Source: an uncultured Pseudomonadales bacterium
GTDB lineage: Bacteria; Patescibacteriota; Microgenomatia; UBA1400; CAYXSR01
DNA length: 64,000 nt
Assembly: GCA_964467735.1 (NCBI GenBank)
Contig: CAYXSR010000002.1
Coordinates: 51,885 to 115,884, forward strand
Reading direction: 5' to 3'
Shown here: piece after piece, positions 1 through 64,000 of the stretch
How the letters are laid out: each line of letters starts with the position of its first letter
Position numbering within the stretch: position 1 is the first letter of the stretch
Position numbers and translations under genes: made by a program
Notes under the pieces: generated by a model
Told to the model about the DNA's origin: nothing
The model's input: only the letters and a program-made list of their open reading frames with translations
Databases searched by the model: none

Positions 1-610
1 TTGGGTTAATTAATTGGATTTCCTGCTGAGCCTCATCGAGTTTTTTAATTGACTCATCTATTTGAGGCATTATTTTATCTAATGTTTCAACTATTTTAAC
101 TAACCGTTCCTCTGTACTGCCTCCAGAAAAACTACCTTTACCTTTAAAACCCAAAACGTCAGCATAAGGAGCAATCGCTCCGGTTAAAATTTCTCCTGCC
201 TCTATTCCTTTTATAGCGGCATTTAAACCTCTCTCACCATCCTTATAATAATTATTAAAAAATGGAATAATCTTTAACCAAGATAAAATCCGATAAGCTT
301 TTTTTGTCTCTTCTAATTTAGTTTTGGTGGCTTTTAACTTTTCATCTGTCTGAATTAAATCTTGTTCTTTTACTGAATTATAAGCTTCTTGACCTAAAGT
401 TAATGCTTGTTTAGCTTTCGCAATTACCGGTTTTGTCATTAAAAAGCAAATTCCTGAAAAAACCAATAAAAAACCAATAACAATTATTAAAATTTTCAAC
501 CACTTCTTTTTAGTCTTTGGTTTTATTGGATCGACTAAGGATTCACTCTTATTAATTTTTGGTTGGTTATTTTTAGCTTCAAAATTTATTTTTCCTATTT
601 GTTCTACCAT
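1..610 (-). CDS. Hypothetical membrane-anchored protein (partial; C-terminus lies beyond the window start)
   Basis: Minus-strand frame open from ATG at 610..608 to the window edge (my manual translation: MVEQIGKINFEAKNNQPK...WLKILIIVIGFLLVFSGICFLMTKPVIAK...). There is one N-terminal TM helix followed by a hydrophilic domain. It is not in the supplied ORF track, presumably because it runs off the edge. Its start overlaps the stop of the upstream sugar transferase by a few nt, which suggests co-transcription. Confidence 0.4.
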   Translation of the reverse strand, partial: MVEQIGKINFEAKNNQPKINKSESLVDPIKPKTKKKWLKILIIVIGFLLVFSGICFLMTKPVIAKAKQALTLGQEAYNSVKEQDLIQTDEKLKATKTKLEETKKAYRILSWLKIIPFFNNYYKDGERGLNAAIKGIEAGEILTGAIAPYADVLGFKGKGSFSGGSTEERLVKIVETLDKIMPQIDESIKKLDEAQQEIQLINP

Positions 611-1224
611 TTGCTTATCATTGCTTTTGGCGTTTTTAATAAAATAAGTAAATCTTGCCAAAAAGAATGACTCCTTGCATATTTATAATCCATTCTAGCA
701 CGTTTATCGAAAGGAATCTCGTTCCTTCCGGAAGTTTGCCATGGCCCGGTTATCCCTGGCTTAACTGATAAAATTGTTTTTATTAAAGGTTTTGTTTTGG
801 GATATTTTTTAACTTGTTCTTTTAATTCCCTTTCAACATAAGCTCTTGGACCAACAATACTCATCTCTCCTTTTAAAACATTCCATAATTGAGGAAATTC
901 ATCAATCGTCAAATTTCTCAATAATCTTCCTAACCTTGTAATTCTCGGGTCATTTTTAAGCTTCCAATCACCTTTTTTAAATTTTTTTAAAAGTTCTTTA
1001 TCTTTTTCAAAAAGAATTTCATCAGCATTCTCCACCATTGTTCTGAATTTATAAAGCTTAAATTTCTTTCCTTTTTTACCTAATCTTTCATGGCTATAAA
1101 TAATTGATCCCTTTGACTGAAGTTTTATTAAAATAGGGACTATAAACCAAATTGGAAAAAAAATTACCGCCAAAAAAAGAGCTAAACAAATATCTATAAT
1201 TCTTTTTACACACTGATAATTCAT
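604..1224 (-). CDS. Polyprenyl-phosphate sugar phosphotransferase (bacterial sugar transferase, PglC/WbaP-C-domain type; initiating enzyme)
   Basis: 206 aa with a single N-terminal TM helix, then the family motifs KFRTM..NAD, DEFPQLWNVLKGEMSIVGPR, and KPGITGPWQ. These are the classic Bac_transf signature. Confidence 0.8.
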   Translation of the reverse strand: MNYQCVKRIIDICLALFLAVIFFPIWFIVPILIKLQSKGSIIYSHERLGKKGKKFKLYKFRTMVENADEILFEKDKELLKKFKKGDWKLKNDPRITRLGRLLRNLTIDEFPQLWNVLKGEMSIVGPRAYVERELKEQVKKYPKTKPLIKTILSVKPGITGPWQTSGRNEIPFDKRARMDYKYARSHSFWQDLLILLKTPKAMISKW

Positions 1225-1227
1225 AAG

Positions 1228-2316
1228 TTACTTTTCATAAAGGTTTTTATAAAGTTGCTTTACTTTCGGGGCCTGATCAAGTGGGCAAACTAACAAACCT
1301 TCAGCCGTATCAATAACAATTATATTGGAAAGACCAATTATTCCGGCAATTTTTTTATCCCGAGAAAAAATTAAAGAATTTTTAACATCTATTAGTTCTG
1401 TTTTACCAAGAATCACATTGCCATCTTTGTCTTTAGGTAAACCATAATAGATTAATTCCCAAGTTCCAAGATCTACCCAACCAATATCAACTGGTAATTC
1501 CCACTGTGTACCAGGTTTTAGTTTTTCAAACACGCCAAAATCAACTGAATTTTTCTCAATCTTAGGATATTCTTTATTAAGAACCTGAGTGTATTTGCTC
1601 GTCCCCATTGAGTCTGCAATTTTCTTTATTTTCTTGTAACAATCGGGTGCATGCTCTTTATATTTTTCCAACAAAAGTTGAGGTTTTGTTGCCATATAGC
1701 CAGAGTGAATTAAATATGTTTTGGCAGCTAAAAACTTTTTAGCAGTTGGCAAGTCTGGTTTCTCTACTTGTTTTAAAAACTCATAAACTTCAAACCCATC
1801 CTCACTTCTAAGTTTTTTACCAATTTTTATCCAACCGTTGTGGACTGATGGATAGGTTGGTTTCATATCTATGTGAACTACAACATTATTATCTCTTGAC
1901 AGTTGAGCAGCTTTTTTTAAGGCACTAACAAATGCTTTTTCTTTCCTAACTAAATGGTCCGCTCCCCAAAGAATAATCATTACTGAATTAGGGAATTTAT
2001 GGTTAATTGTGGCCGTCGCCAAAGCCACCGCTCCCAGGGTATCTCTCATCTCTGGTTCAAAAATTATATTTTCCTGGGGAATCTCTGGAGCATGTTTTCT
2101 AATAATTTCTTTATAGTCTTTACCAGTCGAAATGAATATATCCTCGGGACTAAAACCTTTTAATACTCTCTCGAAAGCCTGGCGGAAAAATGATTTTTCA
2201 CCTAAGATTGGACCAAACTGCTTAGGATGACCTATTTTGCTTATTGGCCACATCCTTGTCCCTCGACCACCACAAAAGAGGACTATCTTTGTGTCATTTT
2301 TTCCTGTCTTTTTCAT
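1228..2316 (-). CDS. manC: Mannose-1-phosphate guanylyltransferase (GDP-mannose pyrophosphorylase)
   Basis: N-terminus LFCGGRGTRMWPISKIGHPKQF (GGxGTRLWPxS...PKQF is the ManC/CpsB-type nucleotidyltransferase signature); 362 aa, so no PMI domain. Confidence 0.65.
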   Translation of the reverse strand: MKKTGKNDTKIVLFCGGRGTRMWPISKIGHPKQFGPILGEKSFFRQAFERVLKGFSPEDIFISTGKDYKEIIRKHAPEIPQENIIFEPEMRDTLGAVALATATINHKFPNSVMIILWGADHLVRKEKAFVSALKKAAQLSRDNNVVVHIDMKPTYPSVHNGWIKIGKKLRSEDGFEVYEFLKQVEKPDLPTAKKFLAAKTYLIHSGYMATKPQLLLEKYKEHAPDCYKKIKKIADSMGTSKYTQVLNKEYPKIEKNSVDFGVFEKLKPGTQWELPVDIGWVDLGTWELIYYGLPKDKDGNVILGKTELIDVKNSLIFSRDKKIAGIIGLSNIIVIDTAEGLLVCPLDQAPKVKQLYKNLYEK

Positions 2317-3413
2317 ATATCCTCCACTAGTTTTTTAATTTTTTTAATAAAGACTTTCTGATTAAATCTTTTGACATTTTGTTGGCAATCTTTGGCTTTA
2401 AAATTTTTGGCCTTAAACTGCTGAACGGCTTGAACTAGACCTTCTACTGTTTGATTTTCAAAAAGAATACCCGTTTTACCATCAATAACTGTTTCTCCAA
2501 AACCTCCTTTAGTAAAAGCAATTACTGGCTTTCCCGCCGCTTGAGCCTCTATTGCCACTAGACCAAAATCTTCATTTTGAGCTAAAACTACTGCACAACA
2601 CTTTTGATAATAACCAATTAAAATATCATCTGTCAATTGACCAAGAAATTCGATATTATCTTTTGCCATACGTTTTAGTCTTTTTAGCTGATTACCGACG
2701 CCAATAATTTTTAATGGAAGCCTCAGTTTATTAAAAGCTTTAATCACTAAATCTAGCCTTTTATAGGGGACAAGTCTCGAAACTACCAAGAAAAAGTCTT
2801 TTTGGCTGGGTAAATTAGCAATATCCTTCTTCTTAAATCTTTTTATATCAACAGGTGGATAGACAATGATAGAATCTCTATTGTAGTATTTTTTAATTCT
2901 TCTTTGGGTCGTTCGGGAAATAGCTAAAAATTTATCTGGACGTTGAGCAGCAACATAGTCCCATTTTTTAAGAATTGGGGCTAAAAGATTAAAAATTTTT
3001 TTAACTAAGAAATTAAAATTATTAAAACCAGCATTGCCTATATAGTCTTTATATCCCGACCATAAATATCGAGTTGGTGTAAGACAATAACAAATATGAT
3101 TTGTTTTGGTATTGGTAATAACTCCTTTCGCTTCAGCACTAGTAACAGAAATAACTAGTTCAAAATCAGAAAAATCAAAAGATTCAAAAGCAAAAGGTGT
3201 TAACCATGGATAAAACTCATGTTTTTCACTCGCAAATGGAAATTTTTGCATAAAAGAAGGAGTTATCTTAAATCCCTGTGTCCATAAAGCTTTTTTTTGA
3301 TTATAAACAGCAGTGAAAAAGGGTGCCTCTGGCCAGACTTCATGTAAAACTTGCAAGATCCTCTCTGCCCCTCCAATTTTATTAAGTCGATCATAAACAA
3401 TCGCTACTCTCAT
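2313..3413 (-). CDS. Glycosyltransferase family 4 (GT-B)
   Basis: C-terminal GT4 motif: VVSRLVPYKRLDLVIKAF...EDFGLVAIEAQAAGKPVIA. Confidence 0.75.
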   Translation of the reverse strand: MRVAIVYDRLNKIGGAERILQVLHEVWPEAPFFTAVYNQKKALWTQGFKITPSFMQKFPFASEKHEFYPWLTPFAFESFDFSDFELVISVTSAEAKGVITNTKTNHICYCLTPTRYLWSGYKDYIGNAGFNNFNFLVKKIFNLLAPILKKWDYVAAQRPDKFLAISRTTQRRIKKYYNRDSIIVYPPVDIKRFKKKDIANLPSQKDFFLVVSRLVPYKRLDLVIKAFNKLRLPLKIIGVGNQLKRLKRMAKDNIEFLGQLTDDILIGYYQKCCAVVLAQNEDFGLVAIEAQAAGKPVIAFTKGGFGETVIDGKTGILFENQTVEGLVQAVQQFKAKNFKAKDCQQNVKRFNQKVFIKKIKKLVEDI

Positions 3414-4567
3414 AAATTTCTTTTATAAATTTGAAAAGTTTCATCTTTTGTTTTTTGCCAGGAGAAATTTTTAACTCTCTGTTTTCCTGTCTTAATAAGC
3501 TTTCTTCTCAATTCATTAGAGGAATGGATTGTTCTAATCTTCTCAGCGATATCATCAATATCCAAAGGATTAAAATATAAAGCTGCTTTATCATAAATCT
3601 CTGGCAAAGAACTCTGTTTACTTGATAACACCGGACAACCAGCTGCCATTGCTTCTAATCCTGGCAGACCAAAACCCTCCATTAAAGAAGGAGTAATAAA
3701 AGACAATGATTCATAGTATAGTATTTTCAAATCTTCATCATTTACAAATCCCAAACATTTAACAAAATTTTCTGCTTTATAATTTTTAATAGTTTTCTTT
3801 AACCTTTGAAGAAAAACATCCCTTGCACAAACAATTATTAAATTAATCATTTTTTCGTTGGTTGAAAATTGATTTGCCTTTTTTAATCCTAGAATTAAAC
3901 GTTCTAAATTTTTATGAGGATAGACACTCCCGACATACAATAAATAAGGTTTTTTTAAATTATATTTTTTTAACACTCTTTTACTTATTGTTTTTGATTT
4001 AATCTCGTTAAATTTCTCCTCTACCCCTTCATAAATTACACTAATTTTTTCTGTGACAAGAGAAGGATATTTTTTAATTAATTTCTTCTTCACCCATTTA
4101 CTTGGAACAATTATTTTCTCTGCTCGTTTTACTGCTAGGTAAAAGATTAAATGATAGTTTAAATATTTAAACCAATAAATAAAAGGATTCTTTGTGGTAG
4201 TAGCCAGTCCTTTCGATTCGTGTTTTATAAGATCATGAATCGTAACTACGTATTTACTAAAGTAAAAAATTGGAACATTAAAATGAGGAAAATGAACTAA
4301 GTCAAATTTTTCTTTTGCCAAAAAAAAGGGAAAAAAAAGCTGCTCTTTTATTGAGTAATGATCAATATTTGTTTTAATATAGAAAAATTTGTTTCCTAAC
4401 TCTTTTTTTATTTTTAAAAATTCTTCTGATTTAACAATTAGCCAAAAATCAATATTATTTGTTTGTTTGTTTTTAATTTGTTTAATCAAATTTTTTATAT
4501 AACGCCCAATTCCTGCATGTTTTAAACCATACATCCGAGCATCAATAGCAATTTTAAAATGTTTCAT
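3410..4567 (-). CDS. Glycosyltransferase family 4 (GT-B)
   Basis: YVGSVYPHKNLERLI...EGFGLPGLEAMAAGCPVLSS (EX7E-type GT4 motif). Confidence 0.75.
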   Translation of the reverse strand: MKHFKIAIDARMYGLKHAGIGRYIKNLIKQIKNKQTNNIDFWLIVKSEEFLKIKKELGNKFFYIKTNIDHYSIKEQLFFPFFLAKEKFDLVHFPHFNVPIFYFSKYVVTIHDLIKHESKGLATTTKNPFIYWFKYLNYHLIFYLAVKRAEKIIVPSKWVKKKLIKKYPSLVTEKISVIYEGVEEKFNEIKSKTISKRVLKKYNLKKPYLLYVGSVYPHKNLERLILGLKKANQFSTNEKMINLIIVCARDVFLQRLKKTIKNYKAENFVKCLGFVNDEDLKILYYESLSFITPSLMEGFGLPGLEAMAAGCPVLSSKQSSLPEIYDKAALYFNPLDIDDIAEKIRTIHSSNELRRKLIKTGKQRVKNFSWQKTKDETFQIYKRNL

Positions 4568-4573
4568 TTTAAA

Positions 4574-5467
4574 CTATTTAAAAAAATTGATAATTATTCT
4601 AATAAAACCTTTTAAAGTTATTCCAAATAAAACTAGCTTTGTTAACCATCGTGGATATTTATTTTTATAAAATTTATTATAAAAAATTCTCATTGCTCTA
4701 ATTGATTCTTTTGCGGCTTTAATTCTTGTTTGACGATTTATTTTTATATCCTTGGTTTCTTCCCTTAAACCAGAACTTGCTCCTTTATAATGGATGGCTT
4801 TTGCTTTTGGATAATAAAATATCTGCCAGCCTTTTTCTTTGGCACGATAACAAAAATCAATATCTTCTCCATAAAAAAAATAATTCTCGTCCCACCAACC
4901 TATTCGGTCACCCACTTCTCGTCTTACCAACATAAAAGCTCCACAACAAGCATCTATCTGGTGGGGTTTATCTAAATTTAAATAAAACTGGTGATATTGA
5001 CTGAATAATCGATTTCTAGGAAAGATTTTTTCTAATCCACTAAAATAACAAAAAGCTCCCCAAGGAGTAGGAAATCCACGATGACAATCAGAATCCATTC
5101 TACCATCTCTTAGTTTTAACTTTGGCGTCACCACACCAATTTTTTTATTCTTTCTTAAGAATTTTAATAATAAAAGTATGTTTTCAGGAGAAACTAAGAC
5201 ATCCCCGTTAATAAAAAGTAAATACCTACCTTTAGCTTTTTTAACTGCTAAATTATTTCCGGCAGAAAAACCAATATTTTCTTTGTTTTCGATTAATTTA
5301 ATTTCGGGAAAATTATTCTTCATCATCTCCACACTCTTATCGCAAGAAGCATTATCAACAACAACAACTTCGCTAGAAACTTGCTTTTTTATGTCTTTTA
5401 ATAAATTTAATGATTTAGAGATAATTTCTCTATTATTAAAATTTAAAATTATTATAGAAAGCTTCAT
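4574..5467 (-). CDS. Glycosyltransferase family 2 (GT-A)
   Basis: N-terminus LSIIILNFNNREIISKSL...VVVVDNASCDKSVE...GFSAGNNLAVKKAKGRYLLFINGD (DxD-type GT2 fold). Confidence 0.75.
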   Translation of the reverse strand: MKLSIIILNFNNREIISKSLNLLKDIKKQVSSEVVVVDNASCDKSVEMMKNNFPEIKLIENKENIGFSAGNNLAVKKAKGRYLLFINGDVLVSPENILLLLKFLRKNKKIGVVTPKLKLRDGRMDSDCHRGFPTPWGAFCYFSGLEKIFPRNRLFSQYHQFYLNLDKPHQIDACCGAFMLVRREVGDRIGWWDENYFFYGEDIDFCYRAKEKGWQIFYYPKAKAIHYKGASSGLREETKDIKINRQTRIKAAKESIRAMRIFYNKFYKNKYPRWLTKLVLFGITLKGFIRIIINFFK

Positions 5468-5482
5468 ATTATTTTAATTCCT

Positions 5483-6664
5483 TTAAATTTCTCGATAAAT
5501 TTTGTTAAGGTCTTTGGCAATGTTATACCAATCATACCTTTCAAAAACTAATTTTTGGGCAGCCTTGCTTATATTATTGTTTAAAGTTTTATTTTCTAAA
5601 AGCTCTATCGTCTTCTCTACCATGTCATTTTCATCACTACCAACCAAAACATGTTTTCCTGATTGAAGATCTATCCCCTCAATACCCAAAGGAGTTGTTA
5701 CGACAGAAACCCCCGCCGCCATTGATTCCAAAATTTTATAACGCGTCCCTCTTCCTAGTCTTAGTGGGGCTATCAAAACATCGGCTATAGAAAAAATGTC
5801 TCTTATATCTTCAATATTCTCTTTCAAAACTACCCCTTCTGTTTTTTTAATCAATTCCGCAAGAGACATTGATGGATTCTTTCCAACAATCAAAAGTTTT
5901 GCATTGGGTATCCTTTGATAAATCTTTGGCCAAATTTCTTTAACAAGAAAATTCACCGCATCGCTATTTGGTAACCAGCTAAAATTCCCAACAAAAATAA
6001 CAAGCGGATTTTTTTGTTTTTGTTTCTTAATTTTCTCAAAAAAATCTCTATCGATTCCGTTGGGAATTAATACAACCTTTCTAAAAGAAATTTTCTCCAT
6101 AATTTTTTTGTCTTCTGTAGAAACTGCGATCAATTTTTCACTCCTTTTCCAATAATATTTCTCCCAAAAAATAAGCTTTAATAAATCAAAGTATAGAAAT
6201 GGCTTTAATAGAAGATTTTTTTTATCTATATATTTTCTAAAAACCAAATACTCTATATTGTGTTCTGCTAATACTAATGGTGGTTTTTTAACTCCTAGTA
6301 AGGATAATAAGACATAAAATGTCTCCGAGCTAATTAAATCATAATTATTTAAAAGCTCTTCCTTTAGTAATTTTCTAGCTTTTAAAGAAAAATAACTAAT
6401 CATTAAAAGAGGAAATGGCGAAAAGGCAGTTAAAAAAAGATTGAATAAAGACCAAATATTTCTCCTTCTAACGTAAATTACTTTATGACAAATTTTTTCC
6501 ACCTCAGATATATATTTTTCTTCATTGTCTCTTAAAAAGGTAAAAAGAGTAATTTCGTGTTGCTGAGAGATGTTTCTCAATAAATTATAGGCACGAATTC
6601 TGCCACCACTAATTAAAGGATAAGGTAAAACCGGAGAAACAAACAGGATTTTCATTTTTGACAA
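5483..6664 (-). CDS. Glycosyltransferase family 4 (GT-B)
   Basis: C-terminal PLRLGRGTRYKILESMAAGVSVVTTPLG is GT4-like. Confidence 0.7.
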   Translation of the reverse strand: MSKMKILFVSPVLPYPLISGGRIRAYNLLRNISQQHEITLFTFLRDNEEKYISEVEKICHKVIYVRRRNIWSLFNLFLTAFSPFPLLMISYFSLKARKLLKEELLNNYDLISSETFYVLLSLLGVKKPPLVLAEHNIEYLVFRKYIDKKNLLLKPFLYFDLLKLIFWEKYYWKRSEKLIAVSTEDKKIMEKISFRKVVLIPNGIDRDFFEKIKKQKQKNPLVIFVGNFSWLPNSDAVNFLVKEIWPKIYQRIPNAKLLIVGKNPSMSLAELIKKTEGVVLKENIEDIRDIFSIADVLIAPLRLGRGTRYKILESMAAGVSVVTTPLGIEGIDLQSGKHVLVGSDENDMVEKTIELLENKTLNNNISKAAQKLVFERYDWYNIAKDLNKIYREI

Positions 6665-8079
6665 TCTACCAGTTTAGCAATTATATAATCGTCAGTCTTT
6701 TCAAGAACACAAAACTTTTGTTCTATATATTCAGTTTCTGGACCAAAATCAAAATTAACATAATGAGTGGCTCCTTTACTAATAAGTTTATCTATTTCTA
6801 TTCCCTGAGGCCAACCATCTCTATTAATTTGATATAAAAAGGCAGTATCACCACCCAAAGGAGCAATCACTTTTGCTTCTTTGGGTAAAATTTCATCTGC
6901 TCTTCGTCCAGCAGTAATCATCTTAAAATTATTAATATTGAAAAAATCCCTAACTTGATACCAAGAAAATGCCCACATAAAAACAAAACATATAAAAAGA
7001 AATAACTTAGAAAAAACTTTTCTAAATTCTTTTATTGGAGCAAGTATCACTTTTGCTCCTTTACCAAGAAAAACGCAAATTACTGGCACCAAAAGTATTT
7101 GGTAATAATCATGCTGAATGTTGCCCCTTGCTACAACAATAAGATAAACAAGGGTCCCTAACAACCAAAAATCAAAGAACCTTCCTTCTTTTTTTTCTGT
7201 TTTGGCAATAATTCCTAGTATAAAAATAACTATTCCCCAATATCCCAAAATTAATTTGCTCAATCTCTCGGCAAATAACCACCTAAACCAAGCTGGCTTT
7301 AAACGCATTCCACCGGCATTTAAAAGCCACATATTTGCCGGAATACCCTCGGGAAAATGATTAATCCACCATCGCCACCATAAAAAAGGAACTATTGAAA
7401 TCAATAAATAAGTCCCTGTAAAAAAAAGTGACCTTGTTAATCCCTTTTGTCTCCAAAGTAAATAAAAAATACTGGGGGCAATAATAAATAAAGTAAATGG
7501 TTTGATCAATATAGAAATAGCTGTAAAAATTAGGAAATTACCTAAATATATCTTGCTATTTTTTCTAATAAATCTTAAAAAAAAGTAAATAGCTCCTAAC
7601 ATTGTCATAATCATCATTGGTTCTGGAAGAATTACTCTTGAATAATAAATATTAAAAGGAAGAACGGCAAAGAAAAAACTAGCTAATAATGCCATAGGAA
7701 AATCAATCAAATCTTTGACAATAAAAAATAGAAAAATTAAACTAAAACAGGAAAAAATATTAGAAATTAGTCTTCCCCATATCTCAAGACTAAAAAAACT
7801 CAGATTCTTTGCCAAAAAGGCATGAACAATATTATAGCTTGGAAATTCAACAAACCGATAGCCTTCTGGATTATCTTTTCCGGATGGAATATTAGAAAGG
7901 TCATTAAAACGAGGGTGTAAGATATCAAATCCTTTTTGAACAAAACTTCTTGAAACTGCTGAAGTATCAGCTTGGCGCCAGGAATGCCAATCAGCTATTG
8001 GGTTTCTAATCCTATACAATCTAAGGATAAAATTGATTAAAACAATTACAGATAATAATATAATCTGCTTTTTATTCAT
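6652..8079 (-). CDS. Polytopic membrane glycosyltransferase, GT-C fold (ArnT/PMT-like, lipid-carrier dependent)
   Basis: 475 aa with about 11 predicted TM helices. The first extracytoplasmic loop carries a conserved acidic motif (HSWRQADTS...) like the loop of GT39/GT83 enzymes. The N-terminal motif pattern resembles ORF 57844..59304 (GWESARD). Confidence 0.45.
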   Translation of the reverse strand: MNKKQIILLSVIVLINFILRLYRIRNPIADWHSWRQADTSAVSRSFVQKGFDILHPRFNDLSNIPSGKDNPEGYRFVEFPSYNIVHAFLAKNLSFFSLEIWGRLISNIFSCFSLIFLFFIVKDLIDFPMALLASFFFAVLPFNIYYSRVILPEPMMIMTMLGAIYFFLRFIRKNSKIYLGNFLIFTAISILIKPFTLFIIAPSIFYLLWRQKGLTRSLFFTGTYLLISIVPFLWWRWWINHFPEGIPANMWLLNAGGMRLKPAWFRWLFAERLSKLILGYWGIVIFILGIIAKTEKKEGRFFDFWLLGTLVYLIVVARGNIQHDYYQILLVPVICVFLGKGAKVILAPIKEFRKVFSKLFLFICFVFMWAFSWYQVRDFFNINNFKMITAGRRADEILPKEAKVIAPLGGDTAFLYQINRDGWPQGIEIDKLISKGATHYVNFDFGPETEYIEQKFCVLEKTDDYIIAKLVDCQK

Positions 8080-11000
8080 TTACTTCTATTATCTCATCGC
8101 CTAAATATTCTTTTAGATTATTCTGTTCATCAAAAACAAAAACATAAGTTGGTAAAGTCGATTTTTTATAATCCTTAGCGCTTTCTAATTCAGAAACTTT
8201 AACAACCCCTAATGTCTGATCACGGTAGATAAACCATAATGCATCTTCTAATCCTACTGGAAAAACCCAAGCATTTTCATATTTTATGGGAACGTTTACA
8301 AAACAAAGTGTTGCTCCCTCTGGAAATTCAAGATAATTATCTTTTAAGGCTCTTAGTGTTGTATAGGAAATATCAGAGGCTTTACTCCATTGCTGAAGCT
8401 GCCTGATAGTCAATTTTATAAAATAAATTGATAGAAACAATGATGTTAAAATTAAAAACACCATCCTGATTTTATATCTCCTTACCCTGTAGACAAAAGA
8501 AACCAAGACAAATGCCAGAATTGCACTAAAACCAAAAGAAGCTAAATAATTATAACGAATACTTATATTGCCCAGTCCCAAAAACGGCAATAGACTAATA
8601 AAAGATAAGGAAAAGAAGAAAAATATTATCTTTCCATCGATATAAACTTTTGATAGCTTCACATTTAATCTTTTTTTCAATTTTAAAATTATAACAGTAA
8701 TAAAAATTAAAATTATAACAAACCAAAAAATATGTTCTCGCCAAAAACCTCTTAGGTTCTGATAGAAAGGAAGAAATTCTGTTCCTAAGATAGTTAAACC
8801 AAGATATCCAAATAAATTACCCACAAAGTTAATTGGTAGTTTTAAAAAGTTATAATTGTAATCACCCGATAACCAATGAGAAGAGGCTATTAAACGCATA
8901 AATAGATAAAAGGCTGCTTCGGCACCAAAAAGAAGAACAAAAATAAAATCCCTTTTATCTTTCTTACTGAAAAGAAATACAAGTAGACATAGAAGAGGAA
9001 AAACTATTCCTGATTCATGAGAAAAAAGCGCCAGTAAGCCCAAAATTGATATTAAAATTAAAAATATTATCCTTTCAAAAGATTTGTTCGTTTGTAAAAA
9101 ACGAAACCAAAAATAAAGTCCCCAGATAGTAAACAAAGCAGAAAGGGCAATCATTATCCCTGAGCTCCAAACAACAGTCTCTATTTGGGAAGGAATAATG
9201 GTGAAAAATAAAGCTGCTAAGAAAGCAGTTAGTTTTCGTCCGGTATATTTTCTGGTCAATAAAAATACTCCTAAAGCGGTAAAAAGATGAATAATTATAC
9301 TTGTTGCATGATAACCAAATGGTTTTAGCCAAAAAATAGAATAAAGAAGGAAAAAATAGATTTTTCCAATCGGTCGATAGAAAAAACCAGCTGCGTCAAT
9401 AAATGGCAAATAAATATCTTTAAAAGAAAAGTTTGCTCCCCATTTCAACCAGGTAAAATCGTCACCAATAAAATAATTATTTAAACTGCCAGAATATAGC
9501 AACAAACCAACAATACAAATAAAAATAAAGAGAATAAAAGGAGAAGTAATAAATTGTTCAATGTTTCTTTTCAAATCAATCTTTCGACTAGAGTTAAAAC
9601 TAATAAAAATCCCCATTAAAATACCGATAAGAGGCCAAACTGTAAAGGCCACCTTAGAGGCTTCAAAAATATCAATCATTAAAGCATTTATTGCAACTCC
9701 AAATATACCTCCTAAAATTCCTGCTGCCATACTTTTAAAAAATGAGTCTTTTATTGAAGAAAAAGCTTTCTTTGTCCAAAAATAAATCAACAAAAATATA
9801 CTAAGGAAGCTAAGTAGGCCTAATAGTCCCGTCTCTCCCAACGTTCGTAAATAACTATTATCGGTTGCTAGAGAAATTGAAGAATAACCAGAGCCTGTTA
9901 ATATATTTCTTTTAAAAGCATTTATTGCTCTCGGCCATGTTCCTTGAAATCTTGTTGTAAAAGAAATGTCATACACTAATGCCTTTTGGATTAAAAAACT
10001 ACCAGAAATTGTTGCGATCTCGCTTGCTTTAGTAGCCACTTCTAAAGTCTCATATAGAGGAGTAGCAATTTTCTTTTTTATCACCGCCACTGAGGTGGCG
10101 GCTGGACTATCTTCTAGACTTGTAGGAGGCAAGGCAATAAAACCAGTGCCCAAAGGTAGATCTTCTTCAGCAACTTCATCTTCTTCGGTGATAACTTTTC
10201 CCAATTTTTCAATATCCTCTAGTTTGGCAATTGGCTTCCCCGTTACTTTATCATAAACAACATTTTCTACTCTAAAAGTTTTACTTAATCTTTCTGACAT
10301 TTGGCCGACAGAATTGCTCAGAAAAAAACTAATAAGAATAACTGGAATAATAAATTTTTTCTGTTTCAGTAAAACTAAAACTAAACTAATCGCTAACAAA
10401 TAAACTAAAAAAGAAACTCTTGAGGCCGTCAACAACAATAACTCATAAGCACCGATAAATAAAATAAAATAAAAGATTTTAGCTAACTTATTTTTAATAC
10501 CAAAAAAAAGGGCCCCAAACAAAGAAAGCATCAATACCAAGTAGGCTGCCAAGTCGTAATGTCCGCCAAAAGTAGAAGTAATTCTGTTGTTTGGGCCAAG
10601 TCTTAGAGGAATACCTTTAGCAAATTCCTCGTTCATAGTTAGATAAGCAGGCAAACCCATAAACTTCTGACCAAAACCATAAATTATAACTCCCACCAAA
10701 CCAATAATAATCGCCACCAAATAAAATTTAATTAATTTGTTATTCTCTTTCACTGTGGTGTAAACAAAGAAAAAAGGAATTATATATTCTATGCGTCGCA
10801 AATAATGAAGAATGGATACATTTGGAAAAAAATTAGCTAAGTGGGGTGCTAAAAAAATTAAAGCTACAACAGTAGATAGCAACCCTACTAACCAATAAAT
10901 AAATATTGCCCCTGTCAGAGGAGTCCTCAACCGATCTCTATTTCTTACAACCTTTGCTAAAAAAATAATTGTTAAAAACGCAACCAGTAAATCTTCTATT

Positions 11001-11149
11001 CTTATATAAGTCCAAGTATGTGAAATCCCAAACAAAGGAAGCTTGGGATAAATAGGAATAAAGATAAAATAGATAAAAATTCCTATTGGTAAAAGCCAGC
11101 GATCAAAAGCCCCTAATAATCTGATGATAAATTTGTCTTTTTGCATCAT
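8072..11149 (-). CDS. Two-module membrane protein: N-terminal O-antigen ligase/Wzy_C-like domain fused to a C-terminal PMT/TMTC-like GT-C domain
   Basis: Residues ~1-520 are polytopic and contain TASRVSFLVYLL and ...ILTGSGYSSISLATDNSYLRTLGETGLLGLLSFL. This matches the Wzy_C/O-antigen ligase consensus (G.G.G....hNsyLqllaE.GiiGl). An acidic insert (EEDEVAEEDLPLG...) interrupts this module. Residues ~540-1025 form a second polytopic module with YFIGDDFTWLKWGAN, resembling the F..DD...I..N motif of PMT/TMTC-type GT-C enzymes, followed by an extracytoplasmic C-terminal domain. The start may be later than 11149, since there is a 47-nt overlap with the next gene. Confidence 0.5.
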   Translation of the reverse strand: MMQKDKFIIRLLGAFDRWLLPIGIFIYFIFIPIYPKLPLFGISHTWTYIRIEDLLVAFLTIIFLAKVVRNRDRLRTPLTGAIFIYWLVGLLSTVVALIFLAPHLANFFPNVSILHYLRRIEYIIPFFFVYTTVKENNKLIKFYLVAIIIGLVGVIIYGFGQKFMGLPAYLTMNEEFAKGIPLRLGPNNRITSTFGGHYDLAAYLVLMLSLFGALFFGIKNKLAKIFYFILFIGAYELLLLTASRVSFLVYLLAISLVLVLLKQKKFIIPVILISFFLSNSVGQMSERLSKTFRVENVVYDKVTGKPIAKLEDIEKLGKVITEEDEVAEEDLPLGTGFIALPPTSLEDSPAATSVAVIKKKIATPLYETLEVATKASEIATISGSFLIQKALVYDISFTTRFQGTWPRAINAFKRNILTGSGYSSISLATDNSYLRTLGETGLLGLLSFLSIFLLIYFWTKKAFSSIKDSFFKSMAAGILGGIFGVAINALMIDIFEASKVAFTVWPLIGILMGIFISFNSSRKIDLKRNIEQFITSPFILFIFICIVGLLLYSGSLNNYFIGDDFTWLKWGANFSFKDIYLPFIDAAGFFYRPIGKIYFFLLYSIFWLKPFGYHATSIIIHLFTALGVFLLTRKYTGRKLTAFLAALFFTIIPSQIETVVWSSGIMIALSALFTIWGLYFWFRFLQTNKSFERIIFLILISILGLLALFSHESGIVFPLLCLLVFLFSKKDKRDFIFVLLFGAEAAFYLFMRLIASSHWLSGDYNYNFLKLPINFVGNLFGYLGLTILGTEFLPFYQNLRGFWREHIFWFVIILIFITVIILKLKKRLNVKLSKVYIDGKIIFFFFSLSFISLLPFLGLGNISIRYNYLASFGFSAILAFVLVSFVYRVRRYKIRMVFLILTSLFLSIYFIKLTIRQLQQWSKASDISYTTLRALKDNYLEFPEGATLCFVNVPIKYENAWVFPVGLEDALWFIYRDQTLGVVKVSELESAKDYKKSTLPTYVFVFDEQNNLKEYLGDEIIEVNE

Positions 11150-11996
11150 TTTTAAGTATAGCAGAAAAAATAATTCTATTTAGAATCCCAATTTTTAAAA
11201 TTATTCTAGCAATAAATTTCTGAAAAGATGATCTGTGTTTGTTGAAAAAATAAATTATTCCTCCAATTTCATTTGAGATTGCTCTTGCCAACCATTCCCT
11301 GCTCAACCCTTGTCTGAAGTGAATTATCTTGATAAATGGAAGGTAAAAAATCCTTATTCCTTTGTCTTTTGCCCGATAACATAAATCTACCTCTTCCATG
11401 TGCATAAAAATTTTTTCATCAAATCCTCCTAGCCTGTTAAAAACTGATTTCTTCATCAATAAAAAAGCTCCTGTCACCCAATCTACTTCTCTTTCTTTAT
11501 TATAAAAAGTTCTATTCTCCTGATGAAATGGTTTCAAAAATAAATTAAGAATAGGAATATCATCAATAAAAAAAGCCCAGTAAAAAAGGTTTTTTAATGA
11601 GGGAAAAAACCCTGCTGACGGCTGAATTGTCTTGTTTTTATTAAAGATTTGACAACCAATAATTGCCTCCTGTTTAAAGTTATAAATCCATTCTATTGTT
11701 TGCTTAAAATTATCACTCAATACCTCCGTATCAGAGTTCAAGAATAATAAATATTTTCCTTTTGCTTTTTTTGCTGCCTGATTATTAGCTATACCAAAAC
11801 CAACATTTTCTTTATTTTCAATAATTTTCACTTTGGGGAATAATTTCTTTGTCTTTCTAACAGAATTGTCAGAAGAATTATTATCAACTATTATCAGTTC
11901 AAAATTAACCGATTTTATCTTTTCAAAAATCGATCTTAAACAATTTTCTAAAATTGTCTCAGTATTATAGGAAACAATTATTATTGAAAGAAGCAT
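11103..11996 (-). CDS. Glycosyltransferase family 2 (GT-A)
   Basis: The track ORF extends to 12086. The likely true start is the internal Met (MLLSIIIVSYNTETILENCL...IIVDNNSSDNS...GFGIANNQAAKKAKGKYLLFLNSD). Its ATG at 11996..11994 sits 1 nt after the upstream gene's stop. Confidence 0.7.
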   Translation of the reverse strand: MLLSIIIVSYNTETILENCLRSIFEKIKSVNFELIIVDNNSSDNSVRKTKKLFPKVKIIENKENVGFGIANNQAAKKAKGKYLLFLNSDTEVLSDNFKQTIEWIYNFKQEAIIGCQIFNKNKTIQPSAGFFPSLKNLFYWAFFIDDIPILNLFLKPFHQENRTFYNKEREVDWVTGAFLLMKKSVFNRLGGFDEKIFMHMEEVDLCYRAKDKGIRIFYLPFIKIIHFRQGLSREWLARAISNEIGGIIYFFNKHRSSFQKFIARIILKIGILNRIIFSAILKNDAKRQIYHQIIRGF

Positions 11997-11997
11997 G

Positions 11998-12591
11998 TTA
12001 TTGAAATAATCTTGGCCTGCCCAAACGATAATTAAGATTAACTGCCTTTCTTTTTCTGATTGGTTTCGCTGGAACACCACCAACAACAGTCATTTCTGGA
12101 ATATCTTTAGTGACTACTGCACCAGCCGCTACGACAGCTCCTCTGCCAATTTTTATTCCGGGTAAAATTATTACTCTGGGACCAATAAAAACATAGTCTT
12201 CAATTAGAACTTGTTCTTCTGTGGCATGAAAGTCTTCAGAATCAATATTATGTTCTGAATTATAAATTAAAACCTGTGAGGCAATATCAACATGGTTCCC
12301 AATTTTTATCTTTGCCCTTCCATCCAAAAAACAATGATCACCAATAATTGTGTCTTCACCAATCTCTATAGCAAGGGGCTTAAAAAAATTTGCCCACATA
12401 TGAATCGTTGAACCACTGCCAATTTTAACTCCGGCTATAGTATAAAACAACCTTCTAACACAATGAGAAGGAATAAATCCTACCCAGCGCAACAACATTA
12501 ACTCAAAATCAAGCCAGCAATTATAAAAACGATTAAGAATTCTTAAATAAATTTCCTTATTTGTTAATTCTCTGCCTATTTTGTCTTTCAT
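11998..12591 (-). CDS. Sugar O-acetyltransferase, left-handed beta-helix (hexapeptide repeat) family
   Basis: IGDHCFLDG...IGNHVDIASQVLIYN...VFIGPRVIILPGIKIGRGAVVAAGAVVTKDIPEMTVVGGVPAKPIRKR (WcaF/maltose-acetyltransferase-like). Confidence 0.7.
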   Translation of the reverse strand: MKDKIGRELTNKEIYLRILNRFYNCWLDFELMLLRWVGFIPSHCVRRLFYTIAGVKIGSGSTIHMWANFFKPLAIEIGEDTIIGDHCFLDGRAKIKIGNHVDIASQVLIYNSEHNIDSEDFHATEEQVLIEDYVFIGPRVIILPGIKIGRGAVVAAGAVVTKDIPEMTVVGGVPAKPIRKRKAVNLNYRLGRPRLFQ

Positions 12592-13681
12592 AAAACTCTA
12601 TTAACTCTTCTAATACTAATTCTGCTGATCTTCGCCAGGAAAACTTTTTAAACTGCTTAAAACCATTATTTATCAACTTTTTTCTCTCGGCTTCATTTAA
12701 TTTTAACACTTTGGCTAACGCTTGCGCAATTGAATCTACATCTTGGGGGTTATCTATATAAATTGCTGCCTTATCGGCTACCTCAGGCAAACTGGCAACC
12801 CGAGAACAAACTACCAATGTTCCTACCGCCATTGCTTCCAGAATCGGAATACCAAAGCCTTCCCATAAAGAAGGCAAAACTAATGCCCTTGCATCAGCAA
12901 TTAATTGTTGTTTTTCTTTCTCCTTTGTAAACCCAGTGAAAACAATTCTTTTTTCTAGTTTTAATTTTTTAACAAGTTTAAAAATATCTTTATACAACCA
13001 GCCTTTTTTTCCAACAATCATAAGTTTGAACTCTTTTTTATCTAACTTATTAAAAGCCTCTATCAATCTTTTGATGTTTTTACTTGGTTTTAAGGTTCCT
13101 ACATAAATAAAATAATCTTTCTTTTGTTGTGATTTTATATTTATTTTTTTTCCATATACGCCTGGATAAATCACAATTATTTTTTCATTATCAATCTTAT
13201 AATTCTTCACTATATCCCTTTTGCTAAATTCAGATATGGTAATAATTTTTGCCGCTTTTTTTGTTGATTTTTTTGTCCAATATTTAAGCTGAAAATAGTC
13301 CTTTTTGGTAAATTGTTCTGGCCAACGCAAAAAACCAAGATCCATAATTGAAATTACAAAAGGAATTGGTGAAAAAGCAGGCCCATAATGAGAAGGACTG
13401 AAAAGAATATCTGGCCGTGGTCGTCCCAAAAAAAGTCTTTTTACCAAACCTGTCAAGGTCCAAAGTTTTTTCGGACCAAAAACTTCATACTGCCACCATT
13501 CAGTCGAAGGGGGAAAGTCCGGTAAAGGATCAGAATTCAAAAAAATTCTAAAATTTAAATATTGATAATTTCTACTGTTTTTTCTCAGTTGATAAATATT
13601 ATTTAAAAGCTCAAAGCTGAATTGGTTGACACCTACTCTTTTGCCTACATTAGCCTCATTAGCATCAATAGCAATTAACAT
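12557..13681 (-). CDS. Glycosyltransferase family 4 (GT-B)
   Basis: YVGTLKPSKNIKRLIEAF...EGFGIPILEAMAVGTLVVCSRVASLPEV. Confidence 0.75.
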   Translation of the reverse strand: MLIAIDANEANVGKRVGVNQFSFELLNNIYQLRKNSRNYQYLNFRIFLNSDPLPDFPPSTEWWQYEVFGPKKLWTLTGLVKRLFLGRPRPDILFSPSHYGPAFSPIPFVISIMDLGFLRWPEQFTKKDYFQLKYWTKKSTKKAAKIITISEFSKRDIVKNYKIDNEKIIVIYPGVYGKKINIKSQQKKDYFIYVGTLKPSKNIKRLIEAFNKLDKKEFKLMIVGKKGWLYKDIFKLVKKLKLEKRIVFTGFTKEKEKQQLIADARALVLPSLWEGFGIPILEAMAVGTLVVCSRVASLPEVADKAAIYIDNPQDVDSIAQALAKVLKLNEAERKKLINNGFKQFKKFSWRRSAELVLEELIEFYERQNRQRINK

Positions 13682-14745
13682 CTAATTGCCTCCATGTATG
13701 CTTTTAGCGTATTTTCAGCGGTTTGTCTCCAAGTAAACTTTTTTACTTGAGTTTTTCCTTCTTTTATTAACTTAGTCCTTAAATCCTTTTTTTCTAAAAC
13801 CTTTTCAATTGCTCTAGTAATGCTATTAGTTGACAAAGGATCTATTAGAATAGCCGCTTTACCAGCTAGTTCTGGTAAGCTTGATAAATTAGAAGTAATC
13901 ACTGGGCAACTAGCAGCCATGGCTTCTAATATTGGCAAACCAAAACCTTCATAAAGACTTGGGTAAACAAAAACTTTTGCATGTTTATATAACAACTTGA
14001 GTGTTTCCTCTGGTACAAAACCCAAAATATTTATTTGTTCGTTTTTAAAATTTAATTGTTTATTCCCCCATCCATATTTTCCAGCAATTACTAATTTTAC
14101 GTTTTTGTTTTTCTTTATTACTACTCGAAAAGCATTAATTAACCTTTTTAAATTCTTTCGTGGCTCTCTTGTTCCAACAGTTAAAATATAATCACCTTCT
14201 ACTAAAGACTCTCCTTCTGCTTTATTTTCTTCTACACCAAGATAAATCACTTTAATTTTCTTTTTAGGAATACCAATAATTTTAATTAAATCTTCTTTTG
14301 TCGAATAGGAATCAGCAATAATCAAATCGGCCTCTTTTTTAACCCACCTCATTCTTCTCTTATGAGTTTCAACAATTTTAGGATGAAGGGTTTGGGGATA
14401 CTTCCAGGGAGTTAAATCATGAACTGTGGTCACTAGTCGAGTTTTTTTTACTGGCGGTTGTGTCCAATCAGAACAATGGAAAATATCAATCTTTCCAATA
14501 AAGTTCTCAATTGGAAAGATATGAAATCTATTCCATAAAATATCTAACAAAGAAGGCGGTAGACCAAACTTTTTAATTTCTGCTCTAGAAAAATTCTCAT
14601 TTAGTTTTCTTCTTAATGAAGAAAAAAATAAAACATAATCATTTTCTTTATCTATCTTAAGCAGGTATTCCACTAATTTAGCTGTATAACGTGCTACCCC
14701 TGTTCCTTGATAAATAATTTGGCTTATATCAATTCCTATTCTCAT
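13675..14745 (-). CDS. Glycosyltransferase family 4 (GT-B)
   Basis: VGTREPRKNLKRLINAF...EGFGLPILEAMAASCPVITSNLSSLPEL. Confidence 0.75.
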   Translation of the reverse strand: MRIGIDISQIIYQGTGVARYTAKLVEYLLKIDKENDYVLFFSSLRRKLNENFSRAEIKKFGLPPSLLDILWNRFHIFPIENFIGKIDIFHCSDWTQPPVKKTRLVTTVHDLTPWKYPQTLHPKIVETHKRRMRWVKKEADLIIADSYSTKEDLIKIIGIPKKKIKVIYLGVEENKAEGESLVEGDYILTVGTREPRKNLKRLINAFRVVIKKNKNVKLVIAGKYGWGNKQLNFKNEQINILGFVPEETLKLLYKHAKVFVYPSLYEGFGLPILEAMAASCPVITSNLSSLPELAGKAAILIDPLSTNSITRAIEKVLEKKDLRTKLIKEGKTQVKKFTWRQTAENTLKAYMEAIRC

Positions 14746-14972
14746 TGTTTGTTTTTATTGAGATTTATAATTTCGAAAACTAAAAATACTATAAAAAAAG
14801 CAACTGCATACCAAGTTAGACGTTGGGCGGTAAAAAAGATTTTTAAATAGAATAAAAACATTGCTATAAGCAGAAAAGATAGACCAGCTAAAACCAAAAG
14901 TTTTCTTTGTTTTACAAAAATCAACAACCAAAGAAAAATTAATAAAAAGATGGTATCTTGAATCTTCATCAT
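14742..14972 (-). CDS. Small hydrophobic protein (2-3 TM helices), unknown function
   Basis: 76 aa, very hydrophobic, with a 4-nt overlap to the downstream GT4. Only 26 bp separate it from the divergent gene at 14999, so the promoter for the + gene must overlap it. This lowers confidence that it is real. Confidence 0.3.
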   Translation of the reverse strand: MMKIQDTIFLLIFLWLLIFVKQRKLLVLAGLSFLLIAMFLFYLKIFFTAQRLTWYAVAFFIVFLVFEIINLNKNKQ

Positions 14973-14998
14973 AGTCTAATTATTATTATATACAAAAG

Positions 14999-16411
14999 AT
15001 GATAAAAAGTGTGGATTTTAAAAAATTAATTATTCTCTGGATTTTATTGCTATCTGTTTTGTATAGCCTGCTTTCTATTTTACGACATGATCATTTTCAG
15101 TCAGGAGGTTTTGATCTGGGTCTTTTTGATCAAACTGTTTGGCAGTATTCCCGCTTCCTTTATCCTTATAATACAATTAAAGATCGTTTTATTCTAGGCG
15201 ATCATTTTACGCCAATATTAACTCTTTTATCGCCTTTATATTGGCTTTGGAGCAACGTCCGACTGCTTTTAATATTTCAAGCATTTTGGATCAGTTTTTC
15301 CACATTTGCAATTTTCAAGATTGCTAAATTAAAAAAAATGTCCAGCTTTACAGCTTTTGCAGTTAGCTTTAGCTACAGTATTTTTTATGGCATCCAACAA
15401 GCAGTTTTTTTTGACTTTCATCCGGTAGTTATCGGTGTTGGCCTATTATCATGGCTTGCTTATTTTTGGCTAGCTGACAAAAAAAAGCTATTTTATGCCA
15501 CTTTAGTACTTTTATTCTTAACCCAAGAAAATATGGGGATCGGTCTTGCTTGCTTAAGCCTTATTTTTTTCTTCGAGAAAAACCAGCAAAAAAAAGCATT
15601 AACAATGTTTATCTCAGGAATTGCTATTAGTCTAATAGAAGCTAAAATTATTAGCCGTTTCTCTCCTGTAGGATTCCAATATCAACCTGAAATAAACCTC
15701 AACCTAATCAAAATAGCTACTGATTTATTTAACAGCGAGGAAAAAAGACAAGTCTGGCTTTATTCCTTAAGCTGGTTTTCCTTTTTACCTTTACTTTCAC
15801 CTGGTTCCTTAATGGCAGTAATTGCTGATTTAGCACAATATTTTGTTACCGGCCCAGAATTTCAAAGAATGTGGAGCCCATTTATGCACCACCGTATCAC
15901 TCTATCGCTTTTTTTAATTTTAGGAGTAATCCAAGTTTTAAATTACCGTTTTTTTAAAAAATGGCGGTTTTGGCTATCATTGATAATCTTATCAACTAGC
16001 ATCTTTTGCCAGTACTACTTCCATTTTCCCTTAAATAAATTAAGCAAAAGTATTTATTGGAAAAAAGAATTTTGGATGGATGATAATAAAGAAATGTTTA
16101 GTCAAATTTCCTCTGATGTTAGTATTGCCACTCAACAGAATTTAGTACCTCATTTGTCCCAAAGAAAAGAAATCTACCTAATCTGGCCAAGGATGCATAA
16201 GGTTGATAATTTTTGTGAGAACTGCTGGTGGTTAGATTTTGCAGGAAAACCAGAATATTTGCTTGTTGACTTAAGACCCAACCAATGGTTAACCCAACTT
16301 CTTGAAAGTAATGAAAATTTTAAACAGGCAGTTAATAATATGAAAAAAGCAGGAAAAATTGAGTTCAATAGAAAAATTAATAATATTTATCTTTATAACA
16401 TTAACTATTAA
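14999..16411 (+). CDS. Polytopic membrane protein, DUF2079-like (putative GT-C-type glycosyltransferase)
   Basis: 470 aa with many TM helices. N-terminal region SILRHDHFQSGGFDLGLFDQTVWQYSRF...GDHFTPILTLLSP resembles the DUF2079 family signature as I recall it. Confidence 0.45.
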   Translation: MIKSVDFKKLIILWILLLSVLYSLLSILRHDHFQSGGFDLGLFDQTVWQYSRFLYPYNTIKDRFILGDHFTPILTLLSPLYWLWSNVRLLLIFQAFWISFSTFAIFKIAKLKKMSSFTAFAVSFSYSIFYGIQQAVFFDFHPVVIGVGLLSWLAYFWLADKKKLFYATLVLLFLTQENMGIGLACLSLIFFFEKNQQKKALTMFISGIAISLIEAKIISRFSPVGFQYQPEINLNLIKIATDLFNSEEKRQVWLYSLSWFSFLPLLSPGSLMAVIADLAQYFVTGPEFQRMWSPFMHHRITLSLFLILGVIQVLNYRFFKKWRFWLSLIILSTSIFCQYYFHFPLNKLSKSIYWKKEFWMDDNKEMFSQISSDVSIATQQNLVPHLSQRKEIYLIWPRMHKVDNFCENCWWLDFAGKPEYLLVDLRPNQWLTQLLESNENFKQAVNNMKKAGKIEFNRKINNIYLYNINY

Positions 16412-17641
16412 ATGAAAAAGAAAGTTCTATTTCAGGTTTTGTTCTTTTTATTTGTACTAATTATATATCTTTTTATAGCGGGAAAGGCCAATTGGCAGTT
16501 TAAAAAAAGTAATTTTCCCTATTTTAATTATCTAGCTGATTCTCTTTTGCAACAAAAATGGGATTTGGTCAATCCTCCTGCAAGCCGTTATGATTTAAGT
16601 CAATATCAAGGTAGGGTCTACCTTTATTGGGGTCCCTTACCGGCAATAACAATAATACCTTTAATTTTTATCTTCGGAAAAAACACAAGTGATTTTATTT
16701 ATACTGCTTGTTTTGGTTCCTTAAATGCCCTGCTTTTAACTTTTGTCTTATCAAAACTAAACCAGCTTCTTAAAAACAAACTAAGTTTTGTAAATATTTT
16801 CCTGTTAACTGTTTTTTTTGCCTTTGGGACTGTAAACTTTGCTGTTTCTGTTGTCGGTAGAGTCTGGTTTACTTCTCAGGTTATTTCTTTGACTGTTTTT
16901 CTAATCTCTTTGTACTTTTTGCTTGATTATTTATTTTCAAAAAAGAACATCAAGTTTATTTTGGCAACTTGTTTTCTTATGACTGCTGGTTTTGGCCGAC
17001 TGACCTATTTACTTTATCTACCTATGTTTGTCTTGTCTTTATTTTTTACAAAACCATTTAATAAAAAGAAAGTAATTACCAACAGCTTTTTCCTGATATT
17101 TTTTATTATATCTTTTTTTGCATTATATGGTTTTTACAATTATAAAAGGTTCCAAAATCCATTTGAAACTGGTTATAATTTTCAAGCAGAAAGAAATGAT
17201 TTTACGAAATTAAGGAAAAATTATGGCAGATATAATATTATTTATTTAGTTCAAAATATTAAGTATCAGCTAATAAATCCTCTTCTGTTTGAAAACAAGT
17301 TTCCTTTTATTAAACCAAACTTAAAAGGAAACGGTATTTTTATCACCTCTCCTCTGTTTTTACTTTTGGTTTTTTATATAAAAAAAGTGCTGAAAAACAA
17401 ATATAATATTTTGTTAATAAGCGGCGTCTTACCAATCTTTACTCAACTTATGCTTTTTTATGGCACCGGAGAATCACAGTTTGGCGCCCGTTATTTATTA
17501 GATTTAATTCCCTTGTTAATCTTAATATTAGCTACTTTTATAGAAACAGTCTCTAAAAAAGTCTTTTTACCTTTATTTGCGGTTTCCGTTATTATTTCGA
17601 CTTTAGGTGCAGTCTGGTTTTCAATATATAAACAGTGGTAA
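16412..17641 (+). CDS. Polytopic membrane protein, GT-C-like (ArnT/PMT-related)
   Basis: 409 aa, about 11 TM helices. The first loop DLSQYQGRVYLYWGPLPAI resembles the D..Y...Y.yW.PLp loop of ArnT-like enzymes. The start ATG is immediately after the stop of the upstream gene. Confidence 0.4.
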   Translation: MKKKVLFQVLFFLFVLIIYLFIAGKANWQFKKSNFPYFNYLADSLLQQKWDLVNPPASRYDLSQYQGRVYLYWGPLPAITIIPLIFIFGKNTSDFIYTACFGSLNALLLTFVLSKLNQLLKNKLSFVNIFLLTVFFAFGTVNFAVSVVGRVWFTSQVISLTVFLISLYFLLDYLFSKKNIKFILATCFLMTAGFGRLTYLLYLPMFVLSLFFTKPFNKKKVITNSFFLIFFIISFFALYGFYNYKRFQNPFETGYNFQAERNDFTKLRKNYGRYNIIYLVQNIKYQLINPLLFENKFPFIKPNLKGNGIFITSPLFLLLVFYIKKVLKNKYNILLISGVLPIFTQLMLFYGTGESQFGARYLLDLIPLLILILATFIETVSKKVFLPLFAVSVIISTLGAVWFSIYKQW

Positions 17642-19649
17642 TAAAAACGGTAAGCATTGATATTAAAAATAAAATATTTATTATTTTCTGAAGCTTATAT
17701 TCAATAACAATCTCATTATTTCCAATTTGCTCTATAAAAAAGGAGTTTAGCTTATTTCTTTCTTTTGACCTAATTATTTTATCGTTAATCTTTGCTTCCC
17801 AGTTTTCGTCAAAACTTTCAGAAAATACCAAATCAACAGGCTCTTTATTGTTAATCTTAACAATATATTTGGTACTGTTTACCATTTGAAAGCTTAGATT
17901 AGAGTTCGAATCAGTCCAAAATAGTCCTCTAGGTGGATTCTCCAAAGAAAAAACTTTTAATTTCTCAAAACCTTCTATTGGCTTATAAAAACCAGTTTGC
18001 GTAATAAAATTAATTAGCTTTTGTCTTGCTTGCTCATCATATTGTCTTTCTTTAACGAATATCTCTCCTTCTGTATCAAATGGAACAATCAAATATTTAA
18101 CATTCAATTCCTGAAAAATCTTTAAAACCTCCTTATTTGCTAAATAAGAAAAATCGGCCGGGTAACAGTGCTCATTCTCTGGACATTGAAAGTATTCCTT
18201 GTCTAAATTGCTTATTTTTAAACTGCAAAATGGATCCTCACAATAATCGTCAATTGTCCAAAAGTCAGCAGACATTACGGGGTGTTCATCGTCGTAATAG
18301 GTAAATCGCTGGGTTGAAGGTAACCAAAAGGTACGAAAACTAGCATCTTTAGAAATAATAAAATCCTTAAATTTTACATAATCATTCGACACTGAAGAAA
18401 GAATCAGGGATTTTTTTATATTTCCTTTTATTGCCGGCATTAGAATAATAATAAAAATTGAAATAAAAACAACGCCAGCATTAAGAACATTTTTCTTCCC
18501 CATCCTTCTGTCTAAGTTGTAAATTGTCCAAGGAATAAGCATGGAATAACCCAAACAAATCAAACTATAAAACTTTGTTGGATCACGAAACATATTCATG
18601 CCGGGAATATACTTAAATAAAAATAAGTAAATTTTTCCAAAGGGTTCATTTATTCCTTTTGAAAAAAAAATACCAACAATCGCTAGACAAGCAAAAAAGA
18701 GTACCATTTTTTTTACTTGTCTTTGTTTATTAATAAATAGAAGTGAACTAAAAATAAGCAATGGAAAAACTATAAATAAGGGATTAATCATGCTTATTTT
18801 ACCGAAGATATTTTCATACCAGTTAGGGTGGAATAGAGACAATGATGAACTAAGATCAGCAAAAGAAAAAAACTTTAGCGCTTCTTTGCTTGTATATACT
18901 TGATTACTAATATCAACACCCGTGGAACCACTAATTAATATTGGAACAATCCAAAAAGAATGAATAAAAAAGGCAATCATAAAAACAAAAGCAAATATTT
19001 TCAAAAACTTTATAACTGTTTTTTTTGACTGTCTTATGTTAACAAAAATATTGAATAGAAAAAAAGAAAATATTATAAACAACAGCAAGTAAGCAAAGCG
19101 CAGATCAAAAATAATCATTAAAGAAAAAGCAAGGGAAAAAAATATTATATAATCTACTTTTGATTTTTCATACGCTAATAAGAATAATAAAAAAGCAAAA
19201 GGCAAAAAAGAATAAGCCAAAAAAACACTTGTCTGACCACCAGAAACTATCATCAAAAAATAACTATTTAATCCATAAATCAAAGAGCTAAAGAATGCAT
19301 AATTGTTATTTTTAAATATTTTTTTATAAAGATAAAAAGGGCCAATAAAGGAAAAAATAAGTGCTGGGAAAAACCAGATTATTCTCTCAACAATAGCAAA
19401 GCTTAAAAACTTACCCAGAAATCCCATTGGAATTAAATAATAATAAGGAGCCAAAAAGAAAAAAGTTCTTCCCCCCAATCCACCGTTTCTAAAGGTTTCC
19501 CAAGCAGGCGGAAACCTGAAATAATTAACTAAATTTTCCTTAAAAAAATAGTTTAAATCTCCACTTACAATTGGAATATTTATCTTCAGTAGCCAATGTC
19601 TAAAGATAAATATAAAAAGAAAAGCTACTATTATTTTTAAATATCTCAT
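17592..19649 (-). CDS. Large GT-C-like membrane protein, paralog A of a three-member family (YfhO/AftD-like architecture)
   Basis: 685 aa: N-terminal block of about 11 TM helices, an extracytoplasmic domain, and one C-terminal TM helix (INILFLISMLTVFITTVYIL). It shares with 20019..23492 and 23497..26415 the motif KG.NxPFG..Y.FL....P.....FR (FFSKGINEPFGKIYLFLFKYIPGMNMFRD) and a C-terminal EY..Q+ anchor motif. Confidence 0.5.
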   Translation of the reverse strand: MRYLKIIVAFLFIFIFRHWLLKINIPIVSGDLNYFFKENLVNYFRFPPAWETFRNGGLGGRTFFFLAPYYYLIPMGFLGKFLSFAIVERIIWFFPALIFSFIGPFYLYKKIFKNNNYAFFSSLIYGLNSYFLMIVSGGQTSVFLAYSFLPFAFLLFLLAYEKSKVDYIIFFSLAFSLMIIFDLRFAYLLLFIIFSFFLFNIFVNIRQSKKTVIKFLKIFAFVFMIAFFIHSFWIVPILISGSTGVDISNQVYTSKEALKFFSFADLSSSLSLFHPNWYENIFGKISMINPLFIVFPLLIFSSLLFINKQRQVKKMVLFFACLAIVGIFFSKGINEPFGKIYLFLFKYIPGMNMFRDPTKFYSLICLGYSMLIPWTIYNLDRRMGKKNVLNAGVVFISIFIIILMPAIKGNIKKSLILSSVSNDYVKFKDFIISKDASFRTFWLPSTQRFTYYDDEHPVMSADFWTIDDYCEDPFCSLKISNLDKEYFQCPENEHCYPADFSYLANKEVLKIFQELNVKYLIVPFDTEGEIFVKERQYDEQARQKLINFITQTGFYKPIEGFEKLKVFSLENPPRGLFWTDSNSNLSFQMVNSTKYIVKINNKEPVDLVFSESFDENWEAKINDKIIRSKERNKLNSFFIEQIGNNEIVIEYKLQKIINILFLISMLTVFITTVYILKTRLHLKSK

Positions 19650-20026
19650 TTATGAAATCGAAGTTTACTTTTAACAAAAATCAACAATTCATTGATTATC
19701 CATTTGCAAAGACCAAGACTTATAAAAATAAACTCCCAAACTGCAAAAGCTTCGGCCAACCTTTCTCTTTTGGTTATTAAAACAAAAGGAACAGGAATTA
19801 GGAAAAAAATTGCGATTAAGAAAAACCATCTTTCTTCGAAAGATAAAACATAAAAAATTAAAAGCCAATATAAAAAAACAAAAGCAGTAAAAGAACTATT
19901 CAATCCTCTAAAAATAAAAACACCTGCCAAAGATAAAAGGAAACCAGCCAATATGGCTGCTATTCTTATTTTGTTGTTTTTTCTTAAACCTTTAAGAACT
20001 GTATTAATCTTCTTTATTTTATTCAT
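19646..20026 (-). CDS. Small membrane protein (3-4 TM helices), unknown function
   Basis: 126 aa and hydrophobic. It sits between the paralogous giant membrane proteins and overlaps both neighbours by a few nt. Confidence 0.4.
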   Translation of the reverse strand: MNKIKKINTVLKGLRKNNKIRIAAILAGFLLSLAGVFIFRGLNSSFTAFVFLYWLLIFYVLSFEERWFFLIAIFFLIPVPFVLITKRERLAEAFAVWEFIFISLGLCKWIINELLIFVKSKLRFHK

Positions 20027-23000
20027 TTATTCTCCTTTCTCTTTTCCTTAGATCTTTTAATGTTTGTACGCTAGCTAACATTGTAACAGAAATTATTGAT
20101 ACCAGAGAAATAGCAAAACCAATGTTTAATAATCTTTGCGGTTCATATTCAACTACGAGAGTATATTCTTTCTGATTATCAACACACTCAGGTTTAATCA
20201 ACCATTGGTTAGCATAACTGTTGGCCTCAAAATGCATTTCTTCAGGAACAGCTTGTTTTTGACTAATATTAAATAACTCTTTAAATAAAGAAATATTTGT
20301 CTTCTTATATATCTTCCAGTATTTATTATATTTTTGTGAAAAAACCAGCATGTAGGGATTTTGAGCATTTTTTATTTCAACTTCATACTTAGTAGGATTA
20401 ATTTTCTTAAAATGTATTAAGGGTTTATCTTGGTAATCTGTTTCTGATTGTTTGCTTTTTACCATTAATGAAGGAATGTTCATTTTTAGCAAGCGAGCTT
20501 CTATTATTTTAATTTTTCCTTGAAGATGTCTTAAAACTATACTTCCTTTTAAGCTATTTCCATTAGTTTTAAAAAGTAAGGAAAACCTGCCTCCTTTAGA
20601 AACTCTTTCGCTTCTTATTGTCTGTTCTTTTGTCTGCCATTGTCCCTGACTATAATAGTCTATATTTTCTTTTACATAAACTTCAAAAGCAGAATTATCT
20701 TCCATTTCATAATCAAATTCTAAAAGATAAACTTCGGCAGGCGACCAATTACTAATATTTTGAAAGTAAGAATCTGATTCTATCAGCAAAGGATTATTTT
20801 CTTTGGTTTGCAATTCTTCCTCGTCTACCTCATTTCTTTCCATTTCCAAGCTACCGTCAATCAGGATTCGCCAATTGTTGTTATTAATAAGGTTGTTATA
20901 ATTAATACTTATCTCTGGTTTAATGCTTGTTTCTTCTTCAAGATCGATAGTGCCGAGGTCAATTAGACTTTTCTGTTGTAAGGATTCAGAAGCAATCTCT
21001 TTCTCTAATCCATCAATAGAGACTCTTAAATTTTCTATTCCTGAAAAATCCTTTTCCGGCTTTATAAATAGTTCATATTCTCCATTTTCTGGAACTTCTA
21101 GACTATATTCAAGTTTATCTGGATCTACAAGTTTCATCCTCTCCGCAGCTCTTGTGGTTAAATCCTCAAAAATCTTAGACCAATGGATAATTTTGTCATT
21201 ACTCCAACCCTCTTTATTAGCAAGCTCATTAAAGGTATTTTTGTGATAATTCACATAATTAATTGTAAGCTGTAAACCTTCATGCTTATTGTCTAACAAC
21301 TCTGATTGATTAATGACTTCCTCTATTATCTTTTCAAAATCCTTTAAGTTTTTCTGCCACCAGGTATTACTTGTTCCCCACTTTACAATCTCCGCTATCC
21401 TTTTGGCAGCATAAAAATGAATTAAGTCAAATTTTTCTCGAGAGGTTAAATTCTTTTTTAAGGAGCGCTGTTCTTTTGCTCTTATCAAAGGATAAATAAA
21501 CGAATTAGGCTTAATTCTAACGTAGGGATAGGAAACAACACCTTTTACCTCCATATCTAAATCTCTTCTAATAAAATTATTTTTAAGATTGGTTGTAAAG
21601 TTTTTTGGACGGGAAAAAATAAATTTCTGATCAGATATTTTGTTAATAAACTCATCTTTGGCTTTAAGATCACTTTTTGCTTTTATCTGTGGATGAACTA
21701 AGTAAAAAGAGTATTTTTTGTCATCACTAACAAAATCGTTAAAGTTTAATATGTCTGTTGGATTCTCACTGTCAATCTGTATTATTTCGTCTGCAATATA
21801 AAGAGTTGGTAAAAAACAGTTATTATCTATCTCTCTTAGAGTAAAATAATTATTCTCTTGGATAATATTTCCAGAGAAATCCAAATTCTTAACAACTGGC
21901 CCATGAAGACTATCTTTTTCTTGTAATAAATAACCAATGTTAAAAATTTTAGTAAACAGGCAAGCCTTGGTAACAGGTAAGAAATTAATTTGGTTATCTC
22001 CAATAACATCATTCGCATAATTAATCGGTTTATTAACCAACCATTTAATTATTGGTTGTCCGGAATAACCCCATGACTTATTAACATAGCCGTCGCCTAA
22101 TGGAAGACTTAATATTTTCCCTTTGTCATCCTCAAACTTATTTATTGCCTGAGATATTTTAAAATATTCTTCTGGTACTCTATAACCTTTTTCTTCTAGA
22201 CTGCCACCTTGCCAGTTTTCAAGCTTTCTTCCTTGATAAACCGGAGCAAAAACTAAAAAATGGATTAAGCAAAATATTATTAATAAAACTGTTTTTGTTT
22301 TTAAAAAACTCTTAATTGTTAAACCCAGTAAAAAGGTATAAAAAATAACCCCTCCAATAATTAAACTTGAAGTAGTTCTAAAAATTTTGAAGAAAGGTAA
22401 ATGAAATAACAAAAACTTATAAACTTCGCCAAAAGGAGGATTGGAACCTTTTGCCAAAAAAATAAAAAACAATAAGAAAGTTAAAAGAAGATATATTTTT
22501 ATTTTCTTAGATCTTTTTTTAACTAAAAAGGCGTTAAGGATAATTAAGAACCAAAGAAAAAAAGTCCAAATAATGAAAAACGGCGAAGATAAAAATTTAC
22601 CTAAAGAAGTATTCTTATTTATAAGATTTGAATTAAAAAACCGTGAAGTAAAAGGAAGAGAAGCGGAGAATATGTCAGCATTTCCATCATAAACCACCAC
22701 TTCTTTTGAGTAATAGTTGTAAATTCCACCAGGCCCAAAAACGTCTCTAATAAAAGGAATTACTACATAAGCATTAAGTATTATTGTAAGAAGGCCTAAG
22801 ACAACAAGTCTGAAAAAAACCTTTTTAAATTTCACCTGCCTTACCCTTATATAGTAAATTAAGGTAAATATCAGACTGAAGAAAAAAACTATAGAAAATT
22901 TTACTTGCGGAAAGTCAGTAATAAAAGAAATATTAAAAAAATATGAAAAAAGTAAAGCATATATAATTTTTTTCTTATCTATAAATTGAAGAATTAAGAA

Positions 23001-23492
23001 AAGACATATTGGTATACCATATAATGGTACTGTTCCGACAATAACTAAAATCGCGGCTGGATTTAAGAAAAAAAGAATCGCCACCAATAAAGGCCAGTTA
23101 TTATTATTTTTCTTATTATTCGATGGGTGAAGAAGTTTAAATAAGCCAAAACTGGCGAAAAATCCAAGAAGATAAATTACTATAGTGAATATCTTTACCA
23201 TCAAATACGATGGAATTTGTAGCCAAGATAATAACAAGAAAGGCGCTTGCCAAGCTAAAAGTACATAACCAAAAAAACTAAAACCGTTGTTTCCTTCTTC
23301 CCATATAAAAATTGATTTTTTAATATTATTTTGCGGACTTAGAGGATAAATGAAATCACCACCGATATAATAATTCTTATCCCAAATTGAAAATATAAAA
23401 AATCCAAAAATAGAAAAAGTAATTAATAAATAAAAATATTTTAAGCAATTCTCCTTTATATTTTTAATTATTCTTATCACAAAATCATCCAT
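20019..23492 (-). CDS. Large GT-C-like membrane protein, paralog B (YfhO/AftD-like architecture)
   Basis: 1157 aa. N-terminal YYIGGDFIYPLSPQNN...FIWEEGNNGFSFFGYVLLAWQ, then about 12 TM helices with KGSNPPFGEVYKFLLFHLPFFKIFRTTS, a ~650-aa extracytoplasmic domain, and a C-terminal TM anchor (LLNIGFAISLVSIISVTMLA). It is clearly paralogous to 23497..26415 along its full length. Confidence 0.55.
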   Translation of the reverse strand: MDDFVIRIIKNIKENCLKYFYLLITFSIFGFFIFSIWDKNYYIGGDFIYPLSPQNNIKKSIFIWEEGNNGFSFFGYVLLAWQAPFLLLSWLQIPSYLMVKIFTIVIYLLGFFASFGLFKLLHPSNNKKNNNNWPLLVAILFFLNPAAILVIVGTVPLYGIPICLFLILQFIDKKKIIYALLFSYFFNISFITDFPQVKFSIVFFFSLIFTLIYYIRVRQVKFKKVFFRLVVLGLLTIILNAYVVIPFIRDVFGPGGIYNYYSKEVVVYDGNADIFSASLPFTSRFFNSNLINKNTSLGKFLSSPFFIIWTFFLWFLIILNAFLVKKRSKKIKIYLLLTFLLFFIFLAKGSNPPFGEVYKFLLFHLPFFKIFRTTSSLIIGGVIFYTFLLGLTIKSFLKTKTVLLIIFCLIHFLVFAPVYQGRKLENWQGGSLEEKGYRVPEEYFKISQAINKFEDDKGKILSLPLGDGYVNKSWGYSGQPIIKWLVNKPINYANDVIGDNQINFLPVTKACLFTKIFNIGYLLQEKDSLHGPVVKNLDFSGNIIQENNYFTLREIDNNCFLPTLYIADEIIQIDSENPTDILNFNDFVSDDKKYSFYLVHPQIKAKSDLKAKDEFINKISDQKFIFSRPKNFTTNLKNNFIRRDLDMEVKGVVSYPYVRIKPNSFIYPLIRAKEQRSLKKNLTSREKFDLIHFYAAKRIAEIVKWGTSNTWWQKNLKDFEKIIEEVINQSELLDNKHEGLQLTINYVNYHKNTFNELANKEGWSNDKIIHWSKIFEDLTTRAAERMKLVDPDKLEYSLEVPENGEYELFIKPEKDFSGIENLRVSIDGLEKEIASESLQQKSLIDLGTIDLEEETSIKPEISINYNNLINNNNWRILIDGSLEMERNEVDEEELQTKENNPLLIESDSYFQNISNWSPAEVYLLEFDYEMEDNSAFEVYVKENIDYYSQGQWQTKEQTIRSERVSKGGRFSLLFKTNGNSLKGSIVLRHLQGKIKIIEARLLKMNIPSLMVKSKQSETDYQDKPLIHFKKINPTKYEVEIKNAQNPYMLVFSQKYNKYWKIYKKTNISLFKELFNISQKQAVPEEMHFEANSYANQWLIKPECVDNQKEYTLVVEYEPQRLLNIGFAISLVSIISVTMLASVQTLKDLRKRERRINE

Positions 23493-23496
23493 TTGT

Positions 23497-26415
23497 TTAA
23501 TTCTTTCTATGTGTATTTTTAATTTTAATGACTTTAATAAAGCTAATAATTAGGATTATCAAAACACTAATAAATGATATTGTTATACCCACTATAAACA
23601 GTCTTTGTGGAACATATTCAATAATTAATTTACATTTTTTTCCGTCGCAATTTTTACTTTTCTCTATTATCCAACCATTAGCATAGCCATTAGCTAAAAA
23701 GTGCGAATTTTCTGGCACAGTTTTCTGGTTAAAATTTAATATATCACTTATCGACAAGAATTTATAATTTTGAACTTGCTGACTGACTTTCTTACTTGGA
23801 AATTCTATAGTTTCAAATTGCTTCTGATCAGGTAACTTTTTGTCAGTATAAAATACTTTCCATCGTGAATCAAAACCTTCTGAAAAAACCAAATAAACAG
23901 GAAAATTTAAAGATTCTATCTCAGCAAGATATTTGGTTGGGTTAATCTTTCTAAATATTAATTTGGCTTCATCATCATAATAGCTGTCTTTTTCTGTTTC
24001 TAAAAAGATTTCTGGGATTATTAATTCTTTTAAAGAAACTTTCTTAACAATGTTTTCTGACCCCAAATTATAAATATATATCTTGGCTTTAATAGCATCC
24101 TCATCAGCTTTAATAATTTTAGAATAATTTATTTTACCAGAACCACTAATCTTTTCATTTAGTATAGTAAAGTTTAAATTTTGTTTAATATATCTACCTT
24201 TATGAATAAGTTTTCTTTCATCTATTAGTACTCCTATATAATTATTAAGAGGAGCCTCTATCTCAAGAGAAAGTAGATAAGTTTTCCCTTTATTCCAACC
24301 TTCAAGAGATTGAAACATAACTGAATTACCGACATCAAGACAAGGAGGCTCAAGCTTTGTATAATCATCTCCTTTGCGATTATCAAACCAGTCTTTACTG
24401 ATTATTTCTGGTGAATTATTAATGGCTAATTCTATTTCCGACTCCCCTTCTGTAATCTTTTGCCCGTTTTCAATATCAAATTTAATATCATTTATTTTTA
24501 GACTGTTGATTTTGTCCAAGTCTTTACTTAAGATTTTATATTTGCCATCTTTGGGTATTTTTATTTTGTATTTTAATTCCTGAAATTCTTGTTTGTCCTC
24601 TGGAATAAATTCTGCTTTTGTCACTATTTTATTTGGTTCTATCTCGGCTAAATTATTATAAGTAAGGCTTAACTCTGGATTTCTAAGCAACCTTGATATT
24701 TCGGCAATATCGTTATCATTTCCTCCAAACAAAATCTTTTGTTTTGCCAAGTATAAATGAGGAACAAAACATTCATCGTCCACTTTATTTACCACCAAAT
24801 TTTCTCCTGAGTAAATTGGTTTAGCCGGTAATTTCAAGTCATTAAAATCAAACACATCTAAAGAGTCTTTTTCCTCGATAATATAACTAATATTTTGAAC
24901 TCCTATTTCGGCGCAAATTTCCTGCTTAGAAAAATTCCTCCATTGACTATTTTTTATTTGTTGATCAACAGAACCAAAGGCGCTTCCTATAACTGGTTTA
25001 TCAATCACCCAAGGCATTAATGTACTGCCACTAAAATTCCAATCCTTGTAACTATAACTATCATTGAAAGGTAATGTTAAGATTTTTCCATCAATTTTTT
25101 CTTTTCTTAAAATATCAGCTGTTGCAAAATAGTCTTGTGGAATATCTATTCTTTTTCTAACATTTTTATTATTTAAATATTCAAAGTTTGAATAATCTAA
25201 AAACACAAACCTAAATACAAAAATATGAATGATTAAAAAAAAGTAAAACAGTTTTTTTGACTTACTATAGATAAACTTAAAAACCAACCCCAATAAGATA
25301 CTAAAAAAGAAGCTACATCCTATTAAAATAATCGGGGTGGTTCTAAAAAACCCAAATAGAACGAAATTTAATAACAAAAACTTATAAACTTCGCCAAAAG
25401 GAGGATTTGGTCCCTTGGCCCAAAAAATAAAAAATATTAAAAAAAAAGTTAAAAAATAAAGAAGTTTTTTTTCCTTCTTTTCTTTGGTTTTGTAAATAAC
25501 CCAAAAAATCAATCCCCATAAAAAATAACACCAAAAAAGAAAAACTGGACTCTGTAGGGTTTTGCCCAAAATCGTCACATCGTTAACAAAATTAGAATTA
25601 TAGAAATTGAATACATAAGAAAGGCTGGCAGAGTGAATATCCGCATTTCCACCATAAAGATTTAAAATCTTTCTTTTATTAACATTATTATTACTTAAAA
25701 TAACGTCGTTAATAAATGGCATCAACAAATAAGCATTAAGAAGAATGGTTATTACCAACACTTTAATTAAAGGAAATATTAGTTCCTTGAAATTTATTTT
25801 TCTTAAGTAAGAATAAAGTAAAACAATAAAAAGAAGAGAAAAGCTATAAATTACTAGATACTTTGCCTGAGGTAAATCAGAAAAAGATCCAAAATTAATA
25901 AAGAAAGCGAGAGGAAGAGTATATAAAAAATTTTTTGTATCTAGATACTTAATTAAGAAAAAAATACAGGAAGGAAGAAAATATAGTTGATAAGCTCCTT
26001 TAAGCACGAGAATACTAATAGGGTTTAGAAAAAAGAATAGTCCGCAAATTACAGCTATTTTATTCTCCAAATATTTTTTTTCTTTAAAAAGTTCCCAATA
26101 GGAAAGATAAGTGAAAATGACGCCGATAGATAAAGTCAATATTATAAAAATCTTAATCCCAAAAGCTGGTGAAAATGACAGTCTACTCAAAACATAAAAA
26201 AAAGATTGCCAATTCAAATACATATACTTAAAAAAGCTTTTGCCACTCTCCACCTCTTCCCATAAATAAAGTGACTTATTAATATTTGCTTCTGGGTTTA
26301 GGGGAAAAATCCCATCTCCACTATAGTAATAACCACCCCTTAATATTAAATAAAAATAAATCAGAAATGGAAAAAAAATTAGTAAACCCCAGATTATTTT
26401 ATTTCTTTTATACAT
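23497..26415 (-). CDS. Large GT-C-like membrane protein, paralog C (YfhO/AftD-like architecture)
   Basis: 972 aa. YYYSGDGIFPLNPEAN...YLWEEVESGKSFFKYMYLNWQ; KGPNPPFGEVYKFLLLNFVLFGFFRTTP; C-terminal IEYVPQRLFIVGITISFISVLIILII. It has the same domain order as paralog B. Confidence 0.55.
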   Translation of the reverse strand: MYKRNKIIWGLLIFFPFLIYFYLILRGGYYYSGDGIFPLNPEANINKSLYLWEEVESGKSFFKYMYLNWQSFFYVLSRLSFSPAFGIKIFIILTLSIGVIFTYLSYWELFKEKKYLENKIAVICGLFFFLNPISILVLKGAYQLYFLPSCIFFLIKYLDTKNFLYTLPLAFFINFGSFSDLPQAKYLVIYSFSLLFIVLLYSYLRKINFKELIFPLIKVLVITILLNAYLLMPFINDVILSNNNVNKRKILNLYGGNADIHSASLSYVFNFYNSNFVNDVTILGKTLQSPVFLFWCYFLWGLIFWVIYKTKEKKEKKLLYFLTFFLIFFIFWAKGPNPPFGEVYKFLLLNFVLFGFFRTTPIILIGCSFFFSILLGLVFKFIYSKSKKLFYFFLIIHIFVFRFVFLDYSNFEYLNNKNVRKRIDIPQDYFATADILRKEKIDGKILTLPFNDSYSYKDWNFSGSTLMPWVIDKPVIGSAFGSVDQQIKNSQWRNFSKQEICAEIGVQNISYIIEEKDSLDVFDFNDLKLPAKPIYSGENLVVNKVDDECFVPHLYLAKQKILFGGNDNDIAEISRLLRNPELSLTYNNLAEIEPNKIVTKAEFIPEDKQEFQELKYKIKIPKDGKYKILSKDLDKINSLKINDIKFDIENGQKITEGESEIELAINNSPEIISKDWFDNRKGDDYTKLEPPCLDVGNSVMFQSLEGWNKGKTYLLSLEIEAPLNNYIGVLIDERKLIHKGRYIKQNLNFTILNEKISGSGKINYSKIIKADEDAIKAKIYIYNLGSENIVKKVSLKELIIPEIFLETEKDSYYDDEAKLIFRKINPTKYLAEIESLNFPVYLVFSEGFDSRWKVFYTDKKLPDQKQFETIEFPSKKVSQQVQNYKFLSISDILNFNQKTVPENSHFLANGYANGWIIEKSKNCDGKKCKLIIEYVPQRLFIVGITISFISVLIILIISFIKVIKIKNTHRKN

Positions 26416-27056
26416 AATAATGCTTTGCTAGTTTCCGGTTTGTATAAGCAGTAAGAATAGTTTAATATTTCAGAAACAGCCCCCCAAAAAAACTTAGGTC
26501 TTAAAACAATACTATATTTGTTGTCCCTGAGGAATTTAGGTCCATACAAACCATATACTTGGTAACCTTTATTCCTAAAATCTTTAGTAGTCCATCCGGA
26601 CAAGTGAGTTTCTAGATCTTCGCCGTCTCCAATTTGCGATAGAAATCCATTGGTTGTAAAAATAATAACTTTTTTCTTTGCTAATCTTTCTGCATCTTTA
26701 ACTAACTTAACCCCATCATCCTTTCCCAAATGTTCAATGAGATCAAGACAAATCACCGCATCAAATGACTTTTCTTTAAACTTTTTCCCAATATTCCTGG
26801 CATTCATATACAGAAATTTATTATGCGTCTTATTCTTTTTTGCTTTCTGTAAATTTTTTTTGTATAGATCAATTCCAAATAAATCCTTTCCTTCCAAAAG
26901 AGATAAAGGAGAATTAGCTCCGCAGCCAACGTCTAAAATTGAATGACAATGTTTTAACATTCCATCTAGTCTGTATAAAAAATTGGAAAAAGCAATATTT
27001 GGAAAACAAATCTTAAAATATTTACAACGTAATTTAAACTTTTCTAAAAGGCTCAT
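26394..27056 (-). CDS. Class I SAM-dependent methyltransferase
   Basis: ILDVGCGANSPLSLLEGKDLFGIDLYKKNLQKAKK...FDAVICLDLIEHL (SAM-binding motif I and post-I). Confidence 0.7.
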   Translation of the reverse strand: MSLLEKFKLRCKYFKICFPNIAFSNFLYRLDGMLKHCHSILDVGCGANSPLSLLEGKDLFGIDLYKKNLQKAKKNKTHNKFLYMNARNIGKKFKEKSFDAVICLDLIEHLGKDDGVKLVKDAERLAKKKVIIFTTNGFLSQIGDGEDLETHLSGWTTKDFRNKGYQVYGLYGPKFLRDNKYSIVLRPKFFWGAVSEILNYSYCLYKPETSKALLCIKEIK

Positions 27057-27060
27057 TTTT

Positions 27061-27742
27061 TTAATTCTTTCTTTTTTTTCTTTTTTTAGCAGCCACTGCC
27101 ATGACCATCATTGCCCAGCTTGGCTTAATTTTAGCTAAAAAGCCACTAATAAAGAAAGATAAATTAATCGTATTCCCTTCTATTTTTATATTTTTAAAAC
27201 CATTTGCTTTCAATTGTTCTTCGAGGTTTTTCACAGTGTAATATCTGATATGACCTACTGACGGGAACATTGTTAATTCTAACCATGCTTGAATATTCAA
27301 GAAAAGGATTTATACCAAACAACAACCTTCTTCCAATAGAGGTAACATTTGGGGTGGTTATTATTATTTTGCCGTTAGTTTTTAGCAACTGCCAACATTT
27401 CTGTAGAAGTGCATCTGTATCAAAAACATGTTCTAAAATATCTCCTAAAATAATTGCATCAAAACTGTTTTTGGGAAAAGTGATTTTTGATTTTTCAACA
27501 TCAATTCTCTTAACAATCAATCCCTTTTTCTTGGCTATTTTAAGCCTTTTTGAAGAAATATCTATTCCGTAAACTTTGTAACCTTGATTTAAAAGAATTT
27601 CTCCAATAAAACCAATGCCGCAGCCAACATCTAAATTTTTTTTTCCTCTACCAAAGTTTTCTAGTAAAAAAGTTATCTTCTCTGGATAATATCCATATCT
27701 TTCTAGTTTTTGATATTCCTTTTTATTATATACTTTATTCAT
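27061..27742 (-). pseudogene. Class I SAM-dependent methyltransferase, apparently interrupted by a single-nucleotide frameshift
   Basis: Two overlapping minus-strand ORFs in different frames (27194..27742 and 27061..27300) each carry part of one methyltransferase. The upstream ORF has LDVGCGIGFIGEIL...FDAIILGDILEHV...ITTPN...FGINPFLEYSS. The downstream ORF continues with ...FPSVGHIRYYTVKNLEEQLKANGF. The shift lies in the ~20-nt stretch gttagaattaacaatgttccc. Confidence 0.45.
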
Positions 27743-27758
27743 TTGTATTATTTCTATT

Positions 27759-28910
27759 TCAATTAATATTTTTTCCCAATTTGGGAAACATTTCTTTTAT
27801 TTCTTTACGGGCAATCTTGTCCCAATCAAAATTTTTTAAAGTATTATTATATTTTAACGGCTTTTTTAAAAATCTTATAATAAAACAAACTATTTTTTCT
27901 TTTCCTTTTTTCTTAAATGTTTTTAATTGTCCTGTTTTAATAAATTCTCCAAAAACATCGTAGTAAATCGGCAACTCATAAGCGACTACCTGTTTATTGG
28001 CCGCTAAAGCTTCGATTACCACTTGCGGACAATGTTCATCATAACTTAGGAACAAAAAAAGTTTACACTTTGAGTAAATACTTCCTTTCTCCACTCCTTC
28101 TTTATAGCCTAAAATTTTAATATTATTTTTCAAATTATTTTTTTTTATTTGTCGAAATAATTTTCTTTTAATCTCTATGTCTCCATCCCCCATTATACCC
28201 AAGGAAATATTATTAATTCTTCTCTTCAAAAGACCAACTACATCTACCAAGTCAAAAATACCCTTTGCTGGATGAAGTCGTCCAGCAAAAAGTAAATCAC
28301 AACTTGGTGATTTTCTTATAATTGATTTGAAAATACTCGTATCGATTCCATAACGATCTCCAGTTTTAATTACTTTAATTCCTTTTCGCTTATAATACTC
28401 TTTTAAAGTGTCGGACACTAAAAAAATCGCACTGGTTTTTCTTAATAAGATATTACCTAGTCTAAATCCTAAAAAAGATAAAGTTTTTAAAATTAAATTT
28501 CCCGGATTTTTAAAGGGATTTGATACTAGATTATCAATTACCACGTAAATTTTAAGATTTTTGTTAAATAACTTACCAATCCAAGGCAGTATTAGAAAAT
28601 CAATTGTTCCCGACATACAATAAACTTTTTCAAATTTACTTAAGTTTCTAAACCATACTGGCCATGCTTTAAAGTGTAAAAGAATTGTTGACCAAACAAC
28701 ATCACGTTGAAATTTAATTTTATGTTTAAAAGGAACCACAATAAAATCAATATTTTTTAATTTCTCTGAGTAATATTTCTTTCCTTCCAAATTGGTAAAA
28801 AAAGTAAGTTTTAATTTTTTCCAAAATCTTATTTTGGCAATAAAAGGTTCCCGGTTAACCCCTTTTGTGTAATTAATGTCAAATATTAGTAATTTATTTT
28901 TTACTGTCAT
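27759..28910 (-). CDS. Glycosyltransferase, GT-B (GT4-like), paralog of 29935..31116
   Basis: LLFAGRLHPAKGIFDLVDVVGLLKRR...LGIMGDGDIEIKRKLFRQIKKNNLKNNIKILGY parallels LLYCGRIHLAKGILDLVEVAKLVCDRR...IGILGEGEKDVKKQFYQKIKDYGLENNFIHFGY in the other copy. Confidence 0.6.
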   Translation of the reverse strand: MTVKNKLLIFDINYTKGVNREPFIAKIRFWKKLKLTFFTNLEGKKYYSEKLKNIDFIVVPFKHKIKFQRDVVWSTILLHFKAWPVWFRNLSKFEKVYCMSGTIDFLILPWIGKLFNKNLKIYVVIDNLVSNPFKNPGNLILKTLSFLGFRLGNILLRKTSAIFLVSDTLKEYYKRKGIKVIKTGDRYGIDTSIFKSIIRKSPSCDLLFAGRLHPAKGIFDLVDVVGLLKRRINNISLGIMGDGDIEIKRKLFRQIKKNNLKNNIKILGYKEGVEKGSIYSKCKLFLFLSYDEHCPQVVIEALAANKQVVAYELPIYYDVFGEFIKTGQLKTFKKKGKEKIVCFIIRFLKKPLKYNNTLKNFDWDKIARKEIKEMFPKLGKNIN

Positions 28911-29935
28911 TCAAATGTTGGTATTTTGATTTTTAGAAAAGCATTTAGTTTTCCGCTGCCAAAATATAATTTCTTAAAAATCTCCCAATCATTTACTTTT
29001 CTTCGACTCTGAACCCAAGATCTCTTTTTTAAAGTTGATCTAAAACACAATATATTCCACCACCAAGCAGCTAAATATTGATAAGAAACTTTCCGCCTAT
29101 TAAATATAAAAAAAATAATAATTTCTACTAAGTTAATCAGCAAGTAAATAGGCAAAAGCCATACAAGAGTAAACAAAGAGTAGTTTTTTATAAAATTCCT
29201 TATTGTATTACGCTCTCCCAAATAACGCCTTAGGTAAGTAGTGGCATATTTTGGACCTTTGATGATTCCTCCTTTTAAAGATCCTCCGCTAAAATGATAA
29301 ATAACAGCCTGGGGTACATTAAGTAAAGGAATTTTAAAAAGATGCGCTTTCCATGATAAATCTACATCATCGGCAAACATAAAAAGAGCTTCATCAAATC
29401 TTCCAATTTTATTAAAAGTTTTGTGCGGAATAAAGATGGCTGCCCCATCGCAATAAAACATTCTTTTTGTTGCGAGTGAATTATCATCGTTGTAAAGCTT
29501 AAAAGGAAATTGAAAAATATCAGTACAAATACCATCAAATAAATACTCTCCTCTTTCGTAACGTTTTTGTCTTCCTACCAAAATAAAATTTTTTCTTCTT
29601 GTTTGTTTTGCTGTTTTTAAAAAGTCTTTTAAACAATTATTATCCAAATAAGTATCTGGTCCTAAAAAAAATAAATACTCGCCCTCTGCGATTTTTGATC
29701 CCAAATTGTTTCCGCCAGCATACCCAATATTAAAGTCTGATTCGATTAATTTTATTTTTAGCTTTTTTTTAAAAGATTTAATAATTTCTTTTGTTATAGT
29801 AAGGCTTTTTTTATTGGACTTGGAATCAATCAGAATAATTTCTAGCTTTTTTACTTTTTGACAAATTATTGACTGTAGATATCTTTTCAAAAATCTATCC
29901 GAGTTGTAGCAAACAGTAATTATGGAAACTTTCAT
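28907..29935 (-). CDS. Glycosyltransferase family 2 (GT-A)
   Basis: MKVSIITVCYNSDRFLKRYLQSI...IILIDSKSNKKS...GYAGGNNLGSKIAEGEYLFFLGPD, with a C-terminal TM segment. Confidence 0.75.
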   Translation of the reverse strand: MKVSIITVCYNSDRFLKRYLQSIICQKVKKLEIILIDSKSNKKSLTITKEIIKSFKKKLKIKLIESDFNIGYAGGNNLGSKIAEGEYLFFLGPDTYLDNNCLKDFLKTAKQTRRKNFILVGRQKRYERGEYLFDGICTDIFQFPFKLYNDDNSLATKRMFYCDGAAIFIPHKTFNKIGRFDEALFMFADDVDLSWKAHLFKIPLLNVPQAVIYHFSGGSLKGGIIKGPKYATTYLRRYLGERNTIRNFIKNYSLFTLVWLLPIYLLINLVEIIIFFIFNRRKVSYQYLAAWWWNILCFRSTLKKRSWVQSRRKVNDWEIFKKLYFGSGKLNAFLKIKIPTFE

Positions 29936-31116
29936 TACTTTTCTCTCATTGCTTCAAATTCATTATTAATTATCTTTGTCCAAGTATAATCATCGATAAC
30001 ATTTTTAAATTTTAATTTTTTATAATCGTCTTTAAGAATAAATTGAGCTATTTTTGAATATTCACCGATTTTAAATTGCTTTATTTGATTATTCTTAATT
30101 TCCTTGGCATATAAGTGTTTAAAAGCGGGTAAATTATAGGTTATGATTGGTTTATTGCATACCACTGCTTCAAGAATAGAATGACCAGAAGCTTCGTCAT
30201 GACTTAAAGAAATAAATAACTTTGAGCGTCTATAAATATCCCCCTTTTTCTTGCCAACTATATAACCAAAGTGAATAAAGTTGTTTTCTAGTCCATAGTC
30301 TTTTATCTTCTGATAAAACTGTTTTTTAACATCTTTTTCACCCTCTCCTAAAATTCCGATCTTAAAATTTTTTCTCCTATCACATACGAGTTTAGCAACT
30401 TCAACTAAATCCAAAATTCCTTTGGCCAGATGGATACGACCACAATACAATAAGTCAATTTGTTGTGTTTTGGAAGGGATTTTACCTTTAAAAATTTCTG
30501 TCTCAATTCCATATTGACCTGCTGTTTGAATAATTTTTTTGTATCCCTTCTTTTTGTAAAAATCTTTAACTAATTTAGTTATTACAAAAATTCCGTCAGC
30601 TTTATAGAGTAATATATTCCCTAATTGAAAAGATAAATAAGGAATAAAATTTTTTATCCTTGAACCTGGTCGCTTAGTTGGAGACGGCACTGTATTATCT
30701 ACCATCACAAACCATTTTATCTTCTGGTCAAATAATTTTAAAAACCAAGGAATAATTAAAAAATCAATTACTGATGATTGAGAATAAACTACATTAAATT
30801 TATTTTTTAAGTCAGGAATTTGAAAAAGGGCTAAAAAATTAGTTTTGATAATTTCCCAAATTAACGAGTAAGAGTTTGTGGGTTGATGCTTGTGATTGAG
30901 GATAATATAGTTAACTTTTTTTAAATGGTGTTGATAAAAAACCTGTCCTTCTTTCGTACAAAAAATGGTTATTAAAGCGCCTTTCTTCTGCCACCCTCTA
31001 ATTTTGATCAAAGGAATTACCCTGCTTATTCCATCAACGTAATTAAGATCATGAATAAGAATTTTTAACATAGTCTTTTTATTTCCTCTAAATACTGAAT
31101 GGCTGCCTTTTTCCAT
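29935..31116 (-). CDS. Glycosyltransferase, GT-B (GT4-like), paralog of 27759..28910
   Basis: See the paralog feature above. DEASGHSILEAVVCNKPIITYNLPAFKHLY parallels DEHCPQVVIEALAANKQVVAYELPIYYDVF. Confidence 0.6.
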   Translation of the reverse strand: MEKGSHSVFRGNKKTMLKILIHDLNYVDGISRVIPLIKIRGWQKKGALITIFCTKEGQVFYQHHLKKVNYIILNHKHQPTNSYSLIWEIIKTNFLALFQIPDLKNKFNVVYSQSSVIDFLIIPWFLKLFDQKIKWFVMVDNTVPSPTKRPGSRIKNFIPYLSFQLGNILLYKADGIFVITKLVKDFYKKKGYKKIIQTAGQYGIETEIFKGKIPSKTQQIDLLYCGRIHLAKGILDLVEVAKLVCDRRKNFKIGILGEGEKDVKKQFYQKIKDYGLENNFIHFGYIVGKKKGDIYRRSKLFISLSHDEASGHSILEAVVCNKPIITYNLPAFKHLYAKEIKNNQIKQFKIGEYSKIAQFILKDDYKKLKFKNVIDDYTWTKIINNEFEAMREK

Positions 31117-32246
31117 GAAAATCTTTTAATATGAGCCTCTACTTTACTTAAATAGTGATTGTATTTTTTTGAACTAAAATCGATAACTTCATTAATTTTG
31201 GCAGTCATATCTTTGATATCTCTTGGGTTGAATAATAACTGTTTACAACCAAGAACTTCAGGAATAGAACCAGTATTAGAGGCAACCGGCAGACATCCAC
31301 AAACAGTTGACTCGATAATCGGCAAGCCAAAACCTTCTTCAAAAGAAGGATAAATAAAAATCTTAGCAAAGGAATAAAGTGTTCTTAATTCATCTTTGCT
31401 TACATAACCCAAAAATTTAACCCTTTTTTCCACTTTATTTTGACTTATAAAATTCTTAATCTTTTCAATGTGATCTTTAGGCAATAAACCAGAAATCAAA
31501 AGCTGATAATTATCATATTCTTTAATATATCTAAAAGCTTTTACCAGACCATAGATGTTCTTTCTCTCCTGATTGGTGGCATTGGTAAAAATATATTTAC
31601 TGGTAATTTTATACTTTTTTTTAACTTGAAAAAATTTATTTCTACTCTTTACCTGATAAAAATAGTCATCCCTTCCTTCGTAGATTACTTTTATCTTCTT
31701 CAAATCAGCTTTGTAGACTTTTATAAGTTGTCTTTTAGTAAAGAAAGAAGGAACCAAAACTTTATCTGCCTTTTTTAAGATAAAGGGCATTACCGTTTTC
31801 ATATAAACAACTAGGCTTGTATAAATCTTAAAAATATTACTTTTATAAGTCAAAAAACTTAAATCGTGAATAACTGTTATAAATCTCATTCCTTTTGGTT
31901 TTATTACTGGAAGAATAAAACTGGGGGAAATAAAAATATTTATTTTTTGTTCTTTTAAAAGCTTTAAGATATAAAAATTATCAAAAAAAACATTAGAAAG
32001 TCTTTCATCGATTTGATGCAGCTTATCCAGCAAGTTTGATTTAGCTATTATATGAGTTACATTCTTTGACACTTTTTCCTTGCCAGTAGAGAAAAAAATG
32101 AACTCAAACTTATCTTTAGAATTAAACAATTTGTTCTGCTTTAATATCTCGTTAAAAAGACAATAAGTAAAATTTTGAATTCCTGAAGCTTGGAATTCAA
32201 GCATTCTAACGTTAACTCCCACCCTAATTTTATTACTCTTTTTCAT
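31065..32246 (-). CDS. Glycosyltransferase family 4 (GT-B)
   Basis: EEGFGLPIIESTVCGCLPVASNTGSIPEV. The track start is 32267; the likely start is the Met of MKKSNKIRV at 32246, which gives an ATGA-type overlap with the upstream methyltransferase stop. Confidence 0.7.
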   Translation of the reverse strand: MKKSNKIRVGVNVRMLEFQASGIQNFTYCLFNEILKQNKLFNSKDKFEFIFFSTGKEKVSKNVTHIIAKSNLLDKLHQIDERLSNVFFDNFYILKLLKEQKINIFISPSFILPVIKPKGMRFITVIHDLSFLTYKSNIFKIYTSLVVYMKTVMPFILKKADKVLVPSFFTKRQLIKVYKADLKKIKVIYEGRDDYFYQVKSRNKFFQVKKKYKITSKYIFTNATNQERKNIYGLVKAFRYIKEYDNYQLLISGLLPKDHIEKIKNFISQNKVEKRVKFLGYVSKDELRTLYSFAKIFIYPSFEEGFGLPIIESTVCGCLPVASNTGSIPEVLGCKQLLFNPRDIKDMTAKINEVIDFSSKKYNHYLSKVEAHIKRFSWKKAAIQYLEEIKRLC

Positions 32247-32923
32247 TCCTTCCTGGCCACTAACCATAAACTACCTCCAATGTCGCTCTTGTTGAAAAAA
32301 GTCCTAATAAACTTTGGTGAGGAATAAAGAATTGTTTCGTTAATTATAACCTCAAAACCCACCTGTTTTAATAAAAAACCAAGGCTTTTCCTGTTAAAAA
32401 GGTGTAAATGAGTTTTATCTTTATAACCAAACCAGTTTTTTTTAAAGATCCACTCAAATAAAGAATTAATATTAGGTGTTTGGATCATTAACAAGCCATT
32501 TTTTTTCAAAATTCTTTTTGCCTCACAGAGAAATCTGTAAGGAGATTCCAGGTGTTCTATGAGGTCTTGAGCTATTATAGCTTCAAAGTAATTATTATTA
32601 TATGGTAAACCATTATCAATATCTTTCCTAACTAGGCAGGCACTGGTGTTTTTTTTCGCCCTCTTAAGAGCAAAAGCCGAGATATCAATTCCAAAAGTCA
32701 AAAAGCCCTCTTTATCTAAAAAAGATAAAAGATTACCATAAGCACAACCAACATCTAAAATCTTTGATTTTTTTTTACATTTAGCAAGTAATTGTTTTAT
32801 CCGATTCTCATAAAGATAGGTGATATTGCTTGATTTGTAACCAAAACCAGACTCATAATTCTTGTAGTAATTTTTCCCGTAATAACTATTTGTTTTATTT
32901 CTAGATTTTAGCAATTTTGCCAT
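32243..32923 (-). CDS. Class I SAM-dependent methyltransferase
   Basis: [38 protein letters not shown]...[13 protein letters not shown]. Confidence 0.7.
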
Positions 32924-33510
32924 TTTTTCTTTTTAAAATTATATTTTTTTATAACTTTTGCGGGCGTACCGGCAACCACAGAGTAAGCAGGAACATCTTT
33001 TGTTACAACAGAATTGGCGCCAATCACAGCGTGTTTACTAATTTTCAGATTACCCAAAATCACGGCATTAATACCAATAAAACAATCATCCTCTATAATT
33101 ATAGTACCCTTTACTGCAACTGGTTGATTAATAATTGGTATTTTTATATTTTGATAATCATGAATGTGGTCAAGAATAGTTACTCTGGCTGAGGTTAAAA
33201 CATTCTTTCCAATTTCAATCCGGTTTGCAGCAATAATCATTGAATAAGAACCAATACTGCAGTTATCACCAATAATTAATTTTGGTTTCTTATTTTTTTC
33301 AGTAACAGTATCTAACCAGGAGAACATTCCAACATTAACATTATTTCCCAAAAAAATATTCTTAGGACAATTGGTATTTAGCAGTGGTCTTATCGCACAG
33401 TTTTTACCGATTTTGCCAAATTTGTTACTAATTAAAAAGGTATAAATATTAAATATTTGACCTAATAGTAAACCGAATCTTGCAGTTTTTCTTTTCATTC
33501 TCCTGTTCAT
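32908..33510 (-). CDS. Sugar O-/N-acetyltransferase, hexapeptide-repeat (LbH) family
   Basis: [17 protein letters not shown]...[48 protein letters not shown]. Confidence 0.7.
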
Positions 33511-34535
33511 GTCAGTTCTATCTTAATTTTATTAGCAATACTTTTAGAAAGCATCTTGCTTTTATAAAGATCAACAATTTTTCTTAAAAGAAATCGCGGC
33601 GTAAATAAACAAACTAAGGTATAAAACCAAAATCTTTTATCAATAAGACTAGCAGGACGATATTTTATATGAACGCATATCTCTTCCAGCAAATCCTTTA
33701 AATAACTATAGTTTTTTATCTGTACCAATCCAACATAGTTTTGAGCCATGTAATTCTGACATATTTTTCTTTCTCTTTGATATTTTTTCCCAGGCAAAAT
33801 GTATTCAAAAACATCCATCCATGTTTGAGTCGGTGAAGGCTCATAAATTGCCGGCTTAAACCGACACTGACTTTCATAGATACCAACCGCTACAATATAA
33901 TCTTTGAGAAATATCGCTTTGTGGTCTTTTAAAATCGAGAAGAATGGGTAAGCTTGAGAAGTAAAAACATGCTCATGAAAAGGTTGTTTTAGATATTTCG
34001 TTCGATATGCCAAACCAGAAACCAAAAAGACTCCCCTAACTACTGCTTCCAATTTTTTCGGACTACTATTTATAGATATTATTGTGTCTTTTTTTATACT
34101 TGGAGGCGGCCAGTGCCTAACTGGAATTTTTGGATCATATTCAAACTGATAGTATGGGCGGGTAACTACTCCAACATCATCATCCAATTCAAAAGCTCTA
34201 ACTATTTTTAACAAAGCATTTTTTAGAAAAATATCATCCTGAGCCATCAAAACCATAATGTCACTTTTTATTTTATCTCTAAAACTATTTAAATTCTTGC
34301 CGTACCCAAGGTTCATTTTATTCTTATAAAATTTTATTCTTTTGTCCTTGATATTTTTGATAATTTTTTCTGTATCATCCTTTGAATAATCATCATTAAT
34401 TATAATTTCAAAATTCTGATAACTCTGTTTCAAAATACTATTTATTGTCCTTTTAATTGTGTTGCTACCGTTAAAAGTTGGTATACAAATGCTTAATTTG
34501 AGTTTGTTTTTACTATTAAATGTTTTTTTTATCAT
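33507..34535 (-). CDS. Glycosyltransferase family 2 (GT-A), paralogous to 42398..43426
   Basis: [46 protein letters not shown]...[14 protein letters not shown]...MAQDDIFL parallels FSIVIPTYNRYQNLKKAINSILLQDFKDFEIVISDNHSTDKTKQIV...NFGAEGNYKKAFNR...MGDDDLII. Confidence 0.7.
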
Positions 34536-34560
34536 TTTTTCAGAACTTTCTTATAAACTA

Positions 34561-35268
34561 TCATTTATCTTTCAGTGAGTAAAAAAACCAACGATTCACT
34601 AAAAAGTAAGGCATAATGTTTGCAAGAAATATATCAATTTTTTCTAACAGAAAAGCATTTCTAGGTAGGATTGGGAAAAAGCCGCTTTTCTTAATATTCC
34701 TAAGTAAGAATTTATTATCATCAAGCATCCTTTTAATCCTATTCATTGTAAAAAAGTTAACATGATAATAGCCTAGGGTTGTCGTAATCTTCAATATCTT
34801 CCTTAAATAAATTAAAGGAAGATCAAAAAACAATTCGTAGCTACCATAACCATTGGGAATCGAGAGAATAAAAAGACCTTTTTCCTTTAGTAGTTGATGG
34901 GCTTTTCTCAAAATTATATCAGGATTGTTAACGTGTTCTAAAACTTCTGTTAATAAAACAACGTCATATTTTTTTGTGGTCTTAAGATTTTCAATTGAAC
35001 TTTTCATCAACTTAATATTTCTTCGTGGAATCCCCAGTTTATCTGTAAAAATTTTGAAGTTATTTAATAACTTAGCATTCATATCTACGCAAGTAACTTT
35101 ATATCCAAGCTTTAACAAAGGAAGAGAAACATGACCATACCCAGTTCCCAAGTCAATAATTTTTACCCTATCTTTATTCATTTTTACACAATGCTCTTCT
35201 GTCGGTTTAATAATGTTATCTAAATTATCTTTATTAAGAGGAGATAGAGAACTTTTTTTATTTTTCAT
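34561..35268 (-). CDS. Class I SAM-dependent methyltransferase
   Basis: IIDLGTGYGHVSLPLLKLGYKVTCVDMNAKLLNN...YDVVLLTEVLEHV. Confidence 0.65.
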   Translation of the reverse strand: MKNKKSSLSPLNKDNLDNIIKPTEEHCVKMNKDRVKIIDLGTGYGHVSLPLLKLGYKVTCVDMNAKLLNNFKIFTDKLGIPRRNIKLMKSSIENLKTTKKYDVVLLTEVLEHVNNPDIILRKAHQLLKEKGLFILSIPNGYGSYELFFDLPLIYLRKILKITTTLGYYHVNFFTMNRIKRMLDDNKFLLRNIKKSGFFPILPRNAFLLEKIDIFLANIMPYFLVNRWFFYSLKDK

Positions 35269-36502
35269 TTAAAAATTTTGCAAATTGTTTAATAATATAG
35301 TTTATCATTTTTTTATCTATCCCGGGAAAAACACCAATCCAAAAACCGTCATTCATAATTTTATCTGAATTTTTTAATCTTCCAATTTTTCTACATTTAA
35401 TATCTAAATAGGCCGGATGTTTTAAGATATTGCCGGCAAAAAGGTTTCGAGTGCCGATTTTTTTTGATTCTAAGTATTTAACTAATTCTAGGCGAGTAAA
35501 AGGAGCTTTATCCTTTAAAATAATCATAAAACCAAACCAACATGGATTACTATTCTTTTCTGGTTCTTGAAAAAAGAAATATTTGTTGTATTTTTCAAGT
35601 CCCTTTTTAAGCAAAAGATAGTTTTCCTGCCTTTTTCTAATAAATTGCGGCAGTTTATCCATTTGAGCTACTCCTATTGCCGCTTGAAAATCAGTCAACT
35701 TCAAGTTGTAACCTATTTGAGAATAAATATATTTATGGTCATATCCAAAAGGTAGCTTCCCCAATTGCCAACTAAACCTTTTGCCGCAACTATTGTCTTC
35801 TCCTGTACCACACCAACAATCTCTGCCCCAGTCCCGAAATTGCCTTAGGGAACGATAAATCAAAGGACTGCTGGTAACAACCGCACCTCCTTCTGCCATT
35901 GTTATTTGATGGGCGGGATAAAAACTGAAGGTCGCCAAATCGCCAAATCCACCAAGATATTTTCCTTTATATGTTGAACCTAAGGCGTCACAACAATCCT
36001 CAATTAGCCAGATATTATTTTTCCTGGCAATCTTTTTAATCTCTACCAAGTCAAAAGGATTTCCTAAAGTATGAGCAAGTATTATTAGTTTTGTTTTTTT
36101 AGTTATGGCCTTTTTCAAACCAGATATATTGATATTTAATGTTTTTAAATCAATATCTACAAAAACTGGTTTTAAGCCGTAAAGAAAACCAGGATTTACT
36201 GTTGTGGGGAAAGCAACGGCCGTTGTAATAAATTCATCGCCTTTTTTTAAAGCTCTTTTTTTAAATACTTTTGAAGTTAAAGCCGCTACTGCCAAAAGAT
36301 TTGCCGAAGAACCGGAATTGACAAGAACTGTATGTTTTATTGATAGAAAACTAGTAAATCTTTTTTCAAACTTTTTGGCAAATTCACCTTCAGTCCAATA
36401 CCCATCTTTTGCAACTTTAATAATATTGTTTATCTCTCTATGGTCAAATACTTTTCTGGTGGTAGGAATATAATCAATTCCCGGAAGAAATGAATCTTTC
36501 AT
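35258..36502 (-). CDS. ddhC: CDP-6-deoxy-D-xylo-4-hexulose 3-dehydrase (E1; PMP- and [2Fe-2S]-dependent, DegT/DnrJ/EryC1 fold)
   Basis: LVNSGSSANLLAVAAL (RfbH/AscC-type N-terminal motif). The active-site region SFYPAHQITMAEGG has His where true aminotransferases have the Schiff-base Lys. Cysteine spacing: EDCC...(57 residues, counted by hand)...RDCWCGTGEDNSCGK gives C-X57-C-X1-C-X7-C, the arrangement I recall as the E1 [2Fe-2S] motif. Confidence 0.8.
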   Translation of the reverse strand: MKDSFLPGIDYIPTTRKVFDHREINNIIKVAKDGYWTEGEFAKKFEKRFTSFLSIKHTVLVNSGSSANLLAVAALTSKVFKKRALKKGDEFITTAVAFPTTVNPGFLYGLKPVFVDIDLKTLNINISGLKKAITKKTKLIILAHTLGNPFDLVEIKKIARKNNIWLIEDCCDALGSTYKGKYLGGFGDLATFSFYPAHQITMAEGGAVVTSSPLIYRSLRQFRDWGRDCWCGTGEDNSCGKRFSWQLGKLPFGYDHKYIYSQIGYNLKLTDFQAAIGVAQMDKLPQFIRKRQENYLLLKKGLEKYNKYFFFQEPEKNSNPCWFGFMIILKDKAPFTRLELVKYLESKKIGTRNLFAGNILKHPAYLDIKCRKIGRLKNSDKIMNDGFWIGVFPGIDKKMINYIIKQFAKFLNEK

Positions 36503-36507
36503 TTGAT

Positions 36508-37551
36508 CTATTTTATATAAGAACGAATTGTTTTGAAAACTGCTTCTCTAGTAGAAGTAGTTGGACAGTAGTTAAAAGTTTTAATGAATTTAGTTATGTC
36601 GGGCTTAATTGCCTTGACCACGTTTTTATAATAATTAATTTCTTTTTGCTTAACAACCACTTTTATCTTCCGGCCATATTGCTTGGTAAACTCTTGGGCA
36701 ATTATTTTTGCGAATCCTCCAACTGAAACTAAATCTTTACCTCCTACATTATATACTTCGCCGCTTTTACCTTTTAGCAATATTTTTAAAAACATTATGG
36801 TAGCATCTTTAATATAAAGCATTACTCTTTTGATTGTGCTATCTCCATAAAGTTTTATATCTTCTCCTTTTAGTCCCTGACTAATAAAATCACTAAACAT
36901 TCTTCCATCTTCTAAGTTCATTCCCGGGCCAAAGGTGTGAAAAATTCTGGCAATCTTTATTGGAATTTTCTTTTCCCAAAAATAACTCATTCCTATTGTT
37001 TCAGCTACCTTCTTCGCTTCAAAATAGCAGGCTCTCGGATCTAAATGATTTGTTTTCCCTACATAATCTTCTTTAATTGCCTTATTTTTTGGTGGAGATC
37101 CGTATACCTCACCAGAGCTAAAAAAAAGCATGCTTTTTGTTTTAGAGCTACAAAGTTCCATCACATTAAACAAACCCAAGATGTTGGCACTTAAAGTATC
37201 AACCATGTTTTTGGTGAAAATTTTGGGCGCTGCTTTAGAGGCAGCATGAATAATATAATCAAATTCTATTTCGGTTTTAATCTTTTCCGAAATGTCTTGA
37301 TTGTAGTAGGTTATGTTTCTGTCGTTACCAAAGGCCTTTTTATCTCTTCTTATAACTAAATAAAGTTTTGTAGGCTTTTTTAAGATGTTTTTATTAGCAA
37401 ACAATAAGGTGTAAACAATATAAGAAGTCAGCATTCCAGCGGCACCGGTTATTAAAATATTGCTCCCTTCTAATTTTTTTAAATCTGTTCTTAATTCTTT
37501 AGCAATATTTTTAACATCTGCCCGAATTATCCGATTATCTCTGTAATTCAT
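36508..37551 (-). CDS. NAD(P)-dependent sugar-nucleotide epimerase/reductase (extended SDR)
   Basis: N-terminal ILITGAAGMLTSYIV Rossmann motif and catalytic YFEAK (YxxxK). Its position directly downstream of E1 suggests a CDP-4-keto-3,6-dideoxyhexose 4-reductase (abequose/paratose-synthase-like) or a YerF-like reductase. The specific role is inference. Confidence 0.6.
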   Translation of the reverse strand: MNYRDNRIIRADVKNIAKELRTDLKKLEGSNILITGAAGMLTSYIVYTLLFANKNILKKPTKLYLVIRRDKKAFGNDRNITYYNQDISEKIKTEIEFDYIIHAASKAAPKIFTKNMVDTLSANILGLFNVMELCSSKTKSMLFFSSGEVYGSPPKNKAIKEDYVGKTNHLDPRACYFEAKKVAETIGMSYFWEKKIPIKIARIFHTFGPGMNLEDGRMFSDFISQGLKGEDIKLYGDSTIKRVMLYIKDATIMFLKILLKGKSGEVYNVGGKDLVSVGGFAKIIAQEFTKQYGRKIKVVVKQKEINYYKNVVKAIKPDITKFIKTFNYCPTTSTREAVFKTIRSYIK

Positions 37552-37553
37552 AT

Positions 37554-38717
37554 TCAGTTCCTCAATGTTTCAAGAGCTGTTTTTATTTTCCGAAGTCCTT
37601 TATTTAAGTTCTCCATGGAAGTTGCGTATGAAATTCGCAAATAACCCTCTCCATACTTGCCAAATGAAGTGCCATCAAGCAATGCTACCCCAGCTTTTTC
37701 TAATAAATAGTCTGCCATCCACCTAGAACTCTTTTTAAAAGATTTAATATTCGGAAAAACATAAAAAGCGCCTTCTGGATTTTGACATTTTACCCCAGGA
37801 ATACTATTTAAATAATCAACTACAAATTGACGTCTCTTATTAAACTCTTTTACCATATTCCTAACACTTAACTGTGAACCCTCTAAAGCCGCCACCCCAG
37901 CGTATTGAGTAAAAGTGGCAGTACAACCAATTGTGTGAGTTAATAAATAATCAATTCTTTCCTCAAATACTTTTGGATAAACCATATAACCCAAGCGCCA
38001 ACCAGTCATAGAATAACTTTTAGAAAAGCCATCCACCAGAATTGTTCTTTTCTTCATTCCGCGACAGTTAATGATAGTCGTATGAGGCTTGCCAGAATAA
38101 ATAATCTTAGAGTAAATTTCATCGGACAAAATCCAACATTTAGTAAGTGAAGCTATTTTGCTCAAATCTTTTTTAGAAATTAGACCGCCGGTGGGATTGC
38201 TAGGAGAATTTATTATCACTAACTTAGTCTTTTTAGATAAAGATTTTTGGAAAACTTCCATATCAAAACTAAATCCTTTTTCTTCAAGTAAGGGCACTGG
38301 CTTTGGAATGCATCCAAAAAATTTAGTTAATGATAAATAAGTTGGAAAGCCAGGATCTGGATAAATTACCTCATCACCTTTTTCTAAAACTGCTGCCATG
38401 GCAAGAAAAATGCCGGCTTTTGTTGAGGGAGTGATGGCTATTCCATTTAGGGAAATTTTTATTTTTCTGGTTCGAGAAACTTCATTAGCAATCGTTTGTC
38501 TTAAGTCTTTTATTCCAAGGGGAGGAGTGTATTTCGTTAGACCTTTTTTTATCGATTTTATTGCTTCTTCGCAAATATAAGTCGGGGTCGGAAAATCTGG
38601 TTGGCCAATTTCAAGGTGAATTATTCTTTTACCTTTGGCTTCTAAAGCTTGAGCTTTACCCAAAACTGCATAAGCACCTTCAGGCTCGAGAACAGCGATC
38701 CTTTTGGCAATTTTCAT
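37554..38717 (-). CDS. PLP-dependent aminotransferase, class I/II (aspartate aminotransferase fold)
   Basis: IHLEIGQPDFPTP (fold-type I N-terminal motif) ... NSPSNPTGG ... GFSKSYSMTGWRLGY (PLP lysine region). Confidence 0.7.
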   Translation of the reverse strand: MKIAKRIAVLEPEGAYAVLGKAQALEAKGKRIIHLEIGQPDFPTPTYICEEAIKSIKKGLTKYTPPLGIKDLRQTIANEVSRTRKIKISLNGIAITPSTKAGIFLAMAAVLEKGDEVIYPDPGFPTYLSLTKFFGCIPKPVPLLEEKGFSFDMEVFQKSLSKKTKLVIINSPSNPTGGLISKKDLSKIASLTKCWILSDEIYSKIIYSGKPHTTIINCRGMKKRTILVDGFSKSYSMTGWRLGYMVYPKVFEERIDYLLTHTIGCTATFTQYAGVAALEGSQLSVRNMVKEFNKRRQFVVDYLNSIPGVKCQNPEGAFYVFPNIKSFKKSSRWMADYLLEKAGVALLDGTSFGKYGEGYLRISYATSMENLNKGLRKIKTALETLRN

Positions 38718-40531
38718 TCTTCCTCTACCGGAGCAACAAACATATTTTTTAAGAATTCTTCTCGCGGTAGAAAGGGAAACATGTCTTCTAAAGGCTTGGA
38801 CACCATTTTTCCTTCTTTGGTTTTCCTGGAACTAACTGTTGGAATAATGGGCTGTTCTTTGGGAGAAATTATTTCACAAATAACTGGGCCCTTTGTTTTA
38901 AAAGCATATTCTAGGGCTTTATCAAGCTCACTGTTTTTATTAGCTTTTACATAATTTATTCCATAAGCACGGGCTATTTTTTTACAACTTGGAAAAGAAA
39001 CACCTGAACTAGGACCTTCGCCAATAAGTCTTCCAAAATAATTCTTCTGGGTAAATCTTATAGAAAGATAGCCATCATTGTTAATTATAAATATTTTGAT
39101 CGGTAGCTTATGGTGAATAATAGTCTGCAGTTCTTGAATATTTTGCTGGAAAGAACCATCACCATTAATACAAATAACCCTACCTTTATTAGAAGCAAAA
39201 CTAGCCCCAATACTGGCTGGAAGACTGTAACCCATAGCTCCAAAACCACCCGAGGTAAGGTACCGCATGTTTTTTCTGACCTTTATGGTCTGGGGTCCAA
39301 CATAAAGAACTGATCCTGCATCAGTTATCACAATTTCATTACTCTTTAAGTAATTGGAAAGCTTGTCAAAAAAATAATAAATGTTAATTTCTTTTTTTAA
39401 TTTTCTATATTCCGGTAAAACTGGATTGTATTTTCTTCTCCATCCCACACATACCTTAAGCCATTTGCTGTTAAAATGATATTTTTCCTCATCTAGAGTC
39501 TTTAAGGTTTTTGTAAGAAAGTTATCAATGTCCGCTTGAATTAAAAGGTCTATTTTTACGGCTTTCTTCTGGTGAGAACATTTATCTATATCAACAACAA
39601 CAATTTTTGCTTCTCTGGCAAAAAAACTATATTCAAAGCCTATCTCTGATATTGGAAGGCTACTTCCTAACACTAGCAACAGATCAGAATTCTGAACTGC
39701 AAAGTTGCCTGCCCTTGTTCCCTTAATACCAATTCTTCCCGTATAGCTAGGATTGTTGGTAGTAATTACATCAACACCCAGATAAGTTGTAACTACGGGA
39801 ATATTGTATTTCTTAATAAACTTTCCAAAGTTATCAATCGCCCCAGAAGCTCTAACTCCTCCACCGGCTAAAATTACCGGTCTTTTTGCCTGCTTTAATA
39901 AATTTACAAAAGTTTTAATATCTTTAGCACTCGCTTTGCTTATTTTGTCTACTGGAGGAGTAAAACTGCGGAGACTTTTAGAATCAATATAGGCTCCTTG
40001 TACATCTAAAGGTACATCAAGCCAAACTGGTCCCGGTCTGCCTGATTTTGCTGCATATATTGCTCTTTGAAGATGATATTTAATGTCTTCTGGTTTATCA
40101 ATAAAAGCGGCGTATTTTGTAATTGCTTTCACCATCGGCATAATATTGATTTCCTGGACTCCACACTGCCTAATCCCCAGGATTTTCATATAACAAGTTG
40201 CCTCTACTCTTTTCGCTTGTCCGGAAATATAAAGGCTGGGGACCGAATCTACATAGGCACCAGCAGTTCCGGTAAAAGCATTAATTGCTCCAGGGCCGGT
40301 GGTAAAGTAACCAACACCTAAATTTCCGGTTACTTTTGCATATCCATCTACTGCCATAGCTGCTGCTTGTTCATGATGATAACAAACAGGTTTAATCTTT
40401 TTGTTTGCCGCCAATCCATCACTTAAATACATCATTCCGCCACCAGAAAGCAAATGAACATGTTTAACCCCACAGTTGGAAATGAATTGGGCAATAAAAT
40501 CGGAGACTCTGATCCTTTTTTTACTTACCAT
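38714..40531 (-). CDS. Thiamine-diphosphate-dependent enzyme, acetolactate synthase large-subunit family (YerE-like candidate)
   Basis: 605 aa. N-terminal VKHVHLLSGGGMMYLSDG (Pyr domain). The ThDP-binding fingerprint is INGDGSFQQNIQELQTIIHHKLPIKIFIINNDGY (GDG..~27..NN). The middle domain resembles the FAD-binding domain of ALS-like enzymes. Confidence 0.7.
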   Translation of the reverse strand: MVSKKRIRVSDFIAQFISNCGVKHVHLLSGGGMMYLSDGLAANKKIKPVCYHHEQAAAMAVDGYAKVTGNLGVGYFTTGPGAINAFTGTAGAYVDSVPSLYISGQAKRVEATCYMKILGIRQCGVQEINIMPMVKAITKYAAFIDKPEDIKYHLQRAIYAAKSGRPGPVWLDVPLDVQGAYIDSKSLRSFTPPVDKISKASAKDIKTFVNLLKQAKRPVILAGGGVRASGAIDNFGKFIKKYNIPVVTTYLGVDVITTNNPSYTGRIGIKGTRAGNFAVQNSDLLLVLGSSLPISEIGFEYSFFAREAKIVVVDIDKCSHQKKAVKIDLLIQADIDNFLTKTLKTLDEEKYHFNSKWLKVCVGWRRKYNPVLPEYRKLKKEINIYYFFDKLSNYLKSNEIVITDAGSVLYVGPQTIKVRKNMRYLTSGGFGAMGYSLPASIGASFASNKGRVICINGDGSFQQNIQELQTIIHHKLPIKIFIINNDGYLSIRFTQKNYFGRLIGEGPSSGVSFPSCKKIARAYGINYVKANKNSELDKALEYAFKTKGPVICEIISPKEQPIIPTVSSRKTKEGKMVSKPLEDMFPFLPREEFLKNMFVAPVEEE

Positions 40532-40566
40532 TTAAAAACCCAATTTAGTATAGAATATAATAATAT

Positions 40567-40595
40567 TTAATATCCGCTATCATTTCAAGTATCAA
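40567..40595 (-). promoter_or_regulatory. Putative sigma70-like promoter (-35 TTGATA / 17-bp spacer / -10 TATTAA) in the 115-bp gap upstream of the ThDP-enzyme gene
   Basis: Minus-strand reading ttgatacttgaaatgatagcggatattaa. This is the only sizeable intergenic gap within the long minus-strand gene array between 43426 and 17592. Confidence 0.2.
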
Positions 40596-40646
40596 AAATA
40601 AACTAGTCATTACTCCTACATTCTTCTCTGCTATGAATTGTGTATA

Positions 40647-41615
40647 CTAATTAGACTTTAATAAAAGATTGTTATACCAGTTAAAAACAATTGGAATTGT
40701 TTTATTAAAATCATAGGTAGGCCGCCAACCTAGGCTTTTCTTTATTTTCTGGTAATTCAAACTTTGGTAACTTATTTCATTTCTGGCAATATTAAGTATT
40801 TTATATTTAATTTTTTTCTTTAGTATTGTCTCTACTTTTTTTATTGCTTCCAAAACCGAATATGTCTCATCTGTAGAAATATTAAATACTTCTCCCATAG
40901 TTTTTTCTATGTTTTCAGCAATTAAAATATAGGCCTTAACCACATCTTTAATATAAATAAAATCACGGATACATTTACCATTACTTCTTATTTTAAGGAC
41001 TTTGTTTTTAATCAAAGACTCCATTATTCCTGGTATTAAACGATTGAAATTTAAATCACCGGGTCCATAGATATTGCCAAAACGAGTAATAGCAACAGAT
41101 AAACCATATGTTTTGTAATAAGTATGAGCCACAAGGTCGGCACAAGATTTGGAAACTTCATAAGGATGGTCTCCTTTTAAAGGATCTGTTTCTTTGTATA
41201 CTTTATCCAGTTTTCCATAAGCTTTATCCGAAGAAGCAACAATTATTCCCTTTACCTTCCTATATAGTCTTGCTGTTTCCAAAATATTGACTGTTCCCAT
41301 TATATTAGTTTCCAAAGTTTCCAAAGGATTATAATAAGCAGTTTCTACAATTGGTTGAGCAGCCAGATGAAAGATAAATTCAATTTCATACTTGGTAACA
41401 ATATCAAAAACTCTTTTAAAGTTTTTTATATCACAATCCACCATTGTTGTCTTTTTATAGAGTTTTTCTTGGGTAAAAAAAGAGTGAGGATCAAAGCTTC
41501 TTTGAGGAACAACCACTCTTGCCTTTTTTTCAAGCAAGTCTTTTACTAAGTGACTGCCTACCAAACCACAGCCACCGGTCACTAGAATATTTTTACCAAC
41601 AAGTTTCATTTCCAA
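40647..41615 (-). CDS. ddhB: CDP-glucose 4,6-dehydratase
   Basis: Colinear matches to the Salmonella RfbG sequence as I remember it. FHLAAQPIVETAYYNPLETLETNIMGTVNILE parallels FHMAAQPLVRLSYEQPIETYSTNVMGTVHLLE. SSDKAYG parallels SDKCYDN. HPYEVSKSCADLV parallels DPYSNSKGCAELV. NRLIPGIMES parallels DRLIPDILRS. N-terminal VTGGCGLVGSHL Rossmann motif. Confidence 0.8.
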   Translation of the reverse strand: MEMKLVGKNILVTGGCGLVGSHLVKDLLEKKARVVVPQRSFDPHSFFTQEKLYKKTTMVDCDIKNFKRVFDIVTKYEIEFIFHLAAQPIVETAYYNPLETLETNIMGTVNILETARLYRKVKGIIVASSDKAYGKLDKVYKETDPLKGDHPYEVSKSCADLVAHTYYKTYGLSVAITRFGNIYGPGDLNFNRLIPGIMESLIKNKVLKIRSNGKCIRDFIYIKDVVKAYILIAENIEKTMGEVFNISTDETYSVLEAIKKVETILKKKIKYKILNIARNEISYQSLNYQKIKKSLGWRPTYDFNKTIPIVFNWYNNLLLKSN

Positions 41616-42385
41616 ACTTTCCAGGGCGGGATTCCTTTATTCCAAAGTTTATTTAAACCTTCAACTTCTTTATAAGTATCCATACAATACCAAAATTTTT
41701 CGTGCTTATATAATGATAATTGTCTTTCTTTTGCTAAACGAGACAAAGCTGGGTGTTCTGTTTCTCCAGGTTTAAGATATTTAAAAAATCTTTTATCAAA
41801 AACCATAAAACCACCATTAACGTAATCGGAAAGAGTAGGTTTCTCCTTGAATGCTTTAACCAAGTTGTTTTTATCAACTTTAATTAAACCATATTTCACT
41901 ATCGGATTGACGCCGGTAATCGTCCCAATTATTTTTTGTTTTTTATGAAAAGCAACGAGCTTTTTAATATTAATATCAGAAACACCATCACCATAAGTAA
42001 CCATAAAATATTTATCCTTGTCGGGAATGTATTTCTGACAAAGCAAAATTCTTTCTCCTGGTAAAGTTTCTAATCCAGTATCAACAAAGGTTATTTTAAA
42101 ATTATCAACACTATTTCTATTTTCCAAAAAGAATTTCTTTTTAAAAGTTTCTGTATCTAGAGTAAAATCACAAGTAAATGCTTTTTGATTAATAAAAAAG
42201 TCTTTTATATATTCTGCTTTATAGCCCAAAGCCAGAATAAACTCGTTAAAGCCATAATGGGAATAAATTTTCATTATATGCCATAAAATAGGTCGACCCC
42301 CAACTAAAACCATTGGTTTTGGCTTGAATTCGGTTTCTTCTTTTAGGCGAGTACCTGTGCCACCGCATAGTATTATGGTTTTCAT
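41606..42385 (-). CDS. ddhA: Glucose-1-phosphate cytidylyltransferase
   Basis: Near full-length colinearity with RfbF/DdhA as recalled. [41 protein letters not shown] parallels [65 protein letters not shown] and [12 protein letters not shown] match YGDGV, INGGFFVLN, FWQPMDTLRD and LWEKGKAPWKTW. 259 aa versus 257 aa. Confidence 0.9.
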   Translation of the reverse strand: [259 protein letters not shown]

Positions 42386-42397
42386 TTTATCAATAGT

Positions 42398-43426
42398 CTA
42401 AGTTATTAACTTATAGGCTCTCTCAATTTTATCTAAGTTTCTAATCCTTGAGATTGTGTCGTTAGTGTAATGTCGTAATTTTCTTATAAATTTCCAAAAA
42501 GAACTCGGAAAAATAAAAGCAAAGGCAAATAAAATATAAAATTTAAAGTTTTTTTTCAATCGTGGTTCTAGTATTACTAATCTTTGATTAAATTTGACTA
42601 AATTTTCATTGTTTGAGTATAACTTAATTACAGGCTGCAAAATAATATAGTTTTTAAAATAGTTCCATTTATAATTTGCTAACCTTGAGGAGGGTATTAG
42701 GTTTAATACATAATCCATAAGTTGTTCAAACATTAATCTTCCATCTTTTCTTGGAAAGTAGTGGCTTGATATTTCTCCTTGTGACCATGTAATAACCATA
42801 TAGTAATTCGCAATAAAAAAGGCGCCTCCTTCTTTAACTGTAGGATAAATAATCTTCATCCAAGGAATATCGGGAAATTCAAGAACTAAGTTTCCAATAC
42901 TTTTTTTGTTTTTAAAAACCAATCCCGCAATATGACCAACGGCAACTCTAGAAAGAAAAGCAAGTATTTTTTCCGATGATGCTCCTCTTTTTATCTGGAT
43001 ATTCCTTTCATATTTAATTATACTCTTTCTTAATCCCTCTCCTGCAATTTTTTTTTCTATCAAATTAAGGCGCACAAAATCCACCTTTTTTTCAATAATT
43101 ATCTTCCTAACTTTAGTCAATGTATCCTTAAAAATAATTAAATCGTCATCACCCATACTAAAAATATATTTACCTTTCGCTCTATTAAATGCCTTTTTAT
43201 AATTTCCTTCCGCTCCAAAATTCTTACTATTTTTAAAATATCTTATTCTTTTATCCTTAAAACTTTTTACAATTTGTTTTGTTTTATCAGTTGAATGATT
43301 ATCGGAAATTACAATTTCAAAATCTTTAAAATCTTGGAGAAGAATACTATTAATGGCTTTTTTTAAATTTTGGTAGCGATTATAAGTAGGAATAACAATG
43401 GAAAAAAAAGGTTGGTTCATTTTCAT
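42398..43426 (-). CDS. Glycosyltransferase family 2 (GT-A)
   Basis: FSIVIPTYNRYQNLKKAINSILLQDFKDFEIVISDNHSTDKT...MGDDDLII. This is the first gene of the long minus-strand array. Confidence 0.7.
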   Translation of the reverse strand: MKMNQPFFSIVIPTYNRYQNLKKAINSILLQDFKDFEIVISDNHSTDKTKQIVKSFKDKRIRYFKNSKNFGAEGNYKKAFNRAKGKYIFSMGDDDLIIFKDTLTKVRKIIIEKKVDFVRLNLIEKKIAGEGLRKSIIKYERNIQIKRGASSEKILAFLSRVAVGHIAGLVFKNKKSIGNLVLEFPDIPWMKIIYPTVKEGGAFFIANYYMVITWSQGEISSHYFPRKDGRLMFEQLMDYVLNLIPSSRLANYKWNYFKNYIILQPVIKLYSNNENLVKFNQRLVILEPRLKKNFKFYILFAFAFIFPSSFWKFIRKLRHYTNDTISRIRNLDKIERAYKLIT

Positions 43427-43600
43427 TCATATTAAACCAAAAGATCCTCATGTGGTCAATTGTTAACTAATGAATTACATAAGATTTATTTCAAATATAT
43501 ATTTATATTTTTAAAATTACCTCATATTAAAATAAACTTAAATATTGCTAGTCAATTAAGATATACTCTTAATTACTAATCTTAATGCTATAATTGATTT

Positions 43601-44455
43601 ATGAATAATTTGAATCCTCTGGTTTCAGTTATAATTCCAGCCAAAAATTCTGGTAAACATTTAAACAAATGCCTTTCGTGTATTAAAAACCAAACATATA
43701 AAAGAATTGAAATAATTGTTGTTGATAGTAATTCTCAAGACAATACCAAAGAAATTTGCCAAAAATATAAAACGAAGATCTTTCATTTCTCCAATCCAAA
43801 ACTTTTAGGAAAGTTTGATGCTACTTTTAAAAGAAATTTAGGCGCTCAAAAAGCTAAAGGAAAATATGTATACTACGTAGATGCTGATATGAGATTGATA
43901 AAAAATGTCATCTCACAGGCTGTTTTCGCTTGTGAAAAAGAAGATTATGATGCAGTCATTGTTAAAGAAATCGTCGTTGGCAGTGGCTTCTTGACTAAAT
44001 GCCGACACTTAGAACAGGAATGTTACTGGGGAGATGATAACATAGAAGCACCACGTTTTTTCAAAAAGAACGTCTGGAAAAAATTAAAAGGCCTTGATAG
44101 TAAACTAGGAGCGGGCTGCGATGATTGGGATCTATATCAAAGATTTCTCCAGCAGGGATACAAAGCAAAAAGAATAAAGGCTCCTCTTTATCATAACGAA
44201 GGAAAAATAAATCTAAAAGATTTAATTAAAAAAAGTTTTATGTACGGAAAAGATGTTACGAAATTTATTAAAAAGAGTCCCAAAAAAAGTTTTATGTACT
44301 TTTTTCCAATAAGACCTGCTTATATACGTCATTGGAAGCTATTCGTTAAAAATCCTCATTTGGGGTTCGGTCTTATTTTAATAAGGACAATTGAGTATAG
44401 TGGCGGTGCAATTGGAATAATTTATAACAAAATCTCACAAACTAAAATTAAATGA
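43601..44455 (+). CDS. Glycosyltransferase family 2 (GT-A)
   Basis: VSVIIPAKNSGKHLNKCLSCIKNQTYKRIEIIVVDSNSQDNTKEI...YYVDADMRL. Confidence 0.7.
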   Translation: MNNLNPLVSVIIPAKNSGKHLNKCLSCIKNQTYKRIEIIVVDSNSQDNTKEICQKYKTKIFHFSNPKLLGKFDATFKRNLGAQKAKGKYVYYVDADMRLIKNVISQAVFACEKEDYDAVIVKEIVVGSGFLTKCRHLEQECYWGDDNIEAPRFFKKNVWKKLKGLDSKLGAGCDDWDLYQRFLQQGYKAKRIKAPLYHNEGKINLKDLIKKSFMYGKDVTKFIKKSPKKSFMYFFPIRPAYIRHWKLFVKNPHLGFGLILIRTIEYSGGAIGIIYNKISQTKIK

Positions 44456-45408
44456 AAAAATATTGGCAGAAAAAAAAGATTCTTATAACCGGAGCCAATG
44501 GCTTCATTGGTTCATCCGTTTGTCAGGAATTATTAAATATCGGAGCAAAAGTAACTGCCCTTGTCAGTCCTAATTCATCGCTCAACAATCTTAAAGGTTT
44601 AAATAATAAAATTAAGCTTCTTCGCAAAGATCTCATAAATGACGTTTTTGAAATTCAGGAAAAAATTGTTTTTCATCTAGCTGCTCTAGATGGCGGTCAG
44701 AAATTTAAAAAACAGCATGGTCCACAAATTCTTCAACAAAACTTAATCATGACTTCCAAGATGATTGAACTTTCGCAAAAAGCAAACGTAGAAAAGTTTA
44801 TTTTTTTTAGTTCAGCGGAAGTTTACCAAGGGAAAAAGAGAGCTCAAAAAAGAAAAATTAAAGAAACCGACTTTAATATTGATGAAGCGTTATTGGCAAA
44901 TAACAATCTATATATGTGGTCAAAGATTATTGGAGAAAGTATTTGCTTGCAGTCTAAGTTGAAAACAATTATAATTCGTCCGGCTAACATCTATGGCGAA
45001 AGAGATTCTGTCCAAAAAGAAAGACTTATTCCTTTACTCCTAGATAATATAAAAAATAATAATAAAGAAGTTGTCCTTACTGGTGATGGGTCACCCACTC
45101 GCTCCTTTATGTATATTGAAGACTTTGTGAAAAATTTATTGGCATTAACAGGAAAACTAAAAAAGGGTATTTATAATATCGCCGGTGAAAATCCAATTTC
45201 TCTTAAAAAATTTGTCAATCTCTTTCACAATATTTGTGGAATTAATATAAAATTCATCTCTAAGACAAAGCAAAATCCCTCTGATTATTTTGTTTTAAAC
45301 AATAGTAAGGTCAAAAAAGTCGTTTCCAACTGGCATGATCAGAGTTATAAAAAAGTTATAAAAAAATTAATCGCCAATATTAATGATAATTGCAATCACT
45401 GGGCCTGA
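44452..45408 (+). CDS. NAD-dependent sugar-nucleotide epimerase/dehydratase (extended SDR)
   Basis: ILITGANGFIGSSVCQELLNIGAKVTALV Rossmann motif. YMWSK is a YxxxK-type catalytic dyad. Confidence 0.6.
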   Translation: MKKYWQKKKILITGANGFIGSSVCQELLNIGAKVTALVSPNSSLNNLKGLNNKIKLLRKDLINDVFEIQEKIVFHLAALDGGQKFKKQHGPQILQQNLIMTSKMIELSQKANVEKFIFFSSAEVYQGKKRAQKRKIKETDFNIDEALLANNNLYMWSKIIGESICLQSKLKTIIIRPANIYGERDSVQKERLIPLLLDNIKNNNKEVVLTGDGSPTRSFMYIEDFVKNLLALTGKLKKGIYNIAGENPISLKKFVNLFHNICGINIKFISKTKQNPSDYFVLNNSKVKKVVSNWHDQSYKKVIKKLIANINDNCNHWA

Positions 45409-46219
45409 TGGTTTCATTGGCTCTCAACTCATCAAAAAACTTAACACTAGTAAGAAAGATAACATTTGTCACTTTGATAGAAAGGTTTTTTCTCTTTTTT
45501 CTATATCTTCTCTTAAGAATTTCGTTAAAAACAAAGATGTTATTATTCATCTTGCGGGCATTAATCTATCTCAGGATCCAAATGAATACTACTTAGTAAA
45601 CACCTTGGGAACATTAAATTTACTGGAAGCAATTCGGCTTTTTGGAAAAAAGAACTGCCATTTTATTCTCAGCTCTTCATTTGCCATCTACCAGATAAAT
45701 GAAAATAATACAAAGCTTAAAGAAGACAGTTCCCCACTTAAACCAAGAAACCATTATGGAATGTCCAAACTTTTAGCAGAAACTATTGCTAGTCAGTATA
45801 AAGACACAATAGGTAAAATTACTATCCTTAGGATTGCTAATGCCTATGGCAAAAATGACAAACTTATATCTTCACTAATAAATAATCTTATAAAAGGAAA
45901 CAAATTTAAGCTTGATTATCATCCAAAACAAATACGCGATTACATTTATATCGATGATATTGTTAGGGCAATTATTAATACAATCAGATATCAAAAGAAA
46001 AAATTCTCAATCCTTAATGTTTGCAGCGGTAAAAAGACTACAGTCAGTGATTTCTTTAACGAAGTTGAAATGAAACTCAACAAAAAAGGACTAATTAAAT
46101 ATAATAATAAAAGAAAAGAAAATGGATACTGGGTGGGCAATAACAAAAAAGCCTTGAAGGAAATAAAGTTTACTTATATAACTGATTACAAAACAGGAAT
46201 TGCAAAAACATTAAAATGA
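45383..46219 (+). CDS. NAD-dependent sugar-nucleotide epimerase/reductase (SDR family)
   Basis: MIIAITGPDGFIGSQLIKKL Rossmann N-terminus and YGMSK catalytic motif. It overlaps the upstream SDR gene by 26 nt. Confidence 0.55.
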   Translation: MIIAITGPDGFIGSQLIKKLNTSKKDNICHFDRKVFSLFSISSLKNFVKNKDVIIHLAGINLSQDPNEYYLVNTLGTLNLLEAIRLFGKKNCHFILSSSFAIYQINENNTKLKEDSSPLKPRNHYGMSKLLAETIASQYKDTIGKITILRIANAYGKNDKLISSLINNLIKGNKFKLDYHPKQIRDYIYIDDIVRAIINTIRYQKKKFSILNVCSGKKTTVSDFFNEVEMKLNKKGLIKYNNKRKENGYWVGNNKKALKEIKFTYITDYKTGIAKTLK

Positions 46220-47631
46220 TCAAAAAACAGAAAATAATTATAATCGGCGCTGGTACTGCAGGAAAAGAATTATTAAAAGAAATTATCAAGTATAAATACA
46301 AAGAGTTTGCAGTGATCGGCTTTCTAGATGACGATAAAAGAAAAATAGGGACTACAATAAATAAAGTCCCAGTTTTAGATAATATTGACCAGCTTGAAAA
46401 CATTGTTCACAAGGGCAAAATCAAAAGGATATTCATTGCTCTTCCTTCAATCAAAAGCACAGTTATAAATAATATTTTCAGACGTTGCATAATGATTGGT
46501 GTAAATTGCCAAATTGTCCCCAGAATTAGAGAAATAATTGAAGGAAAAGTCGATCTAAAAAGGGTTCGAAATGTTGAAATAGAAGATTTATTGGGAAGAT
46601 CTGTTAGAAAACCGGATCTTAAAAGCATTTTTTCCTTGATAAAAGGACAAACAGTATTGGTGACTGGAGCAGCTGGTTCAATCGGTTCAGAATTATGTCG
46701 CCAGATCGCTTCCTTTAAACCAAAAAAAATTGTCATGTTTGATTGGTGGGAAAATGGACTTTATCAGATGGGAATTGAGTTTCGTGAAACATATCCAACA
46801 ATTGAATGTCTTTTAGTCATCGGCAATATTCAAGATAAAAAAAGAGTAGAAACAATTTTTTCACAATATAAACCATCCTTGATTTTTCATGCAGCTGCTT
46901 TTAAACATGTTCCTCTTATGGAACAACACCCTAGTGAGGCGATTAAAAATAACATCCTTGGAACAAAAATAGTTGCTGATGCATCAAGAAAATACAGGAT
47001 TAAAAAATTTATTTTTGTTTCAACAGATAAGGCAGCTGATCCTAAAAATATTATGGGAATTACTAAATCAATAAGTGAAAGTTTAATTTCATCTTACAAT
47101 CGAGAAACGAAAACAAAATTTATTGCTGTAAGATTTGGAAATGTTTTAGACAGCAATGGAAGTGTACTCCCTTTGTTCCGGAAACAAATATCTAATGGTG
47201 GACCAATCACTATAACCGATGTTAGAATGACCCGCTATTTTATGACTATTCCTGAAGCTGCCCAATTAATACTTAAAGCAGCTACTATTGGCAAAGGCAA
47301 GGAAATTTTTATACTGGATATGGGTAAACCAATAAAAATCATTGATTTGGCAAAAAATTTAATTCTTTTATCCGGTTTTATTCCCAACAAAGACATAAAG
47401 ATAGAAATTGTTGGTAAAAGACCAGGTGAAAAAATTCATGAAAAACTTATTTCAAACAAAGAAAAATTAATAAAAACCGAGTTTAAAGAAATAATGATGG
47501 TCGAAAACAAACAGACTAATAAAGTAAAGTTAAACTCTTTTATTAAAAAACTACTAGAAGCTGCTCTATCAGGAGACCAAAACAAAACACTCAACTTACT
47601 TAAGCAGTTTCCTAAAAACAAATTAATCTAG
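46216..47631 (+). CDS. Nucleotide-sugar (UDP-HexNAc) 4,6-dehydratase, CapD/PglF/WbpM family, soluble form
   Basis: N-terminal KIIIIGAGTAGKELLKEI (CoA-binding-like domain), then VLVTGAAGSIGSELCRQI and FVSTDKAADPKNIMGITK (Polysacc_synt_2-type dehydratase core). There are no N-terminal TM helices. Confidence 0.7.
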   Translation: MIKKQKIIIIGAGTAGKELLKEIIKYKYKEFAVIGFLDDDKRKIGTTINKVPVLDNIDQLENIVHKGKIKRIFIALPSIKSTVINNIFRRCIMIGVNCQIVPRIREIIEGKVDLKRVRNVEIEDLLGRSVRKPDLKSIFSLIKGQTVLVTGAAGSIGSELCRQIASFKPKKIVMFDWWENGLYQMGIEFRETYPTIECLLVIGNIQDKKRVETIFSQYKPSLIFHAAAFKHVPLMEQHPSEAIKNNILGTKIVADASRKYRIKKFIFVSTDKAADPKNIMGITKSISESLISSYNRETKTKFIAVRFGNVLDSNGSVLPLFRKQISNGGPITITDVRMTRYFMTIPEAAQLILKAATIGKGKEIFILDMGKPIKIIDLAKNLILLSGFIPNKDIKIEIVGKRPGEKIHEKLISNKEKLIKTEFKEIMMVENKQTNKVKLNSFIKKLLEAALSGDQNKTLNLLKQFPKNKLI

Positions 47632-49458
47632 ATGTTAACAGGAAAACAAAAAAAATATCTATTAAAGAATGTTAGGAAAGAAAACCTAGCTAAACTGTCA
47701 AAAAGACTGGATGTCCCCAAAAAAGAAATTCTTGCTTATTTTGAAAAACGTTGGTCCAAAGGCAAATTTCAAAAATATCTCAAAAGTTATTTTAAACAAA
47801 ATAATGAGAAAAAAACTAATCATTTTAAACTAAGAAATTTCGTTTCATTTCATAAAAAAGAATTGCTTTTTTTAGTCACTATAGTATTAATTTCATACAT
47901 TAATACTTTAAACAATGACTTTGTCTCTGATGATGTTGCTGCCATTCAGACAAACCCTAATTTACCAACATGGCATAATGTAATTGTTGCTCCCCAAGCA
48001 TTAATCCGTCCATTTCTGAATTATTCTATCTATCATTTGTTTGGCTTAAAACCCTGGGCTTTTAGGATAATTAATATTCTATTTCATTTAGGAACAGTAC
48101 TTATTGTCTATTATTTTATAAGTTTACTCATTAATAAGGCAGTTGGTTTTTTAACGGCCTCGATTTTAGCTGTTCATCCTCTCCAAATTGAAGCAGTAAG
48201 TTGGATTTCCGGCGGACCTTATTCTCAGTATAGCTTCTTTTTAATGTCTTCTCTTCTTTCTTATTACCTTTTTATAAGAAAAAGGAAAGTAAAATATTAT
48301 TTTATATCAATTCTATTATATTTTTTAAGTCTGCAGTCTTCTGAAAGAGCTGCAGTATTACCAATAATGATTTTTGCTTTCTTACTTGCTTATAAAAAGT
48401 TTAAAAAATACTGGCTTTCATTAATACCCTTTATTACCTTAAGTGGTTTCTGGGTTCTTATTTTTATGGGAATAATAAAATCAAGGGTTACTATTCTTCA
48501 GTCCGATTACTACCAAAATGATGGTACAATAAATCCTTTATTTAAAGCTGTTGTTGCTTTTTCTTCTTATTTAGGACTTGCTCTTTTCCCAAAAAACTTA
48601 ACCCTTTACCATTCGGAGCTATCTTTTTCTATTTATGACTTTGTCTTTAGGGTAGTAATCGTTGTCATACTAGGCACTCTCTCCCTACTATGCTTTAAGA
48701 AACAAAAGCATTTTTTCTTCTGGCCAATATTCTTTGCTGTCTCTCTTCTTCCGACACTAACCCCTTTTAATGTCACTTGGGTAGTAGCCGAAAGATATGT
48801 TTATCTTGGCAGTATCGGCTTATATGTTGTCTTTTCGCTGATTGTTTATAAACTTATAAAAAAAATTTCAAACTATAAAAACCTTCATTATAATTATTGG
48901 ACAGTATTACTAATACTAGTAATCATGTTATCATTAAGAACAATTGCAAGAAATATTGATTGGGATAATCAAGATAATCTTTGGCTTTCCGCTGCTAAAA
49001 CCTCTCCTTCAAGCCCCCAAAATCATAACAACTTGGGAGATTTATACACCCGCCAAAAAAACTATCAAAAAGCAATTGAAGAATTTAACAAAGCCATCCA
49101 ATTGAATCCTAATTATGCTGATGCTTATCATAATTTAGCCAATACTTTTTTACAAAGTGGCCAGCCGGAAAAAGCAATTGCTAGCTATCAGAAATCCTTA
49201 GAAATTAATCCAACAATATGGCAATCACATCTCGCTTTAGGCGCTATTTATTTTGATCAAAAAGACTATCAACAAGCAAAATCTCATATACTTGAAGCAA
49301 TTAGCATTAAGCCAAATAATCCAGATCTTTATTCAAATCTTGGTTTAATTTATCTTAAAATTGGAGATTATGAAAAAGCAGTTTCATCTTTAAATAAAGC
49401 GTTAGAAATTGATCCAAACAACAATCGAGCAAAAGATATATTAATAAATTCTAGATAG
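47632..49458 (+). CDS. PMT/TMTC-like GT-C membrane glycosyltransferase with a C-terminal TPR-repeat domain
   Basis: N-terminal loop NTLNNDFVSDDVAAIQTNPNL (F..DD...I..N signature of PMT_2/TMTC-type enzymes), about 9-11 TM helices, then 4-5 TPR repeats (NHNNLGDLYTRQKNYQKAIEEFNKAIQLNPNYADAYHNLANTF...). Confidence 0.65.
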   Translation: MLTGKQKKYLLKNVRKENLAKLSKRLDVPKKEILAYFEKRWSKGKFQKYLKSYFKQNNEKKTNHFKLRNFVSFHKKELLFLVTIVLISYINTLNNDFVSDDVAAIQTNPNLPTWHNVIVAPQALIRPFLNYSIYHLFGLKPWAFRIINILFHLGTVLIVYYFISLLINKAVGFLTASILAVHPLQIEAVSWISGGPYSQYSFFLMSSLLSYYLFIRKRKVKYYFISILLYFLSLQSSERAAVLPIMIFAFLLAYKKFKKYWLSLIPFITLSGFWVLIFMGIIKSRVTILQSDYYQNDGTINPLFKAVVAFSSYLGLALFPKNLTLYHSELSFSIYDFVFRVVIVVILGTLSLLCFKKQKHFFFWPIFFAVSLLPTLTPFNVTWVVAERYVYLGSIGLYVVFSLIVYKLIKKISNYKNLHYNYWTVLLILVIMLSLRTIARNIDWDNQDNLWLSAAKTSPSSPQNHNNLGDLYTRQKNYQKAIEEFNKAIQLNPNYADAYHNLANTFLQSGQPEKAIASYQKSLEINPTIWQSHLALGAIYFDQKDYQQAKSHILEAISIKPNNPDLYSNLGLIYLKIGDYEKAVSSLNKALEIDPNNNRAKDILINSR

Positions 49459-49487
49459 TAAACTAAATTTCCGTTAGCAGACTTTAT

Positions 49488-49976
49488 TCAAAATCCCATT
49501 TGTTTCTTGATCTTAATGTGTTTCTGATAATGCTCGGGTGGAACTAATTCCTTTAATTTAAATCTTTTGCTTATTCTATATAAAGTCGAATAAGATTTGA
49601 ATAGGATATTATTGGTATAAACATCAACTGTTAAATGAAAAATCAATGAGAGACTAATGGCTAATGCCACAATTTTCATTTCTTTTTCGTCAGATAGTAA
49701 AAAAATTAAAAGACTTACTACTGAATATTCCCAGCCATGAAAAGGGACAATAATCTTATCACTGATTAGAAAATGATAACCCTTTAAAAAATATTTAAAA
49801 TTTATCACTGAACCCATGGCGAAAACATAATCAAATAGATGATCAATGTCAATAAAAACCCCCACTATTACCGCTGGAATAAAACTAAGTATAAGATTTT
49901 TATATATTAAATAAACAATAAAACCTGCAAGCAAACTAAAGAAAAGATGAATGAAAAGATGGAGAAATAATCTCAT
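49488..49976 (-). CDS. Small polytopic membrane protein (possibly DUF457-type membrane-bound metal-dependent hydrolase)
   Basis: 162 aa, about 4 TM helices, His-rich short motifs (IDHLFDY, HGWEY, HLTVDVY). It has a 4-nt overlap with the upstream radical SAM gene. The family assignment is weak. Confidence 0.3.
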   Translation of the reverse strand: MRLFLHLFIHLFFSLLAGFIVYLIYKNLILSFIPAVIVGVFIDIDHLFDYVFAMGSVINFKYFLKGYHFLISDKIIVPFHGWEYSVVSLLIFLLSDEKEMKIVALAISLSLIFHLTVDVYTNNILFKSYSTLYRISKRFKLKELVPPEHYQKHIKIKKQMGF

Positions 49977-51451
49977 TTATTTTTTTTACTAAAATCACTC
50001 AATTTGCCGAAATATTTTAAAGCCATAATAAAATAAGTTTTTACATCTTCCCAGGATCTGATTGATAAAATTTTCCTGATAATAAATTCGGGAGTTATAA
50101 AACTACTATATAGTTTTTGAACCATTACTTTTAATTCTTTTTCGCCAACTGGGCTTTTCATAATCGCACTTCTCATATCATAGTCATCCCAGTCTTCGGT
50201 TAGCAACCATTTATTTTTTTTACAATCTTTAAAAAGCGGCGTTCCAGGATAAGGAATAACTATCGTTGCCTGCATAGAATCGGCATAACCTTTTTTGAAT
50301 AACTTTTTTGCCAGGTCTAGCGTCCTTTGCGTATCTTTTTTATTTTCCCAAGGATAACCAACCATAACTGTATAATGTGGCTCTAATCCTGCTTGTTTGG
50401 CTTTTTTTATTCCTTCCTTTATTTGTTTAACTTTTAAATTTTTATTAATTTTGTCTAATGTCTTTTGATTAGCTGACTCTAACCCATATAGAATAAATCT
50501 AAAACCTGCTTTTTTCATTAATTGGTAATCGCTTAAAGACAAGCCGCAATTAAAACGCATATTGCAATCAATAGTTACTTTTTTATTAAGACCACGTTTA
50601 ATCATCTTCCTGCAAAACTCTCTTAACCAATCACCAACTGGAAAAGTACCAGAATCATCCATAATTTCTTTTACTTTTAAATTCTCCACTAAGTGATTAA
50701 TTTCTTTTAAAACATTATCCACTGATCTTACCCGATATTTTTCGCCAGGAAAAAGGGTTGTCCATGAGCAAAAAGTACACTTTCCCCACCAACAATCTCT
50801 GCCTGCCATAATATAAGTTCCGGGATATTTTTTAAAATTTGAATTTTTATAGGCATAAAGCTGCCATTTTGTAAGTTTGCGGTCAATTATTGGAGTCTGG
50901 TTAAGATCATGCGCCAAATTAAATCTACCTGTCGATTTAATTTTCCCCTTCTTTTTCCAGTAAAATCCCGGCTCTAATTTCACCTTATCTTTGGTTTGTA
51001 AATATTTGGCCAAATTTAAAAGTAAAAAGTCAAAGTCACCTCCAGTTAAAATATAATCAACAGGAGAATTTTCAAGCGATTCTTTCGGCAATGCGGTTAC
51101 GTGATCACCCATTAAGACTATTTTCATCTTTCTGTTTGTCTTTTTTAAATCTTTTATTATCTGCCAATATCTTTTAACTACTGGAGTTTTAACCTCAAAA
51201 GCAATCAAATCGGGTTTAATTTTCTTAACACTGTTTAAAAATTGTCTGTATGTCTTTTTCTCAGCAATGTAATCCAGCCAATAAACTTTAAAACCGGCAT
51301 TCTTTAACATTGTTGCTGCGGTAGCTGGAACTACCGGATAAATGAAATAAGCTGTTTTTTTGTCAGTAAACCATTGAAACTGTCTGTTTTGTGATAATAA
51401 CGGCGTTCCTTTTTCTGACTCAAGAGGCGGATATGCAATAGCTATTTTCAT
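49973..51451 (-). CDS. B12-binding-domain radical SAM protein (class B-like)
   Basis: N-terminal Rossmann-like B12-binding region (KIAIAYPP...IAFEVKTP...KIVLMGDHVTALP). The radical SAM core has a cysteine triad at AGRDCWWGKCTFCSW, counted as C-X4-C-X2-C rather than the canonical C-X3-C-X2-C. Downstream TIM-barrel-like motifs are present (GLESANQKTLDKINK). Confidence 0.6.
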   Translation of the reverse strand: MKIAIAYPPLESEKGTPLLSQNRQFQWFTDKKTAYFIYPVVPATAATMLKNAGFKVYWLDYIAEKKTYRQFLNSVKKIKPDLIAFEVKTPVVKRYWQIIKDLKKTNRKMKIVLMGDHVTALPKESLENSPVDYILTGGDFDFLLLNLAKYLQTKDKVKLEPGFYWKKKGKIKSTGRFNLAHDLNQTPIIDRKLTKWQLYAYKNSNFKKYPGTYIMAGRDCWWGKCTFCSWTTLFPGEKYRVRSVDNVLKEINHLVENLKVKEIMDDSGTFPVGDWLREFCRKMIKRGLNKKVTIDCNMRFNCGLSLSDYQLMKKAGFRFILYGLESANQKTLDKINKNLKVKQIKEGIKKAKQAGLEPHYTVMVGYPWENKKDTQRTLDLAKKLFKKGYADSMQATIVIPYPGTPLFKDCKKNKWLLTEDWDDYDMRSAIMKSPVGEKELKVMVQKLYSSFITPEFIIRKILSIRSWEDVKTYFIMALKYFGKLSDFSKKNK

Positions 51452-51510
51452 AATCTTAAACTTTTATAACAAACTAAAATTATAATAACTTTTTAAGAAT
51501 AAAACCATAT

Positions 51511-52554
51511 TTAATAAAGTTTACTTGATAATAATCCTTTAATAAATCTTATTCCATAGTAAATATGGCTAACCAAAATTGTTGGTATTACAAACAAACC
51601 AACAATAATTTTTTTACTCTTTATTGTTACCCAAAATCCGGTAATTAAAAGAAGTAAAATATAAAAAGAAATTGTACAAAAATAAATAAGACTAAAAATA
51701 TGCGATAAAAGCTGAAGTTTTAAAAATCTTAAGAAAATAATAATAAACGGACTAAATAGTAAGCCCAAAGTAAATAATGACGGCAGAAAATAACCTAATC
51801 TTCTCGAGGTTTTAGGAAGTATTTTTACAAAAAATCCTCTATGAAAACCATACCTTCCTAATTGTTTAAGATGTTTTTTAAAAATTTTTCGACGGTGATG
51901 ATGGACGATAACTTTTGGGTCATAAATTATCTTTTTTCTTAACTTATAAACAATATCGTGGCACAACTTAGTATCTTCACCAGGATAAAAACGAGAATTA
52001 AAACCACCCAACTTTTCAAAATCTTTTTTTCTAATAAGTAAGTTAAATGTCGGATAGTCATCTACTAGTTGTTTTTTTCCCGGAAAACAACGGTAAGTTC
52101 CTGCTCCCCCTGCTCCTAACCAAGAACTCCACATCCATCCGGATACTTGCTGTTGCCAACAATTATTTCTTGGTGTTAATCCGGGACCGCCAACGGCAGC
52201 AATTTTCAGATCATTAAAATTTAGCAATGCATTTTCAAGCCACTGACGGTCTGGATATGCATCATCATCGATAAAGGCTAAAATTTCTCCTTTTGCCAGA
52301 TTTGCACCTAAATCTCTTTTTTTTGCCGGCCCTTTTTCATTTGTCCTTATAATCCTTAAAGAATATTTATATTTTTTATTTAATTTTTTATCCCTTTCGC
52401 TCAATTCATCAACTACAATTATTACTTCAAATTCTTTATAAGTTTGCTTTGCTAAGCTAGGAAGTAACTCTTTGCTAATATAATCATTAATTTTAAGTAC
52501 CGGGACAATAACCGAAAACATTCTTCTTTTATTTAACTTTTGTTTTTTTTGCAT
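51511..52554 (-). CDS. Glycosyltransferase family 2 with C-terminal transmembrane domain
   Basis: FSVIVPVLKINDYISKELLPSLAKQTYKEFEVIIVVDE...AFIDDDAYP, followed by about 4 TM helices. Confidence 0.65.
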   Translation of the reverse strand: MQKKQKLNKRRMFSVIVPVLKINDYISKELLPSLAKQTYKEFEVIIVVDELSERDKKLNKKYKYSLRIIRTNEKGPAKKRDLGANLAKGEILAFIDDDAYPDRQWLENALLNFNDLKIAAVGGPGLTPRNNCWQQQVSGWMWSSWLGAGGAGTYRCFPGKKQLVDDYPTFNLLIRKKDFEKLGGFNSRFYPGEDTKLCHDIVYKLRKKIIYDPKVIVHHHRRKIFKKHLKQLGRYGFHRGFFVKILPKTSRRLGYFLPSLFTLGLLFSPFIIIFLRFLKLQLLSHIFSLIYFCTISFYILLLLITGFWVTIKSKKIIVGLFVIPTILVSHIYYGIRFIKGLLSSKLY

Positions 52555-53287
52555 AATAATTAAGGATTCTTAACCGATAAAAGACTGCTAAAGTATCCCA
52601 AAGCATTAAAAATATAGCTTTGTAAGTAGCGGCACTAGTTAAACCACCAAACTGGAATTCCAATCTTATTGGGGCGTCATAAATCCTTTTATATCCGAAT
52701 GATCTAGCTACTGCTAGCATCTCGATATCAAAAGCATATTTCTTAACTAACAATACCGGCAGAATCTTTTTTAGTACTGGTTTTTTAAAAACTTTAATTC
52801 CTGCCTGAGTATCTGTTACTTTAACGCCAAATAAAATTTTGACAATATTATAATACCCCCAGCTTAGAATCTTTCTAATCAGGGGGTACTCAACCTGGGA
52901 AACCGGATGCCTTTTTGAACCAACAATTATATCAGCATCATACCAAATCAAGTGTTGTAAAAGCATAGAAATCCCAATCGGGTCGATTTCCAAACCCGCA
53001 TCTATAAAAGAAACATAATCTCCTTTTGATTTTTTCATTCCAAATCTAATTGCATACCCTTTCCCTTGATTCTTTTTATATGAATAAACTCTAATTTTAC
53101 TTGAGGCCGCTTTTTTTGCATTTTTATATGAGTTATCAATTCTCCCATCGACAACTACCACTATTTCGTAGTTCCATCCTGACTGATCAAGTGTTTTTTT
53201 AATCCTTAAAAGATCTTTTTTAATTGTTTTTCCTTGTTTATAAACAGGAATAATGACTGAAAGCAAAAAGTTATCTAAGTTTCTCAT
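52529..53287 (-). CDS. Polyprenol-monophosphate glycosyltransferase (Dpm1/GtrB/ArnC-like GT2)
   Basis: LSVIIPVYKQGKTIKKDL...YEIVVVVDGRIDNS...KNQGKGYAIRFGMKKSKGDYVSFIDAGLEIDP...DADIIVGSKR (DxD...GSR architecture of the Dpm1 family). Confidence 0.6.
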   Translation of the reverse strand: MRNLDNFLLSVIIPVYKQGKTIKKDLLRIKKTLDQSGWNYEIVVVVDGRIDNSYKNAKKAASSKIRVYSYKKNQGKGYAIRFGMKKSKGDYVSFIDAGLEIDPIGISMLLQHLIWYDADIIVGSKRHPVSQVEYPLIRKILSWGYYNIVKILFGVKVTDTQAGIKVFKKPVLKKILPVLLVKKYAFDIEMLAVARSFGYKRIYDAPIRLEFQFGGLTSAATYKAIFLMLWDTLAVFYRLRILNYYAKKTKVK

Positions 53288-54563
53288 TATTAAAATTAGA
53301 ATATATTAAAAGACTAATAACTAGTATAGCAGTTGCGCTAGTTGAGCTAATAATAATTTGATAAATATCTTGATGAAATAATTTTATCAGTAATATTTGA
53401 ACAAGAGCGGCTCCTAAAGGAAAATATCCGATTAGCTTATCTTCAAGGGCCATATAAAAACTGGTTAAAACATTTGCTAAGCTATAAAAAGAAATAAAAA
53501 TTGAAAAAATTCCAAGATAACGAGCCGCCGCTAAATACTTTTTGCCGTACAACATAAATAAAATAGTTTTAGGAAAAGTAAAATAAAGCAAGGCCAAAAA
53601 TAAACAAACCAGCAGGATAAATCCTAAAGTCAAATACAGCGGCTTTCTGTAGTTTGTATTCTCTTCTTTTTTCTTGATTGTCAAAGGCATCATTACTGTT
53701 AAAATTGGAGAAGAAGCAAAAAAGATTACTTTGCCAAGAACCGAAGCACTTGAATACAAACCAGCATCAAAACTAGATAAGTAATGCTTCGTTAAAACTA
53801 TATCAGAAGTATACAGGCTTGTCATTCCTAAAACAGCTAAGAAGACTGGCAGTGAATTTATCCAGAAACCCTTAATGTTTATTTCCTTTATTTCTCCATC
53901 CTTATCCCCTTCTCTGTTTTTTAAAACAAAAGGAATAAAACTTATTGTTAGGATTATTGCACCTGATAAAATTATTGCTCCCAATATTTTTCCAATTGAA
54001 ATACCAACTAAAGTTAGCAAAAATACAAAAACAATCTTTAAAATCCCTCCACCAACACTTATGCCGGCTAAAAATTTGAAGTTCATCAGTGCTTGGGTAA
54101 AGGCAAGGTTTGGAATATTAATAAAGGCCACAAAACTGACAAAAGCGGCAAGGATAATAAAGTTGGGGTTATCAATCTTTAAAAATGTTGCCAGTGGTCT
54201 ACTTAAAATATAACAAACCAGGTTTATAAACATTCCCAATATAAATACTTGCCAATAGGATTTTTTAAAGAAACTAATTGCCTCTGCCTTTTTTTTTCTA
54301 GACCATAATTTAGCTATTTCTCTCATTATCGTTGTTAGGATTACTGTTGAAAAAATACCAGTAAAGTAAGTCAAAGAGATAAGACTTGTTAGCACTGCAT
54401 AGTCTTTGGGTCCTAAAACTCTACCTGTTATCAGGTGAAAAAGATAATTTGTGACATTGCCTAAAAAATTACCAGCGGTCAGAATAAAACTGCCGGCAAA
54501 TAGTGGATGTTTTATAATCCTCTTAATTTTATCTCTCATAAATTTATGATACCCACCAACCAC
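53271..54563 (-). CDS. Wzx-like flippase (MOP superfamily polysaccharide biosynthesis protein)
   Basis: 430 aa, about 12 TM helices. N-terminal SFILTAGNFLGNVTNYLFHLITGRVLGPKDYAVLTSLISL resembles the Polysacc_synt N-terminus. Confidence 0.55.
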   Translation of the reverse strand: MVGGYHKFMRDKIKRIIKHPLFAGSFILTAGNFLGNVTNYLFHLITGRVLGPKDYAVLTSLISLTYFTGIFSTVILTTIMREIAKLWSRKKKAEAISFFKKSYWQVFILGMFINLVCYILSRPLATFLKIDNPNFIILAAFVSFVAFINIPNLAFTQALMNFKFLAGISVGGGILKIVFVFLLTLVGISIGKILGAIILSGAIILTISFIPFVLKNREGDKDGEIKEINIKGFWINSLPVFLAVLGMTSLYTSDIVLTKHYLSSFDAGLYSSASVLGKVIFFASSPILTVMMPLTIKKKEENTNYRKPLYLTLGFILLVCLFLALLYFTFPKTILFMLYGKKYLAAARYLGIFSIFISFYSLANVLTSFYMALEDKLIGYFPLGAALVQILLIKLFHQDIYQIIISSTSATAILVISLLIYSNFNNEKLR

Positions 54564-55620
54564 GAGTAAATAGGGCGGTTAAAATAATTGAAAGCAGCAA
54601 ACTTAGAACAACTACCGTGTTGTAAATTTTATTATTTTTAATACAACCAATTAAAATAAAAACACTAAAAGCCGGAAGCACATATCTTGGTATAGAAGAA
54701 AAAGTTCCGGTTAAAGTGGGTAAGATAATTATTAATATTGAAAATAATCCATAAGATTTCCTAACCTTAAAGTATGAAATAATGGCTAAATACAAGAATG
54801 AAATCGCCATAACAAATTCTAAAATCGCAATCCAAAAATCATAACTTTTAACCGGAACAGTGAAAAAGATCTTCAGATAACGCCAAATAACTTGATAAAT
54901 AAGGACTAATCTACCACCAGATCGATTGGCTCCAAAGGCTGGCTGAGCATGAAAGAAAAATAAAGGATCCTGTACGTTTTTCCAAAGATAAGACATATAA
55001 GAAAAAAGTCCTAATGGAATAAGTATTAACCAAGAAAGGTCTTTAAGGTATCTCTTTTTTTTAATTTGTTCTTTCCATTCTATAATTAAAGCCAATAGTA
55101 AAATTATTCCTATTAGTCTTGTAGCACTCGCCAAGCAACCAAGAACACCAGCTAACCACCATTTTTTCTTTCTTACCGCATAAAAACTTCCCAATATCAA
55201 TGCTAAAAACAATGATTCTGTATACACTGAAGCAAAGAAAAATGAGGTAGGAAAGATTAACAATAAAAGTAGACTTCTTTTTGCAACCTTTTTGTTGAAA
55301 TCAAGCCTTACCAACTTAAATAGTAAAACAAGACTAATGAAGAATGAAAAATAAGAGATAACAAAAGCGCTTAATAAAAAATTATGACCTAAGAAAAATG
55401 ATAGTTTTTTTATTAACCACGGATATAAAGGGAAAAAGGCCTGCTCATATTGAACATAACTTATCTTTGCAATTGATAAATAATGCAGGCCGTCAAAATT
55501 GGCCCAGACTGATGGCCCTAAAAATCCCAAACGTTGGGGAATAAATCTTTTTGCTAACAAGGAGATTATTTCTAAAAAAATTCTCCAAAATGTTAAACTA
55601 GCAATAATAAACCAATGCAT
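54544..55620 (-). CDS. GT-C-like membrane mannosyltransferase-family protein (PIG-V/GT87-like)
   Basis: VWANFDGLHYLSIAKISYVQYEQAFFPLYPWLIK resembles the W..wDg.hYl.IA..GY...FfPlyP signature of PIG-V-type mannosyltransferases; about 9 TM helices. Confidence 0.45.
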   Translation of the reverse strand: MHWFIIASLTFWRIFLEIISLLAKRFIPQRLGFLGPSVWANFDGLHYLSIAKISYVQYEQAFFPLYPWLIKKLSFFLGHNFLLSAFVISYFSFFISLVLLFKLVRLDFNKKVAKRSLLLLLIFPTSFFFASVYTESLFLALILGSFYAVRKKKWWLAGVLGCLASATRLIGIILLLALIIEWKEQIKKKRYLKDLSWLILIPLGLFSYMSYLWKNVQDPLFFFHAQPAFGANRSGGRLVLIYQVIWRYLKIFFTVPVKSYDFWIAILEFVMAISFLYLAIISYFKVRKSYGLFSILIIILPTLTGTFSSIPRYVLPAFSVFILIGCIKNNKIYNTVVVLSLLLSIILTALFTRGWWVS

Positions 55621-55628
55621 TTTAACGA

Positions 55629-56675
55629 TTAAAACTTTAATACTTTTTTATAAATATCTAGAGTAGCAGTAGCCGTCTTATCCCAGGAAAATTTATCTGC
55701 TTGTACTTTTCCTCTTTTAATAAGTTTCTCCCTAATTTTTGTATCACCAATCACCTTTATAATATTTTTTTCCATATCTTGCAAGTTGTAAGGATTAAAG
55801 TAGACAACTGCCTCACCTCCTACTTCTTTTAGAGAAGTAGCATTGCTGCAAACTACTGGACAACCAAGATTCATCGCTTCAAGAACCGGCAGACCAAACC
55901 CCTCATAATATGATGGCTGACAATAAACGGTTGCTAGTTTATAAATTGCGGCCAAATCTTCGTTTGACACAAAACCAAGTAACTGGATTTTTTTATTTTC
56001 CCTTGCTATCTGCTGAAGCCTTAGAAGAGTTTTATTTTCCGGATGCTCTGGATCAAAATCCTTATCTGCAGCTTGTTTACCGACAATCACTAGATTTAGC
56101 TTATTCTTTTCACATACCTTGATCAATGAAATTAGATTTTTGTTCCAGTTCACATCTCCAACATATAGAATAAATTGAGTTGGAAGTTGATATTTTTTTC
56201 TAAAACTTAACAATTTATTTCGAGGAATTTTCTTATTTGCAATAGAAGAACTTAAATAAATCGGATATATTTTATCCTCACTTACTCCTAAATAATCTAT
56301 TATATCTTTTTTAGAGTTTTTAGAATCCGTTATTACTGCTTTAGCTCCCCTTAAGGATAGCTTTTGCATTTGCAGTCTTATAAAACCTTTAATTCCTTTA
56401 GGGAATTCTTCGGGAAAAATTAAAGGAATTACGTCGTGGATTGTAACCACAACAGGTTTATTTTTATAAAAAGGAAGTGTCTGCCAAAAAAATTCAAAGT
56501 AAGGATAATGTATAACATCTGTGTCTTTGGGAAAGTTTCCGTCATCAACTACAAAAATCAACAAATCTTTATCTCTTCTCTCCTGTAAATGTTTAATTAA
56601 ATTATCTGTATAAACTCCAATTCCCCTGAATTTATGGTTTTTGTAAAGCCTTGGCAAGCTAATTGCAACTTTCAT
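55629..56675 (-). CDS. Glycosyltransferase family 4 (GT-B)
   Basis: YVGDVNWNKNLISLIKV...YYEGFGLPVLEAMNLGCPVVCSNATSLKEV. Confidence 0.75.
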   Translation of the reverse strand: MKVAISLPRLYKNHKFRGIGVYTDNLIKHLQERRDKDLLIFVVDDGNFPKDTDVIHYPYFEFFWQTLPFYKNKPVVVTIHDVIPLIFPEEFPKGIKGFIRLQMQKLSLRGAKAVITDSKNSKKDIIDYLGVSEDKIYPIYLSSSIANKKIPRNKLLSFRKKYQLPTQFILYVGDVNWNKNLISLIKVCEKNKLNLVIVGKQAADKDFDPEHPENKTLLRLQQIARENKKIQLLGFVSNEDLAAIYKLATVYCQPSYYEGFGLPVLEAMNLGCPVVCSNATSLKEVGGEAVVYFNPYNLQDMEKNIIKVIGDTKIREKLIKRGKVQADKFSWDKTATATLDIYKKVLKF

Positions 56676-56698
56676 ATTTTTATATTGGATATTTTAGA

Positions 56699-57847
56699 CT
56701 ATTTTTTCGTTCTTTTTTTAAACTTAATTCTAAAATTTGCTAGAAATTCTTTTATCCCCCATAATCCTAAAACATAAGTAAAAGGCAGTAGCGGCAGTAA
56801 ATAGCGCGCATTTGCCTGGTTTAAAGATAAAAATAATAAATAATTAAAAATCCAGATCATAACTACTTCTGCTGGCATATTTTTTTGAATTTTTTTAAAT
56901 AAATAAGCTGTAATTGTTAGTAAACTTATTCCTGTACCTAGGGGCCAAAACAGTTGCCAAGTGACTTCTTTAACAACCTCGCTATCCCCCCACCATGTTT
57001 GCCACTGATTTAAAAATATTAACTTCCAGACCGTAAAAGGATAAATAGACTTACTCTTATGATAAGCAAATAACCATTTTTGAATTCTTAAAACGTCTAG
57101 AGGATTTTTGCCTTCTTTAAAAATAGCAATGTAGCTTAATATCAGTATTAATAATGAAAAAGTCAATGAATATAAAAGAAACTTTAATGATTTTATATCT
57201 TTTTTCATTATTAAAAGAAGAATGAAGGCAAAAAGAAGAATTAATCCTGTTATGAAAAACTTAACTCCAAATATAACTCCTATAAAAATACTGACAAGAA
57301 TAAAAAAGGCAATTTTTTTCTTCTGAAGCGCTTTGATAAAAAAAAGAATCGATAACGAAATAAAGGTAAGCTGGATAATGTCTAGAAGTGGAGTATTCTC
57401 AAACTGACGTAAAAATAGCTTTTCAAAAGAAAGAACAAGTATTGGCAATAAAGCAAATAAATTATCTCGCATTATCTTTTTGCCGATAAAAAATAAAGAC
57501 AACAGAAACACCAAACCAAAGATAATAATTGCAATGTTTTCATTATTAAATAACAAAACAGAAAGAGAAAGAAAATACTTTCCTAAAGGAGGCTGTGTGC
57601 TCTGAATAACTGTTGGATTTGCGCCTTTTAAGTACTCGCCAGCCGCATAGGAATAAAGTATTTCATCCGGAACCCACCCGACTGGATTTTTTATAGCATA
57701 CTGCGAATTCCAATATGAAGTTTTATAAAACTCAAATCTGTCCCAATATTTATACAAATATCTATCTTTAAAGGAATATATATATTTCCCAAAATTAAAA
57801 AAACAGATAATTAGTATAATAAGAAATATAACACCCTTTAGCTTCAT
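56699..57847 (-). CDS. ArnT/PMT-family GT-C membrane glycosyltransferase (short form)
   Basis: First loop GWVPDEILYSYAAGEYLKGANPTVIQSTQPPLGKYFLSL matches the DE..Y...A...(K)PPL.Y loop of GT83/GT39 enzymes; 382 aa with about 9 TM helices. Confidence 0.5.
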   Translation of the reverse strand: MKLKGVIFLIILIICFFNFGKYIYSFKDRYLYKYWDRFEFYKTSYWNSQYAIKNPVGWVPDEILYSYAAGEYLKGANPTVIQSTQPPLGKYFLSLSVLLFNNENIAIIIFGLVFLLSLFFIGKKIMRDNLFALLPILVLSFEKLFLRQFENTPLLDIIQLTFISLSILFFIKALQKKKIAFFILVSIFIGVIFGVKFFITGLILLFAFILLLIMKKDIKSLKFLLYSLTFSLLILILSYIAIFKEGKNPLDVLRIQKWLFAYHKSKSIYPFTVWKLIFLNQWQTWWGDSEVVKEVTWQLFWPLGTGISLLTITAYLFKKIQKNMPAEVVMIWIFNYLLFLSLNQANARYLLPLLPFTYVLGLWGIKEFLANFRIKFKKRTKK

Positions 57848-59304
57848 GGTTTTTCCCTATACCACCACTTAACATAATTATCATAAATTGCTTGAGGTCT
57901 GGCAGCAACCCAACCTACAGATTCCAGATTTTCCCTATCTGAAGATAAATCTACAAACATTCCTGCCTTGAGCTGATCTTCTTTATTTTTGAAATCACAA
58001 TTCTTGGAATATATTCCTAGAATTTTATCCGAACCTTTATCATAAATTTTCTTTACTATAAAGGAAAGCAGCACCGAATCTTTATTATTATCTAAGTCTT
58101 TTTCACAGTAATAAAGATCTATTTGTTCATAACCTTCACTTTTTAATTCGCTAATGATCTTTTTTAATTCTACAGCCGAAAAATCTCTATCTGTTAAAAG
58201 AGATTGATTTAATGAATTTTTGGTAATAAAAAGCCATATAGGAATAAATATAATAATTAAAGCAAAAAGGTGTTTCTTGGAAATTAGTTTAAAAAATTCA
58301 TAGAATAATAAACCTACATAAATAAAAACAAAAGGACTAAAAAATTGCATCCAACCAAAATACCTTTCCCCTCTCCAATATCTAATTATGACTACCTGAA
58401 TGCCAAAATTAATTGTTAATAGCAATAAACTCTTGTTTATTCTTTTTCTAATTAAGTAGTTTAATATTAAAAAGACAGACAAAAACATTAAGATTAATGA
58501 CAAAAATTTGCTTCCCCCTAAAAAGAATTGCCACACTTTTGGAAAGAAATCAAAAACAAATGTTAACCAGCGCATACTTGTCCATAGTTGGTATTGTGTA
58601 TGAAATAAAAAATCATAAACCCCTCTTAAATTAAACCAATGATTGTTCAAATCAAAAGCCAACATGGGTAAACCAGAAATAAATAAACCTAGAAATGGCC
58701 AAATAATTTCTTTGATACCTTTAATAATTAAAAACAGTAACAGTAAAGTTAATAAACCGGCTCCTTGATAATGAGTAAACAATGTTATACCTATTAACCA
58801 TCCAAATATTATATATATTAGTTTATTCTCTTCTCCTTTTATTATCTTTACAAAAAATAAAATTACTAATGATGTTAGAAAAACAACTAACGAAGGATTT
58901 GTTAAAACCAAACTATTGTCTATAGAATTGGGAGAAATCGTAGTTAAAAACCCCAGAATCAAACCAAGGTTCTGATCTTGCAAGATTCCTCCTATCTTAT
59001 ACATTAAAAAAACCGTCAGCAGTGAAGCAATTCCAACTCCAATCCAGGGAGCGTAGACTGAGGGAATTAAAAGTTGAGATACAATTAAATAATACCAGTA
59101 CCACGGACCAATAGTTAAAGGACCAATAGAGGCCCAAGGTCCAGTTAATGGAAGTTGAAGATCCTTACTTGCTACTTTACTTACAATAAAATCCCTTGCA
59201 CTTTCCCATCCATAACTGACTCTTTGATTATAATGATGAAACCTAAGATAAGCACCAAAAATTAAGAAAATAACCAAAACAACCGTATATTTATTGAACT
59301 TCAT
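57844..59304 (-). CDS. Polytopic GT-C-like membrane glycosyltransferase
   Basis: 486 aa, about 12 TM helices. The N-terminal loop YGWESARDFIVSK is similar to the loop of 6652..8079, and there is a C-terminal soluble domain. Confidence 0.45.
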   Translation of the reverse strand: MKFNKYTVVLVIFLIFGAYLRFHHYNQRVSYGWESARDFIVSKVASKDLQLPLTGPWASIGPLTIGPWYWYYLIVSQLLIPSVYAPWIGVGIASLLTVFLMYKIGGILQDQNLGLILGFLTTISPNSIDNSLVLTNPSLVVFLTSLVILFFVKIIKGEENKLIYIIFGWLIGITLFTHYQGAGLLTLLLLFLIIKGIKEIIWPFLGLFISGLPMLAFDLNNHWFNLRGVYDFLFHTQYQLWTSMRWLTFVFDFFPKVWQFFLGGSKFLSLILMFLSVFLILNYLIRKRINKSLLLLTINFGIQVVIIRYWRGERYFGWMQFFSPFVFIYVGLLFYEFFKLISKKHLFALIIIFIPIWLFITKNSLNQSLLTDRDFSAVELKKIISELKSEGYEQIDLYYCEKDLDNNKDSVLLSFIVKKIYDKGSDKILGIYSKNCDFKNKEDQLKAGMFVDLSSDRENLESVGWVAARPQAIYDNYVKWWYREKP

Positions 59305-60077
59305 CTTTTCTTTTTTAAATATTTTATATAGGCAAGTGTGTGGTGAAGTCCCGAAAACAATGCAAACACAAAACCTGGTAAACCATCAACAAAACCTTTA
59401 TGGCGAACAAAAATCGAAAAAAATGTTTTTATTGGAAGCCAAATTAGATATTTAAAACTAGTTTGTAGGTTAATTGGTAAATTTTCTTCTTTCAATTTAT
59501 CGGCTGTAAGATTAGTATAACGATTGGCGTTTACTAAATAACGAGAAAATTTCGGAGCAGTATAATGTAATAAATGCCCTTTTAAATAACCTACTTCTCC
59601 TTCAACTTGTATTTGCTCATGAACACTTTTGCAAGGAAAAAAAGCTTTTCCTTTTTTAAACAAACGTATTACATAATCGGGATATTGACCTCCTTTTCTA
59701 AGCCATTTCCCTAAGAAATAATTTTTTCTAGGAATAAAATAAGCTGTTTTTCCATTGTTCTTCTTTTTAATTATCCTATATATTTCTTTTTTTAATTGCT
59801 GACTAACTATTTCATCAGCATCAAGTTGCAAGATCCAATCACCTCTTGCTTTGTCCACTGCCATTTGTTTATTAATATGAAAAATTGGTTGATTTTTAGT
59901 AATAAAAATTCGAGCACCGAAATTTTTAGCAATCTCTGCTGTCTTATCCATCGAACTACCATCCACTAAAACAACTTCATCTGCTAGGTCTTTAACCGCT
60001 TTTAAACACTTTCCAATATTTTTCTCTTCATTAAACGTTGCTAAGACAACTGATAGTTTGACTTTTTTTTTAGACAT
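59301..60077 (-). CDS. Glycosyltransferase family 2 (GT-A), tandem paralog 1
   Basis: KLSVVLATFNEEKNIGKCLKAVKDLADEVVLVDGSSMDKTAEIA...LQLDADEIV. The C-terminal half is paralogous to 60077..60856 (FFLGKWLRKGGQYPDYVIRLFKK parallels FFLGKEFKSVWPDDMIRLIKK). Confidence 0.7.
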   Translation of the reverse strand: MSKKKVKLSVVLATFNEEKNIGKCLKAVKDLADEVVLVDGSSMDKTAEIAKNFGARIFITKNQPIFHINKQMAVDKARGDWILQLDADEIVSQQLKKEIYRIIKKKNNGKTAYFIPRKNYFLGKWLRKGGQYPDYVIRLFKKGKAFFPCKSVHEQIQVEGEVGYLKGHLLHYTAPKFSRYLVNANRYTNLTADKLKEENLPINLQTSFKYLIWLPIKTFFSIFVRHKGFVDGLPGFVFALFSGLHHTLAYIKYLKKKR

Positions 60078-60856
60078 TATTTTATTTTCTGTTCAATTTT
60101 TTTATACTTTTTTTCGGTTTCATTTTGTAATTCCCAAAGACGAACATAAGTAAAAAATAAAGAGAATGTTTGATATATCCCTTCTATTATCCCTTCTACT
60201 CCCTCTCTGAATAATCTCCTTTTTCCAAAATTTTCCCATAACCCAGTAACAAATATTCTTAGAAAACGCCAACTGTTCATTTTTGGGTGTCCAGATTTGA
60301 AACAGTTTCTTGCCTCAAGCTTAGACCACCAAATTGTCTTCTCCAACATCTGTTCTAAACTAAGATGAGTTAAATGAATTAAGGGGGTTTTAAGACTAGT
60401 AACTTTACCATCTATCTCAGCGGTTTCATGAATGGTCCCCCGCCATTCTTTCAATTTCTTTTTTTTAATCAAACGAATCATATCATCGGGCCAAACGCTT
60501 TTAAATTCTTTTCCTAGAAAAAAATTTCTGCGAGGAATTCTAAAAGCTACATATCCATTTGTCTCTATATTTCTAGTTATTTCTTCTTTTAATTCTTTAG
60601 TACACCTCTCGTCAGAATCAATATACAATAACCATTCCCCTTTTGCTTCTTTTGCTCCTTGATTCCGCCAAAAAGAAAAATCATCCTTTACCTTTGATTT
60701 TATAACTCTCCCTCCATATTTTTTAATAATTTTATCCGTTTCATCTATTGAACCAATATCTATCCCAATAATTTCATTTGTCCATTTTATTGTTTCTAAA
60801 CATTTAGCAATAGTTTGTTCGTTGTTTTTAAACAAAATAATTGTACTTATTTTCAT
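60077..60856 (-). CDS. Glycosyltransferase family 2 (GT-A), tandem paralog 2
   Basis: MKISTIILFKNNEQTIAKCLETIKW...IGIDIGSIDETDKII...LYIDSDERC. Confidence 0.7.
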   Translation of the reverse strand: MKISTIILFKNNEQTIAKCLETIKWTNEIIGIDIGSIDETDKIIKKYGGRVIKSKVKDDFSFWRNQGAKEAKGEWLLYIDSDERCTKELKEEITRNIETNGYVAFRIPRRNFFLGKEFKSVWPDDMIRLIKKKKLKEWRGTIHETAEIDGKVTSLKTPLIHLTHLSLEQMLEKTIWWSKLEARNCFKSGHPKMNSWRFLRIFVTGLWENFGKRRLFREGVEGIIEGIYQTFSLFFTYVRLWELQNETEKKYKKIEQKIK

Positions 60857-61599
60857 TTTTTCTTTTTAAAAAGTCTCCCTTCTCTATTTAGAACATAAAG
60901 CATAAGATTCCATAAAATAGCCAAACCATATCTAACAGAAGCATAAAAATTCGCTGAAGAAGCTTCTGGAAAATATCTTACCGGCACAGCAATTTCACCA
61001 ATTTTAAAATTATTAGCTACTGCAGAAAGCAAAATCTGTTGATCAAAAACAAAATCATTTGAAAACCGACCGAAAGGTACCTTTTTTAAAATCTTTTTAG
61101 TAAATGCTCTCATTCCTGTGTGATATTCAGAAAGATTTAATCCCAAAAACATATTTTCCAATACAGTTAGAAAGCGATTACTTATATATTTCCACCAAGG
61201 CATGCCACCAGCTAAAGCCTCTTGGCGAGTACGAATTCTACTCCCTAACATTATATCGAATCGGCCATCCAATATTGGTTTTACTAAATCAGGGATTAAA
61301 GTCGGATCATATTGATAATCAGGGTGAATCATAATTATAATATCAGGGTTTCTTTTTAGAGCTTCCCAATAACAGGTTTTTTGATTGCCACCATATCCTA
61401 AATTACTAGGGTGAACAAAAACTTCTAATCCTAATTTTTGGGCCATTTTTACTGTCTTATCAGAACTTGCGTCATCAACAACTAAAACTTCATCAACTAA
61501 ATCTTTGGGAATATCTTTATATGTTTTTTCTATTGTCCCGGCTGCATTATAAGCAGGCATTACCACAATAATTTTCTTTTTTGTATGTCTTTTTTTCAT
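60853..61599 (-). CDS. Polyprenol-monophosphate glycosyltransferase (Dpm1/ArnC/GtrB-like GT2)
   Basis: IIVVMPAYNAAGTIEKTYKDIP...VLVVDDASSDKTVKMAQKLG...IIIMIHPDYQYDP...DIMLGSRI. Its 5' end is 13 nt from the start of the ArnT-like gene at 61612..63237. Confidence 0.7.
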   Translation of the reverse strand: MKKRHTKKKIIVVMPAYNAAGTIEKTYKDIPKDLVDEVLVVDDASSDKTVKMAQKLGLEVFVHPSNLGYGGNQKTCYWEALKRNPDIIIMIHPDYQYDPTLIPDLVKPILDGRFDIMLGSRIRTRQEALAGGMPWWKYISNRFLTVLENMFLGLNLSEYHTGMRAFTKKILKKVPFGRFSNDFVFDQQILLSAVANNFKIGEIAVPVRYFPEASSANFYASVRYGLAILWNLMLYVLNREGRLFKKKK

Positions 61600-61611
61600 C
61601 CGCTATTCTTA

Positions 61612-63237
61612 TTATATCTTGAAAATGTGAAGGATCGGTTCTCCATTTAAAAGATAAATTGTTTTTATAATTTTTGCGTCTCCCGGCAATTCTTTATCTG
61701 TGACTACCCACCATATTTTATCTCTTTTATCTTCTTTTTCCCAATCAAATCGAACAAATTCATATTTGCCGATTTTGTGTTCTTCCCAAAAGCCACCCGA
61801 TATAGTACCACCTTGCTCTAAATATTTTGCCGGATTATACTTTTTATAAAATAGAAAAAACATATAAGGTTGTTCTGCTTCGATTGAAATCCTAACCTTC
61901 TCATATTTATTTTCTAATTTCTCTAACTCTTTGAAAAGTTCTTTATACCCATATTGCCAATAACGAGAATATTCTATTGGTTGATGAATATGATATTGAT
62001 GTAAATAAAAAATAAAATTGACTAGAAAGAGACCTGTTGTTACAAAATAGATTATAGCTGTTATTAATTTGTTCTTTAAACTATTGCCCCATCTAATAAA
62101 TGCCAATACTCCTAAAGCAGTGAAAACATGCCATGTTGGTAAGAAACATAAAGTCCGAACTGCATGAGGGACATCAGCCGAAACAGAAGCAGCAATAGGA
62201 GCCAGTAACCACCAACTAAAAATAATTAATTTTGGTTTCTTATCTGGCCAAAAGAAAAGAGAATAAATTCCCCATAAAATAAAAGGTAACTCCCAAAAGT
62301 AAAGCATTCCGACATCGGGAACGTGATGTCTTTGAACATCTCCTTCTCCATTAACAAATAGCCAATTTGGATTAAAATGAGCCGTATAACTTTCTAAGAA
62401 TCTTAGAACATAACGAATTCGTCGATTATGAACCAACGAACCCCACCAAATTCCTTTTTCTAAATCTTGGCTTATTTTTTTACTATCTTTAGACAATAAG
62501 TTAATTGTGTCAGAAAAAGCACTTACTCCCTTTAATCTCATTTGTCCTTCTGTGCTCGTCATAATTTTTACCAATGGCCAAATAAAAATTAAAGCAATAA
62601 TTCCGCTTAACAAAACTATTTTCTTTATTTTCAAAAGTTGCCTGAAATAAGTCATTATTAGAACCAAAACTAAAAACGGCACAAATACTCTGGCGCTATG
62701 ATAAGTGTATAAAGCTAATCCGAAAGACAATGTTGAAAGTAGTAGGAAGAATTTATTTTTTTTGACTGATTTTAAGAATAATATCGTCCCTAAAATTTCC
62801 CAAGCCAAAGCAACGTTTGCCTCAAAAGCAATTCGAGAAAACTGCAAATGCCAAGGTGAAATCGCCATAAAAAACATGGATAAGAGTGCTAAATTTTCTT
62901 TCTTAAACAACAGTTTTATTAAAAAGTAAACACCAATAACGCCAATTACTCCAAAAACTGCTGATGGTAAACGAACCGCAAAAAGATTTACTCCGAAAAC
63001 AATTATTGAAGGAATTGTTAAATAAAAATATAAAGGTGGCTTATAATCGTCAAAAGATCGAAAAGTCAACGGAAATTTCACTCCATATTCGTCTTTTCCT
63101 GTTTTCCAAATTGAATAGGCATTCCAGCCAATAGCTGCTTCATCCCAATCAGGACTAGGTGGCACTTTCGCCAGATTCCAGAATCTTAAACCAATCGCTA
63201 AAGCTAAAATTAAAATAAAAATAATTTTTTTTCTCAT
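61612..63237 (-). CDS. ArnT/PMT-family GT-C membrane glycosyltransferase (GT39/GT83-like)
   Basis: RFWNLAKVPPSPDWDEAAIGWNAYSIWKTGKDEYGVKFPLTFRSFDDYKPPLYFYLT (DE..Y...KPPLyfy signature); about 12 TM helices plus a C-terminal soluble domain. Confidence 0.7.
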   Translation of the reverse strand: MRKKIIFILILALAIGLRFWNLAKVPPSPDWDEAAIGWNAYSIWKTGKDEYGVKFPLTFRSFDDYKPPLYFYLTIPSIIVFGVNLFAVRLPSAVFGVIGVIGVYFLIKLLFKKENLALLSMFFMAISPWHLQFSRIAFEANVALAWEILGTILFLKSVKKNKFFLLLSTLSFGLALYTYHSARVFVPFLVLVLIMTYFRQLLKIKKIVLLSGIIALIFIWPLVKIMTSTEGQMRLKGVSAFSDTINLLSKDSKKISQDLEKGIWWGSLVHNRRIRYVLRFLESYTAHFNPNWLFVNGEGDVQRHHVPDVGMLYFWELPFILWGIYSLFFWPDKKPKLIIFSWWLLAPIAASVSADVPHAVRTLCFLPTWHVFTALGVLAFIRWGNSLKNKLITAIIYFVTTGLFLVNFIFYLHQYHIHQPIEYSRYWQYGYKELFKELEKLENKYEKVRISIEAEQPYMFFLFYKKYNPAKYLEQGGTISGGFWEEHKIGKYEFVRFDWEKEDKRDKIWWVVTDKELPGDAKIIKTIYLLNGEPILHIFKI

Positions 63238-64000
63238 TTAATTAGTATAAATATAGAAAACTACTTCTCCATTCAAAAGATAAATCGTTTTTAATAAATC
63301 AACTTTATCTAACTGAGTCTCTCCTTTCGTCATTACATATAGAACTTTTCCCTTCCTATCTGTTTCTATTTGCTCTCCGAATCTATATTTATCAAAACCC
63401 AAAACCTTCCTTATCCCAAAAGGTTCAATCTCTTCAGTTTTATTCTGCCAAAATTTTTGAGGAGGATATTGTTGGTAAAAAAGGAAATAAATATAAGGCC
63501 TTCCTAAGCTTCGTGTTACTATAATATGATCATATTCATCCTGGACAGATTTAACAAAATCTACCATTTGTTTATAACCATATTGCCATTCTGAGGAATA
63601 TTCATTAGGATAATGAACAAAATAATTATGAAGAAAACGAAAGGCTGAAAAAAAGTAAAAAACTATTAAAGAAACAGCTCCTAGCTTTATAAAAGAAGGT
63701 TTAAGAAGTCTAAAAAATTTATAAATTCCATAAGCAATAAATATCTGATAAGTGGGTAATATTACTTCTGTTCTTAAAGCATGAGGAGTTTCTCTGGCAG
63801 TGGCAGCTGGGACTAATGCTGCAATTAACCAAAAAAATAAAAATCCAATATTTTTTTGCTTGTCCTTTATTAAATAAATAATTCCTAAAATTAAAAACGG
63901 CAGTTCTATCAAATAAAGTTGCCCTGTTTCTTGACTAGAAAAACGAGGATTTCTGTCACCAGTAAAGAATAAAAATTTTGGATTAAAATGATCAAAAAGA
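63238..64000 (-). CDS. ArnT/PMT-family GT-C glycosyltransferase, tandem paralog (partial; N-terminus beyond window end)
   Basis: The track ORF starts at an internal TTG (63912), but the frame stays open to position 64000 (...LFDHFNPKFLFFTGDRNPRFSSQETGQLYLIELPFLILGIIY...). This is colinear with HFNPNWLFVNGEGDVQRHHVPDVGMLYFWELPFILWGIY of 61612..63237. The C-terminal domains are also paralogous (KTIYLLNGEVVFYIY parallels KTIYLLNGEPILHIF). Confidence 0.65.
   Translation of the reverse strand, partial: LFDHFNPKFLFFTGDRNPRFSSQETGQLYLIELPFLILGIIYLIKDKQKNIGFLFFWLIAALVPAATARETPHALRTEVILPTYQIFIAYGIYKFFRLLKPSFIKLGAVSLIVFYFFSAFRFLHNYFVHYPNEYSSEWQYGYKQMVDFVKSVQDEYDHIIVTRSLGRPYIYFLFYQQYPPQKFWQNKTEEIEPFGIRKVLGFDKYRFGEQIETDRKGKVLYVMTKGETQLDKVDLLKTIYLLNGEVVFYIYTN

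Follow-up and report, generated by a model that had tools for sequence, protein, structure and literature searches.

The window analysed here is a 64,000-nucleotide stretch of DNA, probably from a candidate-phyla bacterium (Patescibacteria), and is filled by a large surface-glycan locus. The ORF listing places six minus-strand genes at 35258-42385, all running in one direction and overlapping or nearly abutting. Both the ORFs and the family assignments agree with the six-gene set that an earlier note on this DNA had described. These genes and their neighbors on either side are:

42398..43426, minus strand: GT2 glycosyltransferase (PF00535, 102.5 bits); candidate sugar transferase, uncertain
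41606..42385, minus strand: glucose-1-phosphate cytidylyltransferase (RfbF/DdhA-like), 259 aa (TIGR02623, 1tzf)
40647..41615, minus strand: NDP-hexose 4,6-dehydratase (DdhB/RfbG-like), 322 aa (TIGR02622; CDP specificity from context)
38714..40531, minus strand: YerE/JanthE-family ThDP-dependent carboligase (predicted C-branching enzyme), 605 aa (TPP domains, 8rph)
37554..38717, minus strand: class I aminotransferase (AT), AspAT-like, subgroup I-gamma-type, 387 aa (Aminotran_1_2)
36508..37551, minus strand: extended SDR, NAD(P)-dependent, 347 aa; proposed branch C-1' ketoreductase (YerF position) (PF01370)
35258..36502, minus strand: CDP-4-keto-6-deoxyglucose 3-dehydrase E1 (DdhC/RfbH/AscC), 414 aa (NF011936, 3bcx)
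34561..35268, minus strand: SAM-dependent methyltransferase, 235 aa; possible tailoring enzyme, pathway membership uncertain (Methyltransf_23/11)

Neighboring cassette genes overlap by up to 11 nt or stand up to 115 nt apart, an operon-like arrangement. The cytidylyltransferase gene overlaps the dehydratase gene by 10 nt, the AT start overlaps the stop of the ThDP gene by 4 nt, and the methyltransferase gene begins 11 nt before the end of the E1 gene. Methyltransferase genes also follow the cassette in three related loci (L086, L090 and L092). The GT2 gene lies immediately upstream of rfbF, and in 26 related loci the ThDP cassette likewise has GT2 genes at its flanks.

The cytidylyltransferase, the 4,6-dehydratase and E1 had all been called strong assignments, and they proved unequal. 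The cytidylyltransferase matched TIGR02623 over its full length with 262.7 bits, just below the cutoff of 300.25, but its best PDB relative by far is the Salmonella glucose-1-phosphate cytidylyltransferase 1tzf (190 bits; second match, 68). The dehydratase is weaker than stated: its top NCBIfam match, TIGR02622 (CDP_4_6_dhtase), stopped at 211.9 bits, short of the 278.45 cutoff. Among PDB structures, dTDP-glucose dehydratases came out a little ahead (142 and 138 bits, versus 134 and 127 bits for CDP-glucose dehydratases), so that CDP specificity rests on context. Orthologues of this dehydratase (41-53% identity) adjoin rfbF in 16 related loci. E1, in contrast, passed the equivalog cutoff of NF011936 RfbH (621.6 bits; cutoff, 423) and matched the Yersinia E1 structures 3bcx/3bb8 with 487 bits. 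A script count in the translation gave the motif Cys171-X57-Cys229-X-Cys231-X7-Cys239 together with YPAH198Q, and 47 of the 48 cassette E1s with at least 45% identity show this Cys4/His pattern too. Judged by its four-Cys motif and His, the 414-aa protein is a true E1 3-dehydrase, as the earlier note had held when it placed a real E1 in a CDP-3,6-dideoxyhexose module.

With four E3-like proteins of related loci as queries, tblastn revealed no E3/AscD-like gene in the window, as had been noted before, and Pfam gave no match to a Fer2/FNR-type reductase among window ORFs of at least 120 aa. With no E3 in the window, the E1 step would depend on a reductant encoded outside it. If E1 were inactive, the acceptor would be a 6-deoxy ketosugar, not a 3,6-dideoxy one. 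E3 is present in four related loci, all of which carry an AT; the AT is therefore no substitute for E3.

The 605-aa protein contains TPP_enzyme_N, _M and _C domains, and its motifs HHE54Q and GDG457-459...NN484-485 are invariant across its family. The protein resembles AHAS (IlvB/IlvG/IlvI) in its three-domain ThDP fold, its catalytic Glu and its GDG...NN motif, AHAS models top its NCBIfam list by score, and some relatives are annotated publicly as 'acetolactate synthase large subunit'. It is nevertheless scarcely credible that the protein is a true acetolactate/acetohydroxyacid synthase, or some other ThDP enzyme acting on small molecules (for example a sulfoacetaldehyde acetyltransferase), unrelated to the sugar genes. 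The protein falls far short of every AHAS and Xsc equivalog cutoff (366 bits versus 538 for TIGR00118; 236 versus 620), bona fide plasmid ilvB genes are only 30-34% identical, and the window enzyme has a conserved C-terminal tail (PLED..P), found also in JanthE and missing from AHAS. Pfam detected neither ilvC nor an ilvN-like gene among window ORFs of at least 120 aa. The earlier statement that both are missing thus stands for ilvC, and for ilvN within that size range, a smaller ilvN-size gene being possible. Unlike AHAS, the family is also tied to nucleotide-sugar genes: of the 42 loci with long flanks, 37 lie within CDP-sugar clusters.

In the PDB, the ThDP enzyme scored highest with JanthE of Janthinobacterium sp. 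HH01 (8rph, 415 bits; also 8rpi/8rpj), followed by PpYerE (5ahk, 265 bits) and plant AHAS (~248 bits). JanthE, the nearest solved structure at ~35% identity, nests inside the ThDP family in 100 of 100 bootstraps, and in 45 of 50 when six more members are added; there it groups with loci that have neither AT nor aldolase. It is a verified ketone-accepting YerE-like carboligase, joining aldehydes to ketones from a broad range of 2-oxoacid donors that includes pyruvate. One difference is that JanthE reads CDG at the site of the canonical GDG of the window enzyme. According to a review, ketones were not accepted in vitro by some enzymes predicted to be YerE-like (RhopE, SpirE), which we counted against a branching role. 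On sequence grounds we place the ThDP enzyme with the YerE-like carboligases that branch sugars and not with the acetolactate synthases, as the earlier note had proposed. Its relatives occur in at least 572 species-level genomes.

Gene context was surveyed in 84 loci of the ThDP family from many bacterial and archaeal phyla, 42 of them with long flanks. An E1-family gene is present in 62 of the 84 and rfbF in 54; among the long-flank loci each is present in 37. An AT gene occurs in 46 loci, every time within 300 nt of the ThDP gene. A HpcH/HpaI aldolase occurs in 17, of which 13 also have a BphI/DmpG aldolase and/or acetaldehyde dehydrogenase; in these loci the HpaI-type and BphI/BphJ-type genes lie directly upstream of the ThDP gene. 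AT and aldolase were never found together (0/84), and 21 loci have neither, presumably using a common metabolite as donor. The donor slot is thus filled by either an AT or aldolases, in a mutually exclusive manner; this pattern, the conserved gene linkage and the family assignments are direct observations. Since the AT never accompanies the 2-oxoacid-forming aldolases of other loci, its most likely role is to supply the side-chain 2-oxoacid donor, acting before the branching step.

The AT matched Aminotran_1_2 with 217.8 bits, reached no NCBIfam equivalog cutoff, and had the archaeal AspAT/AroAT structures 2z61 and 1dju as best PDB matches. It retains the PLP lysine and, in Arg361, the arginine that binds the carboxylate; Lys100 and Lys233, like Arg361, are invariant, and the protein looks like an ordinary AspAT-like alpha-amino-acid/2-oxoacid transaminase. 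The window-type AT groups with generic non-cassette AspAT-like proteins in 96 of 100 bootstraps, to the exclusion of the main cassette type; two unrelated AT lineages have been recruited independently to the slot beside the ThDP gene. Among relatives with at least 57% identity, the ThDP gene adjoins in 9 of 9 loci examined, as against about 3-5 of 80 at 36-52% identity.

These data bear on a classical yersiniose A pathway, in which the ThDP enzyme uses pyruvate, the SDR is YerF, and the AT is a housekeeping AspAT/AlaAT that just happens to lie in the operon, or tops up pyruvate from alanine. The gene set matches the YerE/YerF logic, pyruvate is among the donors accepted by JanthE, the window AT is ~50% identical to generic AspAT-like proteins with which it has Lys100 in common, and the 21 loci lacking both AT and aldolase presumably draw on a common metabolite. 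We nonetheless consider this pathway unlikely. AT-ThDP adjacency recurs in 46 loci across phyla with two independent origins, the linkage of the window-type AT is complete and reaches a 4-nt overlap here, the AT alternates with aldolases making non-standard donors, and a fermenting cell needs no dedicated enzyme for pyruvate. With the AT coupled to the ThDP gene, pyruvate is probably not the donor here; ErwE is an enzyme known to reject it.

The earlier note had suggested a 4-amino derivative, and the AT might more generally aminate the C-4 or branch C-1' ketone to give a 4-amino or amino-branched dideoxy sugar. Transaminases that modify acetyl branches in secondary-metabolite sugars are described in the literature, and ketones without a carboxylate are substrates for some enzymes of the class I/II fold, histidinol-phosphate aminotransferase among them. 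Sugar ketone aminotransferases, however, belong to the DegT family, whereas this AT is AspAT-like with its PLP lysine, Arg361 and Lys100 conserved; amination at C-4 would use up the very ketone that the ThDP enzyme needs; and exclusivity with donor-forming aldolases is unexpected for a tailoring enzyme. The SDR that would use the branch ketone is also retained in most AT loci. We therefore regard amination as improbable and set the suggestion aside.

The SDR matched PF01370 (Epimerase) with 113 bits, and its best PDB match was UDP-glucuronate decarboxylase (142 bits). Orthologues (34-49% identity) are found immediately downstream of the ThDP gene in AT-type loci (L007, L038, L043 and L045) and aldolase-type loci (L071 and L074) alike. 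In 30 of 41 AT loci the ThDP/AT block is followed by an SDR gene, and 11 of 15 aldolase loci have one in the corresponding place; the AT is therefore no replacement for ketoreduction.

The identity of the donor may be hinted at by neighboring genes. The nearest relative of the window locus (L008; ThDP 67% and AT 71% identity) encodes a fused aspartokinase-homoserine dehydrogenase and ASADH divergently upstream of its GT2-ThDP-AT-SDR genes. L085 carries aspartokinase, homoserine dehydrogenase and ASADH, and L086 aspartokinase and ASADH. Aspartokinase/ASADH genes thus occur in three Patescibacteria loci of the window's AT lineage, two of them with homoserine dehydrogenase. None of these genes was found in the remaining ThDP-family loci or in 80 generic AT loci, and Pfam scans of window ORFs of at least 120 aa detected none of the three, nor an aldolase. 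They are present in just 3 of 10 window-type loci and in no main-type locus, Patescibacteria ones included. This co-occurrence points to a homoserine-derived donor, and ErwE and MyGE take 4-hydroxy-2-oxobutanoate as donor in vitro (PMC9306805, Table 1). We tentatively infer L-homoserine, converted to 4-hydroxy-2-oxobutanoate, as the specific donor source, with somewhat less than even confidence; if so, the branch would be 4-C-(1,3-dihydroxypropyl). With the Lys100 of its generic AspAT-like relatives, the AT could prefer Asp or Glu.

Together, we propose that the six-gene operon probably makes a CDP-activated 4-C-branched 3,6-dideoxyhexose for a surface glycan, with the AT supplying the donor. 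The cytidylyltransferase would convert Glc-1-P and CTP to CDP-glucose (step 1) and the 4,6-dehydratase CDP-glucose to CDP-4-keto-6-deoxyglucose (step 2). E1 (PMP/[2Fe-2S]) would strip the 3-hydroxyl to give CDP-4-keto-3,6-dideoxyglucose, with electrons from a reductase encoded outside the window (step 3). The class I AT would convert an amino acid to its 2-oxoacid (step 4), which the YerE/JanthE-family enzyme would decarboxylate, adding the acyl anion to the C-4 ketone to form a tertiary alcohol with an acyl branch (step 5). Reduction of the branch ketone by the SDR would leave a 1-hydroxyalkyl group (step 6), and the adjoining methyltransferase and GT2 may tailor and transfer the sugar (step 7). 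The chemistry of steps 3-6 is our inference, and so, most of all, is the choice of amino acid.

Compared with yersiniose A biosynthesis in Yersinia pseudotuberculosis O:VI (DdhA-DdhB-E1/E3, YerE, YerF), the window has the same module from CDP-glucose to CDP-4-keto-3,6-dideoxyglucose, with an E1 that matches the Yersinia enzyme at 487 bits, and both have an ALS-like ThDP carboligase and a reductase placed for the acyl branch. The window differs in lacking E3/AscD, in its dedicated class I AT translationally coupled to the ThDP gene, and in its host, a probable Patescibacterium rather than an enterobacterium. The yersiniose-like pathway of the earlier note holds for the CDP-3,6-dideoxyhexose module and the YerE-like enzyme. 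Yersiniose A itself is probably not what the operon makes.

The same modular logic is seen in the erwiniose, caryophyllose and gastriose clusters (ErwE/ErwI/ErwJ, MMAR_2331/2332, MyGE/MygI; Steitz et al. 2022, PMC9306805). There, genes for a deoxy-ketosugar are joined by one whose product makes a non-standard 2-oxoacid as donor, by a YerE-like enzyme and by a reductase that uses NAD(P)H. Our sequence comparison of the ThDP enzyme covered JanthE, PpYerE and AHAS, and likeness to YpYerE, ErwE and MMAR_2332 rests on this gene-set logic. In the ErwE, MMAR_2332 and MyGE clusters, aldolases make the functionalised 2-oxoacid donor (PMC9306805), and aldolase-type loci of the window's ThDP family reproduce these architectures; in the window, the donor-forming gene is instead a transaminase. 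In that paper, transamination figures only as an in-vitro route to 2-oxoacids and is not described as a natural cluster component. The side chain here seems to come from an amino acid via a dedicated AT, which would make this a widespread, so far uncharacterised variant of the Yersinia yersiniose pathway.

The window has a G+C content of ~30% and forms a single continuous glycan-assembly region. All ORFs of 120 aa or longer were annotated, either by a Pfam scan or through a matching contig, and no housekeeping genes were seen among them. The region encodes more than 20 GT2 and GT4 glycosyltransferases, six SAM methyltransferases, two hexapeptide acetyltransferases and four PMT_2-type membrane transferases, together with the features listed here.

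Features of the window (nucleotide positions; strand in brackets)
604-1224, Bac_transf priming transferase
8072-11149 (-), ORF of 1025 aa, no Pfam match at E <= 1e-5
17592-19649 (-), ORF of 685 aa, no Pfam match at E <= 1e-5
20019-23492 (-), ORF of 1157 aa, no Pfam match at E <= 1e-5
23497-26415 (-), ORF of 972 aa, no Pfam match at E <= 1e-5
27194-27742 (-), methyltransferase ORF of 182 aa with an odd tail devoid of conserved-looking sequence, then a 137-nt gap
35258-42385 (-), six genes head to tail, overlapping by up to 11 nt or separated by up to 115 nt
44452-47631 (+), second nucleotide-sugar module: two extended SDRs and a PglF-like Polysacc_synt_2 4,6-dehydratase
49973-51451 (-), B12-binding radical SAM enzyme
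53271-54563, flippase-like gene

The four very large ORFs without a family may encode glycan polymerases or surface proteins; the N-terminal part of the 972-aa product has many hydrophobic, membrane-like stretches. The 182-aa methyltransferase ORF may be truncated or frameshifted, and the PglF-like 4,6-dehydratase carries an N-terminal CoA_binding_3/PglD_N region. The B12-radical SAM protein may be a C-methylating tailoring enzyme; its family also occurs near ThDP cassettes in seven related loci from other genomes or metagenomes, which are given L-numbers (for example L001, 17319-18797, and L092, 925-2424). An Rfam scan found no RNA families in the window, and three window proteins were singletons in an exact cluster look-up.

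The gene set described in the earlier note is confirmed. Among the six operon products, E1 is securely assigned as CDP-4-keto-6-deoxy-D-glucose 3-dehydrase (DdhC/RfbH/AscC). It scored 621.6 bits on the RfbH equivalog NF011936 (cutoff 423) and 487 bits against the Yersinia pseudotuberculosis E1 structures (3bcx alignment). A script count placed the cysteines at Cys171-X57-Cys229-X-Cys231-X7-Cys239, with His198 (YPAHQ) replacing the PLP lysine, and all four Cys and the His are kept in 47 of 48 cassette-linked E1 homologues (at least 45% identity). The cytidylyltransferase matches TIGR02623 end to end with 262.7 bits against a cutoff of 300.25; in the PDB its best match is the Salmonella glucose-1-phosphate cytidylyltransferase (1tzf, 190 bits), the next scoring 68, with no other strong relative. 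The dehydratase is clearly assigned to the NDP-hexose 4,6-dehydratases. Its TIGR02622 score of 211.9 bits lies under the CDP-specific cutoff of 278.45, and dTDP-type structures score marginally above CDP-type ones in the PDB; we infer its CDP specificity from a 10-nt overlap with the rfbF-like gene.

The earlier note had found the window to lack E3, the AscD/DdhD reductase partner of E1, and we confirmed this: no E3/AscD gene was detected in the window by tblastn with four E3-like queries from related proteobacterial loci (zero matches) or from Pfam domains. Since E3-like genes lie near the cassette in only 4 of 84 related loci, absence of E3 is the rule in the ThDP family.

E3/AscD-like genes in related loci (ferredoxin and FNR motifs)
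L036, 3586-4605
L042, 3772-4803
L049, 4593-5594
L060, 4440-5543

These four genes encode a plant-type ferredoxin motif, lie just upstream of rfbF and occur only in proteobacterial AT-type loci, in which a class I aminotransferase (AT) gene adjoins the ThDP gene. The other related loci had no gene for an E1 reductant nearby. A DegT-family gene stands beside the AT-ThDP pair in L019, L030, L033 and L058 (Saccharibacteria/Patescibacteria) and in L032 and L057 (Nitrosopelagicus); because its product has the active-site His without the four-Cys motif, it is ColD-like and not E1-like. Such loci may carry out deoxygenation without an iron-sulfur cluster or E3, or may use another acceptor sugar.

The ThDP enzyme has three TPP domains and the catalytic HHEQ glutamate (Glu54), and residues H52-H53-E54, G457-D458-G459 and N484-N485 (GDG-X(24-27)-NN motif) are invariant in a 27-sequence alignment. 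Such an enzyme might be the large subunit of acetohydroxyacid synthase (AHAS; IlvB), and it does score 366.6 bits on the AHAS equivalog TIGR00118. We rejected this assignment, as the cutoff of that model is 538.35 and neither ilvC nor an ilvN-like gene was found in Pfam scans of the window ORFs of at least 120 aa. All AHAS (including PRK), Xsc and related equivalog models remained far under cutoff. A tblastn search of plasmids with the ThDP enzyme, of use as a calibration only, gave only genuine ilvB genes, at 30–34% identity.

In the PDB, the enzyme matched JanthE (8rph), a verified ketone-accepting YerE-like carboligase reportedly first described by Lanza et al. in 2024, with 415 bits, followed by 5ahk (265 bits) and plant AHAS (~248 bits). 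A structure of PpYerE exists, and we take 5ahk to be this protein. The alignment with JanthE extends through a C-terminal tail, VSxPLEDxxP, which AHAS does not have. A neighbour-joining analysis of 87 sequences placed JanthE inside the ThDP family of the window in 100/100 bootstraps and left PpYerE and AHAS outside; after addition of six further family members the nesting was recovered in 45/50. Since JanthE nests within the family and AHAS lies outside, this clustering test favours a sugar-branching enzyme. Thus, the suggestion of the earlier note that this is a YerE-like enzyme, rather than one of the acetolactate or sulfoacetaldehyde type, is borne out by the tree and by the AHAS and Xsc scores. 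By the available tests, which compared it with JanthE, PpYerE and AHAS, the ThDP enzyme belongs to the YerE-like class. It is predicted to decarboxylate a 2-oxoacid and to form a tertiary alcohol by adding the resulting unit to a ketone, and its gene shares an operon in the window with the CDP-4-keto-3,6-dideoxyhexose genes.

ThDP homologues at 56–68% identity are plentiful in metagenomes, and the closest named relatives, annotated as 'Patescibacteria group bacterium', share 68% identity in the ThDP enzyme and 71% in the AT. The C-terminal motif of the family was present in at least 572 species-representative genomes. For a census of neighbourhoods we took the best 80 loci of these genomes and four metagenome-contig loci, called ORFs and clustered those no more than 8 kb from the ThDP gene. 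Bacterial hosts among the best 80 loci were Patescibacteria, Omnitrophota, many Proteobacteria, Campylobacterota, Planctomycetota, Verrucomicrobiota, Lentisphaerae and Firmicutes; archaeal hosts were Methanoperedens, Methanosarcinales, Methanobacteriaceae, Nitrosopelagicus, Bathyarchaeia and Altiarchaeales. The most recurrent neighbours in the 84 loci were extended SDRs (76), the E1 family (62), rfbF (54) and class I AT (46), with GT2s also recurring. On the aldolase side, Pfam-confirmed neighbours were HpcH/HpaI aldolase (17), BphI/DmpG-type aldolase (12) and acetaldehyde dehydrogenase (12). Where the flanks were long, E1 and rfbF were each present in 37 of 42 loci. One locus from Magasanikiibacteriota (L048) has two paralogous family ThDP genes, at 9998-11797 and 13303-15093, and the 1.5 kb that separate them hold a second rfbF-like gene.

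In all 46 AT loci, no more than 300 nt separate the AT gene from the ThDP gene. Aldolases occupy the same place, the HpaI-type gene typically beginning ~750 nt before the ThDP gene starts. The 84 loci divide into 46 with an AT, 17 with an aldolase and 21 with neither; AT and aldolase were never found together. In the erwiniose, caryophyllose and gastriose systems, such aldolases produce a functionalised 2-oxoacid that the YerE-like enzyme attaches, and in characterised YerE-like systems the branch is set by the donor (PMC9306805).

Judged from sequence, the window AT is an ordinary AspAT-like α-amino-acid transaminase that keeps the PLP lysine and the α-carboxylate arginine. It aligns to 2z61 and 1dju and reached the cutoff of no specific equivalog; K233 (SKS), R361, N174, D199, Y202 and Lys100 are invariant in 36 members of the AT subfamily. 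Lys100 presumably matches the distal-carboxylate-binding lysine of Thermus AspAT.

The gene content of the loci also bears on what the AT does not replace. An SDR directly follows the ThDP/AT block in 30/41 AT loci and the corresponding block in 11/15 aldolase loci. The window SDR is of the extended type with a YxxxK motif, and its orthologues (34–49% identity) come immediately after the ThDP gene in loci of both types. Its position and fold make it a candidate YerF-type NAD(P)H-dependent reductase of the 4-C-acyl group. Because an SDR is kept in most loci of both types, the AT is no substitute for ketoreduction. We also considered that the AT might regenerate PMP for E1 in place of E3, and rejected this: the four loci that contain E3 are all AT-type, so the AT is no substitute for E3, and a free-standing transaminase has no access to a cofactor that sits bound in a different enzyme.

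The AT is best read as the source of the 2-oxoacid donor, which it would form from an amino acid. The class I AT would convert an amino acid to a 2-oxoacid, the ThDP enzyme would couple the unit derived from it to CDP-4-keto-3,6-dideoxyglucose, and the branched product would then be reduced; we consider this scheme probable. The earlier note had proposed a branched-sugar pathway with a possible extension to a 4-amino derivative. YerE-like branching stands; the 4-amino reading does not, since the AT is AspAT-like and shares the slot of the aldolases.

Two AT lineages occur beside the ThDP gene. The main type comprises 44 enzymes whose genes precede the ThDP gene; their clade is tight (mean pairwise identity 59%, bootstrap 100), with Asn at the Lys100 column. 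The window type comprises the window AT and those of L008, L014, L085-L087, L090-L092 and L173, and in the genome loci (the window, L008 and L014) the order is ThDP then AT. Orthology between the window AT and the main cassette AT was rejected: the two share ~40% identity, and window-type ATs group with generic AspAT-like proteins not encoded beside ThDP genes, to the exclusion of the main type, in 96/100 bootstraps. Relatives of the window-type AT at 57% identity or more adjoin a family ThDP gene in 9/9 cases examined. As a negative control we took 80 relatives at 36–52% identity from a metagenome scan with generic patterns; among the matches listed, only ~3–5 of the 80 were ThDP-adjacent. 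Residues Y16, Q39, A94, S98, M153 and H261 set the window type apart from its generic relatives. The window ThDP enzyme nests among partners of main-type ATs (L003, L009), which suggests that one AT displaced the other in this lineage.

An indication of which amino acid might be used came from L008, the closest relative of the window locus, which contains the following operon.

Aspartate-pathway operon of L008
3442-8998 (-), 423-aa protein without Pfam match, 418-aa class I AT, 661-aa fused aspartokinase-homoserine dehydrogenase (AK-HSDH), aspartate-semialdehyde dehydrogenase (ASADH)

This operon is divergent from, and upstream of, the GT2-ThDP-AT-SDR genes, and its AT is a second class I AT. 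AK, HSDH and ASADH also lie beside the AT-ThDP pair in L085 (Roizmanbacteria), AK and ASADH are present in L086 (WWE3), and L091 has an 86-aa AA_kinase remnant. AK, ASADH and HSDH genes were found in no other ThDP-family locus, nor did any of the 80 generic AT loci among the matches listed contain them; scans of window ORFs of at least 120 aa revealed none in the window. Aspartate-pathway genes thus occur in 3/10 window-type loci and 0 main-type loci. That all three positives of ~90 loci fall within the 10 window-type loci corresponds to p ~0.001 (hand calculation). Because candidate-phyla bacteria are, to our knowledge, generally without amino-acid biosynthesis, a glycan locus that contains a homoserine pathway stands out.

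Transamination of homoserine would yield 4-hydroxy-2-oxobutanoate, which ErwE and MyGE take as donor in vitro (PMC9306805, Table 1). The product of this route would be CDP-4-C-(1,3-dihydroxypropyl)-3,6-dideoxyhexose. On the strength of these neighbourhoods we put forward homoserine as the source of the donor only tentatively, as a possibility somewhat short of even.

The window system would work like the YerE and ErwE branched-sugar pathways, and the aldolase-type related loci share the architecture of the ErwE and MMAR_2332 clusters. It differs from the YerE/ErwE pathways in that its donor supplier is a transaminase, whereas theirs is an aldolase or no dedicated enzyme, in lacking E3, and in its phylogenetic setting. 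Branched-chain sugars of the YerE type are known from a handful of lipopolysaccharides, and in every characterised case known to us the side chain comes from pyruvate or an aldolase product. Our analysis indicates a third donor route, transamination of an amino acid. Literature searches pairing YerE with homoserine, or yersiniose with an aminotransferase, gave no relevant results; more than 200 YerE-like clusters have been catalogued in silico, reportedly by Krug et al. in 2024, and AT-type clusters may be among them. Transamination is mentioned only as a laboratory route to donors in PMC9306805. The AT arrangement is the commonest in the 84 loci (46, against 17 with aldolases). It has at least two origins, and its hosts include Patescibacteria, Omnitrophota, Proteobacteria, Campylobacterota, methanogens and Nitrosopelagicus.

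We speculate that Patescibacteria, and more broadly many bacteria and archaea that are uncultivated, may display a so far undescribed class of surface C-branched 3,6-dideoxy sugars whose side chain comes from an amino acid. In the lineage of the window this would be L-homoserine, converted via 4-hydroxy-2-oxobutanoate into a 4-C-(1,3-dihydroxypropyl) branch; some otherwise auxotrophic hosts would keep an aspartate-to-homoserine pathway in the glycan locus solely for this purpose, and two unrelated AT lineages would have been recruited convergently. In a still more exotic version, the donor would be aspartate semialdehyde or another amino-acid-derived carbonyl, giving a branch that bears an amino acid. 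Taken whole, this proposal is rather unlikely to hold. If an amino-acid-derived donor is right, it would predict new sugar structures on organisms with almost unknown envelopes, provide a ready-made transaminase-carboligase pair for biocatalysis of chiral tertiary alcohols, and account for the retention of AK, ASADH and HSDH in the glycan loci of some biosynthesis-poor candidate-phyla genomes.

Follow-up and report, generated by a model that had tools for sequence, protein, structure and literature searches.

The window, that is, the whole stretch of 64,000 nucleotides that was analyzed, includes a 608-amino acid ORF on the plus strand (nucleotides 47632 to 49458, ATG to stop, with exactly the limits given in an earlier sequence-only reading of this DNA) that codes for a putative GT-C glycosyltransferase with a C-terminal TPR domain. 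Its ATG is located immediately 3' of the TAG of the upstream gene and the N-terminus aligns with the first residues of the homologues, and we therefore consider this start codon to be correct. An identical protein (P0001) is found in public data (NCBI and Logan) on a 116-kb contig. The AlphaFold model of the full-length protein has a pLDDT of 89.3 and a pTM of 0.83. The family includes 4,846 cluster representatives at E ≤ 1e-30; it is abundant in CPR/Patescibacteria and uncharacterized, and neither a characterized prokaryotic relative nor biochemical data for a prokaryotic member were found in the searchable literature. Public databases already label such genes automatically as 'protein O-mannosyl-transferase' or 'TPR protein'. 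A promoter and terminator scan found no terminators, and 37 promoter-like sites against 30.7 ± 6.2 expected.

The membrane domain encompasses amino acids 75 to 444 (nucleotides 47854 to 48963, plus strand), and 11 transmembrane (TM) helices were counted in the model. Pfam PMT_2 (PF13231) matched residues 132 to 273 with an E value of about 1e-6, passing the gathering score of 26.1 narrowly, at 29.3 bits when the full protein was scanned and at 30.1 bits with the membrane domain alone. It also matched the membrane domains of 10 of 18 homologues, and the membrane domain of our protein matched neither Pfam PMT (PF02366) nor the MIR domain. When the full-length protein was used to search the PDB, either by sequence or with Foldseek, TPR proteins dominated the results, for which reason the membrane domain was modelled separately by AlphaFold (pLDDT 81.9) and compared with the PDB using Foldseek. 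All seven matches at E ≤ 0.001 were catalytic subunits of oligosaccharyltransferases, such as STT3 (8b6l_I, 8.5e-5) and AglB (7e9s). Weaker matches of high probability were also GT-C proteins, namely PglB, Pmt4, ArnT, Emb, AftD, ALG9/12 and DPY19. The TM-scores were between 0.36 and 0.48 for all GT-C structures, a shallow ranking that does not discriminate among them. Comparison of the membrane domain with PDB sequences, as a single sequence or as an 18-sequence profile, gave no matches, to TMTC or otherwise. By the model, the membrane part has the GT-C fold. The fraction of K+R in 41 sequences was 0.237 in the predicted inner loops versus 0.070 in the outer loops (3.4-fold), and this charge distribution predicts a cytoplasmic N-terminus and an external position for all conserved motifs and for the TPRs. 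The sequence-only reading depended on similarity to the PMT/TMTC families and on a TPR domain outside the cytoplasm; the former is found in the PMT_2 match and the GT-C structures, and the latter is what the charge bias predicts. The protein is very probably a GT-C enzyme whose TPR domain lies outside the membrane.

The conserved residues are grouped in several motifs. The N-terminal FVSDDVAAIQTN motif, which had been recognized from the sequence, is located at residues 97 to 108 (nucleotides 47920 to 47955, plus strand) in the first external loop, after TM1 and on the predicted outer side. It includes the putative catalytic pair D100 and D101, and S99, D100 and D101 are invariant in 41/41 family members. 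This loop corresponds to M1 of TMTC, to D55/E56 of ArnT and to D77/E78 of Pmt1 (PMC7801869). The motif A180-V-H182-P183-x3-E187-x3-W191-I192-S-G-G-x-Y197, located at TM3 and external loop 2 (nucleotides 48169 to 48222, plus strand), has H182, P183, E187, W191 and I192 invariant in the 41 sequences, and its first residues are comparable to those of human TMTC3 (118-134, ...LLFAVHPIHT; PMC7801869). External loop 5 (nucleotides 48751 to 48804, plus strand) has the sequence P374-x3-P378 ... A386-E387-R388-Y389-x-Y391, in which A386, E387, R388, Y389 and Y391 are each found in 41/41 sequences. E387-R388-x-x-Y391 matches the ERxxY of TMTC M7 ('AERV', R404 in TMTC1; PMC7801869), and R388, the predicted phosphate-binding residue, matches the lipid-phosphate-binding Arg of STT3, PglB and AglB. 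From the invariant R388 and the adjacent Dpm1-like synthase described below, we infer a lipid-phosphate-linked sugar donor.

External loop 4, between TM7 and TM8 (N301-P302 ... P320-x-x-L-T-L-Y326-H327-S-E329; nucleotides 48532 to 48621, plus strand), includes the invariant residues Y313, P320, L323 and Y326 (41/41), as well as H327 (38/41) and E329 (39/41). It occupies the position of the TMTC loop that includes DUF1736 and the DW motif (PMC7801869), and in the model it is similar in length to the DUF1736 segment and has a membrane-parallel helix. While DUF1736 is found in all human TMTCs at E < 1e-30 (PMC7801869), this domain (PF08409) had no match at E ≤ 1 in our protein or in any of 18 homologues and was absent from the precomputed domains of 120 homologues. 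The DW of TMTC M5 is replaced by Y326-H327, and the positions of the R and D of M3 (RxD), +8 and +10 from the Glu after AVHP, are G195 (37/41) and Y197 (33/41); these counterparts were placed by spacing from the published TMTC residue numbers and not by a computed alignment to TMTC. The anchor for the M3 spacing is a Glu that we take to follow the HPIHT of TMTC3. In TMTC, M3 and M5 are the modelled mannose and metal contacts (PMC7801869). Since both are replaced, 'mannosyl' is not established for this protein. Other motifs have partial counterparts: M2 (SHKSYRP) is reduced to R126 (30/41)-P127 (14/41), M4 (KE[T/Q]xxT) is permuted to S237-E238 (32/41)-K/R239, and M6 (PxxP in TM9) is represented by P374-x3-P378, with a different spacing to the ER motif. 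An additional motif at the junction of TM11 and the TPRs, R440-N441-x-D-W444-x-N-x-D448-x-L450-W451 (nucleotides 48949 to 48984, plus strand), is invariant by conservation counts and absent from the published TMTC motifs M1 to M7.

In the model, a single short helix separates the end of TM11, near residue 444, from the first TPR helix, which begins at residue 462. The TPR domain (amino acids 462 to 607, nucleotides 49015 to 49452, plus strand) consists in the model of four helix pairs (462-593) and a capping helix (598-607), in agreement with the four to five repeats that had been counted from the sequence. TPR families matched four stretches over residues 460 to 600 (E = 1e-40 to 1e-30), among them Pfam TPR_1, TPR_2 and TPR_8 with four stretches each (E = 1e-40 to 1e-35), the best natural PDB matches were to the TPR domain of OGT (E = 2.8e-51), and weak NCBIfam TPR matches were to BcsC and PgaA. 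The residues on the concave face are almost invariant across the family, distant lineages included, a pattern that could equally well come from a single conserved ligand other than a protein or from a contact within the molecule.

The N-terminus is a lysine-rich, predicted cytoplasmic domain of four helices with a helix-turn-helix (HTH)-like arrangement (amino acids 1 to 63, nucleotides 47632 to 47820, plus strand). The pLDDT is about 85-92 over residues 1 to 50, and the 18 members compared share L2, Q6, K7, Y9, L26 and K45 without exception. Its weak matches were all HTH folds: 2x48 (E = 0.006), YlxM (1xsv, 0.04), GerE, sigma-70 region 4 and Pfam HTH_10 (3.3e-4). The domain is missing from a subset of the homologues. 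The domain and the conserved gene block described below are correlated (23/27 against 4/13, Fisher p = 0.001), but we place no reliance on this, as the value ignores phylogeny and a Dpm1-like gene also adjoins several of the homologues that lack the domain.

Downstream of the GT-C/TPR gene, five genes are transcribed from the minus strand. The first of them codes for a 162-amino acid protein with four TM helices predicted by hydropathy (nucleotides 49488 to 49976), which had no Pfam or NCBIfam match and was found near the GT-C/TPR gene in 11 of 40 well-flanked loci (at the same position in locus L004). Nucleotides 49973 to 51451 encode a B12-binding radical SAM enzyme (Pfam B12-binding and Radical_SAM) that is closest to HpnJ, although the NCBIfam HpnJ match, over positions 25 to 456 of 472, reaches 187 bits with a cutoff of 577. 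It is followed by a GT2 glycosyltransferase, GT2_347 (nucleotides 51511 to 52554; Pfam Glycos_transf_2 and Glyco_trans_2_3), with three predicted C-terminal TM helices (amino acids 260 to 334), whose best PDB matches were 5tze, deposited only as 'Glycosyl transferase', and GalT1 (5hea); its NCBIfam match to AglG, a glucosyl-dolichyl-phosphate glucuronosyltransferase, was far below the cutoff (72 bits). GT2_252 (nucleotides 52529 to 53287) is a Dpm1-like polyprenyl-phosphate sugar synthase without TM helices. Among PDB structures it was closest to the Pyrococcus Dol-P-Man synthase 5mlz (E = 1.9e-13 over residues 7 to 210), with ArnC and GtrB next, and the NCBIfam matches to PgfS, ArnC, PpgS and AglJ were all far below their cutoffs. 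The last gene (nucleotides 53271 to 54563) encodes a MOP/Wzx-like protein with eight or more hydrophobic segments, a candidate flippase for lipid-linked sugars; its Pfam Polysacc_synt match is borderline (28.1 bits, cutoff 28.2), the MatE match is weak, and there was no NCBIfam match.

Almost all genes of this 64-kb island are polysaccharide genes, including those for a PglC-like phosphoglycosyltransferase, many GT2 and GT4 enzymes, a Wzx-like protein, sugar-nucleotide enzymes and methyltransferases, and a ManC-like GDP-mannose pyrophosphorylase gene is located within the window. Six other GT-C-like proteins are encoded in the island, all without TPRs, and the GT-C ORFs at 61612-63237 and 6652-8079 match PF02366. 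The second of the two Dpm1-like synthases that the sequence-only reading had noted is also found (nucleotides 60853 to 61599; best matches AglJ, PpgS and Dol-P hexose transferase) and forms with a GT-C gene a pair at 60853-63237. A 126-amino acid protein with four TM helices (19646-20026) was considered as a GtrA-type flippase and rejected, as it had no Pfam or NCBIfam support.

The neighborhood was compared in 40 well-flanked homologous loci, those that extend 5 kb or more to either side of the GT-C/TPR gene. GT2_347 was found near this gene in 28/40 (70%), GT2_252 in 25/40 (62%), the Wzx-like gene in 23/40 (58%) and the radical SAM gene in 21/40 (52%). Within the block the gene order is tightly conserved and stop and start codons overlap. 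In a set of 55 loci that spans several CPR classes with only 35-45% protein identity, a gene of the block directly abuts the GT-C/TPR gene in 32 (58%); the two are convergent in 24 of these, divergent in 6 and co-directional in 2. In several loci seeded on the partner gene GT2_347, the GT-C/TPR gene is nested within the block. A linkage that is kept through rearrangement argues for functional coupling between the gene and the block. A link to the ribosomal-SecY-Adk-Map operon (locus L003) was found in one contig only and was discarded.

The protein can be compared with several known GT-C systems. As in TMTC1-4, there are 11 TM helices, a cytoplasmic N-terminus and non-cytoplasmic TPRs placed directly after TM11 with no intervening domain (PMC7801869), and the two also share the DD of external loop 1, AVHP...E at TM3 and external loop 2, ERxxY in external loop 5 and Pfam PMT_2, and in part the prolines of TM9 (PMC7801869). 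On the other hand, TMTC has DUF1736, RxD in M3, DW in M5, KE(T/Q) in M4 and a complete M2, where our protein has no Pfam match to that domain, G..Y, Y-H, S-E-K and a partly conserved R-P, respectively; TMTC also has about ten TPRs rather than four, and the present protein is bacterial and carries the extra conserved cytoplasmic N-terminal domain. Thus, the PMT_2/TMTC fold proposed by the sequence-only reading holds for the GT-C fold, the PMT_2 match, the 11 TM helices and the DD, AVHP...E and ERxxY motifs, and it fails at DUF1736, M3 and M5. Judged by its sequence features, the protein is TMTC-like in build, not a demonstrated TMTC. Human TMEM260, an O-mannosyltransferase, likewise has a GT-C core of 11 TM helices and its TPR domain on the non-cytoplasmic side, but between TM11 and the TPRs it carries a Rossmann-like domain of ~150 residues where our protein has a single helix. 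The TPR domain of TMEM260 suffices to bind the acceptor peptide (preprint 10.64898/2026.03.17.711096).

ArnT (GT83), the lipid A aminoarabinose transferase, shares Pfam PMT_2 and the fold (Foldseek 5ezm/5f15, E about 3e-2, probability 0.99-1.00), an Asp-acid pair in external loop 1 and, as donor, a polyprenyl-phosphate monosaccharide that a GT2 of the Dpm1/ArnC type synthesizes; it differs in having 13 TM helices, a small periplasmic domain, no TPR and a lipid acceptor. STT3, AglB and PglB came out first in the structural comparison of the membrane domain (E = 8.5e-5 to 1e-2). They have the lipid-phosphate-binding Arg before TM10 and glycosylate proteins, but they carry a large C-terminal OST domain instead of TPRs, form N-linkages to Asn and use pyrophosphate- or phosphate-linked oligosaccharides as donors. 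The PMT/POMT enzymes (GT39) of fungi, animals and actinobacteria belong to the GT-C clan, have the DE/DD motif in loop 1, O-mannosylate proteins from polyprenyl-phosphate mannose, and were matched by Foldseek (Pmt4 9i5k, E = 1.5e-2; Pmt1-Pmt2 6p25). They differ in the presence of a MIR beta-trefoil in a luminal loop, the lack of TPRs and the formation of dimers (PMC7759382).

Taken as a whole, the locus may encode a TMTC-type GT-C enzyme that receives its donor from the neighboring block and has a protein acceptor, a reading to which we assign a probability of about 0.5. The Dpm1-like GT2_252, which has no TM helix, would make a polyprenyl-phosphate-linked sugar on the cytoplasmic face; the membrane GT2 and the HpnJ-like radical SAM enzyme may modify it further, and the Wzx-like protein would flip it. 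Very probably, the active site is formed by the external loops with D100/D101, H182-P183...E187, Y326-H327-x-E329 and E387-R388, and the four-repeat TPR domain lies directly above this site, outside the membrane. The GT-C domain would bind the flipped donor through R388 and a metal site, and the sugar, which need not be mannose, would be transferred to a hydroxyl of an acceptor held in the TPR groove. As acceptor we favor Ser/Thr of a secreted or surface protein because of the precedent of TMTC1-4 and of TMEM260, whose TPR domain recruits the acceptor peptide; by this analogy a protein acceptor is plausible. The complete O-mannosylation circuit that had been proposed from the sequence is retained in part: the Dpm1-like synthases, the Wzx-like protein and the conserved neighborhood agree with it, while the flippase assignment is borderline and the mannose contacts are replaced.

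To our knowledge, TMTC1-4 and TMEM260, all eukaryotic, are the only GT-C enzymes with TPRs studied so far. In humans, cadherins and plexins are O-mannosylated by these enzymes, whose loss leads to disease. The glycobiology of CPR/Patescibacteria, whose host-attached lifestyle depends on the cell surface, is essentially unknown. As a genome annotation the gene is ordinary, one among thousands of similar genes. The Dpm1-like synthase, the membrane GT2, the HpnJ-like radical SAM enzyme, the Wzx-like protein and the GT-C/TPR protein make, however, a compact conserved set for heterologous expression, which could reveal both the sugar and the acceptor of a bacterial TMTC-like enzyme. A more elaborate picture, which we regard as speculative and very unlikely in all its parts together, is that of a self-contained CPR surface-glycosylation module: the HTH-like N-terminal domain would dock the Dpm1-like synthase, as DPM3 tethers DPM1 in animals, the radical SAM enzyme would remodel the sugar before flipping, and the four TPRs would select a conserved surface protein, for example of the pilin or S-layer type. 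Such a module would be a bacterial equivalent of the animal TMTC pathway, with an unusual non-mannose sugar, and might be related to the ancestor of that pathway.

The same chemistry could be directed to a glycopolymer or lipid of the envelope (peptidoglycan, a teichoic-acid-like polymer, a lipoglycan or the polysaccharide of the island itself), with the TPRs as a scaffold or a polymer-binding module, so that the enzyme would resemble ArnT, EmbA-C/AftD or Gtr-type GT-C enzymes. We consider this possible, if somewhat doubtful. The location of the gene among polysaccharide genes and of six TPR-less GT-C-like proteins in the same island are in its favor, as are the Foldseek matches to ArnT, Emb and AftD and the near invariance of the TPR groove across distant lineages, which fits a single conserved ligand. 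TPR modules are also present in bacterial polysaccharide export proteins such as BcsC, PgaA and PelB; however, these exporters are associated with the outer membrane, which CPR bacteria, as far as we know, are generally thought to lack. Besides, the TPR-less GT-C proteins already cover the glycan and lipid roles in the island, leaving the TPR domain as the sole distinguishing feature of this enzyme, and the TPR-bearing GT-C enzymes that have been studied, TMTC and TMEM260, have protein acceptors and a peptide-binding TPR. Transfer en bloc is a further alternative, in which the Dpm1-like and the membrane GT2 would build a short oligosaccharide on polyprenyl-phosphate, the radical SAM enzyme would modify it, the Wzx-like protein would flip it and the GT-C/TPR protein would act like an oligosaccharyltransferase, in parallel to the archaeal AglJ/AglG/AglR/AglB route. 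That STT3, AglB and PglB head the Foldseek matches must be read with the shallow ranking of the GT-C structures, and that GT2_252 matches AglJ and GT2_347 matches AglG, with NCBIfam scores far below the cutoffs. The MOP-type protein, the usual kind of flippase for oligosaccharide-lipids, the tight order of the block and its overlapping codons are consistent with this route, but the large C-terminal OST domain is missing, the one motif noticed in this respect, the invariant D-W-x-N-x-D-x-L-W of the junction, is unrelated to the WWDXG type, and the relatives in the PMT_2 clan (TMTC, PMT and ArnT) use monosaccharide donors. We regard it as quite improbable.

A different question, concerning the source of the donor only and compatible with either kind of acceptor, is whether the neighborhood is coincidental in a dense glycan island, in which case the donor would come from elsewhere and the Dpm1-like/Wzx block would serve a TPR-less GT-C of its own. 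When the search was seeded on GT2_347, the GT-C/TPR gene was within 6 kb in 10 of 28 well-flanked loci, and nearby in 26-36% overall, whereas a TPR-less GT-C (GTC358-type) was in the operon of the Dpm1-like gene in about 13 of the 28 and could, because of this shared operon, be the real consumer of the donor. In the window, the GT-C/TPR gene is convergent to the block and not co-transcribed with it, and the presence of the second Dpm1-like and GT-C pair also speaks for a coincidence. We nonetheless think coincidence unlikely, in view of the adjacency kept in 58% of loci from several CPR classes at low identity and in three arrangements, and of the loci in which the gene is nested inside the block. 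The co-directional upstream genes (a GT2, two epimerases and a PglF/PseB-like dehydratase), which had been considered as partners and rejected, are not conserved: of the 40 loci, a single one had the PglF-like gene, and 20-22% had the epimerases.

The ORF at 47632-49458 (+) is clean and codes for a 608-amino-acid protein, referred to here as the GT-C/TPR protein. Its ATG comes directly after the TAG of the upstream gene, and the start is taken to be correct because the first residues line up with the N-termini of homologues. The motif FVSDDVAAIQTN, the PMT_2-type membrane body and the TPRs that the sequence-only reading had attributed to this ORF were all found. The motif occupies residues 97-108 (positions 47920-47955), Pfam PMT_2 matches residues 132-273 with 29.3-30.1 bits (gathering score, 26.1), and TPR families match four stretches within residues 460-600 with E values of 1e-40 to 1e-30.

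Comparison of the membrane domain to the PDB by sequence, using either the single sequence or a profile, produced no match, and searches with the full-length protein were swamped by TPR proteins. The AlphaFold model of the full-length protein has a pLDDT of 89.3 and a pTM of 0.83. Residues 1-455 were modelled separately (pLDDT 81.9) and compared to the PDB using Foldseek. All seven matches at E ≤ 0.001 were oligosaccharyltransferase catalytic subunits (STT3, AglB), followed among the high-probability matches by PglB, Pmt4, AftD, EmbA/B/C, ArnT, ALG9/12, Pmt1-Pmt2 and DPY19. On the strength of this model the GT-C fold of the membrane domain can be considered established; TM-scores among the GT-C matches were 0.36-0.48, and with so little separation between GT-C families no subfamily was assigned. 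The model includes 11 TM helices. The N-terminus is lysine-rich (22 K/R in 74 residues), and if it is taken as cytoplasmic all short positive loops (RK, YKK, FKKQK, IKKISNYK) lie inside and all conserved motifs outside. In 41 homologues, K and R make up a fraction of 0.237 of inner-loop residues versus 0.070 of outer-loop residues. This bias places the four-repeat TPR domain outside the membrane and not in the cytoplasm, the location named beforehand as incompatible with a role in protein glycosylation. The protein is a GT-C enzyme whose predicted external active site is made up of invariant DD, HP...E, YH.E and ER motifs.

The motif definitions published for the eukaryotic protein O-mannosyltransferases TMTC1-4 (PMC7801869) were compared to conservation counts of the family. 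The TMTCs and the GT-C/TPR protein share 11 TM helices, an internal N-terminus, an external C-terminus and TPRs located directly after TM11. Three motifs are kept in 41/41 sequences: M1 (DD, external loop EL1) as D100 and D101; the AVHP...E motif at TM3/EL2, which in human TMTC3 reads LLFAVHPIHT (PMC7801869), as H182, P183 and E187; and M7 (ERxxY, EL5) as E387, R388 and Y391. In TMTC1, M7 is "AERV", and its R404 is a lipid-phosphate contact common to STT3, PglB and AglB (PMC7801869). Partial matches were found for M4 (K-E-T/Q, here S-E-K), M2 (a partly conserved R-P only) and M6 (PxxxP with a different spacing), whereas M3 (RxD) is replaced by G195/Y197 and M5 (DW) by Y326-H327 followed by a conserved E329. 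The protein also fails one test that defines the TMTC family proper: while every human TMTC has a DUF1736 match at E < 1e-30 (PMC7801869), Pfam searches found none in this protein or in any of 18 homologues. In the published models, TMTCs contact mannose through M2 and M3 (PMC7801869); with M2 only partly kept and M3 replaced here, mannose as the sugar is unjustified; the ManC-like GDP-mannose pyrophosphorylase gene in the window does not justify it either. The proposed TMTC-like O-mannosyltransferase thus stands, as judged from motifs and model, in its architecture and part of its catalytic signature, and is not sustained as regards DUF1736, M3, M5 and mannose. In TMEM260, the other GT-C/TPR enzyme, core and TPR are separated by a Rossmann-like domain (10.64898/2026.03.17.711096) that is absent from the AlphaFold model of our protein. 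Where TM11 meets the TPRs (positions 48949-48984), the conservation counts revealed an invariant R-N-x-D-W-x-N-x-D-x-L-W, without counterpart among the published TMTC motifs, which is possibly an acceptor-side element.

Residues 1-63 (positions 47632-47820) form a conserved, lysine-rich, confidently modelled four-helix domain that is predicted to be cytoplasmic. Its matches are weak but consistent, all of them being helix-turn-helix folds: 2x48 (E = 0.006), YlxM 1xsv (E = 0.04), Pfam HTH_10 (E = 3.3e-4), as well as GerE and sigma-70 region 4. The domain is fused to a membrane glycosyltransferase. The domain is missing in about a third (13/40) of the well-flanked GTDB loci, and the conserved gene block described below accompanies 23/27 loci that have it versus 4/13 that do not (Fisher p = 0.001, not corrected for phylogeny).

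The gene closes a run of five co-directional genes, in which it is preceded by a GT2, two epimerase/dehydratases and a PseB/PglF-like 4,6-dehydratase (46216-47631, +). The N-terminus of the latter carries the CoA-binding-like domain of PglF/WbpM-type enzymes, and no TM helix was predicted in the protein. These upstream genes were rejected as conserved partners, the PglF-like gene occurring in only 1 of the 40 homologous loci that extend 5 kb or more to both sides. The conserved part of the context is the convergent block downstream, all on the minus strand: a Wzx-like gene (53271-54563; 58% of the 40 loci), the Dpm1-like GT2_252 (52529-53287; 62%), the membrane GT2_347 (51511-52554; 70%), a B12 radical SAM gene (49973-51451; 52%) and a gene for a 162-amino-acid 4-TM protein (49488-49976; 28%). 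In 32/55 loci the immediate neighbour of the GT-C/TPR gene is a block gene (24 convergent, 6 divergent, 2 co-directional). In the PDB, GT2_252 is best matched by Pyrococcus Dol-P-Man synthase 5mlz (E = 1.9e-13), with ArnC and GtrB next, marking it as a genuine Dpm1-type enzyme, and GT2_347 is by its PDB matches similar to glycan-elongating GT-A enzymes. For the radical SAM enzyme the closest family is HpnJ (187 bits, well under the family cutoff), which suggests, speculatively, that a lipid-linked sugar undergoes radical remodelling.

The linkage was also examined from the other side, starting from 80 metagenome loci seeded with GT2_347. This gene is nearly always flanked by GT2_252 and the radical SAM gene, frequently with 4-bp stop/start codon overlaps, and a GT-C/TPR gene, sometimes nested in the block on the opposite strand, lies within 6 kb in only 10 of the 28 loci flanked by 3 kb or more and in 5 of the 19 flanked by 4.5 kb or more. 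The block is thus an independent unit that the GT-C/TPR enzyme often, not always, accompanies. A TPR-less GT-C-like protein of 358 amino acids (54544-55620, -), which weakly matches PMT_2, PIG-V and AZOBR_p60025 ("cell surface glycopolymer formation"), is encoded in the window immediately upstream of the Wzx-like gene, and its type occupies that place in the operon of the Dpm1-like gene in about 13/28 seeded loci; it could plausibly use the lipid-linked donor instead of, or alongside, the GT-C/TPR enzyme. The operon (49488-54563), consisting of the Wzx-like, GT2_252, GT2_347, HpnJ-like and sometimes 162-amino-acid protein genes, is very tightly conserved and widespread in CPR metagenome contigs, with or without a GT-C/TPR gene nearby.

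A Dpm1-like synthase and a MOP-type protein are conserved neighbours of the gene. In the mechanism that we propose, a polyprenyl-phosphate sugar would be made inside the cell, flipped to the outside and transferred there to an acceptor held by the TPR domain. The TPR of TMEM260 alone binds acceptor peptide (10.64898/2026.03.17.711096), and analogy with TMTC and TMEM260 makes Ser/Thr of a protein the most likely acceptor. That the acceptor is instead a glycan or a lipid is a serious rival possibility. Less weight is given to an oligosaccharyltransferase-like reaction, in which a short lipid-linked oligosaccharide built by GT2_252 and GT2_347 would be transferred en bloc.

The entire window is a glycan island, with many GT2 and GT4 enzymes, methyltransferases, sugar-nucleotide dehydratases, aminotransferases and acetyltransferases. 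At its far end, genes for a PglC-like phosphoglycosyltransferase (Bac_transf, E = 2e-63) and a ManC-like mannose-1-phosphate guanylyltransferase (604-2316, -) add a conventional undecaprenyl-pyrophosphate glycan route and a supply of GDP-mannose to what the island encodes. Six more GT-C-like proteins lack TPRs; five match PMT_2, two of them below the cutoff, and one DUF2079. The two Dpm1-like synthases noted from the sequence were both recovered. The second (60853-61599, -; 248 amino acids), with best matches to AglJ, PpgS and Dol-P hexose transferase, is beside a 541-amino-acid GT-C (61612-63237, -; PMT_2 59.5 bits, PMT 31 bits) that by Pfam is closer to classical PMT/ArnT-type enzymes than the GT-C/TPR protein. 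Several very large multi-TM proteins lack a family match; four without Pfam matches, of 1025 (8072-11149, -; about 21 predicted TM segments), 685 (17592-19649, -), 1157 (20019-23492, -) and 972 amino acids (23497-26415, -), may be further GT-C-like or polymerase-like enzymes. In each of the last three, about nine N-terminal TM helices are followed by a large soluble region and then a single C-terminal TM helix.

The G+C content of the window is about 30%, and an identical protein is present in NCBI and Logan public data on a 116 kb contig. Membrane-domain homologues are about 600 amino acids long with the same layout and 36-48% identity, and those named are labelled [quoted passage not shown], Candidatus Beckwithbacteria or "protein O-mannosyl-transferase" (JGI). 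A GTDB scan with one genome per species confirmed 198 loci, the best 80 being mostly from Microgenomates (Daviesbacteria, Shapirobacteria, Roizmanbacteria, Beckwithbacteria, Levyibacteria, WWE3), Moranbacteria and Omnitrophota. A membrane-domain profile search of 1.84 billion cluster representatives returned 4,846 at E ≤ 1e-30 and 87,196 at E ≤ 0.001, so the gene belongs to a large family within a very large superfamily. No prokaryotic TMTC-like enzyme was found described in the searchable literature, the only remark in PMC7801869 being "homologues even among prokaryotes". Taken singly, the gene is ordinary and already auto-annotated, a further PMT_2-clan GT-C with TPRs of a kind already known; the conserved module with the extra cytoplasmic domain constitutes a concrete, testable system for CPR surface glycosylation. 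In some genomes two GT-C/TPR paralogues are adjacent, in tandem at one locus (L082) and on opposite strands at another (L083).

Follow-up and report, generated by a model that had tools for sequence, protein, structure and literature searches.

The stretch of DNA analyzed here (64 kb, hereafter the window) comes from an uncultured bacterium that is probably ultra-small. The names of its best homologs and a GC content of 30% point to a CPR, Microgenomates-like affiliation. The whole window forms a glycosylation island and carries six GT-C genes of the PMT_2 type. Within it lies a gene for a radical SAM protein, set among genes for glycosyltransferases, a flippase-like protein and a small membrane protein. 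The features, in window coordinates, are:

47632..49458 (+): GT-C (PMT_2) glycosyltransferase with C-terminal TPR repeats, 608 aa (PMT_2 and TPR families); convergent with the operon
49488..49976 (-): 162-aa membrane protein with four TM segments, a divergent protein of the YdjM (PF04307)/DUF6122 superfamily and putative metal-dependent hydrolase
49973..51451 (-): radical SAM protein with a B12-binding domain (class B-type), 492 aa, of an uncharacterised CX4CX2C family
50309..50797 (-): partial TIM-barrel core of the radical SAM protein, residues 219-381 (PF04055; PDB sequence matches)
50768..50794 (-): predicted [4Fe-4S]-binding motif C220-WWGK-C225-TF-C228, followed by S229-W230 (translation, conservation)
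51047..51325 (-): N-terminal, Rossmann-type B12-binding domain core, residues 43-135 (Pfam match, invariant columns, AF2)
51511..52554 (-): GT2b, a GT2 glycosyltransferase with a C-terminal multi-TM region, 347 aa (Pfam GT2 families)
52529..53287 (-): GT2a, a GT2 glycosyltransferase resembling polyprenyl-phosphate sugar synthases (PgfS, ArnC, PpgS, AglJ), 252 aa
53271..54563 (-): MOP/Wzx-type flippase-like membrane protein, 430 aa (borderline Polysacc_synt match: 28.1 bits, cutoff 28.2)
54544..55620 (-): 358-aa membrane protein weakly similar to GT-C proteins (PMT_2/PIG-V), upstream of the flippase

In the 492-aa protein both diagnostic domains score above their Pfam cutoffs: B12-binding (PF02310, residues 43-135, 43.9 bits against 32.1) and Radical_SAM (PF04055, residues 219-381, 73.5 bits against 29.5). 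The architecture proposed by an earlier, sequence-only reading of this DNA is therefore upheld. The AF2 model (pLDDT 88.5, pTM 0.90) matches AprD4, MgmA/QCMT, OxsB, TsrM, CysS and TokK in Foldseek, and sequence searches of the PDB match the barrel to MgmA/QCMT (9ccb), AprD4 (6fd2) and queuine lyase (6p78). Conserved E262-I-M-D-D-S-G, G323-L-E325-S326 and M363-x-G365-Y-P367 fall on predicted strands of the barrel, and their equivalence to GGE-like, ribose and GxIxGxxE-like motifs is one of position only. The protein is almost certainly a working, cluster-binding radical SAM enzyme.

Among NCBIfam models HpnJ ranks first (187.2 bits, residues 30-473) and BchE second (114 bits), and models named for methylases (PhpK, the MCR glutamine C-methyltransferase, HpnR and others) reach at most 84 bits. 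These two best-scoring characterised families are both non-methylases. GenK and Fom3 types had been named earlier; among the families compared here the closest characterised one is HpnJ, a putative ring-contraction enzyme.

The CX4CX2C motif and its family

The triad of the radical SAM protein (RDCWWGKCTFCSW) is C220-X4-C225-X2-C228. Positions 50768..50794(-) translate to CWWGKCTFC, which places four residues between the first two cysteines, as had been counted previously. CX3CX2C is absent from the whole 492-aa protein, its seven cysteines provide no alternative triad, and when the protein's own sequence is shuffled 20,000 times the pattern C-X3-4-C-X2-C appears in 38 of the shuffled versions. 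C220, C225 and C228 are invariant in 31 of 31 aligned homologs. HpnJ has CX3, and its alignment leaves a one-residue gap in the motif (CKS-RCTFC). The three residues are the sole conserved candidate triad, and they lie where the radical SAM barrel canonically begins. Within the Cys loop the extra residue makes the first spacer bulge, as a one-residue insertion relative to HpnJ and other relatives.

The spacing had been called nonstandard. It is instead the invariant signature of a large family and no anomaly: CX4CX2C is present in 120 of the 120 closest database homologs and in 83 of 84 independent loci, with CX3 in HpnJ and in 20 co-located paralogs. There are also precedents. The crystal structure of OxsB has a [4Fe-4S] cluster ligated by CX4CX2C (PMC9204698), the active methylase GenD1 has Cx4Cx2C (PMC4340712), and X4 spacing is a documented working variant of the radical SAM motif (PMC9204698, PMC9477430). 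Among the listed 50%-identity clusters, X4 is the predominant first spacer in the closest 60 (23, plus 4 with X7), and X3 dominates ranks 61-150 (64 clusters). Across the clade the first spacer varies freely (X3, X4, X7, X10-X18). Some family members carry inteins, placed exactly before C228 or C220; inteins typically occupy catalytically essential sites. With a first spacer that ranges from X3 to X18 and with inteins that target the motif, the family amounts to a natural experiment on the tolerance of the Cys loop.

The family occurs in roughly 600 stretches of species-representative genomes, including those of CPR, Omnitrophota, Elusimicrobia and some archaea, so the modification, which had been supposed rare, is not likely to be so. 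Members share 54-64% identity even where their records carry the labels of different bacterial phyla or of archaea. The family is sharply bounded, with members at 620 bits or more and co-located paralogs at 161 bits or less; radical SAM paralogs without the cysteines retain the N-terminal domain. A family-conserved insertion (SEKGxPLLSQNRQFQWF) follows strand 1, and the nearest CX3 relatives carry Ser or Gly in place of C296. We found no characterised member of the family, and nothing specific on it in the literature on CPR.

This is a large, highly conserved and unstudied family, a good experimental lead rather than a surprise. Its sharp boundary, strong conservation and small, portable cassette make it an attractive target, and because the cassette is small and portable the substrate should be obtainable by co-expressing two or three adjoining genes. 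Class B radical SAM enzymes are numerous, the majority uncharacterised. Solving this family would give function to thousands of metagenomic proteins, and would bring to light a modification of surface glycans or glycolipids that CPR and other uncultivated lineages commonly have.

The glycan cassette and the 162-aa membrane protein

The order of the cassette is conserved across phyla: a MOP-type flippase, a PgfS/ArnC-like GT2, a membrane-anchored GT2 and the radical SAM gene, which is last or second-to-last. The most constant neighbor is GT2b. In 65 of 75 loci its ortholog precedes the radical SAM gene on the same strand (adjacent in 56, within 3 kb in 9 more), and it overlaps the radical SAM gene by 4 nt in 19 loci. 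A GT2a ortholog is upstream in 33 of 63 loci and a flippase homolog within 6 kb upstream in 41 of 63. The two glycosyltransferases are fused in one locus (GT2a-GT2b, L033) and joined to TPR repeats in another (TPR-GT2a-GT2b, L075), both directly upstream of the radical SAM gene. The NCBIfam matches of GT2a (PgfS, ArnC, PpgS, AglJ) and the best ones of GT2b (MftF, EpsD, AglG) are all far below cutoff. Flippase homologs in three loci (L002, L005, L007) carry Polysacc_synt. The 358-aa protein matches PMT_2 (E=4e-4) and Mannosyl_trans2 (E=1.3e-3) below the Pfam cutoffs; in L002 the surrounding gene order is the same and the counterpart is likewise 358 aa. Orthologs of the PMT_2/TPR protein (at least 300 bits) occur in 13 loci, often directly beside the radical SAM gene, and this GT-C protein is a candidate user of the lipid-linked product. 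A sigma-70 promoter scan at 47-57 kb (30% GC DNA) returned 57 promoter-like sites where 44±6 would be expected by chance, and a terminator scan of the same DNA returned fewer than expected; both are uninformative.

All three component types of polyprenyl-phosphate GT2/flippase/GT-C glycosylation are thus encoded together here, the flippase at a borderline score, and they recur in related loci. This build, with a GT2 polyprenyl-phosphate sugar synthase-like enzyme, a flippase and a GT-C transferase, is common to GtrABC, ArnC/D/E/F/T, PgfS/M and AglJ/G/R. Within the Arn system ArnD tailors the sugar on the lipid, and a comparable role is proposed for the radical SAM enzyme. We know of no three-component lipid-carrier system with radical SAM tailoring, or with a second membrane GT2 whose translation is coupled to that of such an enzyme. 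Placement among glycosyltransferases and a flippase makes radical modification of a sugar, as suggested from the sequence previously, a reasonable proposal, and it is fairly likely that the substrate is a glycan or lipid-linked sugar.

The gene for the 162-aa membrane protein overlaps the radical SAM gene by 4 nt (ATGA, in ...AAATGAGA...), the TGA stop of the latter lying inside the ATG start of the small gene. Both the overlap and the His-rich character had been pointed out before, and both are correct. The protein has eight His, of which H10 (near-invariant), H46, H80 and H114 are conserved across 31-48 homologs, along with invariant acidic residues (D43, D45, D49, E83 and D118). AF2 predicts four helices (pLDDT 96.3), and the K+R distribution fits an N-in/C-in topology. 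Among 31 homologs, at a limit of E<=1, YdjM is detected by 21 (best 1.4e-6) and DUF6122 by 19; one homolog has a precomputed PF04307 annotation. The window protein itself has no Pfam match at E<=0.01 (DUF6122 at E=2.9 only), and no solved structural relative was found. YdjM/DUF457 (PF04307) and DUF6122, predicted membrane-bound metal-dependent hydrolases, resemble the 162-aa protein in their small multi-TM build with D-x-D-H, H-G-x-E and H-x-x-x-D motifs. The matches indicate kinship with YdjM at the superfamily level rather than membership. We know of no member of YdjM/DUF457/DUF6122 with demonstrated activity. The top literature match for YdjM/DUF457 function concerned 'DUF4579' (CRISPR Cap1) and was discarded as false, and we found no description in the literature of a link between a YdjM-type protein and a radical SAM gene.

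The small gene follows the radical SAM gene in 21 of 74 loci, nearly all labelled CPR, and often sits between it and a further GT2. Absence from about two thirds of loci implies that the protein is not required for catalysis. A metal or cofactor partner had been suggested earlier; the protein looks more like a putative metal-dependent (YdjM-like) membrane hydrolase than a cofactor carrier, and it is not a constant partner. Alternatively, it could serve as a passive anchor or assembly factor, holding the soluble radical SAM enzyme and the GT2 that often follows at the membrane, or be a small ArnE/ArnF-like transporter or flippase subunit. The 4-nt overlap, which suggests translational coupling, and the position before a further GT2 suit such a role, as do the lack of a solved structural relative and the scores of the window protein below every Pfam threshold. 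However, a passive anchor would hardly account for nine invariant or near-invariant His, Asp and Glu residues clustered on one face of the membrane, and two thirds of the homologs detect YdjM, annotated as a putative metal-dependent hydrolase, so we consider an anchor or transporter subunit doubtful. The hydrolase reading would make the protein a mostly CPR-associated accessory, probably a membrane-embedded metal-dependent hydrolase. Its His/Asp/Glu site would face the cytoplasmic interface, and the role of the protein may be to process the lipid carrier or to dock the radical SAM enzyme, which is soluble, at the membrane.

Cobalamin use and predicted chemistry

The N-terminal domain is of the B12-binding type, as had been claimed. 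In the AF2 model it is a five-strand Rossmann fold (order b1-b5) with a beta-hairpin at residues 163-173, a layout described for the class-1 Cbl enzymes OxsB, TokK and TsrM (PMC13331322). Invariant loops follow strand 3 (E86-x-K88-T-P90-V91) and strand 4 (G115-D116-H117-x-T119-A120-x-P122), and the stretches ETKTPV, GDHVTALPEES and TGGDYDF are very strongly conserved. Candidate equivalents of Cbl contacts (E86-x-K88-T-P, G115-D116, G138-D139 and W230) are invariant, with GG and GE each half-substituted (GD); they are matched by motif position only, because OxsB, TokK and TsrM were not retrieved by sequence in a PDB profile search at E<=10. The invariant W230 lies at the Cys-X-Trp position, where TokK has Trp215, a residue that stacks between cluster and cobalamin (PMC9204698). 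HMMs of B12-domain families (HpnJ, BchE, PhpK, HpnR and BzaD) align through the N-domain from residue ~30-45 onward. From these sequence features it appears quite likely that the enzyme actually uses cobalamin.

Homologs of AprD4 and ArsL fall inside B12-radical SAM networks and yet bind no cobalamin (PMC12931638), so a B12-type domain alone is no proof of binding. By analogy, the Rossmann-like N-domain here may have lost B12, leaving an enzyme that uses only the 5'-dA radical for sugar 1,2-diol dehydration (deoxygenation), epimerisation or oxidation. AprD4 itself (PDB 6FD2), a paromamine 1,2-diol dehydratase with a Rossmann-like N-domain followed by the barrel, is the top Foldseek match (E 1e-21, TM 0.73/0.79) and the top PDB profile match, although identity is 14-15%. 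The window has no genes for cobalamin transport, salvage or synthesis, and the hosts are mostly reduced-genome organisms; to our knowledge CPR bacteria generally lack B12 synthesis. Retention of the N-domain in the Cys-less paralogs also points to a role independent of radical SAM cluster chemistry. Against these points, the AprD4 family model (NF033070) covers the barrel only (residues 181-433, at 37.7 bits against a cutoff of 500) whereas B12-domain models extend through the N-domain, the Pfam B12-binding match is above the gathering cutoff, the GG-/GE-like and Cys-X-Trp positions are invariant, and an AprD3-like partner reductase is not conserved in the cassette. We consider a cobalamin-independent enzyme improbable. 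Solving the family would test whether organisms that do not synthesize B12 need scavenged cobalamin for envelope biogenesis. Still less probable, and very much so, is a non-sugar substrate. It could be the precursor peptide of a RiPP, or a lipid or polyprenol that is methylated or cyclised in its hydrocarbon part. In favor of this idea are weaker NCBIfam matches, namely to ApyD (102 bits), a ladderane-type lipid radical SAM (86 bits) and RiPP C-methyltransferases (72 bits), but all are far under cutoff, and the conserved neighbors in the 84 loci are glycosyltransferases and a flippase, with no recurrent genes for a precursor peptide, protease, exporter or lipid synthesis.

If cobalamin is used, it could serve as an electron sink, as proposed for OxsB, in HpnJ/Cds-type chemistry without methylation. 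HpnJ (TIGR03471) has the same two-domain architecture and is proposed to act on a lipid-linked sugar (BHT-glucosamine to cyclitol-ether ring contraction) in association with hopanoids. It is by far the best characterised-family match, ahead of BchE and the named methylase models, and annotated HpnJ was found by tblastn at 27-28% identity over 91-93% of the query. Both proteins have R-x-C...C-x-x-C-x-W, with Trp two residues past the third Cys, and C296-N297; HpnJ differs in its canonical CX3CX2C, and the insertion after strand 1 is a trait of the family described here. The radical SAM gene is coupled to a membrane GT2, as in hpnI-hpnJ, and is followed in 3 of the 84 loci by a polysaccharide deacetylase, a functional analogue of HpnK. 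The candidate residue under the corrin, K88 or T89 as judged by eye from motif position, is polar, and by a small-sample rule a polar residue there goes with enzymes that are not radical methylases (PMC12931638). Much weakens this case, however. The score of 187.2 bits fails the HpnJ equivalog cutoff (577.6 bits) by far; the window has no hopanoid genes (hpnI, hpnK, shc and others), in contrast to a true hpnI/J/K locus (L009); and GT2b is related to HpnI by the GT2 fold only. Orthology of GT2b and HpnI was ruled out (BLASTP E=0.088). The deacetylase is present in only three loci, C296 varies in the nearest CX3 relatives, and the reaction of HpnJ itself was deduced from a knockout only (PMC13459092). 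HpnJ also groups with the methylases MoeK5 and Fom3 in a similarity network (PMC9204698), and NCBIfam returned no model named for these two, so HpnJ as best hit may be an artefact of the library. HpnJ-type chemistry is thus conceivable but somewhat unlikely.

Other relatives differ from the enzyme in motif or substrate. OxsB (PDB 5UL4), a ring-contraction enzyme, has the same CX4CX2C and a Rossmann Cbl domain with beta-hairpin (Foldseek E ~1e-19, TMq 0.68); it differs in its ~15% identity, extra N- and C-terminal domains (about 730 aa), nucleotide substrate, and Arg rather than Trp two residues after the motif. MgmA/QCMT (PDB 9CCB), the MCR glutamine C-methyltransferase, is the best single-sequence PDB match (E 3.5e-11) and has the class-1 Cbl-radical SAM fold (PMC12931638), but has canonical CX3 (CPGNC, a one-residue gap by HMMER), a protein substrate and 17% identity. 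GenD1, GenK, MoeK5 and Fom3, likened here by description, share the class B architecture and are cobalamin-dependent C-methyltransferases of sugar or phosphonate pathways. GenK, GenD1 and MoeK5 act on sugars, and the MoeK5 substrate is a lipid-linked sugar. These four belong to actinomycete antibiotic pathways, whereas the gene studied here is part of a cell-surface glycan cassette.

As no family member is characterised, the substrate and chemistry proposed here are deduced wholly from gene context and from distant homologs (28% identity to HpnJ). We tentatively favor a cobalamin-dependent radical tailoring enzyme that acts on a lipid-linked sugar. The adjoining GT2 pair would load the sugar onto a membrane carrier, most likely polyprenyl phosphate, at the cytoplasmic face. 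A reduced [4Fe-4S] cluster would cleave SAM, and the resulting 5'-deoxyadenosyl radical would abstract H from the sugar. Cobalamin in the N-domain could be the methyl donor, as in GenK, GenD1 and MoeK5, or a redox partner in an HpnJ-type rearrangement. C-methylation is the slight favorite, and we hold it as a possibility that falls somewhat short of probable. After flipping, the modified unit may serve GT-C (PMT_2/TPR) transferases on the outer side of the membrane.

A more speculative and rather unlikely variant is that the GT2-GT2-radical SAM cassette makes a head group new to these lineages, either a carbocyclic (cyclitol/calditol-like, ether-linked) or a C-branched unit on a membrane lipid or lipid carrier, produced via HpnJ/Cds-like radical ring contraction. 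CPR are thought unable to make their own lipids, and in these bacteria the YdjM-like hydrolase would expose an alcohol or phosphate of scavenged host lipids.

The radical SAM gene and its cluster motif

Two ORFs together occupy the interval singled out by the sequence-only reading, and an ATGA tetranucleotide, shared by the first ORF's stop codon and the second ORF's start codon, accounts for the 4-nt gene overlap reported there.

49973..51451, minus strand: 492-aa radical SAM protein with a B12-binding domain (rSAM)
50768..50794, minus strand: rSAM cluster motif C220-X4-C225-X2-C228 (translation CWWGKCTFC)
49488..49976, minus strand: 162-aa small membrane protein

The Pfam scan that had been suggested identified a B12-binding domain (residues 43-135, 43.9 bits, cutoff 32.1) and a Radical_SAM domain (residues 219-381, 73.5 bits, cutoff 29.5), both over cutoff. 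The count of four residues between the first two cysteines was correct. There are seven cysteines in the whole protein and no CX3CX2C string anywhere along its 492 aa; shuffling the sequence 20,000 times produced a C-X3-4-C-X2-C string in 38 cases.

The spacing had been called nonstandard; comparison with homologs shows that it is no anomaly. RDCWWG[KR]CxFCSW is present in all 120 of the closest database homologs (57-65% identity) and CX4CX2C in 83 of 84 non-redundant genomic loci, the lone exception (L077) having an X7 spacer, CWHRKEGGCKFC. The 20 other B12-domain radical SAM paralogs from the same loci all have CX3. The HpnJ reference, a Caballeronia plasmid protein from an annotated hpnI/J/K locus, reads GRGCKS-RCTFCLW, and rSAM is one residue longer in the alignment. 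HMMER was run exhaustively against 1.84 billion cluster representatives: the best 60 clusters had X4 in 23, X3 in 11, X7 in 4 and X10-X18 in 3, and ranks 61-150 had X3 in 64 and X4 in 5. Given this gradient, we consider the first spacer a plastic loop in the clade, with X4 marking the rSAM family. In crystals of OxsB, CX4CX2C is seen to ligate the cluster (PMC9204698); the motif is also carried by the active methylase GenD1 (PMC4340712) and is listed as a megacluster on RadicalSAM.org (PMC9477430). Queuine lyase (6P78) reads CIWGKCSFC. As a class B radical SAM enzyme with the CX4CX2C variant, encoded among glycan genes, rSAM is of an already known kind.

Six family members have inteins of ~170-480 aa in the motif. 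The intein lies directly before the third Cys in P0241 (…CTF/CFPPET…FAVKN/CSWTT), P0244, P0249, P0250 and P0263, and before the first Cys in P0242 (…LAVHN/CWW…), which also has a CX18CX2C loop. Inteins usually occupy essential catalytic motifs, and these insertions fit a role of the motif cysteines as cluster ligands. In five full-length relatives (P0247, P0253, P0254, P0265 and P0275), either the three cluster cysteines are all gone or the loop is missing altogether (e.g., RDSDWGQSSLGS); identity is 42-46% for the first three, which are the best ranked. They retain the N-terminal motifs GDHVTALPEES and TGGDFDF and are possible pseudo-radical-SAM proteins, with an N-terminal domain that would serve a role of its own.

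A glycosyltransferase cassette in a glycosylation island

From end to end the window is a glycosylation island, and almost every gene is on the minus strand. The island encodes about two dozen GT2/GT4 glycosyltransferases, six PMT_2-type GT-C enzymes, sugar-nucleotide enzymes, several class I methyltransferases and hexapeptide acyltransferases.

604..1224: Bac_transf initiating transferase
6652..8079: PMT_2-type GT-C
8072..11149, minus strand: large ORF, 1025 aa
14999..16411: DUF2079 membrane protein
17592..19649, minus strand: large ORF, 685 aa
20019..23492, minus strand: large ORF, 1157 aa
23497..26415, minus strand: large ORF, 972 aa
35258..42385, minus strand: CDP-dideoxyhexose-type sub-cluster
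47632..49458, plus strand: PMT_2-type GT-C with TPR repeats, 608 aa (TPR-PMT_2 protein)
51511..52554, minus strand: membrane GT2, 347 aa (GT2b)
52529..53287, minus strand: GT2, 252 aa (GT2a)
53271..54563, minus strand: MOP-type flippase-like membrane protein
54544..55620: PMT_2-type GT-C (weak match)
56699..57847: PMT_2-type GT-C
57844..59304: PMT_2-type GT-C
61612..63237: PMT_2-type GT-C

The sub-cluster encodes a glucose-1-phosphate cytidylyltransferase (263 bits, cutoff 300), a CDP-glucose 4,6-dehydratase (212 bits, cutoff 278), RfbH (622 bits, over the cutoff of 423), an SDR, a class I/II aminotransferase and a 605-aa acetolactate-synthase-like ThDP enzyme. The last recalls the YerE-type addition of two-carbon branches to CDP-sugars (yersiniose), so the island may have an rSAM-independent route to a C-branched sugar. 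The four large ORFs have no significant Pfam match (weak: Wzy_C, E=5e-3, in 8072..11149, and DUF5667 in 20019..23492), and are candidates for polymerases of the glycan system or for its large surface or membrane proteins.

At least 599 rSAM-like stretches were found in a scan of one genome per species, 595 of them confirmed by tblastn. The best 80 of these are 53-64% identical, and their record labels, which may be unreliable for MAGs, include CPR groups (Shapiro-, Saccharibacteria, Berkel-, Pacei-, Moran- and Magasanikbacteria), other bacteria (Omnitrophota, Elusimicrobia, Deltaproteobacteria, Treponema and Dehalococcoidia) and a few archaea (Bathyarchaeia, Woesearchaeota and Halobacteriota). 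We annotated 84 non-redundant loci using the window's own proteins as queries. GT2b is directly upstream of rSAM in 56 of 75 loci and ≤3 kb upstream on the same strand in 9 more, with a 4-nt overlap in 19 pairs. Also upstream are a GT2a ortholog (33 of 63 loci) and, ≤6 kb away, a MOP-type flippase homolog (41 of 63). Orthologs of the TPR-PMT_2 protein occur in 13 loci and a polysaccharide deacetylase in 3. Directly upstream of the rSAM ortholog, L033 encodes a GT2a-GT2b fusion (2742-4448, 569 aa) and L075 a TPR-GT2a-GT2b fusion (3038-5653, 872 aa); these natural fusions argue that the two GT2s and the TPR module act together. GT2a is most like the polyprenyl-phosphate sugar synthases PgfS, ArnC, PpgS and AglJ, and GT2b like MftF, EpsD and AglG, all far under the NCBIfam cutoffs.

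The small protein is predicted to form four long helices (AF2 pLDDT 96.3) and has a basic C-terminal tail. Across 48 homologs, Lys+Arg averages 0.9 both in loop 1 and in loop 3, 3.0 in loop 2 and 4.6 in the tail. This distribution fits an N-in/C-in topology, which would place the invariant or near-invariant residues (H10, D43, D45, H46, D49, H80, E83, H114 and D118) near the cytoplasmic interface. The window's protein has no Pfam match; among 31 homologs, at E≤1, there are 21 with a match to YdjM (PF04307; the best at E 1.4e-6) and 19 with one to DUF6122. No solved structure resembling it was found. The prediction, made at the family level, is that it probably acts as a metal-dependent hydrolase embedded in the membrane. 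It had been proposed as a metal or cofactor partner. An overlapping, conserved protein is indeed present, and it is an optional accessory instead of a general partner: it directly follows rSAM in 21 of 74 loci and has another position in 4 further ones, almost all of them labelled CPR. A further GT2 often follows it.

We found no description in the literature of the rSAM family, the tight GT2-GT2-rSAM cassette or the mostly-CPR YdjM-like partner. The family is a well-defined, experimentally tractable target, and nothing in it contradicts current understanding.

Often the same glycan clusters encode additional B12-domain radical SAM paralogs, one or two each (L013, L021, L022, L024, L025, L031, L036, L042, L044, L052, L063-L065, L086 and L089); they score 49-161 bits against rSAM and all are CX3. 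Six of 20 adjoin a GT2 gene, and radical tailoring therefore seems common in such surface-glycan islands. In one CPR locus, the cassette is preceded, at a distance of a few kb, by genes for SAM synthetase and SAH hydrolase (L004:468-3002), which fits heavy SAM turnover and does not discriminate between use by radical SAM enzymes and by class I methyltransferases.

Family placement, probable cofactor and predicted chemistry

No NCBIfam model reached its cutoff with rSAM. HpnJ is the best (187 bits, residues 30-473, cutoff 577.6), followed by BchE (114) and ApyD (102); the MJ_1487-type family, ladderane-type lipid rSAM, PhpK, MCR glutamine C-methyltransferase, a RiPP C-methyltransferase subfamily, HpnR, ArsL, the Sden_1168 family and BzaD score 86 to 58 bits. 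In a translated search, annotated HpnJ on plasmids is 27-28% identical over 91-93% of the query. The solved structures closest in sequence, aligned over the barrel only, are MgmA/QCMT (9CCB), AprD4 (6FD2) and queuine lyase (6P78). The confident AF2 model (pLDDT 88.5, pTM 0.90) runs from a five-strand Rossmann domain and beta-hairpin through a partial barrel to a helical cap at the C-terminus. Its Foldseek matches in the PDB are AprD4 (TM 0.73/0.79, E 1e-21), MgmA/QCMT (E 6e-21), OxsB (E 3e-19) and TsrM, CysS and TokK (E 1e-18 to 6e-14).

Beyond the architecture, ligand triad, family-wide conservation and cassette, which are established, we propose that rSAM would reductively cleave SAM and abstract a hydrogen atom from a sugar that the GT2 pair would place on a membrane carrier at the cytoplasmic face. 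The modified unit would then be flipped and transferred by GT-C enzymes, by analogy with the Arn, Gtr, Pgf and Agl systems, with on-lipid tailoring similar to that by ArnD. A substrate other than a sugar is very improbable for rSAM. Most characterised class B enzymes are methylases, as are most of those acting on sugars, and with this prior C-methylation is a plausible, tentative assignment; the CX4 spacing is shared with GenD1 and a Trp at Cys+2 is also found in TokK-type methylases. An HpnJ/Cds-type ring contraction (rearrangement) is possible at somewhat lower odds: neither HpnJ nor BchE, the two top-scoring characterised families, is a methylase family, rSAM is coupled to a GT2 gene as in hpnI-hpnJ, a deacetylase is now and then downstream, and the candidate lower-face residue K88/T89 is polar (PMC12931638).

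We infer that rSAM depends on B12. B12-domain family HMMs, several from families with a proven cobalamin need, align across the N-terminal domain, which is exceptionally conserved (ETKTPV past strand 3, GDHVTALPEES past strand 4 and TGGDYDF past strand 5); the AprD4 NCBIfam model covers residues 181-433 only. OxsB, TokK and TsrM are described with the same strand order and hairpin as the rSAM model (PMC13331322). Two positions past the third Cys stands an invariant Trp (C-S-W230), which HpnJ also has; its positional counterpart in TokK, Trp215, stacks between cluster and corrin (PMC9204698). Against B12 use, AprD4 is the top structural match yet does not bind cobalamin, and AprD4 and ArsL homologs lie inside B12-rSAM networks without binding it (PMC12931638). 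A scan of all ORFs ≥120 aa in the 64-kb window identified no cobalamin-related gene. A cobalamin-independent reaction is, on balance, unlikely.

The best plasmid relative outside the family is on Lawsonia intracellularis plasmid 1 (L010, NC_008012.1, 8001..9464; 27% identity, E 2e-39, CX3). The glycan cluster around it also encodes GT2s, five class I methyltransferases, a second radical SAM protein, a GHMP kinase, a HAD hydrolase, a SIS-domain protein and two small DUF2304 membrane proteins. Within the rSAM family, C280, C296 and C410 are kept in 31/31, 30/31 and 31/31 members, respectively, and could form an auxiliary metal site or provide a catalytic thiol. C296-N297, at a barrel-strand end, is common to HpnJ, and an AprD4 Cys aligns with C296; the nearest CX3 relatives have Ser or Gly at this position.
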